Below, piece by piece: positions 1-64,000 of a stretch of DNA of 64,000 bases. Where the stretch lies: positions 960,001-1,024,000 of the forward strand of contig CAVSCK010000004.1 of NCBI GenBank assembly GCA_963726455.1, in the 5' to 3' direction. The notes beneath the pieces were generated by a model, which saw only the letters and a program-made list of their open reading frames with translations, had not been told where the DNA came from and made no database searches. The position numbers and the translations under genes were made by a program. Numbering within the stretch: position 1 is the first letter of the stretch; the number at the start of each line of letters is the position of its first letter. This DNA is from an uncultured bacterium. GTDB taxonomy: Bacteria > Zixibacteria > MSB-5A5 > CAIYYT01.

Positions 1-17
1 GTGAGATTCAGAGGTTT

Positions 18-662
18 ATGATGAAGAGACGATTTAGTTTTGAGCTTTGGATGGTTGCAACGATGATTGCTCTATCCGTTGTGTTTTGTGGCTGCTCCTC
101 CAACAAAGGGAGTTCGCCTTCCTACGATGTCAATGCGAAGCTAAGTGAAGCTTGGTCTTCCTTCGGAACAGGCAACTACGACGCTGCCATTACAACTTTT
201 TCGGACGTGCTAACTCATTCAACGAATAATGCAGAAGCTCTCACCGGTAGGGGCTGGTGCTACGCCTTCAAAAAAGAATACTCTACTGCAATCGCTGACT
301 TCAATTCTTCCATTCAACAAAACTCTAGTTCCGATGCCAAGATGGGTCTCTCGGCTATCTACCGCGATCTGCCCGACTTACAGGCCGCAATTACCAATGC
401 ATCAGCGGTCATCGCGGCTGATTCTCATTACGTCTTTGCCAAGAAGACGTCAATCGATTACAGGGACGCACACCTGATCAAGGGTCAGTGCTACTTCAGG
501 TTGGGTAAGAGTTCGTTTCCCTCGGCGCACATCGAGGTCAACTATCTTTGCGTTCTCGAAGGACTGGCCGGATTACCTGACCCAACTGCTCTTTCACCCG
601 CCGAATATGAAGAACAACTAGGTCAGAGACTAGACGATCTATCCGCGAGAATCGGGGACTAG
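18..662 (+). CDS. TPR-repeat lipoprotein
   Basis: Hydrophobic N-terminus ending VFCGC (lipobox-like); TPR-like helices (YDAAITTF, ALTGRGWCY, YSTAIADF). Confidence 0.75.
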   Translation: MMKRRFSFELWMVATMIALSVVFCGCSSNKGSSPSYDVNAKLSEAWSSFGTGNYDAAITTFSDVLTHSTNNAEALTGRGWCYAFKKEYSTAIADFNSSIQQNSSSDAKMGLSAIYRDLPDLQAAITNASAVIAADSHYVFAKKTSIDYRDAHLIKGQCYFRLGKSSFPSAHIEVNYLCVLEGLAGLPDPTALSPAEYEEQLGQRLDDLSARIGD

Positions 663-1000
663 TAGCAGCTCGCGTTCCGAACCCAGTCTTCCTCGGATAA
701 TGTCTTGCGGATTTCAATCTCCGTGCCTTCAAGTCCGCCCGTGACATGATCGCCGAGTGAGAAACCCGACAACCTCGGACGGCGATGCAGTCTGTCCAGC
801 ATTTCCGCTGTCGGATTCCCGAACAACGGCCCGAATCAACCGGACTCCGCAAATCATTATGCAACCACGACTTGCAGAAATGCAATCTAAATTAGTCCTT
901 TTTGGCTCCCCAGAAACTGTCGAGATCACGCACAAGTAAGACCATGATTGGCATGGACTTCCGAGGCCCAAGTAACTGAAAGCCAACGCGATACCGTTTC

Positions 1001-1016
1001 TGGCACAGGATGTGCT
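1001..1016 (+). promoter_or_regulatory. sigma54 -24/-12 promoter
   Basis: TGGCACAGGATGTGCT has GG-N10-GC spacing, about 55 bp upstream of a PEP-CTERM gene; this gene class is known to use sigma54. Confidence 0.65.
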
Positions 1017-1071
1017 CGCTATAAGAAAAACCGAGTAGAATTACATCTTACATAATCGGAGGAGGAACTAT

Positions 1072-1743
1072 ATGAAATTGAAGGCGACGTTACTAGTCCT
1101 GGCCGCCATCTTGCTGACCAGCTCTGTGGGCTACGCTCTGCCGACATATTATCTGGCCAGTGGAGTCTTGCCGGCGGATTTGGGAGTCCTTCAAGCAGAG
1201 CGCGCCGTGTGGCAGGGTGCGGCGGGTTCGACGCTTTATACAGAGGGCTTTGAGTCATACTTTGCAGGTAACCCAATTGATTTCGGGCCGTTCACGGCCA
1301 CGTTATTTGGCGGTACCGGTTTCAGTCAGGCTTCGGGCAATAATTTGGTCACCACTGAAGGCAACTCCACTATGGCCTTCGAATATGGTTACACAGCCGT
1401 CGAATTCTCGTTCGAATCGGCCATTAATTCCTTTGGCATCGATATTACGTCAATCGATTTTGCGCCGCCGACGACGGTGTCGTTCCTTGACGAACACGGC
1501 AATTTCCTGAACGATTTTGCCATCCACGATGCATGGGCGGGCGCCACATTCTTCGGTCTCGTTAATGACCAGTCCTTCAGTACCGTGCGATTCAACTTTA
1601 CGGGTAGCGAGATATTGAACTTCGATTATCTCCAATTCGGCAGCGGTACCACCGTTCCCGAGCCCGGCACACTCAGTCTGCTCGGTGTGGGCCTGATTGG
1701 TGTAGCGGGCGTCCTTCGCCGCCGGTTCTCGAAGAAGGCGTAA
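1072..1743 (+). CDS. PEP-CTERM sorting domain protein
   Basis: GGAGGAGG RBS, signal peptide, C-terminal VPEPGTLSLLGVGLIGVAGVLRRR. Confidence 0.92.
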   Translation: MKLKATLLVLAAILLTSSVGYALPTYYLASGVLPADLGVLQAERAVWQGAAGSTLYTEGFESYFAGNPIDFGPFTATLFGGTGFSQASGNNLVTTEGNSTMAFEYGYTAVEFSFESAINSFGIDITSIDFAPPTTVSFLDEHGNFLNDFAIHDAWAGATFFGLVNDQSFSTVRFNFTGSEILNFDYLQFGSGTTVPEPGTLSLLGVGLIGVAGVLRRRFSKKA

Positions 1744-1776
1744 TCATAAGTCGGGCATAGTCAATTACGATTTCAG

Positions 1777-1806
1777 AGCCGGACTCCCGTGAGTCCGGCT
1801 TTTTTT
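1777..1806 (+). terminator. Rho-independent terminator
   Basis: AGCCGGACTC-ccgt-GAGTCCGGCT followed by a T-run. Confidence 0.85.
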
Positions 1807-1971
1807 GGCTACTAAATTCCCCTTCAATCGCTCCATTGACATCTTGTACTTCCCTCACTATGTTAGAGATTCGACATAACCAGTGTACTCTACCTGCAAG
1901 GGTGGGTACTCCCGATCACTTCATCTGCCCTCAATCTAGCATTTTCAGTTTCTGATAATAGTCCCGTTCCC

Positions 1972-3000
1972 CTACTTCCTCTTCTCAATCTCCGTGTCCG
2001 CATATATCAGCGTCTTCATTTGCGGTTGCGCCACAAACTCATGCGGGAATCCCAACTCGATCGCGCTGATCTCGTTCAGCCGCGCCAAATGCTCTGCGCT
2101 CAACTCGAAATCGAGGCACCCAAGATTCTCTTCCAACTGTGCTCCCGACCGAGCGCCTATAATCGGTATCATCTGCTGATCGCGTTGCCGCACCCAATTC
2201 AGCGCTACCTGCGAGCTCCTTCTGCCAATCTCATTGGCTATCTTCTCCACTTCCTCGGCAATCGCCAGATTCCGTTCCGACAACCGCTTGCCTCCCGGTG
2301 CAATTCGCTTGGCCGCCTCTGCACTGAAGTTGTTCTTGTTGTACTTGCCGCTCAACACTCCGCCTCCGATCGGCGCCCACGGCGTAACCGTCAATCCCAG
2401 TTCCTTCGCCATCGGCAGTAACTCACGTTCGACCGTGCGTTCGATCAGACTGTATTCAACCTGCAAACCCACAAACGGCGTCCAGCCGCGCAATTCCGCC
2501 AGCATGTTGGCCCGCGACACAATCCAGGCCGGCGTGTCCGAGATGCCGACATACAATACCTTGCCGGCGCGCACCGCATCATCAAGCCCACGCATCACTT
2601 CTTCCACGGGCGTCAGAAAGTCCCACGCGTGCACCCACAAGAGATCGATATAGTCCATATTGAGCCGCTTCAGACTGGCATTCAGCGACTGCACCAGATT
2701 CTTGCGATGATTCCCCGCCGAATTCGGATCCCCCTTTCGCTGGAAAACCGTGTATTTCGTCGCCACCACAAATTCCTCGCGCCGCGCGCCCACGAATTCT
2801 CCGACGAATCTCTCGGCCGTTCCCTCGGTATAGCGATTCGCCGTGTCGATGAAATTCCCGCCTCGTTCCACGAACAAATCGAACTGTTTGCGGCTCTCTT
2901 CCTTCGATGCGCCCCATCCCCAATCTTCCCCAAACGTCATCGTACCCAGCGCAATCTCCGACACCCGAAGTCCGCTCTTGCCCAACAAGAAGTATTTCAC
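1972..3000 (-). CDS. aldo/keto reductase
   Basis: GKSGLRVSEIALGTMTFG, FIDTANRY, VVATK, DYIDLLWVH, QVEYSL, IPIIG motifs. Confidence 0.92.
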   Translation of the reverse strand: MKYFLLGKSGLRVSEIALGTMTFGEDWGWGASKEESRKQFDLFVERGGNFIDTANRYTEGTAERFVGEFVGARREEFVVATKYTVFQRKGDPNSAGNHRKNLVQSLNASLKRLNMDYIDLLWVHAWDFLTPVEEVMRGLDDAVRAGKVLYVGISDTPAWIVSRANMLAELRGWTPFVGLQVEYSLIERTVERELLPMAKELGLTVTPWAPIGGGVLSGKYNKNNFSAEAAKRIAPGGKRLSERNLAIAEEVEKIANEIGRRSSQVALNWVRQRDQQMIPIIGARSGAQLEENLGCLDFELSAEHLARLNEISAIELGFPHEFVAQPQMKTLIYADTEIEKRK

Positions 3001-3148
3001 TGCAACTCCTTTTCTATGTTCAGTATTCGCATTTGACCATGAAACGTACTACCGTGCGCCGCCGTTGGCAACCGTTGTATTCAGCCGCACATCTCTCTTG
3101 CCATCCGCTTTTTTTTGCGTATCATCTCACCAACTTGAGGAGCATGAA

Positions 3149-4780
3149 ATGTCTCGAATCCTAACCGTCATTATATCCATTCTCTTCGCGCTGCCATCCG
3201 CGTTCGCCCAGAGCAGCCAGCTCAAACCCAAACTTGTCGTCGTTATCGTCGTCGATCAAATGCGCCTCGAATACTTGTCACCTTCTAATGATTTCTCTTC
3301 TGCCGGCTTCAATCGGCTGTTGCGGGACGGCTTTCAATTCACCGAAACCTTTCATGAACATGCCGTCACCGAAACCGGCGTCGGCCATGCCACCATCTCC
3401 ACCGGCTGTTATCCCTCACATCACGGCATCATCGCCAACGACTGGTGGGATCGCGCCAAATCCAGGTGGCTCTATTGCGCCGAGGACTCGGGCGTCAACG
3501 TCGCCGGCCATCCGGAACTGCCCGGACGATCACCTTCCAACCTCATGAAACAGACTCTCGGCGACTGGATTCGAAGCGCCTCTCCTCAAAGCAAAGTCTT
3601 CACTGTTGCCGGTAAAGACCGCGCCGCGATTCTGATGGCCGGCCTGCGTGCTAACGGCGCCTACTGGTACAACAGGGGCGATGGCCGATTCGTCACATCG
3701 ATCTACTATACGCCCATCTATCCCGCCTGGGTCGATACCTTCAACAATGGACGCCCCGCCGATGACTACTTCGTTGGCATCTGGGATCGCCTGCTCCCGC
3801 GCAACAAATACGCAGGCCCTGACACTGTCGCAGCCGAATACGACAGCATTCATTCCGCGTTCCCGCATGATTTCTCGCCGGCGCCGAATCAAGCGCCCTC
3901 CGTATATTATGGCGAACTACTCTACACGCCTTTCGTCGATCAACTCACACTGCGTTTCGCGCGCGACCTGACTGTCAACGAATCACTCGGCGTCGATACC
4001 ATCCCTGACTTACTGATGGTCAGTTGCTCGGCCGGAGACTACATCGGCCACCGCTACGGCCCGTCCAGCCACGAAATTCAGGATCAATATTTCCGGCTCG
4101 ACAGCTACCTCAATTCGTTCTTCGCCTTTCTCGACAGTACCGTTGGCGCAAACAACTACGTTCTCGCACTAACCAGCGACCACGGGGTGCTGCCGCTTCC
4201 CGAGGAACTCAGACAGCGTAACGTCGACGCCGGCCGCATCAACAGCGATACCCTTGCCGCCGACATCATGCGGGTGGGCGCTGCTATTGCCCGCGAATTG
4301 CAGTTCAAGAACAACGTCGTCCTTGAGGCGAGTGATGCTGTCATTCTCAATCATTCCGAGGCCGACACCAAAGGTCTCGGTGGCGCTTGGCTGCGCAAGA
4401 CCGTCGCTGCCAACATCAAGAGGATTCCTTACATCGTCGACGTCTTCACTGACGAGGAGCTTTCCGCCGGCGAGCTGGGAGGCCGCTCCTACTTTTCGCT
4501 GTATCATAACAACTACAACCCCGACCGTTCACCCGACATCATGCTCCGATTCAAGGAATTCTGGATTATCAGCGATGAGCCGCACTGCACCACTCACGGC
4601 ACCCCCTATTCATATGATCGCCATGTTCCATTGATCTTCTATGGCGCCGGTATTCAGAAGGGCAGTAGCGGCGACCAATGTGCCACTGTTGACATCGCCC
4701 CTACGCTATCAGATATGATCGGAATCACTCCGCCCGCCAACATCGACGGCCAGAGTCTGCTGCCCAAACTCCGACATTGA
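3149..4780 (+). CDS. alkaline phosphatase superfamily protein (PafA-like)
   Basis: Start at MSRILTV (GAGGAG RBS, signal peptide); VVDQMR, TETGVGHATISTG (Thr nucleophile), DYIGHRYGP, TSDHG, HGTPYSYD. Confidence 0.88.
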   Translation: MSRILTVIISILFALPSAFAQSSQLKPKLVVVIVVDQMRLEYLSPSNDFSSAGFNRLLRDGFQFTETFHEHAVTETGVGHATISTGCYPSHHGIIANDWWDRAKSRWLYCAEDSGVNVAGHPELPGRSPSNLMKQTLGDWIRSASPQSKVFTVAGKDRAAILMAGLRANGAYWYNRGDGRFVTSIYYTPIYPAWVDTFNNGRPADDYFVGIWDRLLPRNKYAGPDTVAAEYDSIHSAFPHDFSPAPNQAPSVYYGELLYTPFVDQLTLRFARDLTVNESLGVDTIPDLLMVSCSAGDYIGHRYGPSSHEIQDQYFRLDSYLNSFFAFLDSTVGANNYVLALTSDHGVLPLPEELRQRNVDAGRINSDTLAADIMRVGAAIARELQFKNNVVLEASDAVILNHSEADTKGLGGAWLRKTVAANIKRIPYIVDVFTDEELSAGELGGRSYFSLYHNNYNPDRSPDIMLRFKEFWIISDEPHCTTHGTPYSYDRHVPLIFYGAGIQKGSSGDQCATVDIAPTLSDMIGITPPANIDGQSLLPKLRH

Positions 4781-4884
4781 TCGGAGAACCAGACAATCAG
4801 TGATCCGCGAACTTGACAATCATTGATCGCCGAACTTGACAATCCCCTGACAATCCCCCGCTCCTACTGACTTTCAACGTTCCT

Positions 4885-5262
4885 TCCCTCTCCCTTTGGG
4901 AGAGGGACCGAGGGTGAGGGAGTTCGCGCCACCTCCAACATGTCTGTTTCGTCAGGTCTTGCCTAGCGTCTCTAAGAATATCCCACAGCAAGCTTCGGGC
5001 TTCACTTTGTTCGCTCCTCGTAGTGATGTAACCTCGGTTGGTTGAACATTCCTGTTTGACCCTGGCGTGGAAGGCATTCGCCAGCATCTCAACAGCACAA
5101 ACAAGAATATTTATCCTACTTCCTTTTCCCCTCTTGAGAGGGGACCAAGGGGTGTGTTCCGTGTCGCATCCCAACCTCTGCGTCCTCACGTGCGCAACCT
5201 ACCTCCGAGACCTCTGAAACGTTCCTTCCCTCTCCCTTTGGGAGAGGGACCGAGGGTGAGGG
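4885..5262. repeat. cluster of REP-like palindromes
   Basis: Two CCCTCTCCCTTTGGGAGAGGG..GGGTGAGGG copies and one CCCCTCTTGAGAGGGGACCAAGGGGTGTG copy. Confidence 0.8.
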
Positions 5263-5583
5263 ACTTTGCGCGATGACCGAGGGTGAGCGACTTCGCTCGA
5301 TGGAACGAGGCTGGGTCACCTTGCGCAACAGACCGAGGATGGGTGCCCCATCCGCTTGCGGTGGGTTTGTCCCGCTCACTTCGTTTACCACACCCAGTAG
5401 GTTAAACATTCCTGTTTGACCCTTCGTGTTTCACTGGCACCAACCCCAGCATTTTACTAGTTGACAGTCTGGCCGCGATTCGGCAAATTAGGTCAATTTG
5501 ACATGCGACATTGTCGCAGATATCTGAAGGATACAGCTCGCCGCGCAAGACATGCGGCGTACCGACACTCTGGAGGTCTCTAA

Positions 5584-6723
5584 GTGATGAAGACTCGTAC
5601 CATCTGGTTTCTCGTAATCGGATTCCTGACACTCGGCTGTCTGATCGCCGTCATCGCAGGTTGCGCGTCGCAAGGCGCTCCTGTCGTCAAGGTTGCCCTC
5701 GTGGCGCCGCTCACCGGCGACATCGCTGCTCATGGTCAGGGCATGAAACGCGGCGCTGAGTTGGCCGTCGAGGAAGCCGTCCAGTCCGGTCGGTTCAAGA
5801 ATGTCAGACTCGAACTGGCTGCCTTTGACGATCGCGGCGATCCCAAGGAAGCCGTCACCGTCGCCAATCAGATCATCTCCGATCCCACGATTCTCGGCGT
5901 CGTCGGTCATCTCAATAGCGGCTGCTCGATTCCAGCCAGCCAGATATACAACCGCCGCAATGTCTTGATGATTACTCCGGCCTCGACCAATCCTAAGTTG
6001 ACGCAGCAGGGACTCAAGAACGTCTTCCGTCTTTGCACCACCGACGACGTTCAAGGCAAATTCGCCGCCGACTTCGCCATCGACGGTCTCAAAATCGAAC
6101 GCGCGGTTGTCATCCATGACAAAACCGCATACGGACAGGGCCTGGCCGACGAGTTTCGCAAGGAATTCGAAGCCCGCAAGGGTCCGGTTCTGAGTTACGA
6201 CGGTATTGACGTTGGCGAGAAAGACTACAAAGCCCTGCTCACTCGTATCAAAACCTCCAGCCCGCAACTCATATATTTCGGCGGCATGCATCCCGAGTGC
6301 GGTTTGATTTCCAAACAGGCCAAAGAACTCGGTTTGGCCATTCCAGTCTTTGCCGGCGACGGTGTGGTGACGCCTGAATATGCCAAAATCGGCGGCCCGG
6401 CTACCGAGGGCGATTATGCCTCCATGACCGGCTTGCCACCCGAAAAATTACCAGCCGCCCAACAGTTTCTCGAAAACTATCGCAAGCGTTTCCCCAAGGA
6501 CGACATGCAGCCCTACGACCCATACACTTATGAGGCCGTTAATCTCGTCCTCGAAGCCATCGAGAAGACCGGCGGCGATCGCGCCAAGATGATCGACTAT
6601 ATCGCCAACGTCAAATTCAACGGCATTCTCGGGGAATCAAGCTTCGACGAGAAGGGCGATACGCGCAACAAGATGATCACCATCTATCAGGTGAAGAACG
6701 GCAAGTTCGTCAGTGTCGACTAA
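5584..6723 (+). CDS. livK: branched-chain amino acid ABC transporter substrate-binding lipoprotein
   Basis: IAGC lipobox, APLTG, DDRGDP, VVGHLNSG, HDKTAYGQGLA; first gene of the LIV operon. Confidence 0.88.
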   Translation: MMKTRTIWFLVIGFLTLGCLIAVIAGCASQGAPVVKVALVAPLTGDIAAHGQGMKRGAELAVEEAVQSGRFKNVRLELAAFDDRGDPKEAVTVANQIISDPTILGVVGHLNSGCSIPASQIYNRRNVLMITPASTNPKLTQQGLKNVFRLCTTDDVQGKFAADFAIDGLKIERAVVIHDKTAYGQGLADEFRKEFEARKGPVLSYDGIDVGEKDYKALLTRIKTSSPQLIYFGGMHPECGLISKQAKELGLAIPVFAGDGVVTPEYAKIGGPATEGDYASMTGLPPEKLPAAQQFLENYRKRFPKDDMQPYDPYTYEAVNLVLEAIEKTGGDRAKMIDYIANVKFNGILGESSFDEKGDTRNKMITIYQVKNGKFVSVD

Positions 6724-6744
6724 CCGGACGCGATCGGCCTGCTA

Positions 6745-7641
6745 ATGTTCTTTCAGCAACTCGTCAACGGCATCACGCTCGGCAGCATTTACGCTCTGTT
6801 TGCCCTCGGCTACACGATGGTCTACGGCATCCTGCTGATGATCAACTTCGCCCACAGCGAAATCTTCATGGTCGGCGCCTACCTCGGCCTCTGGGCCTTA
6901 TCACTGACGCCCGCCTTCATTCAGGGTTGGGCGCCCGGCTACTTTATTGTCGTTTTCGCCACCGCCATGATGGGCGCCGGACTCCTTGCAGTTATAGTCG
7001 AGCGGAGCGCCTATCGCCCACTGCGTCGCGCCTCACGATTGGCGCCTTTGATCAGCGCCATCGGCGTGTCGATCTTTTTGCAGAACTTGGTTCAGGTCGC
7101 CGTCAGTGCGCAGTCGGAACCCTACCCGAACACTTTTCAAATCAGCCAGTACCAATTCTTCGGTGTGCAGGTTAACTCGCTGCAGATTTTCATATTTGCG
7201 CTCGCGATCTCAGCAATGTTGCTGCTGCAAATATTCATCACCAAGACCCGCCATGGCAAGGCGATGCGCGCCGTAGCTCAGAATCATGCCGTTTCTGAAT
7301 TGATGGGAATCAACGTCAACTTCATCATCACGATAACTTTCCTCATCGGTGGTGCTCTCGGCGGACTCGCCGGTGTGCTCAACGGCATGTATTACGGCAG
7401 CGTCAAATTCAATATGGGCTTCTTCCCCGGCCTCAAGGCCTTCACGGCCGCAGTCGTCGGTGGTATCGGTAACATCAAAGGCGCTATGGTCGGCGGCTTT
7501 CTGCTGGGAATTATCGAGGCACTGACGATCGGCTATATTTCGTCCGCCTATAAAGATGTCATTTTGTTTATGGTTCTTATTCTCGTGCTGATCTTCCGGC
7601 CCACCGGAATTTTCGGCGAGGCGGTCACCGAGAAAATATGA
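6745..7641 (+). CDS. livH: branched-chain amino acid ABC permease
   Basis: QQLVNGITLGSIYALFALGYTMVYG, INFAH, GKAMRA, KAFTAAVVGGIG. Confidence 0.92.
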   Translation: MFFQQLVNGITLGSIYALFALGYTMVYGILLMINFAHSEIFMVGAYLGLWALSLTPAFIQGWAPGYFIVVFATAMMGAGLLAVIVERSAYRPLRRASRLAPLISAIGVSIFLQNLVQVAVSAQSEPYPNTFQISQYQFFGVQVNSLQIFIFALAISAMLLLQIFITKTRHGKAMRAVAQNHAVSELMGINVNFIITITFLIGGALGGLAGVLNGMYYGSVKFNMGFFPGLKAFTAAVVGGIGNIKGAMVGGFLLGIIEALTIGYISSAYKDVILFMVLILVLIFRPTGIFGEAVTEKI

Positions 7642-8636
7642 AACTACCGCGCTTGTGGCCCCTCTGGGCGGCCGGCCTTTTGGTCGTACTGATTCTCCCG
7701 GTTGTCCTGAACATGCTCGGCAACTATTACGCCGTCCGCGTAATAGCGCTGGTCGGCATCTACGGCATCCTCGGCATCGGCCTCAACATCACCATCGGCT
7801 ACACCGGACTATTCGACCTCGGTTACATCGCCTTCTATGCCATCGGTGCCTACACGGCTGCCTTACTCAATATCGCGGGCATTTCGTTCTGGTACGGGCT
7901 GCCCATCGTGATCCTTGTCGCCGGGCTGATCCGCCTCGGACTCGGCGCGCCGGTGCTGCGCCTGCGTGGTGACTATCTCGCCATCGTCACTCTCGGTTTC
8001 GGCGAAATCGTCCGGCTGGTGCTCACCAATCTCGAAACTATTACCAATGGCCCCAAGGGACTCCCGCGCGTTAACGAAAAGATCAGCGAGGTCAAATTCC
8101 TCTGGTTCACTCTTACCGACAACGTTCACTTCTACTACCTGATTCTCTTCTTCCTGGCGCTCGTTGTCTTCATTAGTTATCGCCTCGAACACTCCCGGCT
8201 CGGTCGCGCGCTGGTCGCCATTCGCGAGGATGAACTTGCCGCCACTCTCTCCGGTGTTAACGTGGCCCGCACCAAGGCCGTCGCTTTCGTCATCAGCGGC
8301 ATGGTTGGCGCCGTTGCCGGCGACATTTATGTCCACTGGAATCAGTTTATCTCTCCCGAATCGTTCACCTTCTGGGAATCCGTGCTTCTCGTTTCCATGC
8401 TTGTCATCGGCGGCATGGGCAATGTCTGGGGCGTGTTACTCGGCGTCGTTCTATTGGTCGCCGTTCCGGAAGTCCTCCGCTCAACGCTCGGCACCGCCTT
8501 TGTCGACTACCGCATGTTGGCGTTCGGCTTGATGATGGTCGTCGTCATCATTTTCCGCCCCCAGGGTTTGCTGCCGTCAAAACGAACCGCGCTCGAACTC
8601 AAAGCAACAGGCGAGGAGACAGTACATGCTGCTTGA
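7638..8636 (+). CDS. livM: branched-chain amino acid ABC permease
   Basis: GLNITIGYTG, LRLRGDYLAIVTLGFGEI, AIREDE; ATGA overlap with livH. Confidence 0.92.
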   Translation: MKLPRLWPLWAAGLLVVLILPVVLNMLGNYYAVRVIALVGIYGILGIGLNITIGYTGLFDLGYIAFYAIGAYTAALLNIAGISFWYGLPIVILVAGLIRLGLGAPVLRLRGDYLAIVTLGFGEIVRLVLTNLETITNGPKGLPRVNEKISEVKFLWFTLTDNVHFYYLILFFLALVVFISYRLEHSRLGRALVAIREDELAATLSGVNVARTKAVAFVISGMVGAVAGDIYVHWNQFISPESFTFWESVLLVSMLVIGGMGNVWGVLLGVVLLVAVPEVLRSTLGTAFVDYRMLAFGLMMVVVIIFRPQGLLPSKRTALELKATGEETVHAA

Positions 8637-9378
8637 CGTCAGTAACGTCACCAAGAATTTCGGCGGACTGAAAGCCGTTGCCGATCTCTGCATGAAAGCC
8701 GACACCCATGAAATCGTCGGACTGATCGGCCCTAACGGCGCCGGAAAGTCGACTCTGTTCAATGTCGTCACCGGCGTTTATCCTCCCGACGAAGGCGAAG
8801 TGCTCTTCAAGGGAATCCGGCTTAATAACCTCGCCTCACACAACGTCGTCAAATCAGGTATCGCCCGTACCTTTCAGAATATCCGGCTCTTTCCCGAAAT
8901 GACCGCCACCGAGAACGTCATGGTCGGACGCCATTGCCGTACCAAGGCCGATCTCTTTCAGGCATTGCTCCACACTCGGTCGTTCACTCGTGAGGAGGCC
9001 GAGATCGAACAGAGCGCCAAGGAGATGCTCGACTTCGTCGGCCTGCTCAAATTCGGCAACGATATCGTTAAGAATCTTCCCTACGGCAGCCAGCGCCGCA
9101 TCGAAATCGCGCGCGCACTCGCCACCGAACCATCATTGCTCTTGCTGGACGAACCCACTGCCGGCATGAATCCGCGCGAATGTAATGATCTCGTCGAGCT
9201 GGTCGAAAAGATCAGGAAGCGCGGTGTCGCCGTCGTCATCATCGAACATCGCATGAATGTCGTCATGTCGCTGTCCGATCGTGTGGTTGTGCTCGACTAT
9301 GGCGTCAAGATCGCCGAGGGCAAACCCGAGGAAGTCCAGCGCGACCCCAAAGTTATCGAGGCCTACCTGGGTTCCTAA
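8626..9378 (+). CDS. livG: branched-chain amino acid ABC ATP-binding protein
   Basis: GPNGAGKST, ARTFQNIRLF, LPYG, LLDEPTAG, EAYLG. Confidence 0.92.
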   Translation: MLLDVSNVTKNFGGLKAVADLCMKADTHEIVGLIGPNGAGKSTLFNVVTGVYPPDEGEVLFKGIRLNNLASHNVVKSGIARTFQNIRLFPEMTATENVMVGRHCRTKADLFQALLHTRSFTREEAEIEQSAKEMLDFVGLLKFGNDIVKNLPYGSQRRIEIARALATEPSLLLLDEPTAGMNPRECNDLVELVEKIRKRGVAVVIIEHRMNVVMSLSDRVVVLDYGVKIAEGKPEEVQRDPKVIEAYLGS

Positions 9379-9396
9379 AGCCCGAGGGATGAATTC

Positions 9397-10104
9397 ATGT
9401 TGTTGGAAGTCGATCAGATTCAAGTCTACTACGATCAAATCGCGGCTCTCAAAGGCGTCTCGCTCAATCTGAATCGCGGCGAAATTCTGGCCATCATCGG
9501 CGCCAACGGCGCCGGCAAGACCACCTTGATCAACACGATTTCCGGCGTGCTCCATCCGCGCACCGGCTCGATCAAATTCAATGACGAACCGATTCACACC
9601 CTTCCCGCCTGGCGCATTGCCCGCAAAGGTATCGTCCAGATTCCCGAAGGTCGCAAAGTTTTCGCCAAACAAAGCGTGCTGGAAAATCTCGAATTGGGAG
9701 CGTATGCCACCAATGACAAAGCTGTCGTGAAAAACAAAGTTGCGCAGATGTACGAATGGTTCCCGGTCTTGAGCGAGCGCCGCAATCAACTTTCCGGCAC
9801 CCTCTCCGGTGGCGAACAACAGATGCTCGCCATTGCGCGCGGTCTTATGGCCAGCCCCGAACTCCTGATGTTCGACGAACCATCTATGGGACTTTCGCCC
9901 GTCATGGTTGAGAAAGTTTTTCAGATCATTCAAAACATCAACCAGCAGGGTCACACCATTCTCCTCGTCGAACAGAATGCGAAAAAGTCCTTGCAGATTG
10001 CCGATCGCGCCTATGTGCTCGAAACCGGAAAGATCGTATTGAGCGACACCGCCGCCAAACTCCTCGAAAACGAACAAGTCAAACAGGCCTATTTGGGCGG
10101 CTGA
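9397..10104 (+). CDS. livF: branched-chain amino acid ABC ATP-binding protein
   Basis: GANGAGKTT, PEGR, LSGGEQQMLAIAR, DEPSMGL, VEQNA. Confidence 0.92.
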   Translation: MLLEVDQIQVYYDQIAALKGVSLNLNRGEILAIIGANGAGKTTLINTISGVLHPRTGSIKFNDEPIHTLPAWRIARKGIVQIPEGRKVFAKQSVLENLELGAYATNDKAVVKNKVAQMYEWFPVLSERRNQLSGTLSGGEQQMLAIARGLMASPELLMFDEPSMGLSPVMVEKVFQIIQNINQQGHTILLVEQNAKKSLQIADRAYVLETGKIVLSDTAAKLLENEQVKQAYLGG

Positions 10105-10112
10105 GAATACTT

Positions 10113-11048
10113 ATGCAAATCGTCACTTATAACGACCTCGAAGACAAAACCGATCTCTTCAATATCTGGGGAAAATCCTTCAATTGGTTTTGCACTCCGC
10201 GCCAGATGGATTCTTGGATCAAGACCGATTTCCGTCTGCGTGGCACGCCCGTCGGTTATTGCGGTTTGATCGACGGCAACATTGCCGGTTTCGTCGGTGT
10301 CATGGAAATTCCGACTCGCAACAAGAACGGTGAGACCGAGATTATCGGTGGCATCTGGGCTGTCAGTACGCGTCCGATGTACGCCCGTCAGGGTGTCGGC
10401 GGCAAACTCCTGGAGGCCGCTGAGAACTACTTTCGTGAGCGCGGCTTCCGGCTCTCCATGCTGACGACTTCACAATATCTGATTGCGCATCGCGGTTATG
10501 TTTCCTTTGGATATCGGGAGATCGAAGCCGTCAACAACTTGCCGCACTTTTACAAAGTCCCGCGTCGCCTTGCAAAATCCGATCCGTTTGCCGTAGCCAA
10601 AAAGGGGAAGGCCGCCAAATCATTCCTGCACGACATCGGCGTTCTGTTCGACAAATACACGCACAACCGTTGTGGCTTCACTATTCGCGACGCCGGTCTG
10701 ATGAAACAGCGCGAACAACTCGGCTATTTCGAACCGGACATCTCTCCCTTACTCGACAATGGCTACCTTCTCGCCTATCGACAACTCGGTTCGATCATCA
10801 TTCTTGAAGTCATCAGCTTCGACAAAAAGACTGCGCGCGAGCTTTTGCGTCTGGCGAGCGGCTGGTCCACTGCCGGAATCGGCGCGCGCTACGTATTCGA
10901 TCCCAACGTCGCCGAACTGTTATCAAAATCCGGCTTCCGCCAGGACCCCGGCTCTTACGGTGTCCTCATGGTCAAATCCCTCGACGGCACCTCTTTCACC
11001 GACGTCTACGACAGCTCCTTCCTTTACAGCAGCATGGACGCTTTCTAA
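10113..11048 (+). CDS. GNAT family N-acetyltransferase
   Basis: Acetyl-CoA motif VSTRPMYARQGVGGKLL, later YVSFGY. Confidence 0.75.
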   Translation: MQIVTYNDLEDKTDLFNIWGKSFNWFCTPRQMDSWIKTDFRLRGTPVGYCGLIDGNIAGFVGVMEIPTRNKNGETEIIGGIWAVSTRPMYARQGVGGKLLEAAENYFRERGFRLSMLTTSQYLIAHRGYVSFGYREIEAVNNLPHFYKVPRRLAKSDPFAVAKKGKAAKSFLHDIGVLFDKYTHNRCGFTIRDAGLMKQREQLGYFEPDISPLLDNGYLLAYRQLGSIIILEVISFDKKTARELLRLASGWSTAGIGARYVFDPNVAELLSKSGFRQDPGSYGVLMVKSLDGTSFTDVYDSSFLYSSMDAF

Positions 11049-11074
11049 CTCTCGTATCATCACTCTCTTCCAAT

Positions 11075-11670
11075 AGGACGAACATTCTCCGTTTGGGCAG
11101 TTCCAATTTCTCTTCCCCTCGCCCTTCGGGAGAGGGGCCAGGGGTGAGGGTCTTCATTAGCTCCGCCGGTCGGCGTTCCGAGTCCCATGCCTGCACCAAC
11201 AACTACCTCTCCCACAACCTGCCGTGATTCCTATCAAACTCGTCTCCATCACCACGGGACGAGAAACCCGACATCCATTTCGCTCACGAGTCCGGCAAAC
11301 CCTGCGCTTGCTCAGTAGGACGAACATTCCTGTTTGTCTCTTCCACGTCTGCCCTTTGTTCCGCCCCACAACCAGACAAGCAGGAATGCTTATCCTACTC
11401 TTCTTCCCCTCGCCCTTTGGGAGAGGGCCAGGGGGTGAGGGTCTTCATTAGCTCCGTAGGTCGGCGTTCCGAGTCCCATGCTTCCGTACATCATTCGAAT
11501 GTTGCCAACACCCGCGCCGATATTTTGACACGCCCCCATAACACCACGGGACGAGAAACCCGACATTCATTTCGCTCACGAGTCCGGCAAACCCTTCGCT
11601 TGCCCAGTAGGTTGAACATTCCCGTTTGACCTTCCCCTCGCCCTTTGGGAGAGGGGCCAGGGGTGAGGGT
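11075..11670. repeat. REP-like mosaic cluster with an internal duplicated ~100-bp unit
   Basis: Three CCCTCGCCC..GGGAGAGGGGCCAGGGGTGAGGG copies; duplicated CACCACGGGACGAGAAACCCGACAT..GAGTCCGGCAAACCC block (~11250 and ~11543). Confidence 0.8.
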
Positions 11671-11682
11671 TTTCGCTCCAAC

Positions 11683-11717
11683 AAAAAAGCCCCTCTCCGT
11701 CTCCGGAAAGGGGCTTA
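11683..11717 (-). terminator. Rho-independent terminator of the DUF3857 operon
   Basis: AAAAAAGCCCCT..AGGGGCTT hairpin, read on the minus strand with a T-run. Confidence 0.65.
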
Positions 11718-11732
11718 ACTCAATTCGTCTAT

Positions 11733-13688
11733 CTATCGCTTCTCAAGCAATATCATCGTGTTCTTCGGTTTGTCAAAATCGTCGAACACTTTCTTGAACT
11801 GCGGATATTCATCCGTCGTGATATCCTTGTCGGTAAGGGTCACCGACGACGAAAACTTCACTGACGTGCTATCCGGACTCAGCGTGTACGCGGCCTCCCA
11901 AATTCCAAACTGGTTCTGCACCTTTTGTGGCTCGGGAACATACACGGCTTTGAATCCGCTCGGCAGACTGATCACCCCTTCATTCTTAACCAACATCCCT
12001 GAGTTGAAAACGAAGTCGTAAGTTCTCACCGACTCACCCGGATTCACCGGCATTTTCGCAAATCCAAACGGCGGCTCCGGAACCGTCATGATCATCATGT
12101 CGCCCTGCACCACTCCCATTTCCGGAGTGGCAAACGTCTGTGCAATCTTGACTGCCTGAGTCAGGTCTTTCAAATCGGTCTTCTCGTTGTTGACGCTGCG
12201 GCTTCCTTCTCCGACGGCATTGGCCGATCTCTGGAAGAACTGCTCCGCTTCCTGCTTCGTGGCATCTTTCAACCGCGCGCGCGCGTTGATATCGAACAAC
12301 CCGCTCAGCTCGCAACCGACCTTGCCGTCGACATCACCATTCGGCTTAACCGTTAACTCAAACCGCGTCGCCGACAGGTTCGCGTCAGGCGTCGTCTCCG
12401 GTATCTGTTTCAGTTCGTAGCCATCCGGCTTCACCAACAGCCCCGTGCATCCCTGTGCGTCGGACAGGTAACCGAAATAGCTGTCATCGGCGAACGTATT
12501 CACCCAGAGCGGCTTTCCCTGATAACTCGGCACATACACGAACAGCGCATTGAACTGCCCTAAGCTCGGAAACTCCTGTGCCAACGGTGGCGCGTCCAGA
12601 TGTACGAATTCCGGATAACACTCGACGCCGGCAGTTCTCAACATCGACACCAGCAATACGGTTTTGTCGCGCCAGTCGCCATACTTGTTCGCCAGTACCA
12701 CATCGGCATCGTGCGGTTCGTAACCCGCCATTCCTAACGGCAGCGAGTACTCGGCCACACCGCGAATGTCCTTGATCACATACAGCGACATCTTGCGAAT
12801 CTTCTCATCGGCGGTTGTCGCACCCTTGGTCAATTCGGTGACCTTATCCGCGATCGCGCCATCCGTCTTGACATGCGGGCCGAATTTTCCCTCGTACCAC
12901 TTCGCCAATTGTCCCCAATCCGTCTGATTGGTGTAAATCAATCGCGGCGCCATCTTGATCACCTTGGGCATATAGGGCTCCTCGATGATCTGTGCCGAAT
13001 TATCGATCTGCCACGTGTGCTCGATCATGCCGTTATCGGTCGCTGTGCTGTAATCCAATCCCTCGTTTTGGTAGGTGTACTTGACATCGATCCCTTGCGG
13101 CACGATCACCGTCATTTCTTTGTGCTTGATCGGGTCCATCGCTTGGAACAGGTCACCACCCCACACAAAGAAATCTTCCGGCTTCTCCGGCGCCTTCGAA
13201 TAAACGCGCAGCTTCAGTTCCAAACTCACTCCCGGCGCCATGCCTGGGAAATTGATCACCTTCTGCATGATGTTCGAGTAGATCGATGCATTCGCCAGAT
13301 CGGCCGGCGTCAAGTCGTTGATCGCCTTGGCTTCCACCGGCATTACCGTGCCGTCTTTCAGGTACGTCACCGCTTTGATCACGACGATGCTGTCAGTATC
13401 CTTATTATACCGCCGCTTGACGTCCCCGTACTCGTCGCGAGCGCGATCTTTGAGAATCTTGACTACCAGATGTTCGTCCACCGTCGCGCTATGATCCGGA
13501 TTAACCGTACTGATCCTCTGCAGTAACAAAACCACCGCGCCTGCTTGCGGGAACTGCTGCTCACCCGGAGCATTCTTGATCATCTCGGCCACATCGGCAT
13601 CGGTATACAGCTTGACCGCCGAAACGTTCGTTGACAACAATGCGAAGGCCGCAATCGCTATAATGAAAATCATCTTCTTCATATGCAT
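11733..13688 (-). CDS. secreted DUF3857/transglutaminase-like protein, probably catalytically inactive
   Basis: Signal peptide; DUF3857-like N-terminus; TG core reads KYGDWRDK and FNALFV (Cys and His absent). Confidence 0.75.
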   Translation of the reverse strand: MHMKKMIFIIAIAAFALLSTNVSAVKLYTDADVAEMIKNAPGEQQFPQAGAVVLLLQRISTVNPDHSATVDEHLVVKILKDRARDEYGDVKRRYNKDTDSIVVIKAVTYLKDGTVMPVEAKAINDLTPADLANASIYSNIMQKVINFPGMAPGVSLELKLRVYSKAPEKPEDFFVWGGDLFQAMDPIKHKEMTVIVPQGIDVKYTYQNEGLDYSTATDNGMIEHTWQIDNSAQIIEEPYMPKVIKMAPRLIYTNQTDWGQLAKWYEGKFGPHVKTDGAIADKVTELTKGATTADEKIRKMSLYVIKDIRGVAEYSLPLGMAGYEPHDADVVLANKYGDWRDKTVLLVSMLRTAGVECYPEFVHLDAPPLAQEFPSLGQFNALFVYVPSYQGKPLWVNTFADDSYFGYLSDAQGCTGLLVKPDGYELKQIPETTPDANLSATRFELTVKPNGDVDGKVGCELSGLFDINARARLKDATKQEAEQFFQRSANAVGEGSRSVNNEKTDLKDLTQAVKIAQTFATPEMGVVQGDMMIMTVPEPPFGFAKMPVNPGESVRTYDFVFNSGMLVKNEGVISLPSGFKAVYVPEPQKVQNQFGIWEAAYTLSPDSTSVKFSSSVTLTDKDITTDEYPQFKKVFDDFDKPKNTMILLEKR

Positions 13689-13712
13689 TTATTCCTGATT
13701 GGCTTCCCCTGC

Positions 13713-15699
13713 CTAATTTTCCTTTTCCTTGACCATGATAATCTCACCGCGCTGCGCTTTGGATGACGCCAGCAGCACTTGCTTCAACTGCGCATATTCC
13801 GCCGGCGACATCTGCTTTGCATCGATCAACAACCGCTTCTGATAGGTCACCTGCGTGCCGCCGCTCGGCACGTCCTTCGTGACCGCGGAATTGTAGGTCA
13901 TCTTGTACGTAATCTTGCCGACGTTCTTGGAGATTGGATCCGGCACCGACTTGATCGCCAGTCCCGGCGGCAGATTGATCGTCTCTTCCTCATCCGCGCC
14001 AAACGAGAATCCCAGGTTCCACGGATATTTCCGCTCCGGCAACGATGTCGAAGTCAGCACGAACTTGGAAATAATCTCGAAAAATCCCAGCGACACCGGG
14101 CTTTTCATCAGCACGAACTTGCCCGCTTCCATCGGGTAATTGTCGATCTGGTAGCTCAGCTTCACCTCGAACGGCTTGTTCAGGTCGCTCGCATCTGAGA
14201 AGCTAAAGGCCGTCAACCGCGTTCCCGGATAGATTGATTGCAGCAGATAGTTCCAAATTAGCTTCGCTTGTGCTTCGGGCATCGACTTTGCCCACGACCG
14301 CAACGCCAGGTCATAAATCCCTTTGGTCGCTATCGTCACATCCGAAGTAAACAATCCCGCCTCCGTCAAATTCGACGTCGCCTTGATCGTCCCCATATTG
14401 TTCTCCGCCGGAGAATGCGGCGTATCCGTCAGCGTGTTGCCCTGCTTGGTGCACAACAACACCTGTTGTTCCATCTCCGCCGATGACAACAGATCCACCG
14501 AATTCTGCATGGTCGGATCGGCGAAATAGTAACCGCCCTTGTCGTCCTTGATCGCGACTATCGCATGATTGAACGACATCACCGGCATCGCCTTCGGCAC
14601 TTGGTAGCCGACACCCGTCAGTACGATCTCCGACTCAATTCCCGCCTGACGGCACATCGCCACCATCAGCGCCGCCACGTCGCGGCAGACACCATATTTT
14701 GTGCGGAACGTTTCGACTACTGGCTTCGGCTCCAGGCCTTTCTTCTTGCCGGTGCCGAGCCCCATGTATCTCACATTCTGCGTTATGTAGCGATAGATTG
14801 CCGTCACCTTCTCATCCTTGGTCTGCTTGTCCGCAACCAACGACGCCACCTCCGCCTTCAACGAATCGTTCATGGCATATTTGGATTCCGCAATTCCGTT
14901 CCACCAGCGGCTCATATCCTCCCACGATTGCAGCGTGGTGTAAGTCACCGTCGGCACTACATCCTGCAGCGCCGGCATCGCCGGTTCGGCAACAATCTGC
15001 GGCACGTCTTCGGCCCACCAACTGTAGGTGACCTTGTCCCCCTTCTCATTCTTCGAAAACTTCGGGTCACCGTTGCGGGCCAGATGCCGTAGCGGCTTGT
15101 TCTTCGGCCCGGTGATATTGTATTCGGCTCTCATTATATAATCAAACGCCTGAAATCCCGCGATTCCGTCGAACTCGTTTTCCATCGGCGCGTGAAATAT
15201 GCTGTCCACCGTTTGGTATTCCACGCAATCGCCGATCTCCAGATTCTTGAATGTAATGATCTTCGTCTTGCCGTCCGGCTCGTAAATGTTCATCTCTTCG
15301 CTGGAGGTCGAATTGATATCCTTGATCATATCCTCCGGCACATCCACCACTGAACCGTCCGCCTTGATCACCCGCGCCAATTCAACTCGCACGGTATCGT
15401 AGGCGCGGTAGTAGTTGACCTGCGCCTCACCATGGTCTTCGAGACCCGCTTGCGTCAGAACCTTCACCAGCGAGTAGTTTCGTGAAACCGCGCGGCCGTC
15501 GGCCTGATACTCGGCGTCTGTCTTGTCTAGAATAATGATCGCGTTCGCATCACTGCTCTTCGCCTTGGCATCCGCCTTGGAAATCAGATTCCAGCGTTTC
15601 CTTGCTGACCTGTGATGCTTTCATCGGCTGCGGCACTGCAATGAGCGCCACCAATCCGACCACGAGCAACAACATTGCCGCTCTCGAAATGCATTTCAT
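13713..15699 (-). CDS. secreted DUF3857/transglutaminase-like protein with a +1 frameshift near 15591
   Basis: MKCISRAA signal peptide at 15699 joins the 13713 ORF if one base is removed at 15591-15592 (..ETLNLISKADAK..); triad KYGVCRD, FNHAI, FADPT. Confidence 0.75.
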
Positions 15700-16379
15700 T
15701 GGCTGTTCCTTTCTCATTCTATTTTGAAGATCGTACAAATTTCTTGATCTCGAAAGTCTGGCTGGCATTTGTGCGATTCCTTGCTGATTCGATCAGTCTC
15801 CGGCACTCTTCACAGCAACTGCCCGAAATCGAGTAATTCCACACTCTGCCGGCTATAGCTCGTTTTGTACACACGCACATCGGTGCTTCACATCCCACCA
15901 GGCGTTCCGATCCTATGCCTTCAAGACTAACCGCGCGGCAACGTCTATCATAATCGCCGATTCGAGCATAGCCGCTCCGTAACCCGGCTTGACGTCTCCT
16001 TCGCAGCGCCTCTGGTACGACATGCAAATATCGGCCTAACATCGGTACGTCCATCGTTGTGCGCCTGAACGCCAATCGCGTCTGTCAACTCGGTGCGCGG
16101 CAGTCGTCCTCGCCTGCCGGATCCTGTCTGCTTCTCTTCTTTCATTCCCGCGGTCGACCGAAATAATTTCCTGCCCCAACGTCAGTGGTCCCCATCTTCT
16201 TAACCACCTCTGTCGGTCCGCCGGGGCCTTTATAATATATAATGACATACGGCAAAAGCGCTACGAGGTTCTGCAAAATAACGGAAACACTGGCGACCGC
16301 TTTTTCCCGGCATTGTGAGTCGTCAGGCGTGGTGGGAGGATGTGTGGGGGTGACGACGAAGCAATCTACCTGCCGCGCC

Positions 16380-18821
16380 TTACTTGCACGGCGCCACTCC
16401 GGAGCCAAATATGTACAGTATGAGGAATACGACGTCGGCTATGTCAACCGTACCGTCGCAATTGGCATCGCCCGCCGCCACTGTCGGAACCGGAGCGGGA
16501 CCATAGTTGAAGATATACTGTATTATGTACGTGGCATCGGCAATATTGATATCGCCGCTACCATTGGGATCGCCATGGTGCGCCATGGCGCTGCAATCAT
16601 ATTTCAACATCCAGTAGCTGTCAGCAACTTTGTCGTTGGCATCCAAAGCACGAGCCCGGATCAGGTAGGTCAGGTCTTCCTGAAAATACGAGACCGGCAA
16701 TGTCGCCTTCCAGCCGTTGATCGGGTCAAAATCCGTCCCAAAGCTGATATAGGTTATAGTCTCTTGCTTGGGATGCATCGCAATTCCGAGATCAATCGGG
16801 TATTTCGTGTTGTTCGGCAAGTATCCCAAAAACATCGAATCTCCCCTGATCAACAAATACGAGTCGCGCAGAAGGCCGCCAATCGGATCATAGTAGGTCA
16901 CCGGAATACTATCTGTAGTGCCCGACTGGTAATTAACCTTCTGCACTCCCAGCCAGTGTCCCCACGGATTCCGAATCGCCAGTGCTACTGTGGCCTGCCT
17001 GCCAAGGTAGTTGGATTTGAACCACTCCCAATTCGGCTTGCGCTTCACATCGGCGACAAACCGATTAGCATGTGTCTTCAAATGCGTCTGCAAACCCGCC
17101 ACTAAATCATCATCCTCGGTGCCTTTGTTGATCCGCGTGTTGAACGTCTGCCCCAGCTTCTCCGCCATTTGCGGTATGGTCAGGAATGTGCTACCGTCCG
17201 CCATCAGTTCGATGTATCCTTTATCATTCCAGTACTTGAAAAAGGATGTGAACAGCGTCGGCGCGCTGTAATATTCGCCGAATTCACCATTATATTCATG
17301 ATTCCCGTCACTCGGATTCCCGTTGGCATCACCGTAATCGTTTCGTTTCAACAATTGCAGATTCCGGTCCTCATAACTCGGCAGATACCGGTAACCGAAA
17401 GTCACGGCAATCGGATTCTCATCCTGAATCGATACCGACACAGTCTCTGCCCCGCAGGTCAACATCTTGTCAGTGCGGCCGGTGAATTTCGGTTCCAATG
17501 GTTTGAGATCGTAATAAGCGGTGATCGTGTCACTGACGAAGGTCGAATCGAAATCCGATATCGACACCCGGAGCAAATAACTCCCCTCCGTCAAATTGTA
17601 TGGCTGCCACACCGTTGACCAGCCCTCTCCTGCCGTCGCCGCCGATACACCGTTCCGCAGAGTTATTTGTCCGTCAAAATCCGATCCGAATTTGTACCAC
17701 TGTCCTGCCTTGAAATACTCGAAATCGGCGCTGGCATAAGCAATCGTGTCGCGCAATTCGCCGACCCAGATAATGTTCCCCGGTAATATTGTCCCCGAAT
17801 CTGCCGGCATGACGAAGCGCGGAATCGGCTGCCGCCCGACTGTTGAATACCCCAGGCTGAATAAGTGGATCGACCCCGGAAAATTGTAATAGTCATTCTG
17901 TGCCAAATCCGTCAGTCCTTGTCCCCAATCATTGTAGTTGATACACAAATATGGTGTCGTATCGAGTGCAATGCCGGGATACATGTTCGACATATCCGTA
18001 CCGTAATAGATGCAAGCAAAATATGGCCCATACACCGGTACCGGCTGCTCTAGCACAATGGCAAACGAATACACGTCCGCAAACGGAATCGTAATACTGT
18101 ACGGATCCGAGATATAAATCAGGTCGTAAGGCACCGGACACGCCGGCGACGAATAGATCGGATCAAGGTTCACCAAAAACACTTGCACCGAAAACGTGCC
18201 GGTATCCTGGAAGGCCAGTGTTTGCCCGATATGGGTCACTACAAATGGATAGGTCGTGTCGCAATTGAAATTGGGAAAGCGCAAATCCTGATAGGCATAG
18301 TAGATCTCGTCGCCCACCAGCCAGTCGTATAACGCCTGCACCGGCTCATTAACATACACCGTGCAATTTGAGGCATAGTTGAACGCCTTGTGCATCGGCG
18401 CTGCCGTTCCCGTCCGGCTGACATCAATTGACTTGATCGTGGGATGCCTTGTCTGCGCTGCCGTTCCCCCCCAGATGCTATCAATTGACATGACCGCAGG
18501 ATGCCCTATCAACGCTGCCGTTCCCGTCCGGCTGACATCAATTGACTTGATCGTGGGATGCCTTGTCTGCGCTGCCGTTCCCCCCCAGATGCTATCAAGT
18601 GACATGACCGCAGGACGCCCTGTCGGCGCCGTCGTTCCCGCCCGACTGGTATCAATTGACTTGATCGTTGGATGCCGCCGCGTCTCCGAATTCTGCTTTC
18701 TCCATTGCGCCTTGCCGGCAACGGGTTTTGTCCCTTTGTCCGATGCCGACAGCCCGCCGTTCAGAACGAATATTCCCAGCGCCAACAGCACCGGCACGAC
18801 AATTCTCGCAATTCGGCTCAT
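16380..18821 (-). CDS. secreted multidomain protein with N-terminal repeats, papain/C39-like domain and C-terminal dockerin
   Basis: Signal peptide; GDPNGSGDINIADATY..GDANCDGTVDIADVVFL dockerin; YSAPT..KYW and GHWLGV segments. Confidence 0.8.
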   Translation of the reverse strand: MSRIARIVVPVLLALGIFVLNGGLSASDKGTKPVAGKAQWRKQNSETRRHPTIKSIDTSRAGTTAPTGRPAVMSLDSIWGGTAAQTRHPTIKSIDVSRTGTAALIGHPAVMSIDSIWGGTAAQTRHPTIKSIDVSRTGTAAPMHKAFNYASNCTVYVNEPVQALYDWLVGDEIYYAYQDLRFPNFNCDTTYPFVVTHIGQTLAFQDTGTFSVQVFLVNLDPIYSSPACPVPYDLIYISDPYSITIPFADVYSFAIVLEQPVPVYGPYFACIYYGTDMSNMYPGIALDTTPYLCINYNDWGQGLTDLAQNDYYNFPGSIHLFSLGYSTVGRQPIPRFVMPADSGTILPGNIIWVGELRDTIAYASADFEYFKAGQWYKFGSDFDGQITLRNGVSAATAGEGWSTVWQPYNLTEGSYLLRVSISDFDSTFVSDTITAYYDLKPLEPKFTGRTDKMLTCGAETVSVSIQDENPIAVTFGYRYLPSYEDRNLQLLKRNDYGDANGNPSDGNHEYNGEFGEYYSAPTLFTSFFKYWNDKGYIELMADGSTFLTIPQMAEKLGQTFNTRINKGTEDDDLVAGLQTHLKTHANRFVADVKRKPNWEWFKSNYLGRQATVALAIRNPWGHWLGVQKVNYQSGTTDSIPVTYYDPIGGLLRDSYLLIRGDSMFLGYLPNNTKYPIDLGIAMHPKQETITYISFGTDFDPINGWKATLPVSYFQEDLTYLIRARALDANDKVADSYWMLKYDCSAMAHHGDPNGSGDINIADATYIIQYIFNYGPAPVPTVAAGDANCDGTVDIADVVFLILYIFGSGVAPCK
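18403..18680 (-). repeat. intragenic tandem repeat, 5 x 57 bp (19 aa) alternating A/B
   Basis: GYCGTTCC starts at 18403, 18460, 18517, 18574 and 18631; encodes RHPTIKSIDVSRTGTAA and PAVMSIDSIWGGTAAQT. Confidence 0.85.
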
Positions 18822-18891
18822 CGCCTATTCTATCGGCTATGACCCTCTCTCCATTCACTCTCGCAATTGCATTGTCAAAATCCCCCCATTT

Positions 18892-19449
18892 CCGTGCGCG
18901 GCAGTCGTCCTCGCCTGCCGCATGCCAACGATGGAGGCGCTTTCTCCCCTCGCCCTTTGGGAGAGGGGCCAGGGGTGAGGGAGCCCGCCTGATTGCATTC
19001 CGTTCCGTGCGCGGCAGTCGTCCTCGCCTGCCCCGTCCCAACGACGGAGTCGCTTTCTCCCCTCGCCCTTTGGGAGAGGGGCCGGGGGTGAGGGAGCACG
19101 CCTGCATGCATTCCGTTCCGTGCGCGGCAGTCGTCCTCGCCTGCCGCGTCCCAACGGAGGAGTCGCTTTCCCCCCTCTCCCTTTGGGAGAGGGGCCGGGG
19201 GTGAGGGAGCACGCCTGCATGCATTCCGTTCCGTGCGCGGCAGTCGTCCTCGCCTGCCGCGTCCCAACGGAGGAGTCGCTTTCTCCCCTCGCCCTTTGGG
19301 AGAGGGGCCAGGGGTGAGGGAGCCCGCCTGAATGCATTCCGTTCCGTGCGCGGCAGTCGTCCTCGCCTGCCGCGTCCCAACGATGAAGTCGCTTTCTTCC
19401 CTCTCCCTTTGGGAGAGGGGCCAGGGGTGAGGGAGCACGCCTGCATGCA
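18892..19449. repeat. BIME-like tandem array, 5 x 113 bp, two REP families per unit
   Basis: Units start at 18892, 19005, 19118, 19231 and 19344; each has the CGCGGCAGTCGTCCTCGCCTGCCGCG hairpin plus the CCCTC..GGGAGAGGGG..GGGTGAGGG hairpin. Confidence 0.9.
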
Positions 19450-19626
19450 TGTGGCGGTGAGAGAACACCGCCATCCATCTTATGTTTAAAACCTTCTCCT
19501 TTTCCCCACTTCCCACGTACGACATAAGAAGATAATATTCATCCATTGGAGGAGATTGCACTTGACATTGGTATCGTACACATCATTATTAGGGAAATTT
19601 TCCGGTACATTCAGGAGGAATAAACT

Positions 19627-21057
19627 ATGAAAAAAGTGGCAAAGTTTCTGGGCATATCGGCAATTCTATGCATCTTCCTTTTCGCGGCAACTGCGTCCGC
19701 CGTGGAGATATCAGCCAAGCAGGCGGAATTGCTGAAGAACAGTCTGCACTCCAAACAGATTCTGGCTACTTCGACCAGTCTCCCCAACGACCAATTGACG
19801 CTTTTGGCCGTCTCGACGGCCATGGCCGAGTCAGGCCCCATCGATGCGTCGGTCAACCTGGCCGAAGTCTTCAAGCAGGTTGGCGCCTATGTGACTTACG
19901 TGGTCATCTCGGATACCTTCTACAACTGGCAGACCGACCACTGGGAAGGAAATCATCGTTCGACGTACACCTATTCAGGTATCAAGGAAACCAGCTCCAC
20001 CGAACAAACTTGGTCTGGTGCGACCTGGGCCAACGACAGGCAGGTCCTCTCGACCTATAATGGCGATGGCACCCTTAATATCATAACCAATCAGGATTGG
20101 TCTACTGACCATTGGCAGGATACTTCACGAGCGGTTTTCAGCTATGTCGGCGGAGTGAATAGCCAGATGGTCTTTCAGGAATGGTCGGGCTCGGCTTGGG
20201 TGAACTCAAGCAGACAGACGCTGTTTTATACCGGTGGAGCGCTCGATTCCACTGTGCTTGATTCCTGGCAATCAAGCGCTTGGGAGAGGTCAATGCTCAC
20301 TTCTTACGCTTATACCAGCGGGCACCTTTATCAGATAGTAACACAATTCTGGACTGCCGGCGAATACGTGAATTTCTCGCGAATCACCGATACTTACAAC
20401 GGCAGTTGGGAAGTGACCCAGTCCTTGTACGAATCGTGGCCTTTCGGCGGCTCCGCCTGGGCCAATTCCAGCAAGAGCGACTTCACCTACGATGTCTCCG
20501 GCCACGAAATCCTCGATGTGTTTTCCATGTGGAATGTCTCCACATGGCAAGTCAATCAGATCGATACCTCGAAGTGGACCGGCGGTGAACTGACCGAAGT
20601 CGTCCACAATTATGTCATTTCCGCTGCTCTGTCGAGAGATGACTACACTTACGATGGTAACGGCGACAGGATACTGGAAATTGGTCAGGAATATTCCGTA
20701 GGCGCCTGGGTCAACACCGATCGCGCCGTCTTTGTTTTCGGCGTAGCCGCCGTTCAGGTCGACGATGGCAGAATCCCGACTGATTTTTCACTGGCTCAGA
20801 ATTATCCTAATCCCTTTAATCCTCAGACCGTCATCCGATATTCACTCGACAAACGGGCACTGGTAAACATCACGGTCTTTAACGTCTTGGGCCAGGAAGT
20901 CACCAAGATCGAGGACGGAATACAGATGCCCGGCACCTACGAGACTACCTGGAACGGCACTGATCAGTCCGGTCGCTCCGTTGCCAGTGGCATCTACTTC
21001 TACAAAATCACGGCGGGCGACTTTACCGAAACTCGCAAGATGATGCTCCTCAAGTAG
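19627..21057 (+). CDS. secreted Trp-rich repeat protein with T9SS type A/FlgD-Ig C-terminal domain
   Basis: AGGAGG RBS, signal peptide, W-x-G-x-x-W-x-N repeats, C-terminal LAQNYPNPFNP..SGIYFYKI..RKMMLLK. Confidence 0.85.
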   Translation: MKKVAKFLGISAILCIFLFAATASAVEISAKQAELLKNSLHSKQILATSTSLPNDQLTLLAVSTAMAESGPIDASVNLAEVFKQVGAYVTYVVISDTFYNWQTDHWEGNHRSTYTYSGIKETSSTEQTWSGATWANDRQVLSTYNGDGTLNIITNQDWSTDHWQDTSRAVFSYVGGVNSQMVFQEWSGSAWVNSSRQTLFYTGGALDSTVLDSWQSSAWERSMLTSYAYTSGHLYQIVTQFWTAGEYVNFSRITDTYNGSWEVTQSLYESWPFGGSAWANSSKSDFTYDVSGHEILDVFSMWNVSTWQVNQIDTSKWTGGELTEVVHNYVISAALSRDDYTYDGNGDRILEIGQEYSVGAWVNTDRAVFVFGVAAVQVDDGRIPTDFSLAQNYPNPFNPQTVIRYSLDKRALVNITVFNVLGQEVTKIEDGIQMPGTYETTWNGTDQSGRSVASGIYFYKITAGDFTETRKMMLLK

Positions 21058-21100
21058 GACACTATCACACACCGGCGATCAGCCGGTCAACGAAATATCT

Positions 21101-21129
21101 AGCGGCGGTCCGACCGGACCGCCGCTTTC
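21101..21129 (+). terminator. terminator hairpin
   Basis: AGCGGCGGTCCG-ac-CGGACCGCCGCT followed by TTCTT. Confidence 0.7.
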
Positions 21130-21190
21130 TTATCTAGACATCCGTAGGGGCTAGCCGGTGGCTCGCTCTGAACCGTGCCCGGACCTTCCC

Positions 21191-21346
21191 GCGCCTTTGG
21201 GAACCCGAATCAGTCCCACAAATGGCATTCACGTTGTTGCGTCGGTTCCTGATTTCGCGCTTTCCTTTCGCAAACCACTGATACTATTCACCCACCTGCG
21301 CGAAATTGTGAACCGACACCTTCCCAAAACTAAATCAATAGAACTG
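21191..21346. repeat. degenerate partial copy of the MITE-like element at 63376-63562
   Basis: Aligns by eye with the reverse complement of 63405-63562 (GGTTCCTGATTTCGCGC, CCTTTCGCAA, GCGCGAAATTGTGAACCG, AGAACT). Confidence 0.7.
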
Positions 21347-21499
21347 CTGCACATATGTACACACCCAGCTCCAGAGTCACTCCACGCTTCTTCGCCACCG
21401 CCGTCGCACCTAACACAATTCGTATCTTATTGTCATCCAACACACTATGCGCTAACACCTCAATCACTGAAAAATCCTCGCTAAAGTTCAACAAAACCC

Positions 21500-21528
21500 T
21501 TGACGACTGCACAAATGTGCAGTATACT
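21500..21528 (+). promoter_or_regulatory. sigma70 promoter with a palindromic operator (LexA-box-like) in the spacer
   Basis: TTGACG-N17-TATACT; the spacer holds TGCACAAATGTGCA (21508-21521). Confidence 0.8.
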
Positions 21529-21570
21529 GGTTCCGTACAACAAATGACGTCAGTAAGGAGATAATGCCAA

Positions 21571-21753
21571 ATGATTATCGAACAAATCGTGGAAACGCAG
21601 TGCCCTTGCGGAGGCACGCTGATTGAAGGCCGGAACGTTTACCGCTGCAGCGATTGCGGCCGCAAGTTCTGCATCGACTGTGGCTGTGAGGTATTCGCGC
21701 AGGCAGGGTGCGACTTTTGTCCAATCTGCGCAGTCTCAACCTGCGGAGTGTGA
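21571..21753 (+). CDS. small Cys-rich zinc-ribbon protein
   Basis: AAGGAG RBS; CPC, CSDC, CIDC and CDFCPIC motifs; directly behind the promoter. Confidence 0.7.
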   Translation: MIIEQIVETQCPCGGTLIEGRNVYRCSDCGRKFCIDCGCEVFAQAGCDFCPICAVSTCGV

Positions 21754-21843
21754 ATATGTGCGGCGGCTACCGCGATCTGTGGTAAGTCGCGCCGCCCAGA
21801 AAGTAGCTATCGCAGATAGGTGACTGAATAGGAGGGGTTCCGA

Positions 21844-24538
21844 ATGAGTATGCAAGTTTCGCATCTGACCGATTATGGAGTGCCGCCCATGGTTGTCGAA
21901 TCATGGCGCGCCAAACTGGGCGAGGAATTATTGCCGGTACAACAGCGTGCCGTCGTCGACTGTCAGGTACTTTCCGGCGGCAGTCTTCTGATTGCCGCGC
22001 CGACTTCATCCGGCAAAACCTTTTGTGGCGAACTGGCTGCCGTCGCCGCCGTGTTCAAACGCAAGAAGGCGTTGATTGTCGCGCCGCTAAAATCCATCGC
22101 CGAGGAACGCTACACCGAATTCAACTCGCGCTATTCTGCCCTCGGTATCCGCGTCACAATTTCCACCGCCGATCGTAAAGACTTCGATTCCGACCTCGAA
22201 CGCGGCCGCTTCGACCTTGGCATTCTCGTCATCGAAAAATTCAACCAACTCCTCGTCAAGAATATCGACCTCCTCTCTTCCGTCGACCTCGTCCTGATCG
22301 ATGAAGTTCAAATGATCGCCGACCCTGAACGTGGCTGGTGTCTGGAGCTGGCGCTTCTGAAAGTGCTCAACTCCGGCTATCACCCACAGATCATCGCGCT
22401 TTCCGCGGTGCTCCGGGACGCCGGCAAACTTGCGAGCTGGCTCGGCTGTCGCTTGATCGAGGACAACTTTCGCCCCGTGGAATTGCGTCAGGGCGTTCTT
22501 TGGAAAGGCAATTTCCGCTTCCGCGAATTCAACTCCCATAATGAAGGACACGATACCTTCGCCGAAACGGATGCGGATGACGTCGAGGATATCCTTCAAA
22601 CCAACGTCACGCGTTTCGTGAATTCCGGCGAACAAGTGCTCGTGTTTCTCAAAACCCGGCGCGCCTGCGAACAGTTGGCGCAATCACTCGCCGAAAAGAA
22701 TTTCTGGCCGCCTGCCGAGACTTCAATCGCTCAGCTTCAGTCGGAAAACACTTCTCGCTTGAATCTCGCGCTGATCCAAACCCTGCATTCCGGAGTCGCC
22801 TTTCATCACGCCGATCTTTCCTACCGCCAGCGCCGCATCCTCGAAAACGGCTTCCGCGCAGGCGGGATCAGAGTCATGGTTTCAACAACCACTTTGGCGA
22901 TGGGTGTCAACTTGCCCGCCCAAACCGTCTTCGTCGATTGCTACCGCTACCAAACCGGCAGTCGCTCCGGCAAAGCCATCATCGTGCCGCTCGCCTGGAA
23001 CGAATACGAAGCCATGTCGGGCCGAGCCGGCCGCTACGGAGTACCACCCAACCCTGACCCTCGTCATTGCGAGGAGCAAGGGGCGAGGGGAAGTGTTGCG
23101 GGGAGCGACGAAGCAGATCTCCACTCCCTGCGGCAAATCCATCCTCATCGCCGGGTCCCGCGCCGAGGCCGAGACCATGTGGCAAACCTACATCGAGGGC
23201 AAACCGGGACGCGTCGAATCCCGCCTGGCGGCAAAATCACTCTACGATCTTGCGCTCGACCTGGTCGCCTCCCGTTTGGCGCAGAAAGTTGCCGACATCG
23301 GTGCTCTGCTGCAAAAAAGCTTCCACTGCCATCAGGGCGGCACCTTCAACAACGAGGTTGTCTCCGCTGTAATCACCAAACTCGCCGACCTGAAACTTGT
23401 CTTCATCGCTGACGACACAATCGCCACTTCACCCATCGGCATCCTTATCAGCAGGCGCGGCGTAAGTGTCGCGTCCGGCATGATGGTCGTCTCCTTCTGC
23501 CGCAAGTATCACTTCCCCGACCGGCTGAGTTGGTTGTACTTCGCACTCTCGCTCCCCGATGCCAACCAACTCCCGGTCTATCTCAACCGCGACGAACTTG
23601 AAAACGGCCGCTATCGCCGCCTGCTGCGCGAGTATGTCGCGACGAATGCGGCGGTCTCAGACGAACTCCAAAAGATGGCCGGCTGCGAGTATGTGCTTGC
23701 CGACGAACAGAACCTCCGTCTCAAAGCCGCCTTTCTCTTGCTTGGCTGGGTCACCGACCAATCGACTGCCGACATCGAACTCGATTTCGGAGTCAATGTC
23801 GGTTCGATCCTTCAGCTTGCCGAAACCGTCTCCTGGCTTCTCGATACGTCCGCAAGTGTTGCGGCATTGCTCGACCGGCCCGCCGATCTGGTCGACCAAC
23901 TGCGGCAAACAGCGCAATCCATCTCCGCCGGCTTTGATCTGCCCGACACGGCCCTTGCCGATGCCGGCTTCGACGCCGAACAGCGCGACCTGGTTTGGCA
24001 ACTATTCAATGCCGGCATCGTATCGCTAGAACATTTCTGCGCCGCTAACCGCGATCGAATTACGGAAATCGCCGGTGAGGAAATCGCCGGCAAACTGATC
24101 GACAAATTCACGGCTAAAGATACCAACGCAAATCAATCATCCGAGGAGGTTGATATGTCACAGCTACGTCTGCGGGGGCTGATGCGGGGCGACCGAGTCT
24201 ATTTCAACTTCAGTAACCGCGAAATAGACATCACCCCCAAAAGCTACAACTACCTTTTCAAGTTAACCGTCGCCCGTCTCTTGAATCCCGAGGGCTGGCT
24301 CTCCAAAGACGAGATCGAGCCCGGCTTCAATCAGGCGAAAAACATCTATCGCGTGAAACAGGAACTCAAGCGCTTCGCCACCGGCCTCGAATCGCGCATC
24401 GAAAACAACGGTTCCGGTTTCTACCGAATCAACCTGTCGCCGGAACAGATCAAGATCGATTTCGACTCCATGAAGGCGTTCTGCGATCTGGAGTTGGCCG
24501 AGCTGACCAAACGCCTGGAGGTTCAAGCAGTGAGTTAA
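21844..24538 (+). CDS. Ski2/Hel308-like SF2 helicase with C-terminal winged helix; +1 frameshift at ~23116
   Basis: APTSSGKT, DEVQ, LSAV, HHADL, STTTLAMGVNLPA, MSGRAGR; deleting G23116 fuses ORFs 21844 and 22904 (..SDEAISTPCGKSILI..). Confidence 0.82.
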
Positions 24539-24895
24539 GCGGTCAGCCCATCTGACTGTCGTACAATTGATTGCGAATTCACGCCCACGGGTTTTCTAGC
24601 AAACCGGTATTCTTGTTGGTGATGGTCGAGGGCAGTCCCCAAAACGGCTGCCCCCGAACAACCGGAAGGCATTGGGGGAATATGGGATTTGTCCGATAAG
24701 ATATATATCGGGTGGGGCAATGTGCCGGGAACGTGGGAAACTTCCCATTGTTCGGTAGGATAGGAGCAGCCGGTTGCCGCCTTCATTTGAGACGTAAACC
24801 GGAAACGCGCGGCGCATTGCTCAGGTAATGCAACGGGTGAGGAAGCATAGTAGCGGGAGTATAGGACAGCAAAGGGAAAGACGGAGACAGCAACA

Positions 24896-27358
24896 ATGGC
24901 ACAGGAAAAATCGGGTCTGGTAAAACAACTTCCGATCATACCGCTTCGGACTACCATCGTTTTCCCCGGCTGCGTCGAGACCCTGCAAATCAGCCAGCCG
25001 CATAATCTCAACTTGCTTCAAGACCTTGAAGACAGTCAGCACGAGATCGCGCTGGTCCCGCTTCGCGAAAGTCGCGAGGGCGCCGTCACCGAGGAAGACT
25101 TCTCTCCCATCGGTGTTCTGGCGCGTGCCGTCGCTGTCCAACCTTCCAAGGACAGCACTTACAGCGTCACCTTCGAGGCCGGGCAGCGCATTCAGTTTGA
25201 ACGGCTGGTCAAGACCGATCCTTACTGCGTCGGCGAATTTTCCTCGATTCTCCGTCGCAATGAAAACGGCTCGCTCGCCAAGACCATCGAGAAAATCTAT
25301 TCCTATGCCATGCGCATTCTCGAATCCGATCCCCACTATTCCACCGAGACGCAGGAAATTCTCAAAGCCAACCGTGATGATGTTGGCATGTTCATCGATA
25401 CCGTATCGCACCACCTCCACTTTTCCTTCGAGGAGAAACGCGACCTCCTCACCGGCCTGACCGTCAAGGAACAAGCGTTTTACCTGCTTGACCTCCTCAG
25501 CGAGGAATGCCAGCGGATGGAATTGGAGCAGGAATTGAAAGTCAAAGTCGAGGATGCCGTCAATCGCTCGCAGCGCGAATTCTTCCTGCGCGCCAAACTA
25601 AAAGAAATCCGGCGCGAACTCGGCGAGGATTTTGAAGACGACAACATGGCGAAATCCTATCGCCGTCGCATCAATATGATGACCGACCTGCCGCTCGAAG
25701 TCAAAGAGCAACTCTTCCTCGAAACCGAACGGCTGCGGCTGCTCTCAACCGCGTCCGCCGAGTACGGCTCCATCAAACGTTATCTCGACTGGCTGCTGGC
25801 AATACCCTGGGCCAAAAGCGCCGCGCAGGAACAGAACCTGGCGCGCGTTGAAAAAGTCATCGACAGCAATTTCTATGGCGCGACCGAAATCAAGGATCGC
25901 ATTACCGAATACCTGGCCAGCCGCCAACTGACCAAGAGCGTTTCCGCGCCGGTGTTGTGTCTTTCCGGACCCGCCGGTACCGGCAAAGCCAGTCTTGGCG
26001 CTGCCATTGCCGAAGCGCTCAATCGCCAGATGGTTCGCTTTAGCGTCGCCGGATTCAGTTCGCCCGAGGAATTGCGCGGTGAGCCGCACACACTCGAAGG
26101 CGCCATGCCCGGTAAAGTCGTCCGTTCGCTGATCGAGGCCAACTGCAACAACCCGCTCTTCCTCATCGAAGACCTCGACAAGCTCGCTCTGGATGAACCG
26201 CGCGTAGCCATTGCGCTCGCCTTTATCGAAGTCATCGACCAGCGCCAGAATCGCAAGTACATCGACGAGTACGTCGCGCTTCCCATCGACCTCTCGCAGG
26301 TCATATTCATCTTCAGTGTCCGCAGCACCGAGATGATCCCCGAACCGCTCCTGGAGCGCATGGATGTGATCGAGTTCACCGGTTATGTCGACCGCGAAAA
26401 AGTGACCATTGCCGAGAAATATCTGATTCCCGCCGTTCTCAAGAACACCGGCATCCAGAAAAGCGAACTTACCTTCTCTACGGGCGCGCTAAAAAATCTG
26501 ATTCAGAACTACACCATGGAAGCCGGACTCGGACAGGTTAAAGCCCGCATCGAGTCGGTCTGCCGCAAATTCTCCAAAGCCAAGGCGACGTCCAAAAGCA
26601 AAGTTTCCTGGTCGATCACCGAGGACAATCTCGAACACTACCTCGGCACACCGATCTACATTCCCGAAATGGCGGAAACCAAACCGGAAATCGGCGTCGC
26701 GGCCGGTGTGGCCTGGACTGGCGCCGGTGGCGACATCATGATGATCGAAGGCCTGAAAATGCGCGGCTCCGGCAACGTCACCTGTACCGGATCGCTCGGC
26801 GATGTCATGCGTGAGTCCGTGCAAGCGGCGCATAGTTTCGTGCGCTCGCGTGCCGATTACCTGTCGATCCCCTATGAAGATTTCAGCAATTACGACGTCC
26901 ACATCCACTTCCCGCAGGGCGCCATTCCCAAGGACGGCCCCTCTGCCGGTGTGACCATCTCGCTGGTAATTGCCTCCGTTATGAGCGACCGTCCCATTCG
27001 CAACGATATCGCCATGACCGGCGAGGTTTCGTTGCGCGGTAAAGTGCTGCCGGTATCGGGAACCAAAGAAAAGATCGCGGCCGCCTATCGCGCCGGTATC
27101 TACAAATTCGTTCTTCCGACTCAGAACAAGAAAGACCTCAAGGAGATCACCAAGGAACTGCGCGATCAAATGGAATTCATCTTCATCGACCGCACCGACC
27201 AGTTGTTCGACATCGCCCTGATGGATCAAGTCCCGTCGGCCGAGTTGCTCGAAAACCTCCTGCGCCTGGAGAGCAAACGCAAACTCAATTCGCGCAAAGC
27301 CGTCAAGAAAAGCGCATCCAAGAAACGCGCCGCCAAATCCCGACGCAAATCGCAATAG
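24896..27358 (+). CDS. lon: Lon protease (endopeptidase La) with atypical AAA+ motifs
   Basis: [15 protein letters not shown]-domain, [46 protein letters not shown]. Confidence 0.88.
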
Positions 27359-27427
27359 GCGCTAGTCCAAAAACTCTCGACTCAAATTTCTCTGGCTAAC
27401 TGCACTTCATCTCATTAGCGTTGTCCT

Positions 27428-27712
27428 ATGCCTGACGATTCCGACCAACCCGTTGAATACCCCATCGACGGCATTCTCGACTTGCATCACTTCGCGCCAA
27501 AGGACATCAAGGTTCTCGTGCCCGAATACATTGAGGCCTGCTTGGAAAAAGGAATCACCGAAATCAGAATCATTCACGGCAAGGGCATCGGCAATCTGCG
27601 CCGCACTGTTCACGCCCTGCTCGACCGCAACGCACACGTCCTTTCCTACCGCCTCGACAGCCAGTCCGCATCATCCTGGGGCGCAACTTTGGTAACGTTG
27701 AAGAAGCTCTAG
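27428..27712 (+). CDS. Smr domain protein
   Basis: LDLHHF, IRIIHGKGIGNLR, SWGATLV. Confidence 0.88.
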   Translation: MPDDSDQPVEYPIDGILDLHHFAPKDIKVLVPEYIEACLEKGITEIRIIHGKGIGNLRRTVHALLDRNAHVLSYRLDSQSASSWGATLVTLKKL

Positions 27713-27743
27713 ATTTCTCGGAAGTCAGTCGCCGGCCGTCGGC

Positions 27744-30386
27744 CTATGGGCATGCGGCGCATGGCGCTGCTCCATAATTGAAGATGTAGTTCACAAGGTA
27801 GACCACATCGGTAATCAACACTACACCGTCGCAATCAGCGTCGCCTCTCTCCCATGGCGCAGGCGGATTGCCATCATTGAAAATGTATTGCACCAAATAT
27901 ACGGCATCGGCGATACTAACTTCATTGCTGCTGTCGGCATCACCGCACATATAAGAAACTAACCTGAAACCCTGTATCACGGTTTGACACCTGCTAACTA
28001 GGAGCACGCTTACTAAATCGTTACTCCAGCCGCCTGGAGCAATGCCCTCTATTGTGTCGCCATGTGCTTGACACCACTGCGGATATTCGAACCACAGATA
28101 ATTCCTGAGGGAATCCACTATCACATTCGATCTAAGTGTATATCGGAAATATTGCCCTGAGCGCAACGCAGTGTCTTCAGGGGGGATCAGCCTGGGCATC
28201 AACGCTTCTCCGACCTTCACTGATACCACCTCAGTATCTGCCAGCACGTCATCGGTTACGATTGCTCCAAAAGAGAAATCTGTCGCCGTGCAGCCCACGA
28301 TGCCCGATGCTGTCGTCGAGTCAACGTGGAAACCTGACGGAAGATTCTCAAAGCTATAGCTCAATCCTCTTCCGTCACAATCAGGATCATTTGCCTCAAG
28401 CATGTATGTGAACCTCATACCCCTCCGCGTCGAATCGCTCGTCGACGACAGGATCACAGGAGGATGATTTCCTTGCCCGATATCGCAGTTATAATTGTCA
28501 ACGGCCATTAACTCCAGCGAGAGCGGCAGCGCAACTGCGAACGCCGTATCCGACGGCCAGGCGCCGCACATGCCACCGTCGAATATCGGGGTAATCGGAA
28601 ACGGATTCGAGGGATCACTGATGTCAGCAAACCGCCAATAATCGCTGGGCGAGCCGTAACAAGCGTACCTTCCATTTACCGACATGCAGTATGCAGGAAC
28701 GTCCTCGATCTGCGACACGAGCCAGGGATTGGTTATGTTCGAGACGTTTACAATGCATACCGTACCACCGTAACCGCTGACGTCTGGGCATCCCACGTAG
28801 ACATAGTCCCCCTGTATCCGTAATTCGCTTGCTTCGTCTGGCAGGTCCAGGCGCGACACGAAGACCGGCTGCAAGGGGTTGGCGATGTTCAGGATCGTCA
28901 ATCCATCTAAGCCGGAGGACAGATATGCGATCGTATCACGCGCTACGACTCCGTAACACTCTGTCGAGTCGTTAAAGTACCCTGCTAACTTGGGGCTAAG
29001 TGGATCGCTCACGTCGAAGACTGCCAGGTATCGTGTCATAGGCATATAAGCGAAGTCACCTTCGACCGTGACATCACACGCTCCTCCCAAATCCGGAAAT
29101 CCGCTCACCACCTCCGGCTTCTCCGGGTTGCTCACATCCACTACTACAAGTCCTGCAGTGTACGAGGCCACGTAACAGAATCCGTCCTTCACGCAGGCGC
29201 GCACGCACCTGTCAGGCATATCGACATATCCGATTTCCTCGGGCTTCTCCTGGTTTCTGATGTTCACGATGTGCAAGCCGCCATCATAGTCGTCCACTTC
29301 ATACGCCAGTGTGTCTCTGGCGTAAACGCCGCCGCGGAATCCCGGCGAGCCCATTCGTAATGTCAAATGCGGCTTGGTAGGATCTGCAAGCGGAACTAAC
29401 CATACGCCTCTAGCCGACATCGCCATTGCCAACCGCGGAAAGACTTTCACATCGCTGAGATCCCATTGTGTATTGACTACGCCGATAACGGCCGGAGGTG
29501 AGCCGTTGAGATCCCACACCTGAATTCGCCGATCATTCAGAGCGACTACCATGAGACTGTCACAGACACCAAATCCAGCTATGTCAATCGATGTTGGGAT
29601 GCTTTGGATAACAGAGGGATTCGCAGGATTACTCAAGTCAATCGCGTCGACACCTTGATGGAGAGGGCCGACGTAAGCCATAGAACCGCCGACAACGACA
29701 TGATCTGCACCATATTGCACTAGCGTCGGACAAAGCAACTGAGGCAATTCAGAAATCGTCGCCCTAAGAATCATTAAGCCATCGTCTGTGGACGCAATCA
29801 GAACTGAGTCGCAGACTTCAAGATCATGAACACGCGCGGTTTGCCACGATGAACGTAACGTGAGTCCACCTGCGCTATCAACGCTAAAAACGGATATGCC
29901 TTGATAGTTGCCCGAAAAAATCAGAGAGTCATGCATACACAATGCGTCACAATACGTATTGTAGCGCCCCGTCTGTACCGGATTCCTAATAGTTGACAGG
30001 TCAAACACATGAATCCCGTAGAACGCCCCGACGGCGGCAAAATGCCCGTAGATTACAATGTCCTGCACTCCTCCATTTGTTTCCATCTGCGCGATCGGCG
30101 CCGTCTCCATTTTCTGCGGCGGGCGGACAATTGTTATGCCCCGCTGGGTTCCGTGCAAATAGTGGTCGCCGAATATGGCGGCTGCATCTGCCGGTGACCA
30201 CAAGGTGCTTCCTAGGTCTTTCAATTGGTAGTCCAGCACGTATGCATCCCGCGGTGACTGCGACGACCTTTCACGAACCCCGCCGGCAAGAGATGCTGGA
30301 CGATCTTGTGGAATCACTGCCTGTAAAGTAGATGACCAAGAGCTAAGAGAACATATCGTCAGCAAAGCTGCTGCCAGATTCCGCAT
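27744..30386 (-). CDS. secreted LVIVD-repeat protein with Ig-like domains and dockerin
   Basis: Start MRNLAAA (GGAGG RBS); repeats GLVVVDVSNPEKP and GLTILNIANPLQP; C-terminal CGDAD..GDADCDG dockerin. Confidence 0.85.
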   Translation of the reverse strand: MRNLAAALLTICSLSSWSSTLQAVIPQDRPASLAGGVRERSSQSPRDAYVLDYQLKDLGSTLWSPADAAAIFGDHYLHGTQRGITIVRPPQKMETAPIAQMETNGGVQDIVIYGHFAAVGAFYGIHVFDLSTIRNPVQTGRYNTYCDALCMHDSLIFSGNYQGISVFSVDSAGGLTLRSSWQTARVHDLEVCDSVLIASTDDGLMILRATISELPQLLCPTLVQYGADHVVVGGSMAYVGPLHQGVDAIDLSNPANPSVIQSIPTSIDIAGFGVCDSLMVVALNDRRIQVWDLNGSPPAVIGVVNTQWDLSDVKVFPRLAMAMSARGVWLVPLADPTKPHLTLRMGSPGFRGGVYARDTLAYEVDDYDGGLHIVNIRNQEKPEEIGYVDMPDRCVRACVKDGFCYVASYTAGLVVVDVSNPEKPEVVSGFPDLGGACDVTVEGDFAYMPMTRYLAVFDVSDPLSPKLAGYFNDSTECYGVVARDTIAYLSSGLDGLTILNIANPLQPVFVSRLDLPDEASELRIQGDYVYVGCPDVSGYGGTVCIVNVSNITNPWLVSQIEDVPAYCMSVNGRYACYGSPSDYWRFADISDPSNPFPITPIFDGGMCGAWPSDTAFAVALPLSLELMAVDNYNCDIGQGNHPPVILSSTSDSTRRGMRFTYMLEANDPDCDGRGLSYSFENLPSGFHVDSTTASGIVGCTATDFSFGAIVTDDVLADTEVVSVKVGEALMPRLIPPEDTALRSGQYFRYTLRSNVIVDSLRNYLWFEYPQWCQAHGDTIEGIAPGGWSNDLVSVLLVSRCQTVIQGFRLVSYMCGDADSSNEVSIADAVYLVQYIFNDGNPPAPWERGDADCDGVVLITDVVYLVNYIFNYGAAPCAACP

Positions 30387-30620
30387 ATTTGCCTCCCAGA
30401 AACAAAGTAAACCAACACGAACTTTTTGCCCCCGCCGCAAAGTTGCTATCATATTAGCTAATAGTCCCGTACTTGTCAAATTCTCAGTGCCGGATTTAGT
30501 TTTCTCTGAGTTTGTTTAACGGCGGAAATGAGCTAATTCCCCTTTGCGAGACATGGAACGCACCTTTTTCCAAACATTACTTGCCCGGCGCGTTGAGATA
30601 TCGGATATTCGCGCCCGACT

Positions 30621-31151
30621 ATGAGAGTCCAGGCACGCGAATTCCTACTTTTCCCCAATATCCTTAGTCTTGGCCGACTCGTATGCTTTCCAATACCGGT
30701 GATTCTTGTCGCCCGTGGCCACGACACTGCCGCTTTGATTCTAATTTTCGTGGGAATTGCCACCGACATTCTGGATGGCTACCTGGCGCGTAAATTCAAT
30801 CAGGTTTCCGAGCTGGGCAAGATCATTGATCCCCTCGGCGACAAACTCGGCACCGCCGCTCTGGTGATCGCGCTCGCCGTCTACCGCGACTTCCCGATCT
30901 GGGCGGCCATCTTTATCATCGCCCGCGATGTCGCCATCCTTTTCGGCGCTGCCTTCTTTATCGCCGCCGGCCAGCCGACACCCATGTCCAACATGATCGG
31001 CCGTCTAACCGCACTGGCCTGGGGCGCTTGCGTCCTAAGCTACCTTACCCCCTGGCATGTATTGCATGTGATATTCCTATATCTTGCGGTCGGCATGGTC
31101 CCCCTGTCGGTAGTCTTGTATCTCGTGCGCACTCGTCGCCGACGATCCTGA
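30621..31151 (+). CDS. CDP-alcohol phosphatidyltransferase (PgsA-like)
   Basis: PNILSLGR and TDILDGYLARKFNQVSELGKIIDPLGDK signature. Confidence 0.88.
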   Translation: MRVQAREFLLFPNILSLGRLVCFPIPVILVARGHDTAALILIFVGIATDILDGYLARKFNQVSELGKIIDPLGDKLGTAALVIALAVYRDFPIWAAIFIIARDVAILFGAAFFIAAGQPTPMSNMIGRLTALAWGACVLSYLTPWHVLHVIFLYLAVGMVPLSVVLYLVRTRRRRS

Positions 31152-31268
31152 CTCGCATATAACGATACCGCGAAGATGTCTAGGAGTTCAGACGAAGGCT
31201 CGTCGGTCTGAATCTATTCGCATGCGTTTTGTGAAGTCCGATTGCGAACTGCGACTACAACTGCACAG

Positions 31269-33555
31269 CTATCTGCATCCCGGTCCCTGGCACGGTGCCG
31301 GGCCGTCGGCAAAGATGTAGCGAATGATATACACGGCGTCCGAAATGTCAATACCTCCGCTGCAATCGACATCGCCGACTTCCATCGGATTCGGCGCCGG
31401 TCCGTCCGCAAAGATATATCTGATCAGATAGACTACGTCCGAAATATTGATATCGCTCGAAAGGTCGCAGTCACCGCAGAGATATTTCTGCCAACCCCCG
31501 ACATATCCCGACACTTTCTCGCCCGCAATTGTAAACATCCCGCCCGCCATCAGCTTTCCCTTGAACGTCGTCAGTGCATTAACCCCGAAATTCATTCCTG
31601 AGCCAAGCGGACTCCAGGTCGTGTCATTCCAGACCGCGATGAAATTGGTCGCCGTTGTTCCGGCAGAGGTAAACCAGCCGCCCGCTATCAGATTTCCGTT
31701 GTACACCGTCAGTGCCAGCACGTCAGGTGTATAGACTCCCTGCAAACCTGTTCCAAGCGCGCTCCAATTGCTGCCGTCCCAGGCCGCCACACCGCTGGCG
31801 TTGACCTCTCGTACTGATGTAAACGATCCCCCGACCATCAGCTTGCCGCCGAACACCGTGAGTGAATAGACCCACCCGTCGACACCCTGACTCAGTGACG
31901 ACCAGGTGTTGCCGTCCCACGCTCCGATTCCGAGCGCCGGTACCGTTCCAATCGATGTGAACGCACCGCCTGCATAGAGCTTGCCGTTATAAACCGCGAG
32001 TGCATCAATCCAACCGTCCGGGCCGGAATCCAGCGCCGCCCACGAGCTGCCATTCCATTTCGCAATTCGATTTGCGTCGCCGCCTCCTGCCGTCGTGAAA
32101 CCACCGCCGACGATCAGGCAGCTATCGTACACCGTCATCGCGTTGATATCGTTATTTACGCCGCTACCCACCGGGGACCATGACACGCCGTCCCAAGCCG
32201 CAATACGACTTGCCGCTGCGCCGTCCGCCTGCGTGAAAGCGCCGCCTGCGTATAACTTTCCGTCATATTCCGTCATCGCCCAAACTTTGTCGTTAAACCC
32301 CGCGCCTAGCGCTGTCCACGCCGCGCCGTCCCAGGCAGCCACATGATTGGCGGCTTGACCACCCATCACGCGGAAAACTCCGGCCGCAATCAGTTTGCCA
32401 CCATATTCCGCAAAACAATAGACCGGACCGTTCGCACCCAATCCCATCGCCGACCATGTGCTTCCCGTCCATGATCCGATATTCGCAACCGGTAATCCTC
32501 CGGCCTCCGTGAGCCATCCGCCGGCTACCAGGTTCCCGCCAAAATCTGCCAAGGCCGCCACACCCCCTTTCGACACCGTACCGACTGCTTGCCACTGCAA
32601 TCCATCCCACGTCAAAACGCAGTTTGGTGATTCGGCGCCTTCCGTCACGTCGCGTCCACCGGCTATCAATTGGCCATCATGAACTCTGAGCGCATATACC
32701 GCTGTGAAAGCGCCGATCGTAATTCCGGGGCCAATCGCCGACCACGAACTTCCGTTCCAACTGGCGACGCATTTTGCCGTCAGATCGTTCGCCTTGGAAA
32801 ACATTCCGCCCGCAATCAATCGCCCCTGATATGTCGTCAATGCCGCCACCGTGTTATTCATTCCCGTTCCCAACGCCGACCATGTGCTGCCGTTCCACGA
32901 CGCAATTCGGTTCACTACAGTCGTTCCGGCTTGCAGGAAATTTCCGCCCGCAATCAGGCAGGTATCAAACGCTGTCACCGAATAAACCCGATCCGTAAGA
33001 CCCGAACCGACTGCCGACCACATGGCGCCATCCCAGGCGGCGATATGCAACGTCACGGAATCGCCCGCCGTCGTGAAGTCTCCTCCCGCAATCAGCTTGC
33101 CGCGATAAACCATGAGCGCCCGCACCGAACCGTTCATACCTGTGCCCAGAGTCGACCACGATGCTCCGTCCCACGCCGCGATATAATTCGAGGTCAATCC
33201 TCCGGCAGTCGTGAATTCGCCGCTGACTATCAGCTTGCTGTCAAACGTTGTTACTGCAAACACTCTGCCGTTCGTTCCGGCATTCGAGCGAATCCCATAC
33301 CGAACCGTTCCACGACGCGATATTGCGCGCTTGCACGCTTCCGGCAACTTTGAAATCACCGCCGGCGATTAACTCCACACCGTAATTACCAAGTGCCAGC
33401 ACCGGACCGTCAATGCCCTGAACGTTAAACCCCGACTGCCAATATTGATCATCCGGATTCGGAATGGCCTGCGCGGGATATGTCTGCGATACAACCAGAG
33501 CGCAAATAAGGGTCAGCCAGGTCCGCGCCGTCGATACGAGCTTCATTGTTCGCAT
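31269..33555 (-). CDS. secreted WDG/WNG-repeat beta-propeller protein with dockerin; +1 frameshift near 33285
   Basis: Signal peptide MRTMKLV joins the 31269 ORF after removing one base (..WDSLNAGTNG..); about 13 LIAGGxF..IAAWDGxxW repeats; dockerin. Confidence 0.8.
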
Positions 33556-33665
33556 AACTAATCCTTTAGTTGCGAGTTTGTTGCGTTTGCGACAAGATGC
33601 ATTCTGCATTCCTCTGATCACAACCACAATCACTTTCTATTCCATCCGCATCCGGATTCATCAAA

Positions 33666-34724
33666 TTACCATTTCAACCAGTAGCTCGTGCTATCCGGCA
33701 CGGCCACCTGCTTGCGTAATATCGTTCCCGATGAATAGTAAAACGTGAAATCATATTTCGTATCATCGGGCTGCAAATCACTGCTGGGAATCAGATCGAG
33801 AAACCAGTAGCCGGACGAATCCGTTGCTGTCGACACCGCGTAGGGCGACACTACTGCGCCTCCTGCCTGAAGGGGCGACTTGCCGATCCGTGCCGTCACG
33901 ACGACGCTTTCCAGTCCGCCGGCTCCCAACGTGTGCACATATCCATAGACGCGGCAGAGCGCCATATTGCTCGATTGTCCCGGCTCAAATCTACTCGCCC
34001 AGATCGTGTCACATCCTCCCGACGCCGCAACTGTGACTGGCTTGGGCAAGGTTCCGAAATCGTATCCAGTTAGATACGGCAGCACATGATACTCCGCTGC
34101 ATCCAGCGACAACAGCAATCGTCCATCGCTATTCGTTTCGCCGATGGCAGCAGTTGCCGACTCCTGCGAATTAAGCGCCCGCATAAACACTCCTTGCACC
34201 GCCGATTGTGTGGTCGACTCGAACGCGTAGAGAGTGCAGGCGTAGGCGCCCGTTCCCGTCCCAGTCAATCGTTGTGCCAATATACCCAACGTGTCCTTGA
34301 TCGAATCACTATCGACCGCCAACTTCGCCAGGTAGTCCCCCACTTCATCATCGATCACTTGATATCCGCCGACGGCTGCGCCTCGCCAGTCACCACCGAT
34401 CTTGACACGCACGTATACCCGATAATTCCCCAAAGTGGCCGAGGAATTCGCGCCGCGATAATGAATGTCATACCAGCCCTCGCGCACTCGGTAGAAATTC
34501 GATGCTGTCTGTGTCAGCGAGTCGACGAGGCCGTTTTCCGGGCTGTAACGCAACACAATTATACTATCGGCATCGGCGACACGTGGATAGAGCGTCGTAT
34601 CGAACGTGCAGAAAGTAACTACTACCGAATCACTTGCGCCGTTGCCGACGAATGGCGGCGTGACCCAAATTCCGGCACACGCTGTTCCAACAAGAAACAA
34701 CACCAGTACTAATATTGTCCTCAT
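33666..34724 (-). CDS. secreted hypothetical protein, Ig/transthyretin-like domains, last gene of the capsid operon
   Basis: Signal peptide MRTILVLVLFLVGTACAG; TDSSGYWFLDLIP..TKYDF resembles fibre-attachment modules; AGGAG RBS 1 bp after the upstream stop region. Confidence 0.7.
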   Translation of the reverse strand: MRTILVLVLFLVGTACAGIWVTPPFVGNGASDSVVVTFCTFDTTLYPRVADADSIIVLRYSPENGLVDSLTQTASNFYRVREGWYDIHYRGANSSATLGNYRVYVRVKIGGDWRGAAVGGYQVIDDEVGDYLAKLAVDSDSIKDTLGILAQRLTGTGTGAYACTLYAFESTTQSAVQGVFMRALNSQESATAAIGETNSDGRLLLSLDAAEYHVLPYLTGYDFGTLPKPVTVAASGGCDTIWASRFEPGQSSNMALCRVYGYVHTLGAGGLESVVVTARIGKSPLQAGGAVVSPYAVSTATDSSGYWFLDLIPSSDLQPDDTKYDFTFYYSSGTILRKQVAVPDSTSYWLKW

Positions 34725-34725
34725 T

Positions 34726-36225
34726 TTAGTCTCCTATCAGTCCCGAGCCGACAATCTCAAATCTCCGGCGCTGGGAATTCTGTCCAAAGCTTTCAAGTCT
34801 GACTGTCACGACCGGCCGATTGTTGATGACGCCATCGTCGGCTGCGTAGTAAATGATTTCCGCGTCATTGATTGCGCCTGCTTGATTGTTCCAGAAGTTA
34901 TGCCAGACCCAGCCATGATTCATCGTGGTGTCGATCAGCATGCGCTGTGCATACACCGGCGGGATTGTCCAGGTAATCACGCTTCCCGCTGCCGTGTTGC
35001 TGCGGCTCTGGTGTAACGAATCCAGCACCGTATCAACCACGTCACTGTTTATGCCCAATGCGCCGCCTTGATTCCAGGCGTAGCCAAGCCCGTCTTGTTT
35101 GTAGCGATATGTCCAGCAAACATAGTCAGTGTTTGTCTGCCCCGTGGCGCGTCCGCATTGCCAGAACTGCTTCAGCAACCTGATGCCGTTGGTTGATTCC
35201 CACAGCGAGTCATTCAGGTCCTTTGCGACTTGCTTGACCCTGGTTCGAATCCCAAACTGCTCCACCACGGGTGACGGCTGCCACAGCTTGCGTGACATCG
35301 CGTCATTCTTGATCTTCATTACGCTTACTTTCGCATCATAATCCCAGCCGGTATAGAGATCAGGCCAGGCGCCGTAGCTTTCGAGCGAATCGGCTCCGGA
35401 CGAGTTCTCGAAAAATGCATCTTCGATTTCCAGCCAGCCGGTGAAACAAGCGTTGTGCTCAATGAAGTAGTTACCGGTATCGCGCGCCGCCCACGCCACC
35501 GTGCGGTTGAAGATTGTAAAGAACTGGCACGAATCGCGCGACGTTCCCGTTACCGAAAACAATCCGAGAAACGCGCGCCGTCCTCTGGCGACATTGTTGC
35601 CGTCGCCGGTATTGATGATCGTTTCACCCGAATCGGCAACCGCCAGATGCACGAACGCGGTGTCGCCGGCATTATCTTTGTCGATGATCAGCGGCGTGAT
35701 ATCGTGGCAGGTATCGGGAAACGCCAGTCCGTAGATTCCAATGGAAGTCGAGGTCCACAACAGCACCGTGTCCTGCAAGACGCGCGTAATCCAGTGATTC
35801 CGATTTATCGCGCGGACATAACCCGCATTCTCCAGCGTCCTGCCGTTGGTGCCGTCGGAATTGACACCGAGATTGATCTCGTTCCAATTCTCCGACAACA
35901 GACTGACAAAACCGACGCGCGATCTCGCGATCGTGTCCGCGTTGGCCGATGGCGCCGGAATGGCGACCTCGTTGCCGCACCAGACCACAACGTCGAATGC
36001 CGTATCGAAATAGGCCGCAGTGCGCTGCGCCACCGAATCGGGCGTCAGCCAGCGCACGCTGTATTCGAGGTCGCTGCACAGCGCATTGTACAGCAACGTG
36101 TCGATTCCCTTGTTGGCAATGTTGGCGACGACCAGCCCGGCACGTTTGCCGACGGCGTTTGCGTCGACCGCAGTCGCCAGTATCACGGCGAGTGCTATTC
36201 CGAATCCGACGATGACTCTTCTGAT
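34726..36225 (-). CDS. secreted hypothetical protein with DNRLRE-like C-terminal domain
   Basis: Frame is open to ATC at 36225 behind AAGGAGG, giving signal peptide (M)RRVIVGFGIALAVILATAVDANA; C-terminal NHGW..RPVVTV. First canonical start is GTG 36186. Confidence 0.65.
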   Translation of the reverse strand: MRRVIVGFGIALAVILATAVDANAVGKRAGLVVANIANKGIDTLLYNALCSDLEYSVRWLTPDSVAQRTAAYFDTAFDVVVWCGNEVAIPAPSANADTIARSRVGFVSLLSENWNEINLGVNSDGTNGRTLENAGYVRAINRNHWITRVLQDTVLLWTSTSIGIYGLAFPDTCHDITPLIIDKDNAGDTAFVHLAVADSGETIINTGDGNNVARGRRAFLGLFSVTGTSRDSCQFFTIFNRTVAWAARDTGNYFIEHNACFTGWLEIEDAFFENSSGADSLESYGAWPDLYTGWDYDAKVSVMKIKNDAMSRKLWQPSPVVEQFGIRTRVKQVAKDLNDSLWESTNGIRLLKQFWQCGRATGQTNTDYVCWTYRYKQDGLGYAWNQGGALGINSDVVDTVLDSLHQSRSNTAAGSVITWTIPPVYAQRMLIDTTMNHGWVWHNFWNNQAGAINDAEIIYYAADDGVINNRPVVTVRLESFGQNSQRRRFEIVGSGLIGD

Positions 36226-36464
36226 GATGACTCCTCCTTTGATGACAGCTCTTCGTTGCGCAGTTGATTGATCAACTCCCAGATTTTCTGGCGTTCTTCC
36301 TCCGGCAGCCGCAACTTCATTTTCAGTTCCAGCGCCTTCAAAAGGTCACCGACCCGGGGATTGATTTCCTTGCTGCGCAGTTCCTCAATGATCTTGTCCT
36401 GAATTTCCTCCAGAACTTCCAGATCACTCTTGCGTATCTTCGCGGTGTTGTCGCTTTCGGTCAC
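36195..36464 (-). CDS. small helical hypothetical protein (possible small terminase-like)
   Basis: GGAGG RBS and GTG start; charged helices; function inferred from context only. Confidence 0.6.
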   Translation of the reverse strand: MTESDNTAKIRKSDLEVLEEIQDKIIEELRSKEINPRVGDLLKALELKMKLRLPEEERQKIWELINQLRNEELSSKEESSSEESSSDSE

Positions 36465-36465
36465 T

Positions 36466-36621
36466 CTATTGCGCCTCCAATGATGCTTCCAGCAACTCGC
36501 ACGCCGTCTTCCTGAATCGTTTGCAGCAGACCGGGCAGCGGCGAATCACGCCCTGGCTGTTGGCGAAAAACAGCGCGCCGCAATGCGGGCAGAGCACGCC
36601 GTGTAATGGTTCATTCATCAT
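36466..36621 (-). CDS. 51-aa zinc-ribbon protein (absent from the ORF track)
   Basis: MMNEPLHGVLCPHCGALFFANSQGVIRRCPVCCKRF..EAQ*; fills the gap between neighbours exactly. Confidence 0.7.
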   Translation of the reverse strand: MMNEPLHGVLCPHCGALFFANSQGVIRRCPVCCKRFRKTACELLEASLEAQ

Positions 36622-36626
36622 GCAGT

Positions 36627-36998
36627 TCACCCCATTTCAATTATCAGCAGATCGACCGCGGCCACCTGTGTCGTCGGTGTCGCTTTGGCAAGCGCAAACG
36701 ACTTGTCGCCTTCGCTCCCCTGTACGACCACCGGAATGCCACCCTTGGCCAGCGGCAACACACGCGGGTTGGTCAGTTGCTCCGGCAGTTTGTTTCCCTT
36801 CACGTCGACCAGATTCCCGTAGTTAAGTTGCTGCACGGTTCCACCCAGGGCGACTTGAGCGTGCACGATTCGCTTGGACGCGCCCTCGGATTCAGTTACC
36901 ACGAAGTGCGGCTCAAAGGCGGAAATCGTGCCCCAGACATTCACGCCTGACACCCACCACATCTTCTTGCCGAGAAGTTGACTCAATGTGGTACTCAT
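36627..36998 (-). CDS. hypothetical protein in the capsid operon (head completion?)
   Basis: ATGA overlap with the upstream gene; beta-rich 123 aa. Confidence 0.65.
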   Translation of the reverse strand: MSTTLSQLLGKKMWWVSGVNVWGTISAFEPHFVVTESEGASKRIVHAQVALGGTVQQLNYGNLVDVKGNKLPEQLTNPRVLPLAKGGIPVVVQGSEGDKSFALAKATPTTQVAAVDLLIIEMG

Positions 36999-37834
36999 TG
37001 TTCCCTGCCTCCTTTCACTGCCGTCGGCGTATTCAGGCCGCCGCGCGGTCCGGCGAAACGCGCCGCCAGTTGCAGTCCATCGGCGTGATATTTGTCCGCC
37101 AACTCGCGCCAGCCACGCGCAATTTCTGCCGCACCGACTCCGACCGATTCCAGCGCGGCCGCTGCTTTGCCCCGGCAGAGGAATGCCAGCGCCAGATAGG
37201 TCTCGGCCGTGATCAATGATTGATCTCCGGCGTCCTGGTAAGAAGGATCGATCAGCTTCAGCAACAAGTCGTCCGCGGCGGTGATCGCACTCGCGATCAG
37301 CGAGTCATCGGTGCCACCACTCTGAGTTTGATAATCGACGAACACACTCTGGCCATCTTCGATGACGCCGGCGTTAATGCGCCGAAGCGTTCCCTTTTCG
37401 TGATTGACGCTGTAGTCGACGCCTTCCGTGTAGACGCGATAGGCGTAATACCAGACCGCAACGGATGTATCGCTCGGAATACTGCCGGCGGTGATGCGGG
37501 CAAGTTTGCCGTCGGCGTGGTCAACATGGTAATCGACGTTCTCAGTGTAGATGGTTCCCAAGGAACTGTCGGAAGCAACTACCACGCTGTCTGGGATCAG
37601 ATCGCGATTCGCCAGAGTGACCGGCTGCGAAGTCAAAGCCAGGTTTTCGAACCGTGGCGTGCCGATCTCTTTCCCTTTCACTTTCACTGTGCCCTGCCTG
37701 AGATTGGCGTGCAGCAACGCCGACGGCGACGCCGCCAGCAATTGCACCGACACATCCGTGAAAGTGTCACGCGCCTCGCCAACCTGCGCGAGATATTGTC
37801 TGATGGTTTCGATATTCGTAAATGGCATCTTCAC
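36995..37834 (-). CDS. putative head-tail connector-like protein
   Basis: Two YTExVDYxVxxxxG repeats typical of virion proteins; C-terminal helical DDSLIASAITAADD..AETYLALAFL similar to gp6/gp15-type connectors. Confidence 0.55.
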   Translation of the reverse strand: MKMPFTNIETIRQYLAQVGEARDTFTDVSVQLLAASPSALLHANLRQGTVKVKGKEIGTPRFENLALTSQPVTLANRDLIPDSVVVASDSSLGTIYTENVDYHVDHADGKLARITAGSIPSDTSVAVWYYAYRVYTEGVDYSVNHEKGTLRRINAGVIEDGQSVFVDYQTQSGGTDDSLIASAITAADDLLLKLIDPSYQDAGDQSLITAETYLALAFLCRGKAAAALESVGVGAAEIARGWRELADKYHADGLQLAARFAGPRGGLNTPTAVKGGREQ

Positions 37835-37841
37835 ACCTCCC

Positions 37842-39266
37842 TTAGTTGTTCAGGAAATTGATTTCGGGTAACGGCGTAATCTGGCTGCCGATCGGCGCAG
37901 TTGTGAATGCGGAAGTCACGATCACCTTGATCCAGTAAGCATTGAGACCGATGATCGCCGTCTTCTGCCAGTCAGCCGGAGCGGACGCGGAATCGATCCA
38001 GAGCCGGACGCGCTGGGTGAGTTGATCGAAATGATATGCGCCTGACTGTGGTGTGAACTCCTGCCAGGTAGCGCCGTCGAAATATGCCCAGGTTACCGCG
38101 CCACCCGCGTCACCTGCCGTTGACAATATGAAATTGCAGGCAGAGAATTTGTCATCCGCGCCGAGACAGATTGCGTCCCCGACGGACTGAATCAATTTGG
38201 TAGAATCCAAGTGACGAACGTCAGCGACGGCGCTGCTGGCGGCTTCCGCAGTTAGTCCCTGATAGTCGGGGATACCGTTGGTGTCGTACAACAACACATA
38301 CTTGAAGCGCACGAATTCGCCGTTGAGATCGACTGCGGGCTCGAAGCCGACGCCGTTCTTGCGGCGATAACGCAACTCTGTCTGGCCGTCACCGAGCGAC
38401 GTTCCGAAAATCACATAGGGAGTTGCGCCATTGAACATCAGCAACGGCGCAATGACGGGATCGGCGCCGATCTCGTAGGAGGCGCTCCAGTTGGCGCCGT
38501 CGTATTCGATGTACCAGGTTTTTGCGCCTGCGTTGACGGCCACTCCGATAAGTGAACCCGATTCGGAGCAACGCGCCGAAAACGCATCCGACAGCGATGT
38601 TCCGGTGTAAATCGTGACTTCGGATTCCCAGAAGACGCCGCCGTTTGGTATGCGCCGGTATGCGAGTTTGGCGCCGCCGTCGGTGTAGATGCAATACACC
38701 CACGGTTGCAGATACACGAAGCAGCCGTAGCAGCCGCTCGAACCGACCGTCAATGCCTCGCCGGGATCGGCACTTCCGGCCCCCCAGAGTGTGCCTTCAA
38801 CGACAGAAGTCTTGGCGTGTAAGGTATAATTGCCGGTCGCAGAATCGTAACAAGTCCACGAGACCCAGAGCTTACCGGAGACGTCTTTCAGAATCGACGG
38901 AAAGTAGTTGTCCTTGTCATTGTAAATCGTGGCTTCCGCGCCGACGGTCCACACTCCTGCCGAAAACGATAGCTTGCGGAATAACAGGTCGAGCGTGGTC
39001 TCCGCTGTGAATGCGATATAGACGTTGCCGTCTGAGTCCATAGTTGCAGCGACAGGATAGTCGGCGGCGTTGGTGGCGATGGTCTGCGGAGTCGACCAGT
39101 CGGCATACGGCGGATCGGCACAGCTGAATTTGATCGTAGAGGGCGAGGCGGAATAGACAACGATCTGCCTGCCGGAATAGACGCCGGACGTGATCGTAAA
39201 CAACTTGCCGGTCGGTGTGTTACCCGCGCCGTAGAAGGCGGTCGATGTATCAATCAGATTTTGCAT
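37842..39266 (-). CDS. beta-propeller-like putative structural protein
   Basis: Start MQNLIDT (GAGG RBS); repeats such as MDSDGNVYIAF and KDVSGKLWVSW; C-terminal AYWIKV beta-sandwich; follows the MCP. Confidence 0.6.
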   Translation of the reverse strand: MQNLIDTSTAFYGAGNTPTGKLFTITSGVYSGRQIVVYSASPSTIKFSCADPPYADWSTPQTIATNAADYPVAATMDSDGNVYIAFTAETTLDLLFRKLSFSAGVWTVGAEATIYNDKDNYFPSILKDVSGKLWVSWTCYDSATGNYTLHAKTSVVEGTLWGAGSADPGEALTVGSSGCYGCFVYLQPWVYCIYTDGGAKLAYRRIPNGGVFWESEVTIYTGTSLSDAFSARCSESGSLIGVAVNAGAKTWYIEYDGANWSASYEIGADPVIAPLLMFNGATPYVIFGTSLGDGQTELRYRRKNGVGFEPAVDLNGEFVRFKYVLLYDTNGIPDYQGLTAEAASSAVADVRHLDSTKLIQSVGDAICLGADDKFSACNFILSTAGDAGGAVTWAYFDGATWQEFTPQSGAYHFDQLTQRVRLWIDSASAPADWQKTAIIGLNAYWIKVIVTSAFTTAPIGSQITPLPEINFLNN

Positions 39267-39320
39267 GGTTTCCTCTTCAGCGCAGGCCGCCACGATTGCG
39301 CGCGGCGGCCTGCAACAGCG

Positions 39321-40442
39321 TTAGAACGTATCGTCCAGCACCAGCGATGCTTCGTTGATAACTTTGGCGTACGCCACGGACTCGGAGATGACTGCTTCCT
39401 CGAATTTCTGTTCGATGATGCGGTCATATTCCACCACCAGCGGCTGACTGATGACTTCCTCAACCGCGAAGCGTGAATCCATGCCGACGATCAGGTCGGA
39501 CGGAATTTCGTCGCAACGCACCAGCTTGGCGCCCAGCGGCGAGCCCAGTTCGCCCGTCGACTGGAACTTGAATCCGGCGAGCGGATCCTTGAATTCAGTG
39601 AGCGTGAGAATCTGCCGCATCTTGCTCTTGTGGCAGAGAAGCGTGTTCATCTCGAACGGCGCAAACTCCGCCCAGAATTTGACCAGGTCGTCATAGTCGA
39701 AGGAGCCGGAAACATCGGTGTTGAACATCGCGGCGGCATTGTCGTTGCCGTCGCCGTTCTGCACGACGTCAGCCAGCAATGCCACCTTGTCCGACTGCAA
39801 CCGGAAGCCGAGGTACCAGAGCAGCACTTTGAATTGAGCCAGTGTGCGATGCCGCAGCGTGCGATACGACACCTTCAGCGCGATGCCGTATTCCGGCACG
39901 GTCACGGTCTTCTTCTGTTCGTTGACGACGAACTGCGGAATTTCAGCGCCCTCGGATATCGGTCGCAACGACAACCGGCTGTCGCCGGGGGTGATGTTGA
40001 GATAGAGCGGCGAATAGCGATTGGAGCCGATCACCGTCTGCGCGGCGGTGAGTTGATTGTATACTGGGCGCATCGCCATCCCTTTGCGGACCTCGCGCAT
40101 CACGAACTCCGGCAAGAGCGACGCGGCGGCGCGATAGAATGCTTCGACGGTGTCGGGAGTTCTGCCGTTGACGCGAATGCCGTGCACCGCGAGTTGTCTT
40201 TCGAAGGCATCGAGCGGCGCGCCAACCGGCGAGGGATCGTAGTCATCGCCTTCCAGCAGTTCGGTCAAGCTCAAGCCCCTGGCTTGCGCTTCGAGATAAG
40301 TGTCGCGCGTGATGTTGATCTTGCCGGCGCGGCTTAAATCGACGTTCGCCAGCCGCGTATCTTTGCCGGCAAATGCATCAAGATCAGGCGCCGTGAGATT
40401 CCAGAAGTTGTCCGGTATTTGTTTCAGGTTTTCTAATTCCAT
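39321..40442 (-). CDS. major capsid protein (HK97-fold, inferred)
   Basis: 373 aa from MELENL; LDAFERQL..GIRV..DTVEAFY..LLPEFV..VRKGM, EGAEIP, YGIALKVSY, EYDRIIE resemble a capsid family I recall from Firmicutes prophages; expected position after protease/scaffold/cement. Confidence 0.8.
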   Translation of the reverse strand: MELENLKQIPDNFWNLTAPDLDAFAGKDTRLANVDLSRAGKINITRDTYLEAQARGLSLTELLEGDDYDPSPVGAPLDAFERQLAVHGIRVNGRTPDTVEAFYRAAASLLPEFVMREVRKGMAMRPVYNQLTAAQTVIGSNRYSPLYLNITPGDSRLSLRPISEGAEIPQFVVNEQKKTVTVPEYGIALKVSYRTLRHRTLAQFKVLLWYLGFRLQSDKVALLADVVQNGDGNDNAAAMFNTDVSGSFDYDDLVKFWAEFAPFEMNTLLCHKSKMRQILTLTEFKDPLAGFKFQSTGELGSPLGAKLVRCDEIPSDLIVGMDSRFAVEEVISQPLVVEYDRIIEQKFEEAVISESVAYAKVINEASLVLDDTF

Positions 40443-40524
40443 TCCTTCTCCTTTGCGGCCAGTCACGTTGACAGGCCATAGTTGATCGATTGCCAGGTAA
40501 TTGCTGCTCCCCTTGTGCACTGCC

Positions 40525-40947
40525 TCAATTGAGGAGCAGCGTGCAGTCGCTGGTGCCGTTAACCGACAACACCAGTCCGCGCGCGATATTGCCGCCGGCA
40601 GGATCGTTGCCGGTCAACGCTGGCGCTTGTTTGATTTTGCCGTCGGCGGCGCCGACGATGCTGTTGCCGATTACCGGATAGGTAGCTGCGATGGCGAGAG
40701 ACATCACGCCGGCTACCTGCACGGTCGCTTTGCGCTTGCCGTTGTCGGCATCAGTGAGAGTGAGCGCGATCAACTTACCGAGCACCTGTACCCCGTCGGT
40801 GGTAGCTTTGACCCGGTTGCCGGTACTCAGTTGAACGGCTTTGCCGATGTCAGCGTTCTTGAGGTCGTCGCTGCCGGCGGTTTGAGCGATGTCGAAGGTC
40901 AGATATAGCGCGCCGGTGGTTTCCAGATTTTGTTCACGTACTGCCAT
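40525..40947 (-). CDS. capsid decoration/cement-like protein
   Basis: 140 aa with DIGKAVQL, ATVQVAG and ADGKIK; immediately upstream of the MCP. Confidence 0.6.
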   Translation of the reverse strand: MAVREQNLETTGALYLTFDIAQTAGSDDLKNADIGKAVQLSTGNRVKATTDGVQVLGKLIALTLTDADNGKRKATVQVAGVMSLAIAATYPVIGNSIVGAADGKIKQAPALTGNDPAGGNIARGLVLSVNGTSDCTLLLN

Positions 40948-41000
40948 TGTGATCCTTTCCAGTCAGTTTGGTTCGCGTCGGTTTGTCGGCGAACCAATGG

Positions 41001-41396
41001 TTACACTTTGAACTCGGACGTCTTTTCTCCCCCGGCGGCCGCACCTGTCGGCTCTGTCTGCTTGCGGGAGAAGACGCGGTCGAATTCGGTTTCGATGTCC
41101 TGTTTGATTCGTTGCAGGTCGGCAAGGTCGGTCGTGTCGGCGGAGATTAAGCGTTCGACCAATGCGCTCGAACCGCCGGCGAGGCGGGCGATAGCGCGGG
41201 CTTTGCTGCAGAGCTCGTCTTTGAACAGTTGCACGAGGCGGTCGGCGATTGCCGCGCGCGCCTGCAGTGCCTGCAGAACCGTGACGGCGTTCTCAAGCTC
41301 AACGGCGAGTTGCTCGAAATCGATGTCGGCAAGTTGCGCCTGCTTGAGGCGTCCGGCGGTTTGCATGAGTGATTCAAACAGTTTGGTGAATTCCAT
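41001..41396 (-). CDS. coiled-coil scaffold-like protein
   Basis: GAGGAGG RBS before MEFTKL; helical; lies between protease and cement genes. Confidence 0.55.
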   Translation of the reverse strand: MEFTKLFESLMQTAGRLKQAQLADIDFEQLAVELENAVTVLQALQARAAIADRLVQLFKDELCSKARAIARLAGGSSALVERLISADTTDLADLQRIKQDIETEFDRVFSRKQTEPTGAAAGGEKTSEFKV

Positions 41397-41437
41397 GATA
41401 TCCTCCTCTGAAGTTTCGTTGATAGAGATTGCGAGTG

Positions 41438-41761
41438 TCAACGTTCGTCACCGGGTAGCATTTGCAATTTGGCTTCAATGATGAGCAGTTGACGATGCAG
41501 GTCGTCGCGGACCTGTTGCAGTTCGGCTTTGGTGGCCATGCGTTCGGTCAGAATGGTTTCGATGCGCACCAGGCGGCTGTCGATAGTGGTCACCATGGCG
41601 GAGTCGGCCTTGGCGGCGATCTCCGATTTGAGGCCGTAGATGGTGGCGTGATAGGCGGTGACAATTCCCGCCACCGTCACGATCAGACCCAGCAGAAATC
41701 GCAACAGGTTTTCTTTGCGGAACAGCTCCGGCCTGTGGCTCGAATTAGACAGTCTGTTCAT
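41438..41761 (-). CDS. single-TM coiled-coil protein (holin/XhlA-like candidate)
   Basis: LLRFLLGLIVTVAGIVTAY transmembrane segment followed by heptads. Confidence 0.6.
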   Translation of the reverse strand: MNRLSNSSHRPELFRKENLLRFLLGLIVTVAGIVTAYHATIYGLKSEIAAKADSAMVTTIDSRLVRIETILTERMATKAELQQVRDDLHRQLLIIEAKLQMLPGDER

Positions 41762-43559
41762 GTTGCATACTCCTTCTCAGCTTTCCGAACAACCAGATGG
41801 CGCGCTTGCCGAAATGCGTCTGCTCAATCGCATAGTGGCCGGACAACGAGGCGCCGGAAAGTTCAAGCGCAATCTTGTTGGGAGTGGATTGATCGAGGCC
41901 ATTGATCACACCCTGATCGACCAGAGCGACGCGACCGGAAGGACGTTCGCAATGTGGCGAGTTGTCGATTTGTTGGCATACCTGTCGATGTCCAACCGGC
42001 AGTGTTATGGGATTGCGTCCGCGCAGGCGCAGCACTGACACGCTGTCATCGTGATGAAGTTCGAGCCAGTAGTCGCCGCGGCTGTCGTGCAGCAGGCGGA
42101 AACGATTGTCGCCATTCGTCGGCTTCAGCTTGGTTGCGACAGATGCGAAGTCGGGGTAAGCGTCGCCGATGCAGAGATCGAGATAGACAAATCGATTCCG
42201 ATCATGCTTGTCAGGATGCACCACGATGATTTCGCCGGTGTGCAGGTGCGAGGTCTTTCCGATCAGACGATGACAAGTTGGCGTTTCAGTTTCAATGGAC
42301 GTTCTGAATTCGACAAAGTAGTTCGACTTCCCATTCGCTTGCGGCTCGATGACAACTTTGCCGCGCAATTGTTGCTGGTGACGAATCTCGAAGACCTGCG
42401 GCGCATCACTGCCGGCGAGATCGATAATGCGCATTCCTTCGCCACTCCCCTTGCTCGCGGCCTTGTGTTGCAGGTCAACGAAGCGGCAGCGATAATGAGC
42501 CAGCGGCGCAATCGATTGTGAACGAGTGAAACGCTTTGTGAGAATCGCCTTGCGTTCGATCAGTGAAAGTCGCGACAGATCGGCGCCATCCAGACGATAA
42601 AGATCGACCAGACTCAGAAAACAGCGCGGCTGCTTCCTTCCAGAGGAATACTCTCGCAACGTCTCAAGCGATAGACGGCTGGCGCCTTTTACCGGAATCA
42701 GTTGCGCCAGTACTCGGAAGTCGGCGACGCCAGATGAGCCGGTGAGTTCGTCCAGAATCGGATCGGTGAAACACGTGCCGTCAAGTTTCGTCGCCGTGAG
42801 TTTGCCGGCGCGCGAGTCGATATCGAGCCAGATGCCGTGATAGAGTGGCTCGATCAGAATTTCATCGAGTGGGGTTTTGAGTTTCGCAAGGTCAAAGAAG
42901 ACCTCGGCCCGCGAGCGCCAGAACGTGTCGGTTGAATCCGTGAAGTCGACATCGGCGGCCAGCGAACTCACGCGCGTGTTGGGGACGGCGCCACGATAGA
43001 CGAGCGAGACTTCCAGCACTTTTTCAATCTGCTTGTAGAAGTAGAATGCGCGTACCTCCCTGCCGCCAAGGCGAACGACTTCATTAAGGCGGTGCCGGCA
43101 ATGCCGCATATCTTCGCGACAGATGCAGCATTCCGGTTTGCCGTAAAGAAATCCGAGGGAACATTCTTTGTAGATGCCGGATTCGATGCCGGCCTTCAAC
43201 GTGTCGGCGTCGCGTTGATCGCGGTGCCAGTAGAACCAGGCCTGCAACCAGGGAGTGCCGTCGCGAGGAACAACTTCGCTTTTGAAGACGCGGCCGATCG
43301 GCAGTTCCTGTTTCTTGTGCCCAACCATGACCGGCGCATCGACGATCAGTTGTGCGAGTTGTGTCAACTCAGTGATCTCGAAACAGCCGCCCTGCAGGTT
43401 GACTTCGTTCGATGCCGCCTGCAAGAGGCCGAGATAGACGTTGTCGGCTGTGACCGATTGCGACGGCTGCACGACGCGGTTGATTTCATCGATAAGTTCC
43501 TGTCGATCGCCCAACTCACCGGCGGCTGAGATCGACAATGAACCAATAAGCTTTTCCAC
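41745..43559 (-). CDS. prohead protease-like domain fused to degenerate ATP-dependent ligase and LigD phosphoesterase-like domains
   Basis: GTG start with GAGGAGGT RBS; VMVGH, PIGRVF, KECSLGF, CCIC..CRH, LEVSLV; then EPLYHG, VDLYRLDGADL..ERKAIL, GEGMRI; then VDQG, LSGASLSGHY, WLFGK. Confidence 0.7.
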   Translation of the reverse strand: MEKLIGSLSISAAGELGDRQELIDEINRVVQPSQSVTADNVYLGLLQAASNEVNLQGGCFEITELTQLAQLIVDAPVMVGHKKQELPIGRVFKSEVVPRDGTPWLQAWFYWHRDQRDADTLKAGIESGIYKECSLGFLYGKPECCICREDMRHCRHRLNEVVRLGGREVRAFYFYKQIEKVLEVSLVYRGAVPNTRVSSLAADVDFTDSTDTFWRSRAEVFFDLAKLKTPLDEILIEPLYHGIWLDIDSRAGKLTATKLDGTCFTDPILDELTGSSGVADFRVLAQLIPVKGASRLSLETLREYSSGRKQPRCFLSLVDLYRLDGADLSRLSLIERKAILTKRFTRSQSIAPLAHYRCRFVDLQHKAASKGSGEGMRIIDLAGSDAPQVFEIRHQQQLRGKVVIEPQANGKSNYFVEFRTSIETETPTCHRLIGKTSHLHTGEIIVVHPDKHDRNRFVYLDLCIGDAYPDFASVATKLKPTNGDNRFRLLHDSRGDYWLELHHDDSVSVLRLRGRNPITLPVGHRQVCQQIDNSPHCERPSGRVALVDQGVINGLDQSTPNKIALELSGASLSGHYAIEQTHFGKRAIWLFGKLRRSMQHEQTV

Positions 43560-43590
43560 TGTACCTCCTCGGGGCTTACCACATGCCCTC

Positions 43591-43636
43591 ACTTATGTCC
43601 GCCATGTGGATTTATCCTCAAGAGCACTACAAAAAT
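43591..43636 (-). promoter_or_regulatory. conserved upstream motif of the capsid operon (copy 2)
   Basis: Minus strand ATTTTTGTAGTGC-N10-AAATC-N11-CATAAGT. Confidence 0.7.
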
Positions 43637-43794
43637 TCGGGGGCCCGTTGAAGACGTAAGTCGCTGTTGGGCAACAACGGGAAATGTGCACACGTTTGCG
43701 CAAGAAACCGGGTTGTTGCGGGTCGGATTTACCAGCAAAAATATTTTCGTGATGCTGGACAATGTGTTACGATGTTTTTGGGCTTGACAGGTCT

Positions 43795-43810
43795 GGGCAC
43801 GAGAGTTGCT
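43795..43810 (+). promoter_or_regulatory. sigma54 -24/-12 promoter
   Basis: GGGCACGAGAGTTGCT (GG-N10-GC) about 30 bp upstream of the PEP-CTERM gene. Confidence 0.65.
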
Positions 43811-43840
43811 TGAGTATGTGTCGCAAGAAGGAGGAAATTC

Positions 43841-44176
43841 TTGGAACGTACAATGACTTATCTGAAGCTGCTCGGTATCCTGATCGGGATCGTGATGACG
43901 ATTCTCTGTTTGGGTTACACGAATGCCTACGGAATAACCGCTCCGCATTTTCTGATGAACAATCAGAACGGCGGCACGAACTCGACCGGCCTTACCAGTG
44001 GTGGCGACATAACTGACGAGGTCAGGATTCTGGGGGACAGATTCAATCAGGATAATCTGGACGGCACCAATTCGACCGGCGATGAAAAGAGTCCGCCGTC
44101 GATTCCGGAACCGGCGACGCTGATACTGTTGGGCACCGGTCTGGTTGGTGTCAAGCTGTTCAGACGGCGCCATTAG
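43841..44176 (+). CDS. small PEP-CTERM protein
   Basis: AAGGAGG RBS and TTG start (or ATG 43853); signal peptide; IPEPATLILLGTGLVGVKLFRRRH. Confidence 0.88.
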   Translation: MERTMTYLKLLGILIGIVMTILCLGYTNAYGITAPHFLMNNQNGGTNSTGLTSGGDITDEVRILGDRFNQDNLDGTNSTGDEKSPPSIPEPATLILLGTGLVGVKLFRRRH

Positions 44177-45504
44177 ATTTCACTCAGGCGAAAGCCGGGG
44201 CTGATTCCACGATTTGCAACAACTTTCGCCTGCCACAGCGCCAGCGCCAAAGCCATACAGGCATCGGCAGTGGTGTTTTCCTCCCAACTCAATTCACGTA
44301 ATTCCTCGGTAAACGACCAGTAGTCGTTGTTGGCCGTCGTCAATTCGATGGACGGAATGGCGACATTGCTCGATTCGAATTGCGATTGCAGATTCGTGAG
44401 CAACTCAGGTTTGGATTTCGGCGAGAAGATGAAGCCGATGGCTTTGATGTCCTGCAATTCCTGCAGTACGACATCGCCGGCGCCGGTGGCATCAATGATG
44501 GTGTCACCGCCGAATTCGCGTTGACGTTGGCGAATCGTTTCGAAGACGTTCGGCCAGTCGCGACGATGGAAGCGTTCGAGTTTGACGACTTGGTGCGGAC
44601 GCGTGGTGACATCGAGCGTAATGCCGACGGTATATGTCTGTTTGCGCGCGAGATCCCAGCCATGAATGTAGCGATGATGCGGTAGTTTCTCCGACATTCC
44701 GGTTGATTGCGACAGCGCCTGCTGAATGTACTCCTCCCCTAACACCGCATTTCCCGAATCGACGAACATGCCATAGATGTTTTGTTGAACGCGCGTTTGC
44801 GGCAGCGATTCGATTTTGGCGCAGAGGTATTCGCTGGAGAGAAAGGGATTGTCGGTTGATCTGCCGGAGTGAACATAGCCCGTATCAGGTTGCGATTGGA
44901 GTTCAAGATATTTGCGATGGAACCAATTGCGTCCGCGCGGAGTCGAGACCAGGTCGAGCATGCCCTTGCGGTCAGCGAGGCGCATAGTCAAGACTTCGTT
45001 GACGACATAGTCAGGATGCAACTCAAAGGCGACCTCGTCGAAATTGATGTAGTCGTAATCATGGCCGAGAATATGTTCGCCGCGATTCTGCGACGTGCGG
45101 GCCGTGATTTCGGCGCCGTTGCCGAGTTCGATTTTGGGATACGGCGTGTAGGTGACTTTGTCGACGAGCAACTCGACCAGCGATTTGCCTTTGATGAGAT
45201 TGAGGCAATTCGTGAAGATGATGTTGGCCTGATCCTGCGTGATGGAAACATTGAGCACTCGGTAACGGCCCGCGGAATCGAAGCGCGTGTCGCGATGGCG
45301 ATAGACGGCGCGGTGAATAATCTTGGCGGCCTGAATCGTTGATTTGCCCCAACGGTTGCCGGTCACGAGCAGGTTCTGACCGCAGGTTGAATTTGTCAGC
45401 CAGGCGGCTTGTCCCGGATGGGGATCGAGTTCGAGAAATTCGCGGCAGAAAAGCACGGGATCGGTGACGGCTTTTCGCCAGCGGCTGTGTTTACCTACGC
45501 GCAT
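44173..45504 (-). CDS. terminase large subunit
   Basis: Walker A GNRWGKS, Walker B INFDEVA, VSTPRG, DNPFLS; nuclease GWDLA, IIDATGAGD, DACMALALA. Confidence 0.9.
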   Translation of the reverse strand: MRVGKHSRWRKAVTDPVLFCREFLELDPHPGQAAWLTNSTCGQNLLVTGNRWGKSTIQAAKIIHRAVYRHRDTRFDSAGRYRVLNVSITQDQANIIFTNCLNLIKGKSLVELLVDKVTYTPYPKIELGNGAEITARTSQNRGEHILGHDYDYINFDEVAFELHPDYVVNEVLTMRLADRKGMLDLVSTPRGRNWFHRKYLELQSQPDTGYVHSGRSTDNPFLSSEYLCAKIESLPQTRVQQNIYGMFVDSGNAVLGEEYIQQALSQSTGMSEKLPHHRYIHGWDLARKQTYTVGITLDVTTRPHQVVKLERFHRRDWPNVFETIRQRQREFGGDTIIDATGAGDVVLQELQDIKAIGFIFSPKSKPELLTNLQSQFESSNVAIPSIELTTANNDYWSFTEELRELSWEENTTADACMALALALWQAKVVANRGISPGFRLSEI

Positions 45505-45516
45505 AGGGTGACCTTT

Positions 45517-45890
45517 CTATTCTGTGAGACACAGGTGTTTCGATGGGACACGGAACACACCCCTTGATCCCCTCTCGAGAGGGGAAAACAACAAACGGCT
45601 CATCTCGCGGCTGGAAAAGAGAGCGTCAAGACCGAAGCGGTTTTGATCTATAACTACTACACCTACGCGCATGGGCATGATAGATTGCCTCCTCCTGTCT
45701 TCGGACAATCAGGAATGTTTGACCTACGAGGCCTCTTGATGCAAGGCGCGTTACGAGAGGGACAAACAGGAATGTTTATCCTACCGAACTGCTCACACTT
45801 GCATACGCCGGCATAGATTCTATTACCCATTCGTACATCGCAACAAACTTCCCTCACCCCTAGCCCCTCTCCCAATGGGAGAGGGGAAGA
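45517..45890. repeat. host REP-like cluster between terL and portal
   Basis: CACACCCCTTGATCCCCTCTCGAGAGGGG, TCAAGACCGAAGCGGTTTTGA, GGACAAACAGGAATGTTTATCC and CCCTCACCCC..CCCTCTCCCAATGGGAGAGGGG, all also found outside the cluster. Confidence 0.82.
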
Positions 45891-46021
45891 GGGTGTTGGG
45901 GGATGAAGTGCGGGGTGGTGTGAGGATGATGAGGGTGACATTGCTTCTCCTGACTAGACTAGCGATGGACGAGGGCTGCGTTTTCGCAGCGTCGCAGGTC
46001 GTCTATTCCATACTTGGCGGA

Positions 46022-47302
46022 TCACTGCATCCGTGACAGTTCGCGTAAGGCCTGATCGTGTGTGATCAGTTTGTTGTCGAGCTTGGTGATGATGTTTTCG
46101 AGCATGATCTTTTCGGCCTGGGCGCGGTCGGCGATGCCGATGGTGATGCGGTTGTCGAAATGAGAACGGACTTCGACATTGAATCCGAGGAGCGCCAGTT
46201 CAACGTTGGCAATCCAATCAATCAGCGATGCCGCCGCCTGCTGCACGGTGGCGACCTGCCGCTGCACGAGTTCATACTTGAACTCGGCCCAGTTGTGCGT
46301 GGTGCCATACGCGTAGCCGAGCATGAAGGGCGCGAGATTGGTGCCGGCGCAGATGTCCTCGATCATGGCCTTGTGGTTCATGTACCAAGCCGTCGACGCG
46401 GAAGATTTGGACGACGGGCCGATGTATTCGATCTTGACATCGTTCCAGGTGACCGGATTCTTGTCGGGGCCGAAGTCGTGCATCATCTCGACGGTGTCAT
46501 CGAAATAGGAATTGGCGCGGCGGTAATAGTCCTCTTCGGTTTCGTCGGCGCGGCGTTCCGGTGGCGTGAGTTGCACGTGAATGCGGTGGTAGCCGGAGCT
46601 GCGCATGGAGCGATGCATGTCATTGATCAGGGTTTGCTCGACGCGGGCGACGAAAGGAATCGAATGTAGCAGCGAGCGGCCGACAACATTGCCGGGTTGC
46701 GTGCCGAGACCGTAGTAGAAGATCGATTGGTCGTTGAGCGGGATTTTGTGTTCGTCGAAAGATTGATACAGCCGATGGTGGTCGCCCTCCTGCTCGACCG
46801 TGATGGACAACATATCCGCGAGCAGAAATCGTTCGACGCGATTGCGCGAGGGCGTAAGTTGCAGCTCGCCGCAGATGGCGCCGTCGGTGAAGAGTGATTC
46901 GAAAAATTGGAGTAGCAGTTCGCGAAAGCCGCCGCGCTTCATCAGCCCGTCGCGGAAAATGCGGGCATCAAGATCGGCAAGCGCCGTGCGGATACGGTCT
47001 TCCTCGGAAGCCGAGACATCGCCGACGACCTGGAAGTCATAGTCAGCAGCGCAGAGCCGCACCCAGGTCCAGACGACGGCGTTGAGAACGGGGACGTGGT
47101 CGCGCAGGAAACGGTAGAGCTGCCGCCGCGCGCGGTCGGTTTCGGCGGCGTCAACCGGAAGGCGGGGATTGAGTTCGAGGAATGAAGCGCGCAGCCGGGG
47201 GCGGGATTTGAGGCCCGCCGGTACGTCTAACTTGTTGGTCTTGCGCAGGTTCTCGTTGATTGTGGCATTGTTGCGCCGTTTTCGCCAAAAGTCTGTGATC
47301 AT
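46022..47302 (-). CDS. phage portal protein
   Basis: 426 aa next to TerL; LYRFLRDHVPVLNA..VRL, GRSLLHSIPFV, VKIEYIG, APFMLG resemble portal families; AGGAGG RBS. Confidence 0.75.
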   Translation of the reverse strand: MITDFWRKRRNNATINENLRKTNKLDVPAGLKSRPRLRASFLELNPRLPVDAAETDRARRQLYRFLRDHVPVLNAVVWTWVRLCAADYDFQVVGDVSASEEDRIRTALADLDARIFRDGLMKRGGFRELLLQFFESLFTDGAICGELQLTPSRNRVERFLLADMLSITVEQEGDHHRLYQSFDEHKIPLNDQSIFYYGLGTQPGNVVGRSLLHSIPFVARVEQTLINDMHRSMRSSGYHRIHVQLTPPERRADETEEDYYRRANSYFDDTVEMMHDFGPDKNPVTWNDVKIEYIGPSSKSSASTAWYMNHKAMIEDICAGTNLAPFMLGYAYGTTHNWAEFKYELVQRQVATVQQAAASLIDWIANVELALLGFNVEVRSHFDNRITIGIADRAQAEKIMLENIITKLDNKLITHDQALRELSRMQ

Positions 47303-47319
47303 GTTTCGATAGTCCTCCT

Positions 47320-47365
47320 ACTTATGGGGGCGACCAAGATTTTTGGTGTTCGGCGCTACAAAAAT
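47320..47365 (-). promoter_or_regulatory. conserved upstream motif of the portal-terL operon (copy 1)
   Basis: Minus strand ATTTTTGTAGCGC-N10-AAATC-N11-CATAAGT. Confidence 0.7.
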
Positions 47366-47411
47366 GCAAAAAGGACTTGCGCGTCAACGCTGGCTTGATT
47401 ATATAATCACC

Positions 47412-47514
47412 GGAAACCCGAGTGTTGTTGTTGGTTTAGACACAAGCCAAAAGCATTCAAAGATCTCCAACTTGTGTTCCCCGCAATAGCCAACACACAA
47501 CACTCGCTTTTTTT
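47412..47514 (+). ncRNA. candidate ~100-nt rod-shaped small RNA
   Basis: Upstream TTGCGC and TATATA/TATAAT; three nested stems; ends in T7; no ORF. Confidence 0.45.
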
Positions 47515-48096
47515 GCGTAAGCGCCGCACAAACTGCGATCAGCTAATCTCAAGCCACACAAACTCTTAGTGTTTTCGGGACAACATTTCTGTTTAGGTCA
47601 TGGGCGCAGTTACTGCTCTGCGTTGACTGCGCCGGAATGCCCCTCAGTTAAGAGCTTGTATTTCAGTCAGTTACGAAATGGCAAATAAGAGAAGTGCGGG
47701 CATGCAATTTGTTAGAGTTAGGGGCAGAAATGGGTTGAACAAAACCGTGTCAAGGATCACAGTAATGTCAAACGACAACCTGTTTCTAACGAAGCGTTTT
47801 GCATTACCGATTGGTGGGGAGATCTAACGGGTCTCCTCACTGAAACTGAGGACCTAACCGCTAAAGTTGAGATGGCGGGAAGTTTCGTCAAAGCAGCGCA
47901 GTTTTGACATCGTAGTAATGTTGCTTCTTTGGGATTAGAATCGGGAGGATAATTGCGAGATTGTCCTCCCGGGATGAAAGTGAGATAGAGGACAACAGAG
48001 GACAGGGAGACAGAGTAACAAAGCCCGCAATTATTTTACATACCTACCTACAAGACCTTGAGTTACCGGGTTAGTAGTAACGACAAGTTGCTCAAG

Positions 48097-48131
48097 CAAG
48101 GCCGGATCCGAGCCCTCGGAGCCCGGCCTTG
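48097..48131 (-). terminator. hairpin downstream of the SBBP gene
   Basis: CAAGGCCGG..CCGGCCTTG inverted repeat about 20 bp after the stop. Confidence 0.55.
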
Positions 48132-48149
48132 TTATTTTGGTGTAATCCC

Positions 48150-50651
48150 CTATTTGCAGGAGGCGCAGGGAGCGGGACCGCTCAGAAAAATGTAGTTCAC
48201 GAGGTAAACGGCGTCGGCAATCGTGATGGAACCATCGCAGTCGGCGTCAGCCGACGTTGACGCGGAAGTGCAGTCGAGGAAGATGTAGCATATGAGATAA
48301 ACAGCATCAGCGATGTTGACAGATGCATCAGCATTGGCGTCGCCGCAGTTTTGCGGAGGAAAGCCAGCGAACTTTGTGACGAAGGTTTCCTCACTATAAG
48401 GATGATGCGATCCCTGAAAAGGATTCAAAGTTGGAAAGTCGAAGGATTGTGTGTGTCCGGTGACATAAACATTTCCTTGACGATCTACGGCGATTCCAGA
48501 TCCCAGATCCTCACCCGATCCTCCAAGATGGGTGCTATAGATCAACTGATTACCGGTGCTGTTCAACTTGGTTACGAAGGCGTTGTAAATGCTCCCGTAC
48601 CACGAAAGTGGATTCTCAACTGGAAAATCCCATGACCAAGTCTGGCCAGTAACGTAGGCGTTCTGATCTTGATCGACGGCTATGCCGAATCCGACATCAT
48701 GACTTTCTCCTCCCAGGAATGTGCTATACTCCAAGCTGTCGCCTGTGCTACAAAGCTTGGTCACGAACGCATCTACAATACGGGGCCCCCACTGGAAGGG
48801 ATTTTGAATTGGAAAGTCCCAAGAATATGTGTATCCAGTTACATAGGCATGTCCGCCGAGATCTATAGCCAGAGCCCAAGGTTCGTCGTTATCGCTGCCT
48901 CCGAGGTAGGTGCCGTATATGAGATCGCTCCCATCACCGTCGAGCTTAACTACGAAAACATCGCTATAGCCTCGATTAAACGATTGGACAGGATTCATAG
49001 TGGGGAAATTGGTGGAAGTGGTAATGCCCGCCACGTAAACATAGCCCATGCTGTCGACTCCGATGCCCCGGCCGTCATCGCGGTCGTTGCCTCCCAGATA
49101 AGTGCTGAAGATCAAGTCGGAACCATCCGGAGAAAACTTCGCGACGAAGGCGTCCCGACTACCCCCTTGGAATATCGATTGGATGGCGTTGTCTGTGGGG
49201 AAATTCGTAGAATAGGCTGTGCCTGTTACGTAGGCACACCCATCACTGCTGACCGCGATGGAAGTACCTCTATCCATTCCCTCTCCGCCGAGGTAGGTGC
49301 TGTATACAAGACTGTCGCCTGATGAGACCATCCTAACGACGAATGCGTTTGTTGCTCCGCGCACAATTGATTGAAAAGCATTCCTTGTCGGGAAATCGCC
49401 TGAAGAGGTTACGCCAGTTACATACACGTCGCCACCGTCGGTCACGGCAATACTTGCCCCCCCGTCGTCCCCTTGCCCCCCTAAGCAGGTGCTGAAGATT
49501 AGAGTCCCTGTGGGGCTAAACTTTGCGATGTAAGCACTGGCGCGGAGGCTGTCTGGCACATGCTGGATTGCTTGCCTCTCTGGAAAATCAGGCGAATATG
49601 TTAATCCTGTTGTATATGAGTTTCCGTCCCTATCGGTTGCGATCCCCGAACCGAAATCTGCAGATTCCCCGCCGAGAAAGGTACTAAAGACAAGCTGTAC
49701 CCCGCGAGTACTCGGCTCCTTGGTGGTTGCCGAACTAGCTCGTGTGTCACAATCCCACGAAAGACTGCATTTGCCAGAAAGCAGGCCGAGGCGCGACGAA
49801 ACCAGGGATGATTTCATGTCGCCCCATTTGGTGGAAAGGATCTGGTTGCCTTCGGAATTGAGAGAGGTGGAGTCGGCGCCGTCGTAGGTGATTTTGATCT
49901 GCGCGAGGTCGGCATTGGGAGCGGCGATAAATTCGTAGGATGCCTGGTTGTTGACATCGCCGGAGAATTTGAGGTCGATGCCGGGATAGATATCTTTGAG
50001 AATGATTGATTCGTAGTTCGGGACGTTGGTGTGCCATTTCGTCGGGTCGTTGCCGAGGAAGTAGTTGCATTTGTATTCCAGGAGGCCAGCGGCGACGATT
50101 TCGGGATTGGGATTGGCGTTGACGAATTTGGCGGTGATGACGAGTTGGTCGATGGAGTCCGGGGAGGACACACCCCTTGGTCCCCTCTCAAGAGGGGAAA
50201 AAGGTGCGTCAAAACCGAAGCGGTTTTGACCTACCTCCCCTGCCCCGAATGATTCTGGATTCCCGCCTTCGCGGGAATGACGCGTGTCCGTGTCGCTGAA
50301 TGAGCCTGGATTCCCGCCTTCGCGGGTATGACGCGTGTCCGTGTCGCCGAATGAGCCCGGATTCCCGCCTTCGCGGGGATGACTCTCAAAGGAGTCGAAC
50401 GGGTCGGCAGATGCCGATGTGTTGACGCGGCGGATGAATTGGTAGGTGATGCCGTCTTTGGTGAACCACATTGTGGCACCGCCGGAGGTGGTGCGGAACA
50501 GGACACGGTCGTCCCATTGGCCCATGTTTTTGGTGTAGGCAAGTGGCATTTTGCTGAGAGACTGCGGAACTGACGCGTTGTTGGCGGCAAAAATGGAACC
50601 ACACAGGATGGTGATGACCAGTAATATGAGAATCGATATCAAGCGTGGCAT
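48150..50651 (-). CDS. secreted SBBP beta-propeller repeat protein with dockerin
   Basis: Signal peptide; NMGQWD and NYFLGNDPTKW N-domain; YSTYLGG..IAVD..YVTGxT.S.DFP repeats; dockerin. Confidence 0.9.
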   Translation of the reverse strand: MPRLISILILLVITILCGSIFAANNASVPQSLSKMPLAYTKNMGQWDDRVLFRTTSGGATMWFTKDGITYQFIRRVNTSASADPFDSFESHPREGGNPGSFGDTDTRHTREGGNPGSFSDTDTRHSREGGNPESFGAGEVGQNRFGFDAPFSPLERGPRGVSSPDSIDQLVITAKFVNANPNPEIVAAGLLEYKCNYFLGNDPTKWHTNVPNYESIILKDIYPGIDLKFSGDVNNQASYEFIAAPNADLAQIKITYDGADSTSLNSEGNQILSTKWGDMKSSLVSSRLGLLSGKCSLSWDCDTRASSATTKEPSTRGVQLVFSTFLGGESADFGSGIATDRDGNSYTTGLTYSPDFPERQAIQHVPDSLRASAYIAKFSPTGTLIFSTCLGGQGDDGGASIAVTDGGDVYVTGVTSSGDFPTRNAFQSIVRGATNAFVVRMVSSGDSLVYSTYLGGEGMDRGTSIAVSSDGCAYVTGTAYSTNFPTDNAIQSIFQGGSRDAFVAKFSPDGSDLIFSTYLGGNDRDDGRGIGVDSMGYVYVAGITTSTNFPTMNPVQSFNRGYSDVFVVKLDGDGSDLIYGTYLGGSDNDEPWALAIDLGGHAYVTGYTYSWDFPIQNPFQWGPRIVDAFVTKLCSTGDSLEYSTFLGGESHDVGFGIAVDQDQNAYVTGQTWSWDFPVENPLSWYGSIYNAFVTKLNSTGNQLIYSTHLGGSGEDLGSGIAVDRQGNVYVTGHTQSFDFPTLNPFQGSHHPYSEETFVTKFAGFPPQNCGDANADASVNIADAVYLICYIFLDCTSASTSADADCDGSITIADAVYLVNYIFLSGPAPCASCK

Positions 50652-51092
50652 GATGCCCTCCCGAGTTAGTTGGCCCGGTCAAGAGGAGAGATTTAATGTG
50701 TGAGTAAGATAGCGATAATAAATGGCATGTCAAGAAGATTTGCGCGCTCACACCCGGTGGCAGTCGCGCGGGGAGACAGCTGAGATGCGTCAGGTCACAC
50801 CAATCGCCTCGCGGAGCGAGGCGATTGGCAAGACCTGACGCAACAGAAGAATGAGCCACGCAAATATCTTTCGACTAGTGGCAGGTCACAATTCCGCGCG
50901 ATGAGTAGTCTTGAGTCAAAGGACTTGTCGATCGGCGCGGAATCAGGACCTGCCACAACAAGGAGTGGTTGTTGAAGATTCGCGCGGTCCCTCACCCACG
51001 GCCATGCTAACATCTGAGGACATGCGCGCTCCCTCACCCCCTGCCCCTCTCCCACGGGGAGAGGGGAAAGAGCAACAAAGCAATTAATTCAT

Positions 51093-53540
51093 TCACTTGC
51101 ACGAGGCGCAGGGGGCGGGACCGCCGGAGAAGATGTAGGCGATCAAGTAGACGGCGTCGGAGATGTCGACGGCCAAGTCGCAATTCGCGTCGCCTGCGGC
51201 TGATGGAATAGGAGCGGGACCGCCGGAGAAGATGTAGGCGATGAGATAGACGGCGTCGGAGATATCGACCGAACCGTCGGCGTTGACGTCGCCGCAAAGA
51301 TATGGAGCCGGAGGGCTAAGCTTGGTCACAAAAGCATCGTTAACGCCCTGATTTGCCTCAAAAGGACTCGAAGTCGGAAAGTTGGAGGATCCAGTCACGC
51401 CCGTCACATAGGCATTGCCAGTGCCATCGACCGAAATGCCGAATCCAATATCCCGTTGTAAACCATCCTCGTCGGCGCCGCCGAGGAAGGTGCTGTAGAT
51501 CAGAGTGCTGCCGGTACTAGAGAGCTCGAACACGACAATATCCTGGAAGCCCTGAAGCGTTGTCTGAAAGGGATTCAGAATCGGGAAGTTGGGAGAACTA
51601 GTCTCACCTGTCACATAGGCGTTGCCACTGCCATCGACCGCGATGCTGCGTCCAAAATCTCCGCCGAATCCACCGAGGTATGTGCTATAGATCAAGCTGT
51701 TGCCGAGACTGGAGAGTTTGGCCACAAAGATATCCACGATGCCACCCTGATACGTACCCTGATAGGGATTCAGAGTCGGGAAGTTGGCGGAACCAGTCAC
51801 GCCCGTCACAAAGGCACAGCCGTTGCCATCAAGTGCGATGTCATATCCCATGTCACCGACTCCGCTGGAAGGATCCACGCCGCCGAGGTATGTACTGTAA
51901 ATGAGGCTGTCGCCGTTACTGCACAGTTTGGTCACGAAAACATCCCAGCCTTGAATCGTCGCCTGAAACGGATTTAGAGTCGGGAAGTTGGACGAGCCAG
52001 TCATGCCCGTTACGTAGGCATAGCCACTGCCATCGATCGCGATGCCGCCCCCAGTCTCGTCGCCTCCTCCGCCGAGGTAGGTGCTGTAAATCAGACTGCT
52101 GCCGGAACTGGAGAGCTTGGTCACAAAGGCGTCAAAACCGCCATGATTCGTTCCCTGAAAGGGATTCAACGTCGGAAAGTCGGAAGACCCGGTCTTGCCG
52201 ATCACGTAGGCATTGCCGCTGCCATCGATCGCGATGTCCCCCCATCCGGCTTCTTCGATTCCCCCGCCACCGAGGTATGTGCTGTAGATCAGACTGTCGC
52301 CGCTACTGCTCAATTTGGTCACGAACGCGTCAGGGCCACCCTGGTCAACTTGATATGGATTCTGAGTGGGGAAGTCGGATGAACTAGTATAGCCCATCAC
52401 ATAGGCGTTGCCGCCGCCATCGATCGCGATGGCCTGTGCGTTATCGTAGTCCGCCCCACCGAGGAAAGTGCTGTAGATTAAGCTGCTGCCCGAACTGGAG
52501 AGCTTGACCACAAAAACATCCCTGGCGCCCTGAAACGTCGATTGAATCGGATCCTGAGTTGGGAAGTTGGGAGAATAGGTCCAGCCTGTCACATAGGCAT
52601 TGCCGCTGCCATCGACCGCAATGCCGTGCGCTTCATCCCAGAATATCCCCCCAAGATAGGTGCTATAGACCAACCCGACTGCGATAGCACCCGGCGCCTG
52701 CCGACTTGCGCCACTGGTTTCAAATCCGATCGTCTTCTCTGACAGTTGCGAGAAGCTGACTGTACCTGACAGAAAACTATTCGTGGGCGTTGTGATGGCT
52801 GCCGCCATGTCGCCCCATTTGGTTTTGAGGAGAAGTTGGCCGTCGGAATCGAGAGAGGTGGCGTCGGCGCCGTCGTAGGTGACTTTGACCTTTGAGAGGT
52901 CGGCATTGGGAGCGGCGATGAATTCGTAGGAGGCCTGATTGTTGACGTCGCTGGAGAATTTCAGGTCGATGCCGGGATAGATATCTTTGAGGGTGATCGA
53001 TTCGTAGTTCGGGACATCGGTGTGCCACTTTGTCGGGTCATTGCCGAGGAAGTAGTTGCATTTGTATTCCATGAGGCCAGCGGCGACGACTTCGGGATTG
53101 GGATTGGCGTCTACGAATTTGGCGGAGATGACGAGTTGGTCGATGGAGTCCGGGGAGGACACACCCCTTGGTCCCCTCTCAAGAGAGGAAAAAGCGTCCA
53201 TGGCAGAGGTTCTCCCAAGTGGGGATAGCGAAGCTTCCTGCCGCGAGCGAGCGAATGAGCCTGGATTCCCGCCTTCGCGGGAATGACCGAAGGCGGAATC
53301 GGCGGCGGTTTCGAAACGGCTGATGAATTGGTAGGTGATGCCGTCTTTCGTAAACCACATGGTCGCGCCGCCGGAAGTCGTGCAGAACAAGACGCGGTCG
53401 TCCCATTGGCCCATGTTCTTGGTGTAGGCCAGTGGCATTTTGTTAGAGGACTGCGGAACTTGTGCATTTGCAGCAGCGAAGATTGAACCACATAGAATAG
53501 TGGTGACGAGCAACGTGAGAATCGATATCAAGCGTGGCAT
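51093..53540 (-). CDS. secreted SBBP beta-propeller repeat protein with dockerin (paralog)
   Basis: Same architecture and near-identical N-terminus to 48150-50651. Confidence 0.9.
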   Translation of the reverse strand: MPRLISILTLLVTTILCGSIFAAANAQVPQSSNKMPLAYTKNMGQWDDRVLFCTTSGGATMWFTKDGITYQFISRFETAADSAFGHSREGGNPGSFARSRQEASLSPLGRTSAMDAFSSLERGPRGVSSPDSIDQLVISAKFVDANPNPEVVAAGLMEYKCNYFLGNDPTKWHTDVPNYESITLKDIYPGIDLKFSSDVNNQASYEFIAAPNADLSKVKVTYDGADATSLDSDGQLLLKTKWGDMAAAITTPTNSFLSGTVSFSQLSEKTIGFETSGASRQAPGAIAVGLVYSTYLGGIFWDEAHGIAVDGSGNAYVTGWTYSPNFPTQDPIQSTFQGARDVFVVKLSSSGSSLIYSTFLGGADYDNAQAIAIDGGGNAYVMGYTSSSDFPTQNPYQVDQGGPDAFVTKLSSSGDSLIYSTYLGGGGIEEAGWGDIAIDGSGNAYVIGKTGSSDFPTLNPFQGTNHGGFDAFVTKLSSSGSSLIYSTYLGGGGDETGGGIAIDGSGYAYVTGMTGSSNFPTLNPFQATIQGWDVFVTKLCSNGDSLIYSTYLGGVDPSSGVGDMGYDIALDGNGCAFVTGVTGSANFPTLNPYQGTYQGGIVDIFVAKLSSLGNSLIYSTYLGGFGGDFGRSIAVDGSGNAYVTGETSSPNFPILNPFQTTLQGFQDIVVFELSSTGSTLIYSTFLGGADEDGLQRDIGFGISVDGTGNAYVTGVTGSSNFPTSSPFEANQGVNDAFVTKLSPPAPYLCGDVNADGSVDISDAVYLIAYIFSGGPAPIPSAAGDANCDLAVDISDAVYLIAYIFSGGPAPCASCK

Positions 53541-53644
53541 GATGCCCTCCCGAGTTAGTTGGCCCGGTCAAGTTGAGAGATTTGATTTGTGAGTAAGATA
53601 GCGATAATGGGAGGCGTGTCAAGAAGAAACGGATTGTCGCGGAA

Positions 53645-54130
53645 ATGGAGAAACAGGAATGTTCATCCTACTGGGCACCGATAGTGTGGCGAGGATGTGT
53701 TTTGAGAATTCGGGCGCTCCCTCACCCCCGACTTTGGCATACCTGTCAACGAAAAATGTTGATCGGGGGCCAACGGATTTACGCGCACCCTCACCCCCTG
53801 CCCCTCTCCCAATGGGCAAGGGGGGAATCGTCATTAATCGTGTCAGGTCACACACCCGACTTCGTCGTGCGCAGGACCTGACACAACAGAATGGACAAAC
53901 AGGAATGTTCATCCTACTGGGGCACTGATTGTGCGGCGAGGGTATATCGTGAGGACAGGCGCGCACCCTCACCCCCTGCTCTGCTAACTTCTGGCACGAA
54001 CATGGATGCGCTCCCTCACCCCCGACCCCTCTCCCAAAGGGAGAGGGGAGGAATGCTTGCGACGAGGAGGTTTCTTGCGGATTTGCGCGCGCCCTCACCC
54101 CCTGCCACTCTCTCAGTGGGAGAGGGGAGG
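53645..54130. repeat. REP-like mosaic cluster
   Basis: Several CCCTCACCCC hairpins, ACAGGAATGTTCATCCTAC, TGTCAGGTC..GACCTGACA. Confidence 0.8.
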
Positions 54131-54153
54131 AAGTTCGATGAGCAGTATTTTGA

Positions 54154-55135
54154 TTACTTGGCGGTCAGGGCCGTGGCGATGGTTTTCCAGTCGGCGGAGT
54201 GCAAGAATTCATAGAGACGCAGGGCGCTGACGGAGCCCCATTCATTCGGCGCAGGTTTGTCGGCATTAATATTATTGGAATAGCGGAAGCGGCATACGAT
54301 GAGTTGAATGGCTGAGCGCGGCAATGATGGGTCGCACCACTTCGGATTGATTTTGACGATCGGCTGGCCGAGGTCGCTTCCGATCGGCGCGACCGGTGGA
54401 GCATAAACATCTTTCTGGAAATAGCGCGCGGGGGCGCTGCGTTCCTCGGGCGACATTTTCGCAAGACCGTCCTTGTGGCCATTGACAATCATCGGAGACA
54501 TCTTGTCTTCAGGAGTCTCGTCCGCCAACTTCTGCCAGAAGCTTATCCAGTAGTTTGTTAATTCCTCGCGCGAGACCGGCACCCAGGGGATTTCGCCGTT
54601 GCGGCTGAGGATTATGATTTCATCGCCATTGTCATCACGGACCAAGGGAAACCCAGCGATATCGCCGGTGCGTTTCGGTTCAATAAAGAACTCAACTCCG
54701 GCATCGGTTTTGGCATAATTGTCAAGACCGCCCCGTGGGTTGTTCACGATGACTTCGATTTCGTCGGTCGGGAATTGAAAGAAGACTGGCTGATTGGTTT
54801 TCTTATCGCGGAAGCATGACTTCGAAAAGATATGAGCAAAAGCCGGTACCGGAACGCCCTTGGTCTTGGGGACGTAATCGTCGGCCCGCATGTAGCCATC
54901 AATCGACACACCTTTGGGAGGATTGAATTGCGGCGGCGCGATCAGCAGATCACGGAGTCGTTCAAGATTGGCGTTGAATGACGCGGCGTCCGCGGCGGCG
55001 AGACCGTACATTTTCGTATTCTGGCGGTCAACAGTGACCTTGACAGTGCCGGGATGATCGGGAAGATAATCGAATTCCGCCGCAAGTAGCGGCGACATGA
55101 GAAGTGCGGACAGATAGCACGATGAGTAGTTTCAT
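54154..55135 (-). CDS. secreted hypothetical protein; +1 frameshift near 55108
   Basis: AGGAGGT RBS and ATG 55135; removing one base gives signal peptide MKLLIVLSVALLMSPLLA joined to the 54154 ORF. Confidence 0.65.
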
Positions 55136-55217
55136 TGACAGACCTCCTGATGACATTATGGGGTGTGAGTGTAGCAGTGTGTTAATGGAGTGGCAAGGAA
55201 TTTGTGGATGTACGCGC

Positions 55218-55900
55218 GCCCTCACCTTTCTTCTTGATGCAGGAGCGCACCCTCACCCCCGGCTCTGCTAGCTGCTGACACGAACATGGATGCGCTCCCT
55301 CACCCCCGGCCCCTCTCCCAAAGGGAGAGGGGGGAAGCGTCTTTGATCGCGTCAGGTCACACGCCCGACATCGTCGTGCGCAGGACCTGACACAACATGG
55401 ATGAAGAAGGCGCAATGCCGTGCGCGACCACTGTTTGAATCAAGGAGCAATCGGCCTGGATTCCCACTTTCGTGGGAATGACAACTTCGCGCATGCGGCT
55501 AGCGTCGGCAGATGGCGCGCACAGTGTGCCGTCAGGAAAGGATTCCTGACGGCGCCTAAACAGCTGACACGAACATGGGCGCGCTCCCTCACCCCCGGCC
55601 CCTCTCCCAAAGGGCGAGGGGAGAAGCGTCATTGATCGTGTCAGTTCACACGCCCGACTTCGTCGTGCGCAGGACCTGACACAACAGAAAGGACAAACAG
55701 GGAATGTTTATCCGGACTGGGGCACTGATAGTGCGGCGAGGATATTTCTTGAGGACTTGTGCGCTCCCTCACCCCCGGCCATGCTAACAGCTGACACGAA
55801 CAAGGGCGCGCTCCCTCACCCCCGGCCCCTCTCCCAAAGGGAGAGGGGGAAGCGACTCCATCGTCGGGACGCGGCAGGCGAGGACGACTGCAGGGCACGG
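55218..55900. repeat. REP-like mosaic cluster
   Basis: Same families, plus a dRS3-like ATTCCC-N8-GGGAAT at ~55460. Confidence 0.8.
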
Positions 55901-56031
55901 GACAAGGTCTGCGCATGCAACTTTGAGTGTGCGGGATCGTTTATGAATGTAGTGTTGAATAAGTACGAAACAGTGACGTTGAATAAATACGAATTTGAAT
56001 TGCTCAACTGTATGCCGGATGCGATAATTCG

Positions 56032-56751
56032 GTGATGGCGGAAGGTTATTGGATCCGGGCGCTGGATTTGTGCCGGTACTATCGGCGGGCACACTATGAA
56101 GTGCGGGCATTGGATGGTGTGACACTCGGAATCGGCAAAGGGGATTTTGTCGGGATTGTCGGATCGTCGGGATGCGGCAAGTCGACGCTGCTCAATTTGC
56201 TGGCGGGACTCGACACACCCACCAACGGGCAGGTCGAGGTCGAAGGGCGCTCGTTGTTCGCGCAGACTCGCAGGGAATTGTCCGCCTACCGTGCCAAAAA
56301 GGTGGGGATGGTATTTCAGACATTCAATTTGATTTCGCATTACACCGCATTGCAGAACGTTGAAGCGGCACTTCTATTCGACGGCACGCCGCGACGTGAG
56401 CGACGTTCCCGCGCACTGGCGATTCTCGACCAACTAGGATTGTCCGGGCGAATTACGCATCGTCCAGCGGATCTGTCGGGAGGCGAACAGCAGCGCGTGG
56501 CCATTGCGCGCGCCATCGTGAAAAGACCGGAGGTGTTGTTCGCCGATGAGCCGACGGGCAATCTTGACCATGATAACGCGCAACAGATAGTCGAGTTGCT
56601 GGCAGAGTTGAATCGCAGCGGCTTGACGGTGGTGATGGTCACGCACAATATGGAATTGGCGAGGCAGTACGCACATCGGACGGTGCACATGAACTACGGC
56701 AAATTGGCTGAGGAAACGATAAATCCTGCTACTGGGGGGCCGCCCAAATGA
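56032..56751 (+). CDS. ABC transporter ATP-binding protein (LolD/MacB type)
   Basis: [42 protein letters not shown]. Confidence 0.92.
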
Positions 56752-58211
56752 AGTTTGTAGATTTCGTTTCGGTCTCGGCAGGAAATCTCTGGCGCATGAA
56801 GCTGCGGACGTTTTTGACGACCTCCGGAGTTGTGATCGCCATTGCCGCATTCGTGGCGATGCTGTCCTTCGGTGCCGGAAATCAGGAATATGTGTCCAGG
56901 CAGTTCGAGCAGTTGGGACTCTTCACGACGATGCAGGTGTTCCCCAAAACCAACTCCGGCAACAATGACACGGCGACAGTTGCGCCGCTTGATCAGGCGG
57001 CGTTGGACAAAATCGCCAAGGTCCCGGGCGTCAGATTGGCTTATCCATATGACGCCTTCCAAGTGCGCGCACAAATTGGAGATTCGAGCTCCACTACCAG
57101 GGCGCAGGCGCTGTCACAATCGGCAATCAGCACCAAGCTCTTTTCAAATATTCTGGCAGGCAAACCGTTTGACAATGACAGTGCGCGCCAGGCGCTGGTC
57201 ACGAGTGAGTATTTGCGAGAGCGCGGATTCAAGGCGCCCGACTCGCTGATCGGTTCACAGGTTGTGCTGACAGTCAGAGTATCGAGCATCGACAGCGGAT
57301 TGGCGTATGTGGTCGCGGACGGCCCACAGAGAGTTCGCGATTTGGTCGGGCGAATTTCGGCGGACTCGCTGCTGCGTTCGGCAGACTATCGCAGAATTCT
57401 ATTTCGCACGGAAGTCAACGACGCGCTGAGCCGATTCATCAAAGGATTTTTGAACGCCAGAGGAGAGATCAAGGATACGCTGACGATTTGTGGGATACTT
57501 GAAGAACGGCGGCTGGGACACCTCCGATCGGGATCGATAATGATTCCCGTGCAGACTGCGCGGCAATTCACCGGCAACGGTTTTACCGACGATCCCGCGA
57601 GCATTATCACGGCAATCAGTAGCGGCAATATATTTCCGTCAGCTGGCGGCGGCGGGAAGAACTATCCGCAAGTGACACTTGATCTCGATCCACACATCCT
57701 CTACAAGACCGTGAAGGATTCGGTCGAGGCGCTGGGGTTCAGGACATTCAGCTTCGCCGAACAGTTTGAGGAGATTCAGAAATTCTTTTTCTACTTCGAT
57801 CTGGCGCTGGGAGTGGTTGGTTTGATCGCGTTGATCACCGCATCACTGGGCATCATCAACACAATGGTGATGTCGATTCTGGAGAGGAAACGCGAGATCG
57901 GCGTGCTGAAATCGCTGGGCGCCGACGAACGAGATATTCGCTACTTGTTCCTTGCGGAATCCGGCGTGATCGGAGCGATCGGCGCTGCCACGGGGATTCT
58001 GTTCGGATGGTTGATAACGAGACTGGTTTCGGCCATCGCTCGCGCGATCATGATCAGTGAAGGCATACCGGAGACGGAATTGTTTGCGCTGCCGATCTGG
58101 CTGGTCGGAATCGCGCTGGCAATCGGGATTGGTGTCAGTCTCGTCGCGGGTTTGTATCCGGCGGCAAGAGCGGCGCATATTGATCCGGTGGAAGCGTTGA
58201 GGAACGAGTAG
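56748..58211 (+). CDS. ABC transporter permease (MacB/FtsX type)
   Basis: LRTFLT, GIINTMVMSILERKREIGVLKSLGA, YPAARAA..DPVEALR. Confidence 0.92.
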   Translation: MKFVDFVSVSAGNLWRMKLRTFLTTSGVVIAIAAFVAMLSFGAGNQEYVSRQFEQLGLFTTMQVFPKTNSGNNDTATVAPLDQAALDKIAKVPGVRLAYPYDAFQVRAQIGDSSSTTRAQALSQSAISTKLFSNILAGKPFDNDSARQALVTSEYLRERGFKAPDSLIGSQVVLTVRVSSIDSGLAYVVADGPQRVRDLVGRISADSLLRSADYRRILFRTEVNDALSRFIKGFLNARGEIKDTLTICGILEERRLGHLRSGSIMIPVQTARQFTGNGFTDDPASIITAISSGNIFPSAGGGGKNYPQVTLDLDPHILYKTVKDSVEALGFRTFSFAEQFEEIQKFFFYFDLALGVVGLIALITASLGIINTMVMSILERKREIGVLKSLGADERDIRYLFLAESGVIGAIGAATGILFGWLITRLVSAIARAIMISEGIPETELFALPIWLVGIALAIGIGVSLVAGLYPAARAAHIDPVEALRNE

Positions 58212-58216
58212 GAATC

Positions 58217-58680
58217 TCCCTCACCCGCTGCCCCCTCTCCCAAAGGGCGAGGGGGAGCAATGTCGTCAATCGTGTCAGGTCACACGCCCGACTTCGTCGT
58301 GCGCAGGACCTGACACAACAACCGACGCGGCAGGCGAGGACGACTGCCGCGCACGGAACACTGGACACAGGCGCGGACACACATTCCCTCACCCAGTGCT
58401 CTGCCAACACTAGATACAGGTTCAGACGGGCTCCCTCACCCGCTGCCCCCTCTCCCAAAGGGCGAGGGGGAGAAACACGCGTTCATCGTTGGGAGGCGGC
58501 AGGCGAGGACGACTGCCGCAGACAAAATGTGCTCCCTCAGCCCCGGCTCAGATAACACAGGACACAGGTTCAGACGCGCTCCCTCACCCCCGGCCCCTCT
58601 CCCAAAGGGCGAGGGGAGAAACGTTATTGATTGTGTCAGGTCACACGCCCGACTTCGTCGTGCGCAAGACCTGACACAAC
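58217..58680. repeat. REP-like mosaic cluster between convergent genes
   Basis: Three CCCTCTCCCAAAGGGCGAGGGG copies, two GCGGCAGGCGAGGACGACTGCCGC, two TGTCAGGTC..GACCTGACA. Confidence 0.82.
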
Positions 58681-58755
58681 TTTTTACTGAATTTTGTTGA
58701 AGGGAGACGTGGTATGGTGCAAGTGGAAACGGGAACGGTCGGAAGGCGTAGAAGT

Positions 58756-59262
58756 CTATTTGCCGAGTTTGAGTTTGAGGAATTCGCCAACGAGGATGGC
58801 AGCGGGATAGAGGACTTCCTCTTCAGTTTGAGCGTGGGCTTTGAGTTGTTCGGCGAAATGGACGTATTCCAGGCGGTCAGCGGTTCGGCCGGCGCTCGCG
58901 AGACTGTGAAGCGCGGCAATGATGGCCTGATGTTCCGTCAGCATTTCGGGGAGGTCGCGTTTGAGGCGCTCGGCCATGGCAATAATATCGTCGACATCAG
59001 ACAACGAACGACCTGCAATGAGATCGTCAAGCAAACCGAGCAATGGAAAGACGAACTGCTCCTCTTTGACAATGTGAGGTTGCAGCAGGCGATCAACGGC
59101 GGTGGCGGCCTCACCAATGAGGCCGGGCTCGCGCATGGCGTTCGCCAATTCGGCATGAATGTCCCGGTGTTCCAGTTTGAGTGACAGCGGAATTGATAGT
59201 TGTGGGTCGCGACCGGGCTGTTTGTCATCGAGCACTTGCTGGGAATCGTTCTTTTCGTTCAT
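58756..59262 (-). CDS. hemerythrin/HHE domain protein
   Basis: EHRDIH, HIVKEEQFVFP, EHQAI, HAQTEEEVLYP. Confidence 0.78.
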   Translation of the reverse strand: MNEKNDSQQVLDDKQPGRDPQLSIPLSLKLEHRDIHAELANAMREPGLIGEAATAVDRLLQPHIVKEEQFVFPLLGLLDDLIAGRSLSDVDDIIAMAERLKRDLPEMLTEHQAIIAALHSLASAGRTADRLEYVHFAEQLKAHAQTEEEVLYPAAILVGEFLKLKLGK

Positions 59263-59266
59263 AATC

Positions 59267-60610
59267 CTAGTATGCCATCCAGTTTCTACTTTCTCGTTTT
59301 AGCAAAAAGATGTGTTTCTCCCGGGTAGCCGTCTTGACGAGACTGCCGAGGAAACCGACGAACGTGATTTTCTGAATCAATGGCAGCGCCAGCCAACCGA
59401 CCGCCAGATGCCGGCCCAGACTGATCACTTCGCCGAGCATACGCGGGCGATATGATCTTCCGGCAGCGTGCACGGCGTCGGCATGAATGTTCTCCGCAAC
59501 CAGCCGCCCTTGTTGCAACGCAAACTGGGCGGCGGCGGGAACGGGGTCACCGGTAAAGGGATTGATCGCGAGCGCGCTGTCGCCAATGGCGTAGACGTAA
59601 GGATAGCCGTCGACTCGCAAAAATTGATCGACGATGACGCGACCCTGCGGGCCGGTTTTGATGCCGCTCTTCCCTATCAAGTCGCTGATACGAATTCCGC
59701 CAGTCCAGATCAGGCAACCGACTTTCAAGGTTTCACCAGTTGAGAAGGAAACCGTATCGGCAGAGCAATTGACAATCTTGGTGTCGGTGCGAATCTCCAC
59801 GTGTTTGGCGCCCAGTTTCTCAGCGACCTTCTCCGAGAGTGATTCACTCAGCGTCGGCGCAATGCGGCTACCGGCTTCGACGACGATGATTTCGAATTCA
59901 GTGCGATCGAGATGGCTCTCATGTGAGCAGCGTTCGACAAAGTCTGCCAGTTCACCCGCAAATTCGACCCCGGTCAGACCGCCGCCACCAATCACGAAGC
60001 GCAACAACTCGCGGCGACGTTCGCTATCAGGTTCCAGCGCGGCGCGCGCACACTGCTGTTTGATACTGTTGTAGATAGTCTGGGCGTCGTCAAGAGACTG
60101 AAGCGACAAAGAGTATTGTTCAAGACCTGGTATGTCGTAATAGTGAGTCTTGCTGCCGATGGCAATGACAAGATAATCAAAGGGAATTGTCTCGGCCTTA
60201 AGCTGAACCGATCTGCCGTCAAGATCAATCGCAGTGATGTTGCCCATGTGGAAGACGATGTTCTGTTTGCGAATGATGCGCTCGATGGGAATGGTGACCT
60301 GTGCATGACGGACGGCGGCTTCATGGAGCTGGGTCTTGAGCGTGTGGAACGGATTGCGGTCGATCAGATGAATCTGATAGCCCGGATTCTTGCGAAATAA
60401 CCGAGAGATGCGCAGAACCGCAGTCAATCCGCCATAGCCGGCGCCGAGCACGACGATGTTTCGAACCGAAGTTCGTGAAGGAACGTCGGTTGATGTTATC
60501 CGATGCACGGTCGACTGCAGGTCGAGAAATTCGGGGAGCAGTTCGGAAAAGAGTCGGCGATAGTGTTCGCGGGCGATCGGGTGCTCGTGAGCAGGATATT
60601 CTTTGTTCAT
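59267..60610 (-). CDS. ndh: type II NADH dehydrogenase family FAD oxidoreductase
   Basis: VLGAGYGG, FDYLVIAIGS, GGGLTGVEFAGEL, IWTGG, YAIGD, AQFALQQG. Confidence 0.82.
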   Translation of the reverse strand: MNKEYPAHEHPIAREHYRRLFSELLPEFLDLQSTVHRITSTDVPSRTSVRNIVVLGAGYGGLTAVLRISRLFRKNPGYQIHLIDRNPFHTLKTQLHEAAVRHAQVTIPIERIIRKQNIVFHMGNITAIDLDGRSVQLKAETIPFDYLVIAIGSKTHYYDIPGLEQYSLSLQSLDDAQTIYNSIKQQCARAALEPDSERRRELLRFVIGGGGLTGVEFAGELADFVERCSHESHLDRTEFEIIVVEAGSRIAPTLSESLSEKVAEKLGAKHVEIRTDTKIVNCSADTVSFSTGETLKVGCLIWTGGIRISDLIGKSGIKTGPQGRVIVDQFLRVDGYPYVYAIGDSALAINPFTGDPVPAAAQFALQQGRLVAENIHADAVHAAGRSYRPRMLGEVISLGRHLAVGWLALPLIQKITFVGFLGSLVKTATREKHIFLLKRESRNWMAY

Positions 60611-60952
60611 GAATTCGTCCAGGAAGCGATTGACAACTTGCCGCTGCGAAGAATCCGGTGCGGCGTGTTCGACACGCGAGGTTAGTCTGAACGGCTGAGC
60701 CCGAGCCCTCTGGCGGGCTCAGCCGTGTAGCTTTCTGATCTTTTGAAACGTCGGTGGCAGCGCGTTGCCGCGAATCGGTTTTCGTCGTCAAGCCCATCGA
60801 CGTCGGGCGGTAGTTCGTCATACTACTATACTACGTAATGAGGAAGTGCGGTGTGGAGTTTGAGGTAGTTGTGCAAGCTGTTAGAACCCAATAGCTTCTA
60901 AAATATGCTTGAGAATTTGTGGATTATACTTGAAGCGCCGTAATTGATCGAG

Positions 60953-61765
60953 ATGGCCTTTCTGTGGTTTGCGATTTTGGGATTAGTCGTAGGCGCTTAT
61001 GGGACTCTCATCGGCGTCGGTGGTGGATTCCTGCTGGTGCCGGTGCTGCTGTGGCTTTACCCGTACGAGTCGCCTGACATTATTGCGAGTATCTCCCTGG
61101 CGGTAGTGTTCTTCAATGCGGCTTCGGGATCGTTTGCCTATGCACGAATGGGGCGGGTTGAATTCAAGTCGGGATTCATGTTTGCAGCAGCGGCCTTGCC
61201 GGGGACAGTTTTGGGAGCGCTGTCGACTTCGTATTTGCCGCGCGGAACATTCGACGTCATCATCGGCTCCCTGCTGATTGTGGCATCGGTGTTTCTGCTG
61301 GTGCGGCCGCAAAACGACGAACACAAACAGCCAGCATCCGGCGGCAGGATGAAAGTGGTGCTGACCGATGCTAGCGGCGAAACGCATATCTTCTCTTATC
61401 ATCCCTGGATCGGTATCGGCCTGAGCTTCGCTGTCGGATATCTTTCGAGCATACTGGGTATCGGCGGTGGGATAATTCATGTGCCAGCGCTGGTGCACTT
61501 GCTGAACTTCCCGGTGCACATCGCGACCGCGACCTCGCATTTCATACTGGCGCTGATGGCGTTTAGCGGAAGCATGACGCATCTGCTGGAGGGAACATTG
61601 ACCGAGGGATTTGGGCGGATCATCCCGCTGGCAATCGGAGTAGTCATTGGCGCACAAATCGGGGCACGAATTTCGACGCGGATACATGGAAAGTGGATAA
61701 TACGCGGGTTGGCAGTGGCGTTGTTGTTTGTGGGGTTGAGGACGATGTGGGTGGTGTTCAGGTAG
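60953..61765 (+). CDS. TauE/SafE family sulfite exporter
   Basis: GTLIGVGGGFLLVP, SILGIGGGIIHVP, ATATS; multiple TM segments. Confidence 0.88.
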   Translation: MAFLWFAILGLVVGAYGTLIGVGGGFLLVPVLLWLYPYESPDIIASISLAVVFFNAASGSFAYARMGRVEFKSGFMFAAAALPGTVLGALSTSYLPRGTFDVIIGSLLIVASVFLLVRPQNDEHKQPASGGRMKVVLTDASGETHIFSYHPWIGIGLSFAVGYLSSILGIGGGIIHVPALVHLLNFPVHIATATSHFILALMAFSGSMTHLLEGTLTEGFGRIIPLAIGVVIGAQIGARISTRIHGKWIIRGLAVALLFVGLRTMWVVFR

Positions 61766-61804
61766 GGCAGCGCTTCTCATCCGCAGCTTTCGCGATTCGA
61801 CGAG

Positions 61805-62380
61805 CGCGCTCTCTCACCCCCGGCTTTCGCGATACGACCAGCGCGCTCCCTCACCCCCTGCCCCTCTCCCAAAGGGCGAGGGGAGGAAGTAGGAACCGAA
61901 GCGATTTTGACCCGCGTTTCTCACAAGAAGACAAACAAGGATGTTCATCCCACTGAGGTAGTTGTCGATGGTCGCGGCAGGCGAGGACGACTGCCGCGCA
62001 CGGGGGATTGACGCGCTCCCTCACCCATTAACCGTTCGGTCATTTGTCTGCTCGGTGGTATTCATGAGGATGGCGCGCTCCCTCACCCCTTGCTTTCGCG
62101 AACGACCAGCGCGCTCCCTCACCCCCGGCCCCTCTCCCAAAGGGCGAGGGGAGGAAGTCGGATAAACATTCCTGTTTGTCCCGTTCGGGCGCAAGATTCA
62201 ATTGAGGAGCAATGGACAAACAGGAATGTTCGTCCTACTGAGGTTGTTGTCGACAGTCGCGGCACAAGATGACCGGCGCGCTCCCTCACCCCCGGCCCCT
62301 CTCCCAAAGGGCGAGGGGAGGAAGTTGGGACCCAAGCCATATGATAGTCGCGGCAGGCGAGGACGACTGCCGCGCACGGG
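61805..62380. repeat. REP-like mosaic cluster between convergent genes
   Basis: Repeated GCGCGCTCCCTCACCCC hairpins and CGCGGCAGGCGAGGACGACTGCCGCG. Confidence 0.82.
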
Positions 62381-62454
62381 GCGCGGGTTAAAGATAACAC
62401 GGCGGGCGTGTGCGGCGCCCGCCGGTTAGGGATTCAAACGATGCCTAGGTTAAC

Positions 62455-63111
62455 TCAGAACTGCGGGGCATCACCGTAAAAGAAATTCACTTTGTCAAGC
62501 GCGGCACGTAAGGCCAACTCGTCTTTGAGTTCCGCCTCAGGCGACCTCTTGCTCTTGTGCGGCTTCTCGATATCGGCTGCCTCTGCGGGAGTGCGCAGAG
62601 TGCTTTCGATCTTGGCTACGAAATCGGGCCAGGTGCGATGCACTTTGCTGGAGCCGTCATAAAGGAATTGCACGGTTTTGGCGGCCGATTTGGCAAGTAC
62701 CGACTGATCCATCTGTAAGTAGACAGAACGCGGCAACGGCAACAGAATTGCGACAAACAACACTGCACCGGCGATAATCCAACCACGAACAGCGCCGATC
62801 AACGCGCCGCCGTACTTATCTTTCTGGCCGAGGTTTTGCAGCGACACAAGTTTCTCTGCGATTCGTCCGGCCAATTTAAACAGGCCGTAGACGACACCGA
62901 GCACAATGATGTAGGCGATAATGGCGACCGCCAGCGGTGAGACGTCAATGGCGTTGGATACGCCGACTGCGACGAAATCAAGTTTACCGGTGGTAATCAC
63001 GAGCGCGGCACATAGGCCAAAGAAGGCCGCCAGTTCGCGGAGAAAGCCCTTTTTCGAACCGATTGCCAGGAACGTCACGACAAAAAGAAGCGCTATGGCA
63101 TTAAAGATCAT
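62455..63111 (-). CDS. cvpA: CvpA family membrane protein
   Basis: GSKKGFLRELA, DKYGGALIGAVRG, QSVL; four TM segments. Confidence 0.78.
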   Translation of the reverse strand: MIFNAIALLFVVTFLAIGSKKGFLRELAAFFGLCAALVITTGKLDFVAVGVSNAIDVSPLAVAIIAYIIVLGVVYGLFKLAGRIAEKLVSLQNLGQKDKYGGALIGAVRGWIIAGAVLFVAILLPLPRSVYLQMDQSVLAKSAAKTVQFLYDGSSKVHRTWPDFVAKIESTLRTPAEAADIEKPHKSKRSPEAELKDELALRAALDKVNFFYGDAPQF

Positions 63112-63375
63112 ACAACCCTCCGTGGGACATAAGCCGTTTCCCGCACCGCGGGAGGTTCTGCGCTTTAGTCCTCTCGGCCTGCCGCTCGAGAGAGCTCACT
63201 TTCCTTCTAAGCCGGTCCTGAAGTACGAGACCGGAACTTACCCAATCTTTGCCGCCCACGCGAAAAGCATTCAAAAACAGCGAAGGCCGCATTTTGAGGA
63301 AAAGTAAGAAATGTTTAAAACATAGAGCAAGGGGAATTTGAATTGAGGAATTTGGGATAGTTTGGCGGGGATTTG

Positions 63376-63562
63376 GCGCCGTCAGGAATCCAGAGGTTGC
63401 CCCAAGAGTTCTGTTCGGTCAGTTTTCGGGAGGCGCCGGTTCACAATTTCGCGCTGAGGAATCAATTGTATCAATGGCTTGCGAAAGGACCGCGCGAAAT
63501 CAGGAACCGGCGCAACAGCGTTTATGCTACTTGTGGGACAACCTCTGGATTCCTGACGGCGC
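63376..63562. mobile_element. MITE-like element, 187 bp with perfect 24-bp terminal inverted repeats
   Basis: GCGCCGTCAGGAATCCAGAGGTTG (63376-63399) and CAACCTCTGGATTCCTGACGGCGC (63539-63562); interior homologous to 21191-21346. Confidence 0.6.
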
Positions 63563-64000
63563 GGAGAACTCGGAACGGGGAACGCGGAGCGGAGAGAGCT
63601 AGCGCACTCTTCTGTGCGGCTACTGCGCAGCAGGTAATGAAGCCGAGTATATCTATGTCCATTTTTCGGGCAGCGCTTTAGTTTGGCGAAACTTTGCCGA
63701 TCAAATAGGTAGCACAGAAGTGCGCATAAGCGTAGCGGGGGCTCCAGGAATTGTTGTTTGCGGCACGCGGTGACGGCACGATTACTGTGTCGCGTGGTCG
63801 CGGGAAGCTCGATTTCTTGAACAATCGGGGGCGGAGGTGTCATTTCCGATGTTGCCGAACGAAATCCACACAGATGGGGTTAGAATTGGGGGCGAGTCGC
63901 CTGAGGCGTTCGATTATTCAGGTGCGCTTGAGTTGGTCGAGGGGGACGGCGGCCTGCTGGCAGAGCTGGTGACCTTGTTCAAGGAAGAAAGCTCTGGAAT

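Follow-up and report, generated by a model that had tools for sequence, protein, structure and literature searches.

An ancient domesticated phage capsid and DNA-packaging module in the candidate phylum Zixibacteria

A 64-kb stretch of a Zixibacteria genome (the window, in which all coordinates are given) carries genes for phage-type capsid assembly and DNA packaging, raising the question of whether these belong to a decaying prophage, to a phage or satellite that is still active, or to the host itself. The evidence is that the locus is an ancient domesticated phage module rather than a decaying prophage. It is probable, in our judgement, that a phage-derived capsid-assembly and DNA-packaging set was captured by an ancestor of the Zixibacteria and has since been a vertically inherited property of the host, viriform or GTA-like in kind.

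Layout of the locus and its host setting

Thirteen intact, tightly packed ORFs occupy the minus strand at 33666-47302 (~13.6 kb), in the order portal, TerL, p615, p107, p146, p140, MCP, p483, p279, p123, p89, p486 and p352 (Table 1). Neighbouring ORFs are spaced by -17 to +162 nt, except at the portal-TerL (517 nt) and TerL-p615 (580 nt) gaps. PHROG matches were obtained for the portal, TerL, MCP, p140 and the p615 N terminus; the portal, TerL, maturation protease-like and HK97-type MCP families are those of Caudoviricetes, i.e. of a tailed-phage head module. None of the 13 ORFs contains a stop or frameshift, though the same assembly has a frameshifted rpoB. In 24 aligned TerL sequences the Walker A (G49, G53, K54), Walker B (D156, E157) and nuclease D284 residues are invariant, and D338, D344 and D414 are at least 90% conserved; 25 aligned portal sequences have 41 invariant columns.

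Table 1. Features of the module and their positions in the 64-kb window
Feature	Position	Strand	Basis or remark
Non-coding region 5' of portal, ~850 nt	47303-48150	-	Three conserved blocks
Portal, 426 aa	46022-47302	-	phrog_3753, 1.7e-21
Portal-TerL gap with two host REP-like hairpin elements	45505-46021	.	Copies at 45851-45873, 45558-45576
TerL, 443 aa	44173-45504	-	phrog_2, 1.3e-30
Small PEP-CTERM protein	43841-44176	+	TIGR02595, 23.8 bits (cut-off 16)
p615, 615 aa, protease-like + ligase-like fusion	41745-43592	-	N terminus matches phrog_16951
p107	41438-41761	-	One N-terminal transmembrane helix + coiled coil
p146, helical, fast evolving	41001-41441	-	Scaffold-like by position between protease and capsid genes
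p140, small head protein	40525-40947	-	phrog_4588 'virion structural protein', 6.7e-8
HK97-type MCP	39321-40520	-	phrog_3922, 1.3e-63; Pfam Phage_capsid_4 (PF25209)
p483, predicted beta-propeller (~residues 30-340) + C-terminal beta-sandwich	37842-39293	-	AlphaFold model
p279, head-tail-adaptor-like, two inserted Ig-like repeats	36995-37834	-	Atlas leads, Ig-like matches
p123, small, beta-rich, after adaptor	36627-36998	-	Predicted model
p89, small, basic/acidic, helical	36195-36464	-	Alignment; HMM match in L128
p486, fast-evolving, secreted	34726-36186	-	Signal peptide
p352, secreted	33666-34724	-	Signal peptide; C-terminal half (residues 155-352) conserved

Host genes flank the cluster on both sides, the flanking CDP-alcohol transferase gene being of identical kind in families f1 and f5. 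Host sequences also lie inside it. The portal-TerL gap holds one copy (45851-45873) and one variant of a REP-like element (GGGAGAGGGG..GGGGTGAGGG) with 56 strict copies in the genome, and families f1, f16 and f5 have a gene at the position of the PEP-CTERM ORF (positional homologues c21/c34/c36).

No tRNA and no recognised lysis gene is present in the window, and all four integrase matches of the genome lie outside it, the closest ~36 kb from the portal gene. The flanks 30401-33700 and 47251-51200 share no direct repeat of at least 13 bp. Among the cluster ORFs neither a replication gene or repressor nor a defence-type or regulator gene was recognised, and Phage_sheath_1, PhageMin_Tail and Baseplate_J have no match anywhere in the genome. 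The first-pass annotation, which had described intact, colinear phage ORFs free of frameshifts, intact Walker A/B and nuclease acidic residues in TerL, host repeats between portal and terL, a PEP-CTERM gene inside the cluster and no integrase, tRNA or att site, is borne out on each of these points.

Distribution, co-divergence and selection

The MCP was found in 37 of 41 relatives and, across Zixibacteria, in 225 of 239 genomes (110 of 115 genera, 18 of 19 families), almost always as one match per genome; among the matches listed its identity is 85% at genus level, 68-74% at family level and 54-65% in other families. In 20 loci sampled from 12 families, p140, MCP, p483, p279 and p123 are present in every case and in constant order, with TerL at most 10 kb from the MCP in 14 and the portal in 13; in four genomes portal and TerL are 15, 20, 91 and 109 kb away from it.

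A tree of five module proteins has 17 of 18 splits in common with that of RpoB, the placement of one genome being the sole difference, compared with on average 0.3, and at most 3, shared splits on label shuffling (2000 trials). In the AU test the RpoB topology is not rejected by the module alignment (p = 0.297); in reverse, with the RpoB alignment, rejection of the module topology is marginal (p = 0.038). Pairwise distances are correlated (r = 0.74), with none of 5000 Mantel permutations as high. The 13 genes are under purifying selection, with NG86 dN/dS values of 0.02-0.25 in pairs with dS of ~0.1-2.5, the single outlier (0.50) coming from an over-extended ORF. Purifying selection and co-divergence are, alone, silent on what a particle does.

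Loss of all or part of the module is tolerated in several lineages. Four genomes, all nested within module-bearing clades, have no MCP, portal or TerL; p107 through p486 are deleted in one genome that is 99% complete (G084), portal and TerL are retained and the rest is gone in another (G074, also 99% complete), and a third (G043) is without TerL. Partial deletions in a few genomes, together with the lack of recognised tail, lysis and integration genes, could be taken as signs of an ordinary decaying prophage remnant, a reading that we regard as having almost no chance of being correct, in view of the MCP in 225 of 239 genomes, the congruent trees, the low dN/dS and 13 open frames in an assembly with a frameshifted rpoB. 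An ordinary prophage, intact or decaying, was rejected on the grounds of no integrase or att, near-universal distribution and no close phage relatives, the best phage matches being at 37% (MCP) and 28% (TerL) identity.

It is likewise very unlikely, if less extremely so, that the locus is a temperate phage or satellite, still active, whose apparent fixation reflects co-speciation with its hosts. Such an element would accord with the 13 of 13 intact genes under purifying selection, with the classing of a homologous fragment as viral by one IMG/VR pipeline, and with a composition unusual for the genome: in tetranucleotide composition, 99% of equal-sized chunks lie closer to the genome mean than the cluster does, and the cluster has 56.3% GC compared with 53.6% for the genome, which is surprising for such an old resident. 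However, the fragment, the sole IMG/VR match to the MCP, comes from a same-genus host and its contig has the same host flank. An integrase, att repeat, tRNA, replication gene and repressor are all unrecognised, the cluster is only 13.6 kb long, contains host repeats and host genes, and has the same CDP-alcohol transferase flank in f1 and f5; further, matches are almost always single per genome, and in some genomes the genes are spread over up to 109 kb.

The view that this is a long-resident, selected system, put forward in the first-pass annotation, is thus upheld. Of the findings that it had named as pointing to an ordinary prophage, i.e. patchy distribution, near-identical matches in phages, dN/dS near 1, and att sites or an integrase, none was obtained in the searches described above, and the comparison with a host tree and the genome-wide search for tail genes that it had proposed gave congruence and no match to the three tail families, respectively. 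As in GTAs and viriforms, the structural and packaging genes are chromosomal and phage-derived, are inherited vertically and maintained by selection, and no means of integration, excision or replication is recognised in the cluster. The vertical inheritance, intactness and selection across almost all Zixibacteria therefore make the module look like a host-owned, GTA-like virus-like particle system; no such system was known before from this candidate phylum.

Phage ancestry and known systems

The phage ancestry of the module appears, from shared protein families, to be mosaic. A myovirus-type prophage in Oscillospiraceae (L075), with sheath and baseplate genes, has the phrog_16951 protease, phrog_4588 small head protein and MCP families in common with it, the p140 homologue lying immediately before the MCP; the L075 portal is a distant relative (23% identity by tblastn) with another best PHROG family. 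The portal, TerL, p279 and p89 families are, by comparison, shared with a viral contig (L128) that has tail fibre and tailspike genes. Identities to both are just 20-37%, and both have tail genes, none being recognisable in the module; p483 and p123 are absent from the L075 and L128 stretches examined. The relatives inspected in Firmicutes belong to a prophage of myovirus type and not to a GTA.

To our knowledge, the host-owned capsid-plus-terminase systems so far described are GTAs. RcGTA of the Alphaproteobacteria has phage-derived head and packaging genes that have passed vertically through the host lineage for a very long time while purifying selection acted on them, with occasional loss and with some genes scattered in the genome, in all of which the module is similar. 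By contrast, RcGTA is equipped with a complete tail of siphovirus type (tube, tape measure, fibres), and no such tail genes were found in the Zixibacteria genome. The module would be a separate capture in another phylum.

Two other types of capsid system were considered. The cf-PICIs encode a terminase, portal, protease, MCP and head-tail connectors and no tail, and in having their own capsid/packaging set without a tail are like the module; they are mobile and patchily distributed, with an integrase, att sites and replication genes. A capsid-forming PICI was rejected, there being no integrase or att and the module being fixed and vertical. Encapsulins are HK97-fold shells without portal or terminase that hold cargo enzymes, and an encapsulin nanocompartment was rejected because a portal belongs to the conserved set, as does a TerL in which the catalytic residues are kept.

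A precedent is FpGTA of Faecalibacterium prausnitzii, genus-level in range within the Firmicutes, which forms ~40-nm capsids on which tails are not visible, and is encoded in two operons 125 kb apart, the second with baseplate, fibre, holin and endolysin genes (PMC12946183). FpGTA is like the module in the kinds of gene that it has, its TerL, portal, scaffold and MCP and its hypothetical structural proteins being encoded by the host, in that loci can sit far apart, and in having no integrase (PMC12946183). The module differs in its phylum-wide range, in having no recognised lysis genes, and in the fusion of its protease to a ligase-like domain.

A possible working of the module

Particle production, the cargo and the roles of all genes after the MCP are proposed here from sequence and predicted structure. 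The conserved region upstream of the portal would turn the operon on. Its three blocks are kept across four genera of family f1, with 47 nt (47440-47486) invariant in 11 sequences; it has no Rfam match and shows covariation at 0 of 22 predicted base pairs, and may or may not form an RNA structure. It is a candidate promoter, operator or leader. The portal, scaffold-like p146, HK97-type MCP and p140 would then form a procapsid. p146 has positional analogues (c24/c31/c42) and no Pfam or PHROG family match above threshold, and p140 is the best-conserved gene of the module (73% mean column identity). MCP homologues align from ~residue 22, so the listed GTG probably lies upstream of the real start.

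Procapsid maturation would fall to the protease domain of p615. This putative prohead protease assignment is based on phrog_16951 (function unnamed), on position and on invariant His/Ser residues; S61, H92, S145 and a Cys3-His cluster are invariant in the ~210-residue N-terminal domain. The C-terminal part resembles an ATP-dependent DNA ligase but is degenerate, lacking the motif-I lysine; of 23 members, 4 match PF01068 (best E 8.6e-4), and there is a match to PDB ligases 3rr5/2cfm (E 4e-5). TerL would pump and cut DNA, probably with p89 as small subunit, a candidate role suggested by the position of its phage relative (the p89 HMM matches the ORF immediately upstream of the L128 TerL, E 2.5e-7).

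Portal closure may involve p279 and p123, these neck assignments, like that of TerS, coming from leads and gene position. p279 looks like a head-tail adaptor on the basis of language-model leads (Atlas; leads only: Phage_Gp19 0.90, gp6-like connector 0.88, SU10 adaptor 0.85) and of context in L128, where its relative adjoins tailspike genes; p123, without a sequence match, is a candidate neck or stopper from its model (pLDDT 89.1, eight strands and one helix). The predicted propeller protein p483 (pLDDT 93.6, pTM 0.88), which has a weak match to PDB profile 4irt (9e-5) and of which 8 of the 12 members that were inspected contain one BNR Asp-box, is a candidate spike or receptor-binding part that would sit on the neck. 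A long tail would never be formed. The earlier description of the locus as head-only and tailless stands in that no tail gene is recognisable, and needs amending in that six further conserved genes follow the MCP (p483, p279, p123, p89, p486, p352), p279 being adaptor-like; given this and the tailspike genes beside its L128 relative, a neck or short tail may be present.

By analogy with GTAs, the cargo is most likely host DNA. It may instead be that the domesticated capsid-maker does not serve gene transfer, and has an anti-phage role (DNA packaging or tail stealing, like a fixed cf-PICI), exports or stores DNA, or acts in delivery via secreted p486/p352. An adaptor-like p279 and p123 without a tail gene are what a tail borrower would retain, conservation of two secreted proteins and one membrane protein in the operon is unusual among virion genes, and several lineages dispense with the module. 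We nevertheless consider such a role unlikely, since defence-type or regulator genes are not recognised in the cluster, known cf-PICIs are mobile with integrase and replication genes that are absent here, and the known host-owned counterparts are GTAs.

Returning to the GTA-like reading, we suggest, tentatively, a viriform as old as the phylum and of new build, i.e. a tailless, DNA-filled HK97 capsid closed by an adaptor, a small beta protein and a propeller 'spike'. It would act together with a pair of secreted envelope proteins and a coiled-coil protein anchored in the membrane, all three from the same operon, under the control of the non-coding element, invariant in family f1, that lies 5' of the portal. 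If correct, this would be a route of DNA export or exchange unlike that of any described GTA. A role at the cell envelope, in either release or reception, is probable for the secreted p486 and p352. Positional analogues of p486 in other families (430-540 aa) have signal peptides, one matching Disaggr_repeat (5.6e-10); p352 homologues match PF13620 (carboxypeptidase-regulatory-like, 6e-5), and one matches phrog_892 tail fiber (5.6e-11). The p107 cluster (c10) is present in 18 of 33 loci.

Gene content and genomic setting of the module

The 13 ORFs that run from the portal gene to p352 (pN denoting a protein of N residues) very probably constitute a domesticated, vertically inherited phage head and packaging module that is kept under selection. 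They are packed with small gaps or overlaps at 33666-47302 of the window, all on the minus strand, in a source genome of 3.64 Mb (five contigs, completeness score 100%). As the first-pass annotation had claimed, stops and frameshifts are absent from all 13, though rpoB is split in the same assembly.

Module genes with profile matches, and the host gene within the cluster, by position in the window
Feature	Position	Strand	Match
Portal	46022-47302	-	phrog_3753, 1.7e-21
Large terminase (TerL)	44173-45504	-	phrog_2, 1.3e-30
p615 N-terminus	41745-43592 (whole ORF)	-	phrog_16951
p140, small 'virion structural protein'	directly before MCP	-	phrog_4588
Major head protein (MCP)	39321-40520	-	phrog_3922, 1.3e-63; Pfam Phage_capsid_4
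PEP-CTERM protein ORF	43841-44176	+	

The cluster is flanked by host genes, among them those for a CDP-alcohol phosphatidyltransferase, Lon protease, parts of an ABC transporter and four large dockerin-domain beta-propeller proteins. Two features seen in the first reading, REPs between portal and terL and a host PEP-CTERM gene splitting the cluster, are both real: REP-like hairpins sit in the portal-TerL gap, and the PEP-CTERM ORF lies on the plus strand. The reported lack of an integrase, and of a tRNA or att site at the edges, also holds, there being no tRNA in the 64-kb window, no direct repeat of at least 13 bp shared by the two cluster flanks, and four integrase matches genome-wide with none in the window. 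Tail genes had not been recognised in the cluster, and on a wider search the sheath, tape-measure (PhageMin_Tail) and Baseplate_J families are unmatched anywhere in the genome.

The dockerin-domain beta-propeller genes border the cluster on both sides (27744-33359 and 48150-53540); elsewhere, in loci of other families (L017, L023 and L024), such genes interrupt the cluster, in the last two between p483 and p279. The REP-like element GGGAGAGGGG..GGGGTGAGGG has 56 strict copies in the genome, 18 of which fall inside the 64-kb window, and five of these 18 lie at ~18959-19433 with a spacing of 113 bp. With respect to composition, only 1.1% of 89 equal-sized chunks lie farther from the genome mean in tetranucleotide make-up than 33666-47302, and GC is 56.3% in the cluster versus 53.6% in the genome, i.e. 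composition is atypical despite the great age of the cluster in the lineage. The sign of the GC skew switches at ~38 kb (window ~36000-40000), within the cluster and independently of gene strand; a replication origin here was rejected, since the 1.9-Mb contig has many such switches, so that neither origin nor terminus is implied.

Distribution, descent and selection

An MCP match is present in 37 of the 41 nearest genomes and, phylum-wide, in 225 of the 239 genomes with a completeness of 85% or more (~94%; 110 of 115 genera, 18 of 19 families), all 239 belonging to one class. Two matches occur in 10 of the 225, though match numbers are not copy numbers. Among the matches listed, MCP identity falls with rank, from 85% in the same genus to 68-74% in the same family and 54-65% elsewhere. 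When 20 kb around MCP from 20 genomes of 12 families was searched with the window's proteins, p140, MCP, p483, p279 and p123 were found in every locus, always in the order seen in the window, with p615 in 18, p352 in 17, TerL and p89 in 14 each, and portal in 13. The spread is thus near-universal and syntenic, in keeping with the long residence proposed in the first-pass annotation, and not patchy. Recognisable p486 is limited to three of the 20 loci; by ORF clustering, its position in other families is held by a signal-peptide protein of 430-540 aa, and p146 has positional analogues there; p107 homologues occur in 18 of 33 loci. In some genomes portal and TerL are remote from the capsid genes yet together on the same contig, at 15 kb (G180), 20 kb (G225), 91 kb (G217) and 109 kb (G181).

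MCP has no match in 14 genomes. Portal and TerL are both found in nine of them, and a tenth, G226, has TerL alone; in G226 and G199, among these ten, the contig stops before MCP would be reached. A clean deletion has removed p107 to p486 from G084 (99% complete), in G074 (99% complete) portal and TerL are the sole module genes kept, and in G005 a dockerin gene comes after them. The remaining four genomes, without MCP, portal and TerL, all nest in module-bearing clades of the RpoB tree; these absences are therefore secondary losses or assembly gaps. In G043, assembled as one contig, the capsid genes and portal are present and TerL is absent.

Descent was assessed with trees for 21 genomes, comparing RpoB with concatenated p140, MCP, p483, p279 and p123. 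The module tree is congruent with the host tree, as long residence in the lineage would predict: 17 of 18 splits are common to both, compared with a mean of 0.3 and a maximum of 3 on label shuffling (2000 trials), and the sole difference is the placement of one long branch, G238. AU testing gave no rejection of the RpoB topology by the module alignment (p = 0.297) and a marginal rejection of the module topology by the RpoB alignment (p = 0.038). The portal plus TerL tree has 13 of 16 splits in common with RpoB, with mismatches at weakly supported nodes, and pairwise distances correlate (r = 0.74, a value reached in 0 of 5000 Mantel permutations). The evidence is strongly against a mobile element.

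Coding constraint is evident throughout the module. By the Nei-Gojobori method, dN/dS is 0.02-0.17 for MCP (47 pairs of close genomes) and 0.02-0.25 over all 13 genes (up to seven pairs, a few being too diverged to compute), apart from one p107 outlier of 0.50 from a pair with an over-extended ORF call. Across 24 TerL sequences, Walker A, Walker B and the nuclease aspartates are either invariant or conserved in no fewer than 90%. An ordinary decaying prophage, for which the first-pass annotation had named a dN/dS near 1 and near-identical phage matches as signs, is excluded: the observed ratios are far from the neutral value of ~1, and the closest matches in 50,697 phage records reach 37% identity for MCP and 28% for TerL. 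With respect to assembly quality, rpoB of the source genome lies in two frames at G000:C4:919343-923111, outside the window, and that of G225 in six pieces at G225:C6:1494685-1498439; indel error of long-read assembly is the probable cause, and lone frameshifts in these two genomes are thus not to be read as pseudogenes.

Phage relatives and the proposed role

The best phage matches to MCP (32-37% identity) all come from unannotated gut 'Bacteriophage sp.' fragments, and those to TerL (28% or less) from Thermus and Meiothermus phages; tblastn against the phage set gave one chance-level match for p279 and none for p483. A single IMG/VR contig encodes an MCP with 84% identity; this contig is a same-genus host fragment with a dockerin-gene flank and a PEP-CTERM gene as in the window; virus-mining pipelines will label these host loci viral, as has already occurred in this case.

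Outside the phylum, MCP relatives (33-37% identity) lie in Oscillospiraceae loci. They include L075, a myovirus-type prophage in which the genes run in the order TerL, portal, phrog_16951, phrog_4588, MCP, adaptor, sheath and baseplate; its sheath and baseplate genes led to rejection of the proposal that the Firmicutes relatives resemble FpGTA, the gene transfer agent (GTA) of Faecalibacterium prausnitzii. The p483, p279, p123 and p89 profiles have no match in L075. The p279 profile matches 509 representatives at E <=1e-3 among 1.84 billion proteins, one of which, P0199, is located in a 35-kb IMG/VR contig, L128, in the order tail fibre, 931-aa protein, tailspike, p279 relative, p89-like ORF (HMM E 2.5e-7), TerL (31% identical) and portal (27.5%, same PHROG as in the window). 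With 21 of its 35 kb examined, L128, an environmental viral contig, is the nearest found candidate for a free-living relative of the packaging/neck part. The module is thus mosaic, combining head and neck gene families of phages, some shared with L075 and others with L128. Both p279 and p89 are phage genes, and p89, which stands where small terminases sit, is a small-terminase candidate by position.

The best reading is of a capsid and DNA-packaging system of GTA/viriform type that is ancient and belongs to the host. Its neck would consist of an adaptor-like p279 and then p123, possibly with a propeller spike, and a long tail would be absent. The whole mechanism as proposed is favoured with moderate confidence; transfer of host DNA specifically is a serious, if tentative, possibility. 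Described GTAs are few and mostly from Alphaproteobacteria, and FpGTA is the closest functional precedent found (PMC12946183). The capture of phage head/packaging genes in Zixibacteria would be independent, and the titles and abstracts listed gave no published mention of such a module there, though supplementary files could hold one. The module would be a dated case of virus domestication in the distant past, and a likely gene-exchange route in sediment and groundwater bacteria that are not yet culturable; it also offers work on structure and evolution a natural collection of co-evolving orthologues, several hundred in number, of a packaging machine that is minimal and apparently tail-less.

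Individual genes and the region upstream of portal

The first ~210 residues of p615 have an invariant Ser, His and Ser plus a Cys3-His cluster, a pattern that would fit a prohead protease. The remainder has a weak but repeated likeness to the adenylation domain of ATP-dependent DNA ligases (PF01068 matched by 4 of the 23 members; E 4e-5 to PDB ligases; NHEJ ligase model, 0.0038). The motif-I lysine is missing from all 23 long forms; an active ligase in the C-terminal ~400 aa was thus rejected, and the domain is presumed non-catalytic. Counterparts elsewhere are ~300-360 aa long, without the ligase-like part.

The p483 model (pLDDT 93.6, pTM 0.88) comprises a beta-propeller and a C-terminal beta-sandwich, with one BNR Asp-box in 8 of 12 members inspected; in a profile search it weakly matched propeller proteins of Bacteroides. 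Between its helical ends p279 has two Ig-like repeats, and the nearest named Atlas clusters to a homologue are all head-tail adaptors (0.85-0.90), rated as leads only. The p123 model has one short helix and eight strands (pLDDT 89.1). PDB profile searches gave no match for p279, p123, p89 or p140. N-terminal signal peptides occur in nearly all members of p486 and p352; a carboxypeptidase-regulatory-like domain is seen in homologues of p352, one of which has a tail-fibre PHROG match.

In 12 of 33 loci (L015, L017, L018, L020, L025, L027-L029, L031, L032, L046 and L048) the p352 homologue is followed by a member of ORF cluster c12, a conserved protein of ~100 aa that has a single transmembrane helix and whose C-terminal part is helical; tblastn found no copy in the window. 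Its architecture, which we took to be holin-like, had suggested a holin; this is not supported, neither Pfam nor PHROG giving a family match, and a role in lysis is a guess.

The ~850 nt 5' of portal (47303-48150, minus strand) are non-coding, and would form the operon control region. They hold three blocks that are 80-89% identical over four genera with saturated synonymous sites, and that are possibly promoter, operator or leader RNA. An Rfam search of the region gave no family, and RNAalifold found no covariation in the upstream block, because the block is invariant. At 47440-47486, 47 nt are invariant in 11 sequences; this stretch holds TTG/TTTG words and can fold into a 13-bp hairpin with G-U pairs.

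Follow-up and report, generated by a model that had tools for sequence, protein, structure and literature searches.

The window analysed here, a stretch of 64,000 nucleotides (64 kb) from a Zixibacteria-type bacterium, contains a phage-derived capsid cluster, and this locus raises the question of why the same gapped 46-bp motif stands before both halves of that cluster. An initial annotation described three blocks at identical spacing upstream of the portal gene and of a presumed protease gene, and proposed that they form a dedicated late-type promoter or activator site. The shared signal is most likely a switch turning both gene blocks on together.

Two sites at the heads of two gene blocks

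A search for the gapped 46-bp pattern that allowed 3 mismatches at most gave two matches and no more in the 64-kb window (47365-47320 and 43636-43591, both minus strand), and reading of the sequence confirmed both copies as they had been described. None of 100 dinucleotide shuffles of the window contained a match (0/100). The two copies are identical at 29/46 positions, and the best ungapped 46-mer matches in a control set of 595 pairs of 120-nt upstream regions, taken from 35 other gene starts of the window, had a mean of 21.8 identities, with 29 or more in just 2/595 pairs. The conserved blocks and differing spacers of the initial annotation were borne out by counts from the sequences, as 24/25 block positions match between the copies, versus 5/21 spacer positions, which corresponds to chance level. 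No combination of two blocks was found elsewhere in the 64-kb window, and a profile derived from relatives retrieved from the whole window only the two known sites and one weak match (58270-58233, E 0.035), which was discarded as part of a GC-rich palindromic repeat. In a generic test, local alignment of the portal leader with the 3.5 kb following the terminase gene did not detect the window pair (p=0.28), and reached p<=0.01 in only 18/61 loci, at least three of which (L038, L043 and L052) correspond to unrelated GC-rich repeats; this test is too blunt.

The genes around the two sites are arranged as follows.

46022..47302, minus strand: portal gene, first of unit 1 (phrog_3753, E 1.7e-21; 465 homologs)
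44173..45504, minus strand: large terminase subunit, last of unit 1 (phrog_2, E 1.3e-30)
43841..44176, plus strand: PEP-CTERM gene, 111 aa, with a signal peptide and a PEP-CTERM anchor (PF07589, 30 bits, cut-off 20.7)
41745..43559, minus strand: first gene of unit 2, 604 aa, from a family with an ATP-dependent DNA ligase domain
33666..41761, minus strand: rest of unit 2, with small conserved proteins, capsid, tail-tube-like and other proteins
39321-40520, minus strand: major capsid protein, in unit 2

The terminase gene was found downstream of the portal gene in 70/80 related loci, and unit 2 of the window also holds a 483-aa protein and a tail-tube-like protein of 279 aa. The cluster is split, as had been claimed, by the opposite-strand PEP-CTERM gene, which converges on the terminase gene and stands between this gene and the second site. 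The PEP-CTERM gene is conserved in the alignment of relatives, and 5/5 such ORFs from other clades gave PEP-CTERM matches, one above the cut-off and four just below it. Since this gene fills the spacer from the terminase gene to the second site, unit 2 needs a start of its own within the 281-nt divergent region that separates it from the PEP-CTERM gene, and in which the second site is one of the few conserved islands. As far as gene order tells, the halves of the cluster are separate transcription units, and their separation by an opposite-strand gene strengthens a reading with two promoters. The same motif heads each of the two co-oriented blocks, on the coding strand. The protease label given to the gene after the second copy was not supported; orthologs and other family members of this 604-aa gene carry an ATP-dependent DNA ligase domain, which is not detectable in the window's own copy.

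The sites themselves have the following parts.

47320..47365, minus strand: site 1 (portal copy), with homologous sites upstream of portal orthologs in relatives
47360-47356, minus strand: GTAG-type core of site 1, TGTAG
47346-47338, minus strand: A/T-rich box of site 1, CCAAAAATC
47326-47320 and 47319-47314, minus strand: purine-rich box of site 1, CATAAGT plus AGGAGG
43586..43636, minus strand: site 2 (the copy assigned to the "protease"), with homologous sites at the same place in relatives
43631-43627, minus strand: GTAG-type core of site 2, TGTAG
43617-43609, minus strand: A/T-rich box of site 2, GGATAAATC
43597-43591 and 43590-43586, minus strand: purine-rich box of site 2, CATAAGT, then GAGGG

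The portal copy ends directly at AGGAGG, which doubles as the ribosome-binding site (RBS) of the portal gene (ATG at 47302), in agreement with the earlier description of CATAAGT as adjoining the RBS. The second copy (43636-43591) stands 31 nt before the GTG at 43559, and the true RBS of this gene, GAGGAGG, and its start lie about 20-30 nt downstream of the site. The A/T box reads CAAAAAT and GATAAAT in the two window copies; the GTAG core is only 10 nt from this box, and a second A/T-rich, -10-like element follows 12-13 nt past the first. Site 2 overlaps the final 15 codons of a 194-aa ORF (43589-44173, minus strand), which has no homolog across 80 related loci and is probably not a gene.

Conservation and co-variation of the sites in relatives

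The exact pattern and slightly relaxed forms of it gave no match in the related loci (0/80), and the motif was therefore re-defined from alignments. A diverged three-box version was then found in three clades, before both the portal gene and the gene that comes first after the terminase. Its boxes are a core of the GTAG type, a box rich in A/T (GAT/GGTGAT) in which AAATC lies, and a purine-rich box whose 5' half alone corresponds to CATAAGT. Thus, the motif is present in diverged form upstream of the orthologs in relatives, and the exact blocks drawn by the initial annotation are specific to this genome.

The close clade comprises 18 genomes, including that of the window, with portal identities of 59-77%. 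Its profile produced 29 matches at E<=0.022, every one of which falls on the coding strand at one of the two places; 5 of them were outside the 24-site training set. The training sites had been chosen with a pattern demanding TGTAG and an A-rich box, so the invariance of the close-clade sites is partly built in. Site 2 was recovered in 15/16 of the close-clade genomes having the sequence (our own tally), being missed in L015. In the middle clade, site 1 was recovered from 18 loci and site 2 from 10, and the third clade has site 1 in 11 loci and site 2 in seven seed loci, in four new ones at E<=0.013 (L078, L074, L042 and L068) and in one further match (L048, E 0.024). Both sites are therefore kept at the same two places in three clades, with portal identity down to about 40%, and each lies at a short distance from a start codon in all clades. 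No other profile match at E<0.03 was obtained in about 1.25 Mb of loci or in the 64-kb window, and the motif is not frequent elsewhere.

Spacing and box composition differ between clades. The invariant core of the A/T box in the middle and third clades is GGTGA(T). Site 2 of the middle clade is without a GTAG core, which site 2 of the close clade has gained. Read by eye, the spacing from the GTAG core to the A/T box differs by 2 bp between clades, and the distance from the purine-rich box to the GTAG core is nearly fixed in the close clade. In site 2 of several relatives TGTAG is present twice, 11 bp apart, a spacing that fits a protein bound on one helical face; the window and most site-1 copies lack the second repeat. 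We considered whether the GTAG core might act in either orientation (CTAC in some loci), and kept no such claim because what the loci have in common, at a fixed distance, is no more than a 4-bp (G/C)TA(G/C/T) core.

Direct repeats that bracket a 3.7-kb portal-terminase segment, in a cluster where a small terminase gene is not evident and where some relatives have TGTAG in tandem, might also be pac-type packaging sites or sites of site-specific recombination. We find this hardly credible, since the repeats are gapped, with unrelated spacers and no identical core, each is tied to the nearby start codon throughout the clades, and no recombinase is found nearby.

The two sites of one genome resemble each other more than sites from different lineages do, with an identity between site 1 and site 2 of 0.68 within genomes and 0.62 between lineages (permutation p=0.0005 for 9 lineage representatives). 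The same box variant occurs in both copies of L071 and of L077, long lineage-specific stretches are common to both copies in L011, L012, L072 and L080, and the copies of L011 are 91% identical over 33 nt, spacers included. The middle box forms a co-varying series of GGTGAT, GCAGAA and CGATAA variants. Such co-variation within genomes is what a regulator with few targets permits, and gene conversion alone could explain the similarity. The initial annotation had argued for selection rather than duplication. The motif is under selection, because diverged homologous versions stand at both orthologous places in relatives, but the sharing of lineage-specific letters by the copies of one genome indicates that co-evolution or gene conversion is also at work. 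Taken to its limit, this likeness, which in L011 extends to the spacers, together with the gain of the GTAG core by site 2 of the close clade, would suit a functionless repeat whose copies stay alike through gene conversion, or because the portal leader was duplicated within a lineage. This explanation is already disfavoured, and we regard it as very unlikely, given that both places are occupied across three clades and that, in the window, only the blocks and not the spacers are alike beyond chance.

Fit to known promoter classes and the proposed mechanism

The absence of a sigma70, sigma54 or sigma28 fit claimed by the initial annotation was upheld for the first two classes. No sigma-70-type site, defined as a TTGACA-like -35, a spacer of 16-18 nt and a TATAAT-like -10 with A at position 2 and T at position 6, was found on either strand between 43300 and 48300, where shuffles gave an expectation of 3.3 +/- 1.8. 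Host genes of the window do have canonical promoters: at least 4 of 21 other upstream regions contain, by eye, TTGACA, a 16-17 nt spacer and a TAnnnT-like hexamer. Neither copy, as read from the sequences, has the sigma-54 GG-N10-GC in register (-24/-12).

The consensus for sigma-28 (FliA) is TAAA-N15-GCCGATAA. The window's own copies do not fit it, with a T-run replacing TAAA and CCAAAAAT or GAGGATAA in place of the -10, but the close relatives have an A-run, about 15 nt and then CTCGATAA, which resembles a sigma-28 promoter, so the claim holds for the window only. The middle and third clades likewise have an A-run, 15-17 nt and then GGTGATAA or GGTGATTT. These likenesses favour a direct reading of the sites by a host alternative sigma factor, sigma-28-like or other, with no separate activator. 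We nevertheless judge such a reading distinctly unlikely: the window and its three nearest relatives show the T-run and no CGA, the distance from the A-run to the box varies by up to 3 nt between clades (read by eye), and a factor with many host targets should prevent the drift of its sites lineage by lineage.

We lean, with moderate confidence, towards the sites being non-canonical promoters, each with a putative binding site for a dedicated, unlinked factor. The two copies would be the cis-regulatory heads of unit 1 (portal and terminase) and unit 2 (which opens with the ligase-family gene and extends over the capsid and tail-tube genes). Each promoter would have an A/T-rich, -10-like box, with AAATC inside it, and no -35 hexamer, and a dedicated DNA-binding factor would contact the GTAG-type core, about 10 bp upstream of this box. 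The gene for this factor would lie at another place in the genome, and the factor itself could be an activator or else an alternative specificity subunit. We infer that such a factor exists and that RNA polymerase starts at the sites, between the A/T-rich and the purine-rich box, in which case the 5' end of the mRNA would carry the purine-rich box (CATAAGT and the GAGG run), as an RBS or an element like a Shine-Dalgarno (SD) sequence. The assignment of the A/T box as a -10 is weak, because the GGTGA(T) core is without the A and the T that sigma-70 needs most. The A/T half of the purine-rich box was rejected as the true -10, since the start would fall past a well-conserved RBS. As the initial annotation had noted, a regulator is not evident nearby; none was recognised among the cluster genes, and the flanking genes are housekeeping genes only.

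A plain promoter leaves unexplained the conservation of the purine-rich box even when it is not an RBS. In the close clade this box serves the portal gene as its actual RBS, and in the third clade it does so for both genes; it is still SD-like (GAGAGG, GAGGG) where the true RBS lies 25-45 nt further on, and it keeps its nearly fixed distance from the GTAG core, all of which would suit an element acting at the mRNA level, such as a ribosome standby site, a translation enhancer, a 5' stabiliser or the operator of a translational regulator that binds RNA. Stabilisers of the STAB-SD type have an SD-like sequence near the 5' end of the mRNA. The purine-rich box would match these, but the two upstream boxes would be left unexplained, and the role of the third box is only possible. 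However, no conserved RNA structure was detected: RNAalifold gave no consensus structure (0 kcal) in 24 close-clade and 22 middle-clade sites, the single-sequence fold z-scores of the sites were -0.2 and -0.5, and neither site had an Rfam match at E<=10. The lack of a fold fits sites that are recognised as linear sequence. Furthermore, the best-conserved letters (GTAG and GGTGA) precede the SD-like run by 30-45 nt, the intervening sequence being variable, and unit 2, which follows an opposite-strand gene, would need a promoter within the same 281 nt anyway. An mRNA element in place of a promoter is therefore unlikely.

Known control systems and the GTA-like setting

The closest parallels to a promoter with a dedicated factor are activator-dependent late promoters, such as those of P2/186/P4 (Ogr, B, delta) and Mu (C protein). 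The morphogenesis genes of these phages are spread over several operons, with the portal and terminase genes in one and the capsid genes in another, and their late promoters, which lack a -35 but have a usable -10, share a site for an activator whose gene lies elsewhere. The activator sites are dyads centred at about -55 in P2 and at about -30 to -55 in Mu. Here too the same motif heads the portal-terminase unit and the capsid unit, and the same site before each operon, with a poor -35, was found for both units in the window and in the three clades. Unlike in P2 and Mu, no more than about 10 bp separate the conserved core from the A/T box, a purine-rich box comes third, and the sites have no sequence likeness to those of the phages. 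In T4 middle promoters, the MotA box at about -30 replaces the -35, and lambda CII sites (TTGC-N6-TTGC) and PhoB boxes, which are direct repeats with an 11-bp period adjoining the -10, are built in a comparable manner. The candidate factor box similarly replaces the -35 hexamer beside a -10-like box, and the core occurs twice at an 11-bp period in several relatives, as in PhoB-type repeats, although the second repeat, unlike in CII and PhoB sites, is missing in the window and most site-1 copies.

A Q-type layout, with a DNA site for the factor at the promoter, a -10 and a pause element, is that of lambdoid late promoters. By homology, it is also the arrangement at the promoters of the Bartonella and Caulobacter gene transfer agents (GTAs): BrrG acts at the bgtA-K promoter of BaGTA, where a -10-like element is reported to be required (bioRxiv 10.1101/2024.11.20.624540), and the GafZ binding element of CcGTA, which is reported to be controlled by GafYZ with IHF, lies between the -35 and the -10 (PMC11150451). 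The RcGTA cluster promoter is reported to have a dedicated factor, GafA (PMC9638019). The locus studied here would resemble the GTAs as an apparently domesticated, chromosomally fixed phage structural cluster with a multi-element promoter region, a putative dedicated factor and a long stretch of conserved non-coding DNA before the first gene. RcGTA, CcGTA and BaGTA are reportedly single operons with a canonical sigma-70 promoter and antitermination, in Alphaproteobacteria, whereas here there are two units, each with a non-canonical motif, in a Zixibacteria-type taxon.

The sites could thus be read as loading points for a processive antiterminator of the Q type, with the GTAG core as factor site, the A/T box as -10 and CATAAGT as pause element, a reading that would accommodate the three-part layout with its second -10-like element and that corresponds, as reported for BrrG and GafZ, to the known mode of control of GTA clusters. 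The known cases use a canonical sigma-70 promoter, none of which was found in 43300-48300, and downstream of both copies the minus strand of that interval is free of terminator-like sites. CATAAGT is not kept as a -10-like hexamer in relatives, and no gene that we saw was Q-like. We therefore consider this reading quite unlikely.

Synteny of the cluster is kept across 80 loci, and its flanks are conserved inside clades: cvpA lies upstream in 4/4 close loci tested, recG upstream in 2/2 middle loci tested (Pfam), and the window as well as L012 and L013 have cdp on the downstream side. No integrase was found among the window genes scanned. The cluster appears to be chromosomally fixed and GTA-like across many Zixibacteria-type genomes. 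Phage records contain only distant relatives (portal identity <=26%, capsid protein 23-37%). Our literature searches found nothing joining Zixibacteria with a gene transfer agent, and for Zixibacteria, prophage and capsid returned an unrelated match only. One further feature lies about 50 nt upstream of site 1 and has no Rfam match.

47416..47516, minus strand: structured-RNA candidate, almost invariant

Taken alone, the motif is of an ordinary kind, a probable shared late-type promoter, and its value lies in what it points to; the surroundings, namely the GTA-like cluster and the RNA candidate, are more novel than the motif. It is possible, though doubtful, that a dedicated regulator docks at the motif, co-evolves with it in each lineage and switches on both halves of a vertically inherited GTA-like cluster, the upstream RNA of about 100 nt being part of the same control circuit or of the particle. 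If so, the cluster would represent domesticated phage particles of a new lineage that has a promoter type and an RNA to itself. Should the reading hold, it would offer a handle on the control of particle clusters in a widespread group of uncultured bacteria, two promoter probes for reporter assays, and a profile with which the remaining regulon (lysis genes, tail genes and the regulator) may be found in whole genomes, and the series of middle-box variants could reveal the regulator through correlated changes.

Motif copies heading the two units

The window is bacterial chromosome, with genes for an amino-acid ABC transporter, Lon, a helicase, a T9SS-sorted protein and several dockerin/beta-propeller proteins. 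Its capsid cluster (33666-47516, minus) comprises unit 1, with the portal and terminase genes, and unit 2, which runs from a ligase-family gene through the capsid and tail-tube genes, a 279-aa protein giving a weak match to a tail tube model. The features considered are as follows.

Features of the cluster in the window
47365-47320, minus: motif copy 1 (site 1), abutting AGGAGG and then the ATG (47302) of a 426-aa ORF
46022-47302, minus: portal (PHROG profile)
44173-45504, minus: large terminase (PHROG profile)
43841-44176, plus: PEP-CTERM gene, 111 aa, signal peptide, PF07589 at 30 bits (cut-off 20.7)
43636-43591, minus: motif copy 2 (site 2), with a GTG (43559) 31 nt downstream, preceded by GAGGAGG
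39321-40520, minus: major head protein (PHROG profile)
45846-45919 and 58210-58620, also upstream of 18821, 54098 and 61780: GC-rich palindromic repeats

The initial annotation had claimed a tripartite motif of 46 bp at the head of both halves of the cluster, and this was borne out: allowing up to three mismatches, the gapped pattern matched the window only at copies 1 and 2 and had no match in 100 shuffles. No two-block combination of the motif recurred elsewhere in the window. The two copies are identical at 29 of 46 positions (24 of 25 in the blocks and 5 of 21 in the spacers, by manual count). In a control that compared other upstream regions of the window in 595 pairs, the best 46-mer match averaged 21.8 identities, and only two pairs had a 46-mer with at least 29. 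The motif is real and under selection.

The palindromic repeats, of the type CCCCTCGCCC..GGGAGAGGGG..GGGTGAGGG, are scattered through the intergenic DNA, and similar ones were seen in the related loci L038, L043 and L052. One of them fills the portal-terminase spacer and is the source of a spurious 92-aa ORF, which overlaps the GC-rich hairpin. Neither this ORF nor another of 194 aa, both lying between phage-like genes, had a homolog among the 80 related loci.

Relatives of the cluster and the gene that splits it

Among the matches listed, the closest named relatives of the portal came from Zixibacteria MAGs. A search of one-genome-per-species contigs with an alignment of 38 portal proteins, drawn from 120 among the matches listed, identified 141 stretches encoding relatives, and the best 80 of these 141 were analysed with 10-kb flanks (loci L001-L080).

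Record titles of the 80 related loci
Zixibacteria: 40
'uncultured Ignavibacteria/-les/-ceae', as given: 32
Bacteria without a finer label: 7
Terriglobales: 1

Portal identity across these relatives falls from 77% to 40%, and three clades were distinguished among the loci: a close clade (L001-L016 and L058; 59-77%), a middle clade (45-50%) and a third clade (about 40-43%). The portal gene is followed by the terminase gene in 70 of the 80 loci, and in all clades the order of the capsid gene and its neighbours is kept wherever the contig is long enough, the capsid protein being present in 39 of 80. Chromosomal neighbours are also kept within clades: cvpA lies upstream of the cluster in L004, L008, L010 and L016, and about 15 kb upstream in the window; recG lies upstream in L025 and L039, with ORFs of similar size in L024 and L033; and cdp lies downstream in the window, L012 and L013. 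Among the cluster genes scanned, none was recognised as an integrase, replication or lysis gene, and known phages are distant relatives only. The cluster looks like a domesticated, GTA-like element; in the literature searched we found no report of such an element in this group, and none linking Zixibacteria to gene transfer agents.

Alignment of the terminase-to-site-2 spacer (550-620 nt) across 12 close genomes confirmed that the capsid cluster is split, revealing that the opposite strand carries a conserved gene, which has a ribosome-binding site and a start of its own. This is the PEP-CTERM gene of the window, with a 4-nt overlap of the terminase stop. In other clades, the equivalent place holds opposite-strand ORFs that end in a PEP-CTERM motif, and all five of those tested matched the family (one above the cut-off and four just below it); in middle-clade loci, a conserved secreted protein of 142-145 aa replaces this ORF. 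Because of the opposite-strand gene, unit 2 cannot be a simple continuation from the portal promoter, and it needs a start in the 281-nt stretch from 43841 to 43559, the region in which site 2 falls. With this gene, a capsid cluster encloses the coding sequence of an exosortase-sorted protein. The divergent region contains a second conserved island (43703-43681, minus; TGCA, about 8 nt, TGCACAT) at a variable distance from site 2; this island could be either an operator or the antisense gene's promoter. In the two nearest relatives, an insertion of 2.7-3.2 kb separates the terminase gene from site 2 (L001, 5627-8868; L002, 12793-15525), and no long ORFs were recognised within it.

The gene following site 2 (41745-43559, minus) had been labelled a protease, a label that we withdraw: no protease was recognisable, and the window copy had no Pfam hit, yielding weak leads only. 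All five middle-clade orthologs tested (L024, L025, L033, L034 and L039; 699-786 aa) have the PF01068 ATP-dependent DNA ligase domain (E 1e-28 to 4e-31), and four close-clade orthologs showed this domain marginally (E 0.0008 and 0.008) or not at all. Similar N-termini support orthology between the clades. The ligase domain may thus be degenerate in the clade of the window, since it is marginal or undetectable there.

Diverged forms of the motif

The exact pattern was found in none of the 80 related loci, so the blocks of the initial annotation do not hold as written; the leaders of these loci nevertheless have three boxes in common, and it is this diverged form that is conserved. In the close clade, the boxes are as follows.

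Boxes of the close-clade motif
Box 1: (T/C)TGTAG
Box 2, 10 nt after box 1: A/T-rich (CGATAAT, CAAAAT, GATAAAT and similar)
Box 3, about 17-18 nt after box 2: purine-rich (T-W-R-G-T, then AGGAGG, GAGGG or AGAGG)

A close-clade profile, built from 24 sites chosen by a pattern demanding TGTAG and an A-rich box, gave 29 matches at E<=0.022, all on the coding strand and all at site 1 or site 2, among them five additional site-2 copies whose core is GGTAG or AGTAG; L011 came next (E 0.14). L015 was the only close-clade member in which site 2 was undetectable. Middle-clade site 1 consists of an A-run, TGTAT or CTAC, then TGTGGTGATAAGGAT and then TTTGAGAGG; at site 2, about 0.9-1.9 kb downstream of the terminase gene in most loci, the last two boxes are present and the GTAG-type core is missing. 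Site 1 was detected in 18 middle-clade loci; site 2 was detected in 10, with six matches that were not among the seeds. In the third clade, both sites abut start codons and have middle boxes of the GATGGTGAT type as well as TTAGTAA plus GGAGG. Eleven loci of this clade have site 1; for site 2 there are seven seeds, four new matches at E<=0.013 and a further one at E 0.024. L048 (about 6231) and L051 (about 14578) have a third copy, about 410 nt ahead of the next small conserved gene, so that three motif-headed units may exist in some relatives.

The two sites were more alike within a genome than between lineages (identity 0.68 versus 0.62; permutation p=0.0005; nine lineage representatives out of 14 genomes having both sites). 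They share 91% identity over 33 nt in L011, 95% over 19 nt in L012 and 86% over 35 nt in L080, are alike over 55 nt in L072, and have an identical unusual middle box in L071 and L077; the pair in the window is barely above background (63% versus about 60%). This likeness could reflect either a few-target regulator drifting along with its sites or homogenising gene conversion.

A structured-RNA candidate and the promoter reading

Other conserved elements lie in the non-coding region of 850 nt that precedes the portal gene.

Elements upstream of site 1
47615-47604, 47537-47524, 47405-47398 and 47382-47376, minus: boxes conserved in close relatives
47416-47516, minus: structured-RNA candidate of about 100 nt, beginning about 50 nt upstream of site 1

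Two palindrome-like CAG..CTGCG boxes lie upstream of the RNA candidate, and a TATATAAT box and a GCGCAAG box lie between it and site 1. The RNA candidate has nested stems, no Rfam match, and a sequence nearly invariant among genomes whose portal proteins share only 59-77% identity. A covariance model found it in 17 close sources (15 complete, including the window, and two cut by the contig end), with weak copies at the equivalent relative place in L049, L048, L051 and L042. In 13 sequences, 79% of cells pair, versus 31-45% with partners slid, and the covariation score is 0.149 versus 0.091 +/- 0.015 in 500 shuffles, none of which scored as high, for a structure that was derived from the same sequences and has two C-A mismatches in the majority group. 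The closing pair is C-G in eight sequences, G-C in four and U-A in one, and its change is compensatory in the weak copies from more distant loci. This block is a candidate for a new structured RNA associated with the cluster.

For the motif sites themselves, RNAalifold found a consensus structure in neither set, single sites fold no better than shuffled sequences, and none matches Rfam, so we take it that the conserved letters act as linear sequence. A sigma-70-type promoter was not found in the motif region. By eye, TTGACA with a 16-17-nt spacer and a TAnnnT-like hexamer was present in at least 4 of 21 other upstream regions of the window. The paralogous dockerin/SBBP beta-propeller genes at 50651 and 53540 (minus) share almost the same leader, which contains a textbook TTGACA-N16-TATCTT promoter, indicating that the host uses canonical promoters.

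We take the A/T box as a putative -10-like element, because the strongly conserved portal ribosome-binding site must be in the mRNA. Transcription would then start between the second and third boxes, so that the GTAG core would fall roughly at -27 to -23, where it could seat a class-II-type activator or substitute for the -35 contact. Several site-2 copies have tandem TGTAG 11 bp apart, an arrangement consistent with a protein bound on one helical face. The weak points of this mechanism are that the core of the middle box is G-rich in other clades, that the spacing shifts by 2 bp between clades, and that box 3 is conserved without known reason where it is not a ribosome-binding site. Less likely rivals are an element acting in the mRNA, a Q-type loading site and an alternative sigma factor. 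The inferred promoter-type reading is the best available and survives from the initial annotation, with its exact blocks and gene label corrected. As a kind of thing the motif is ordinary; its surroundings are not.
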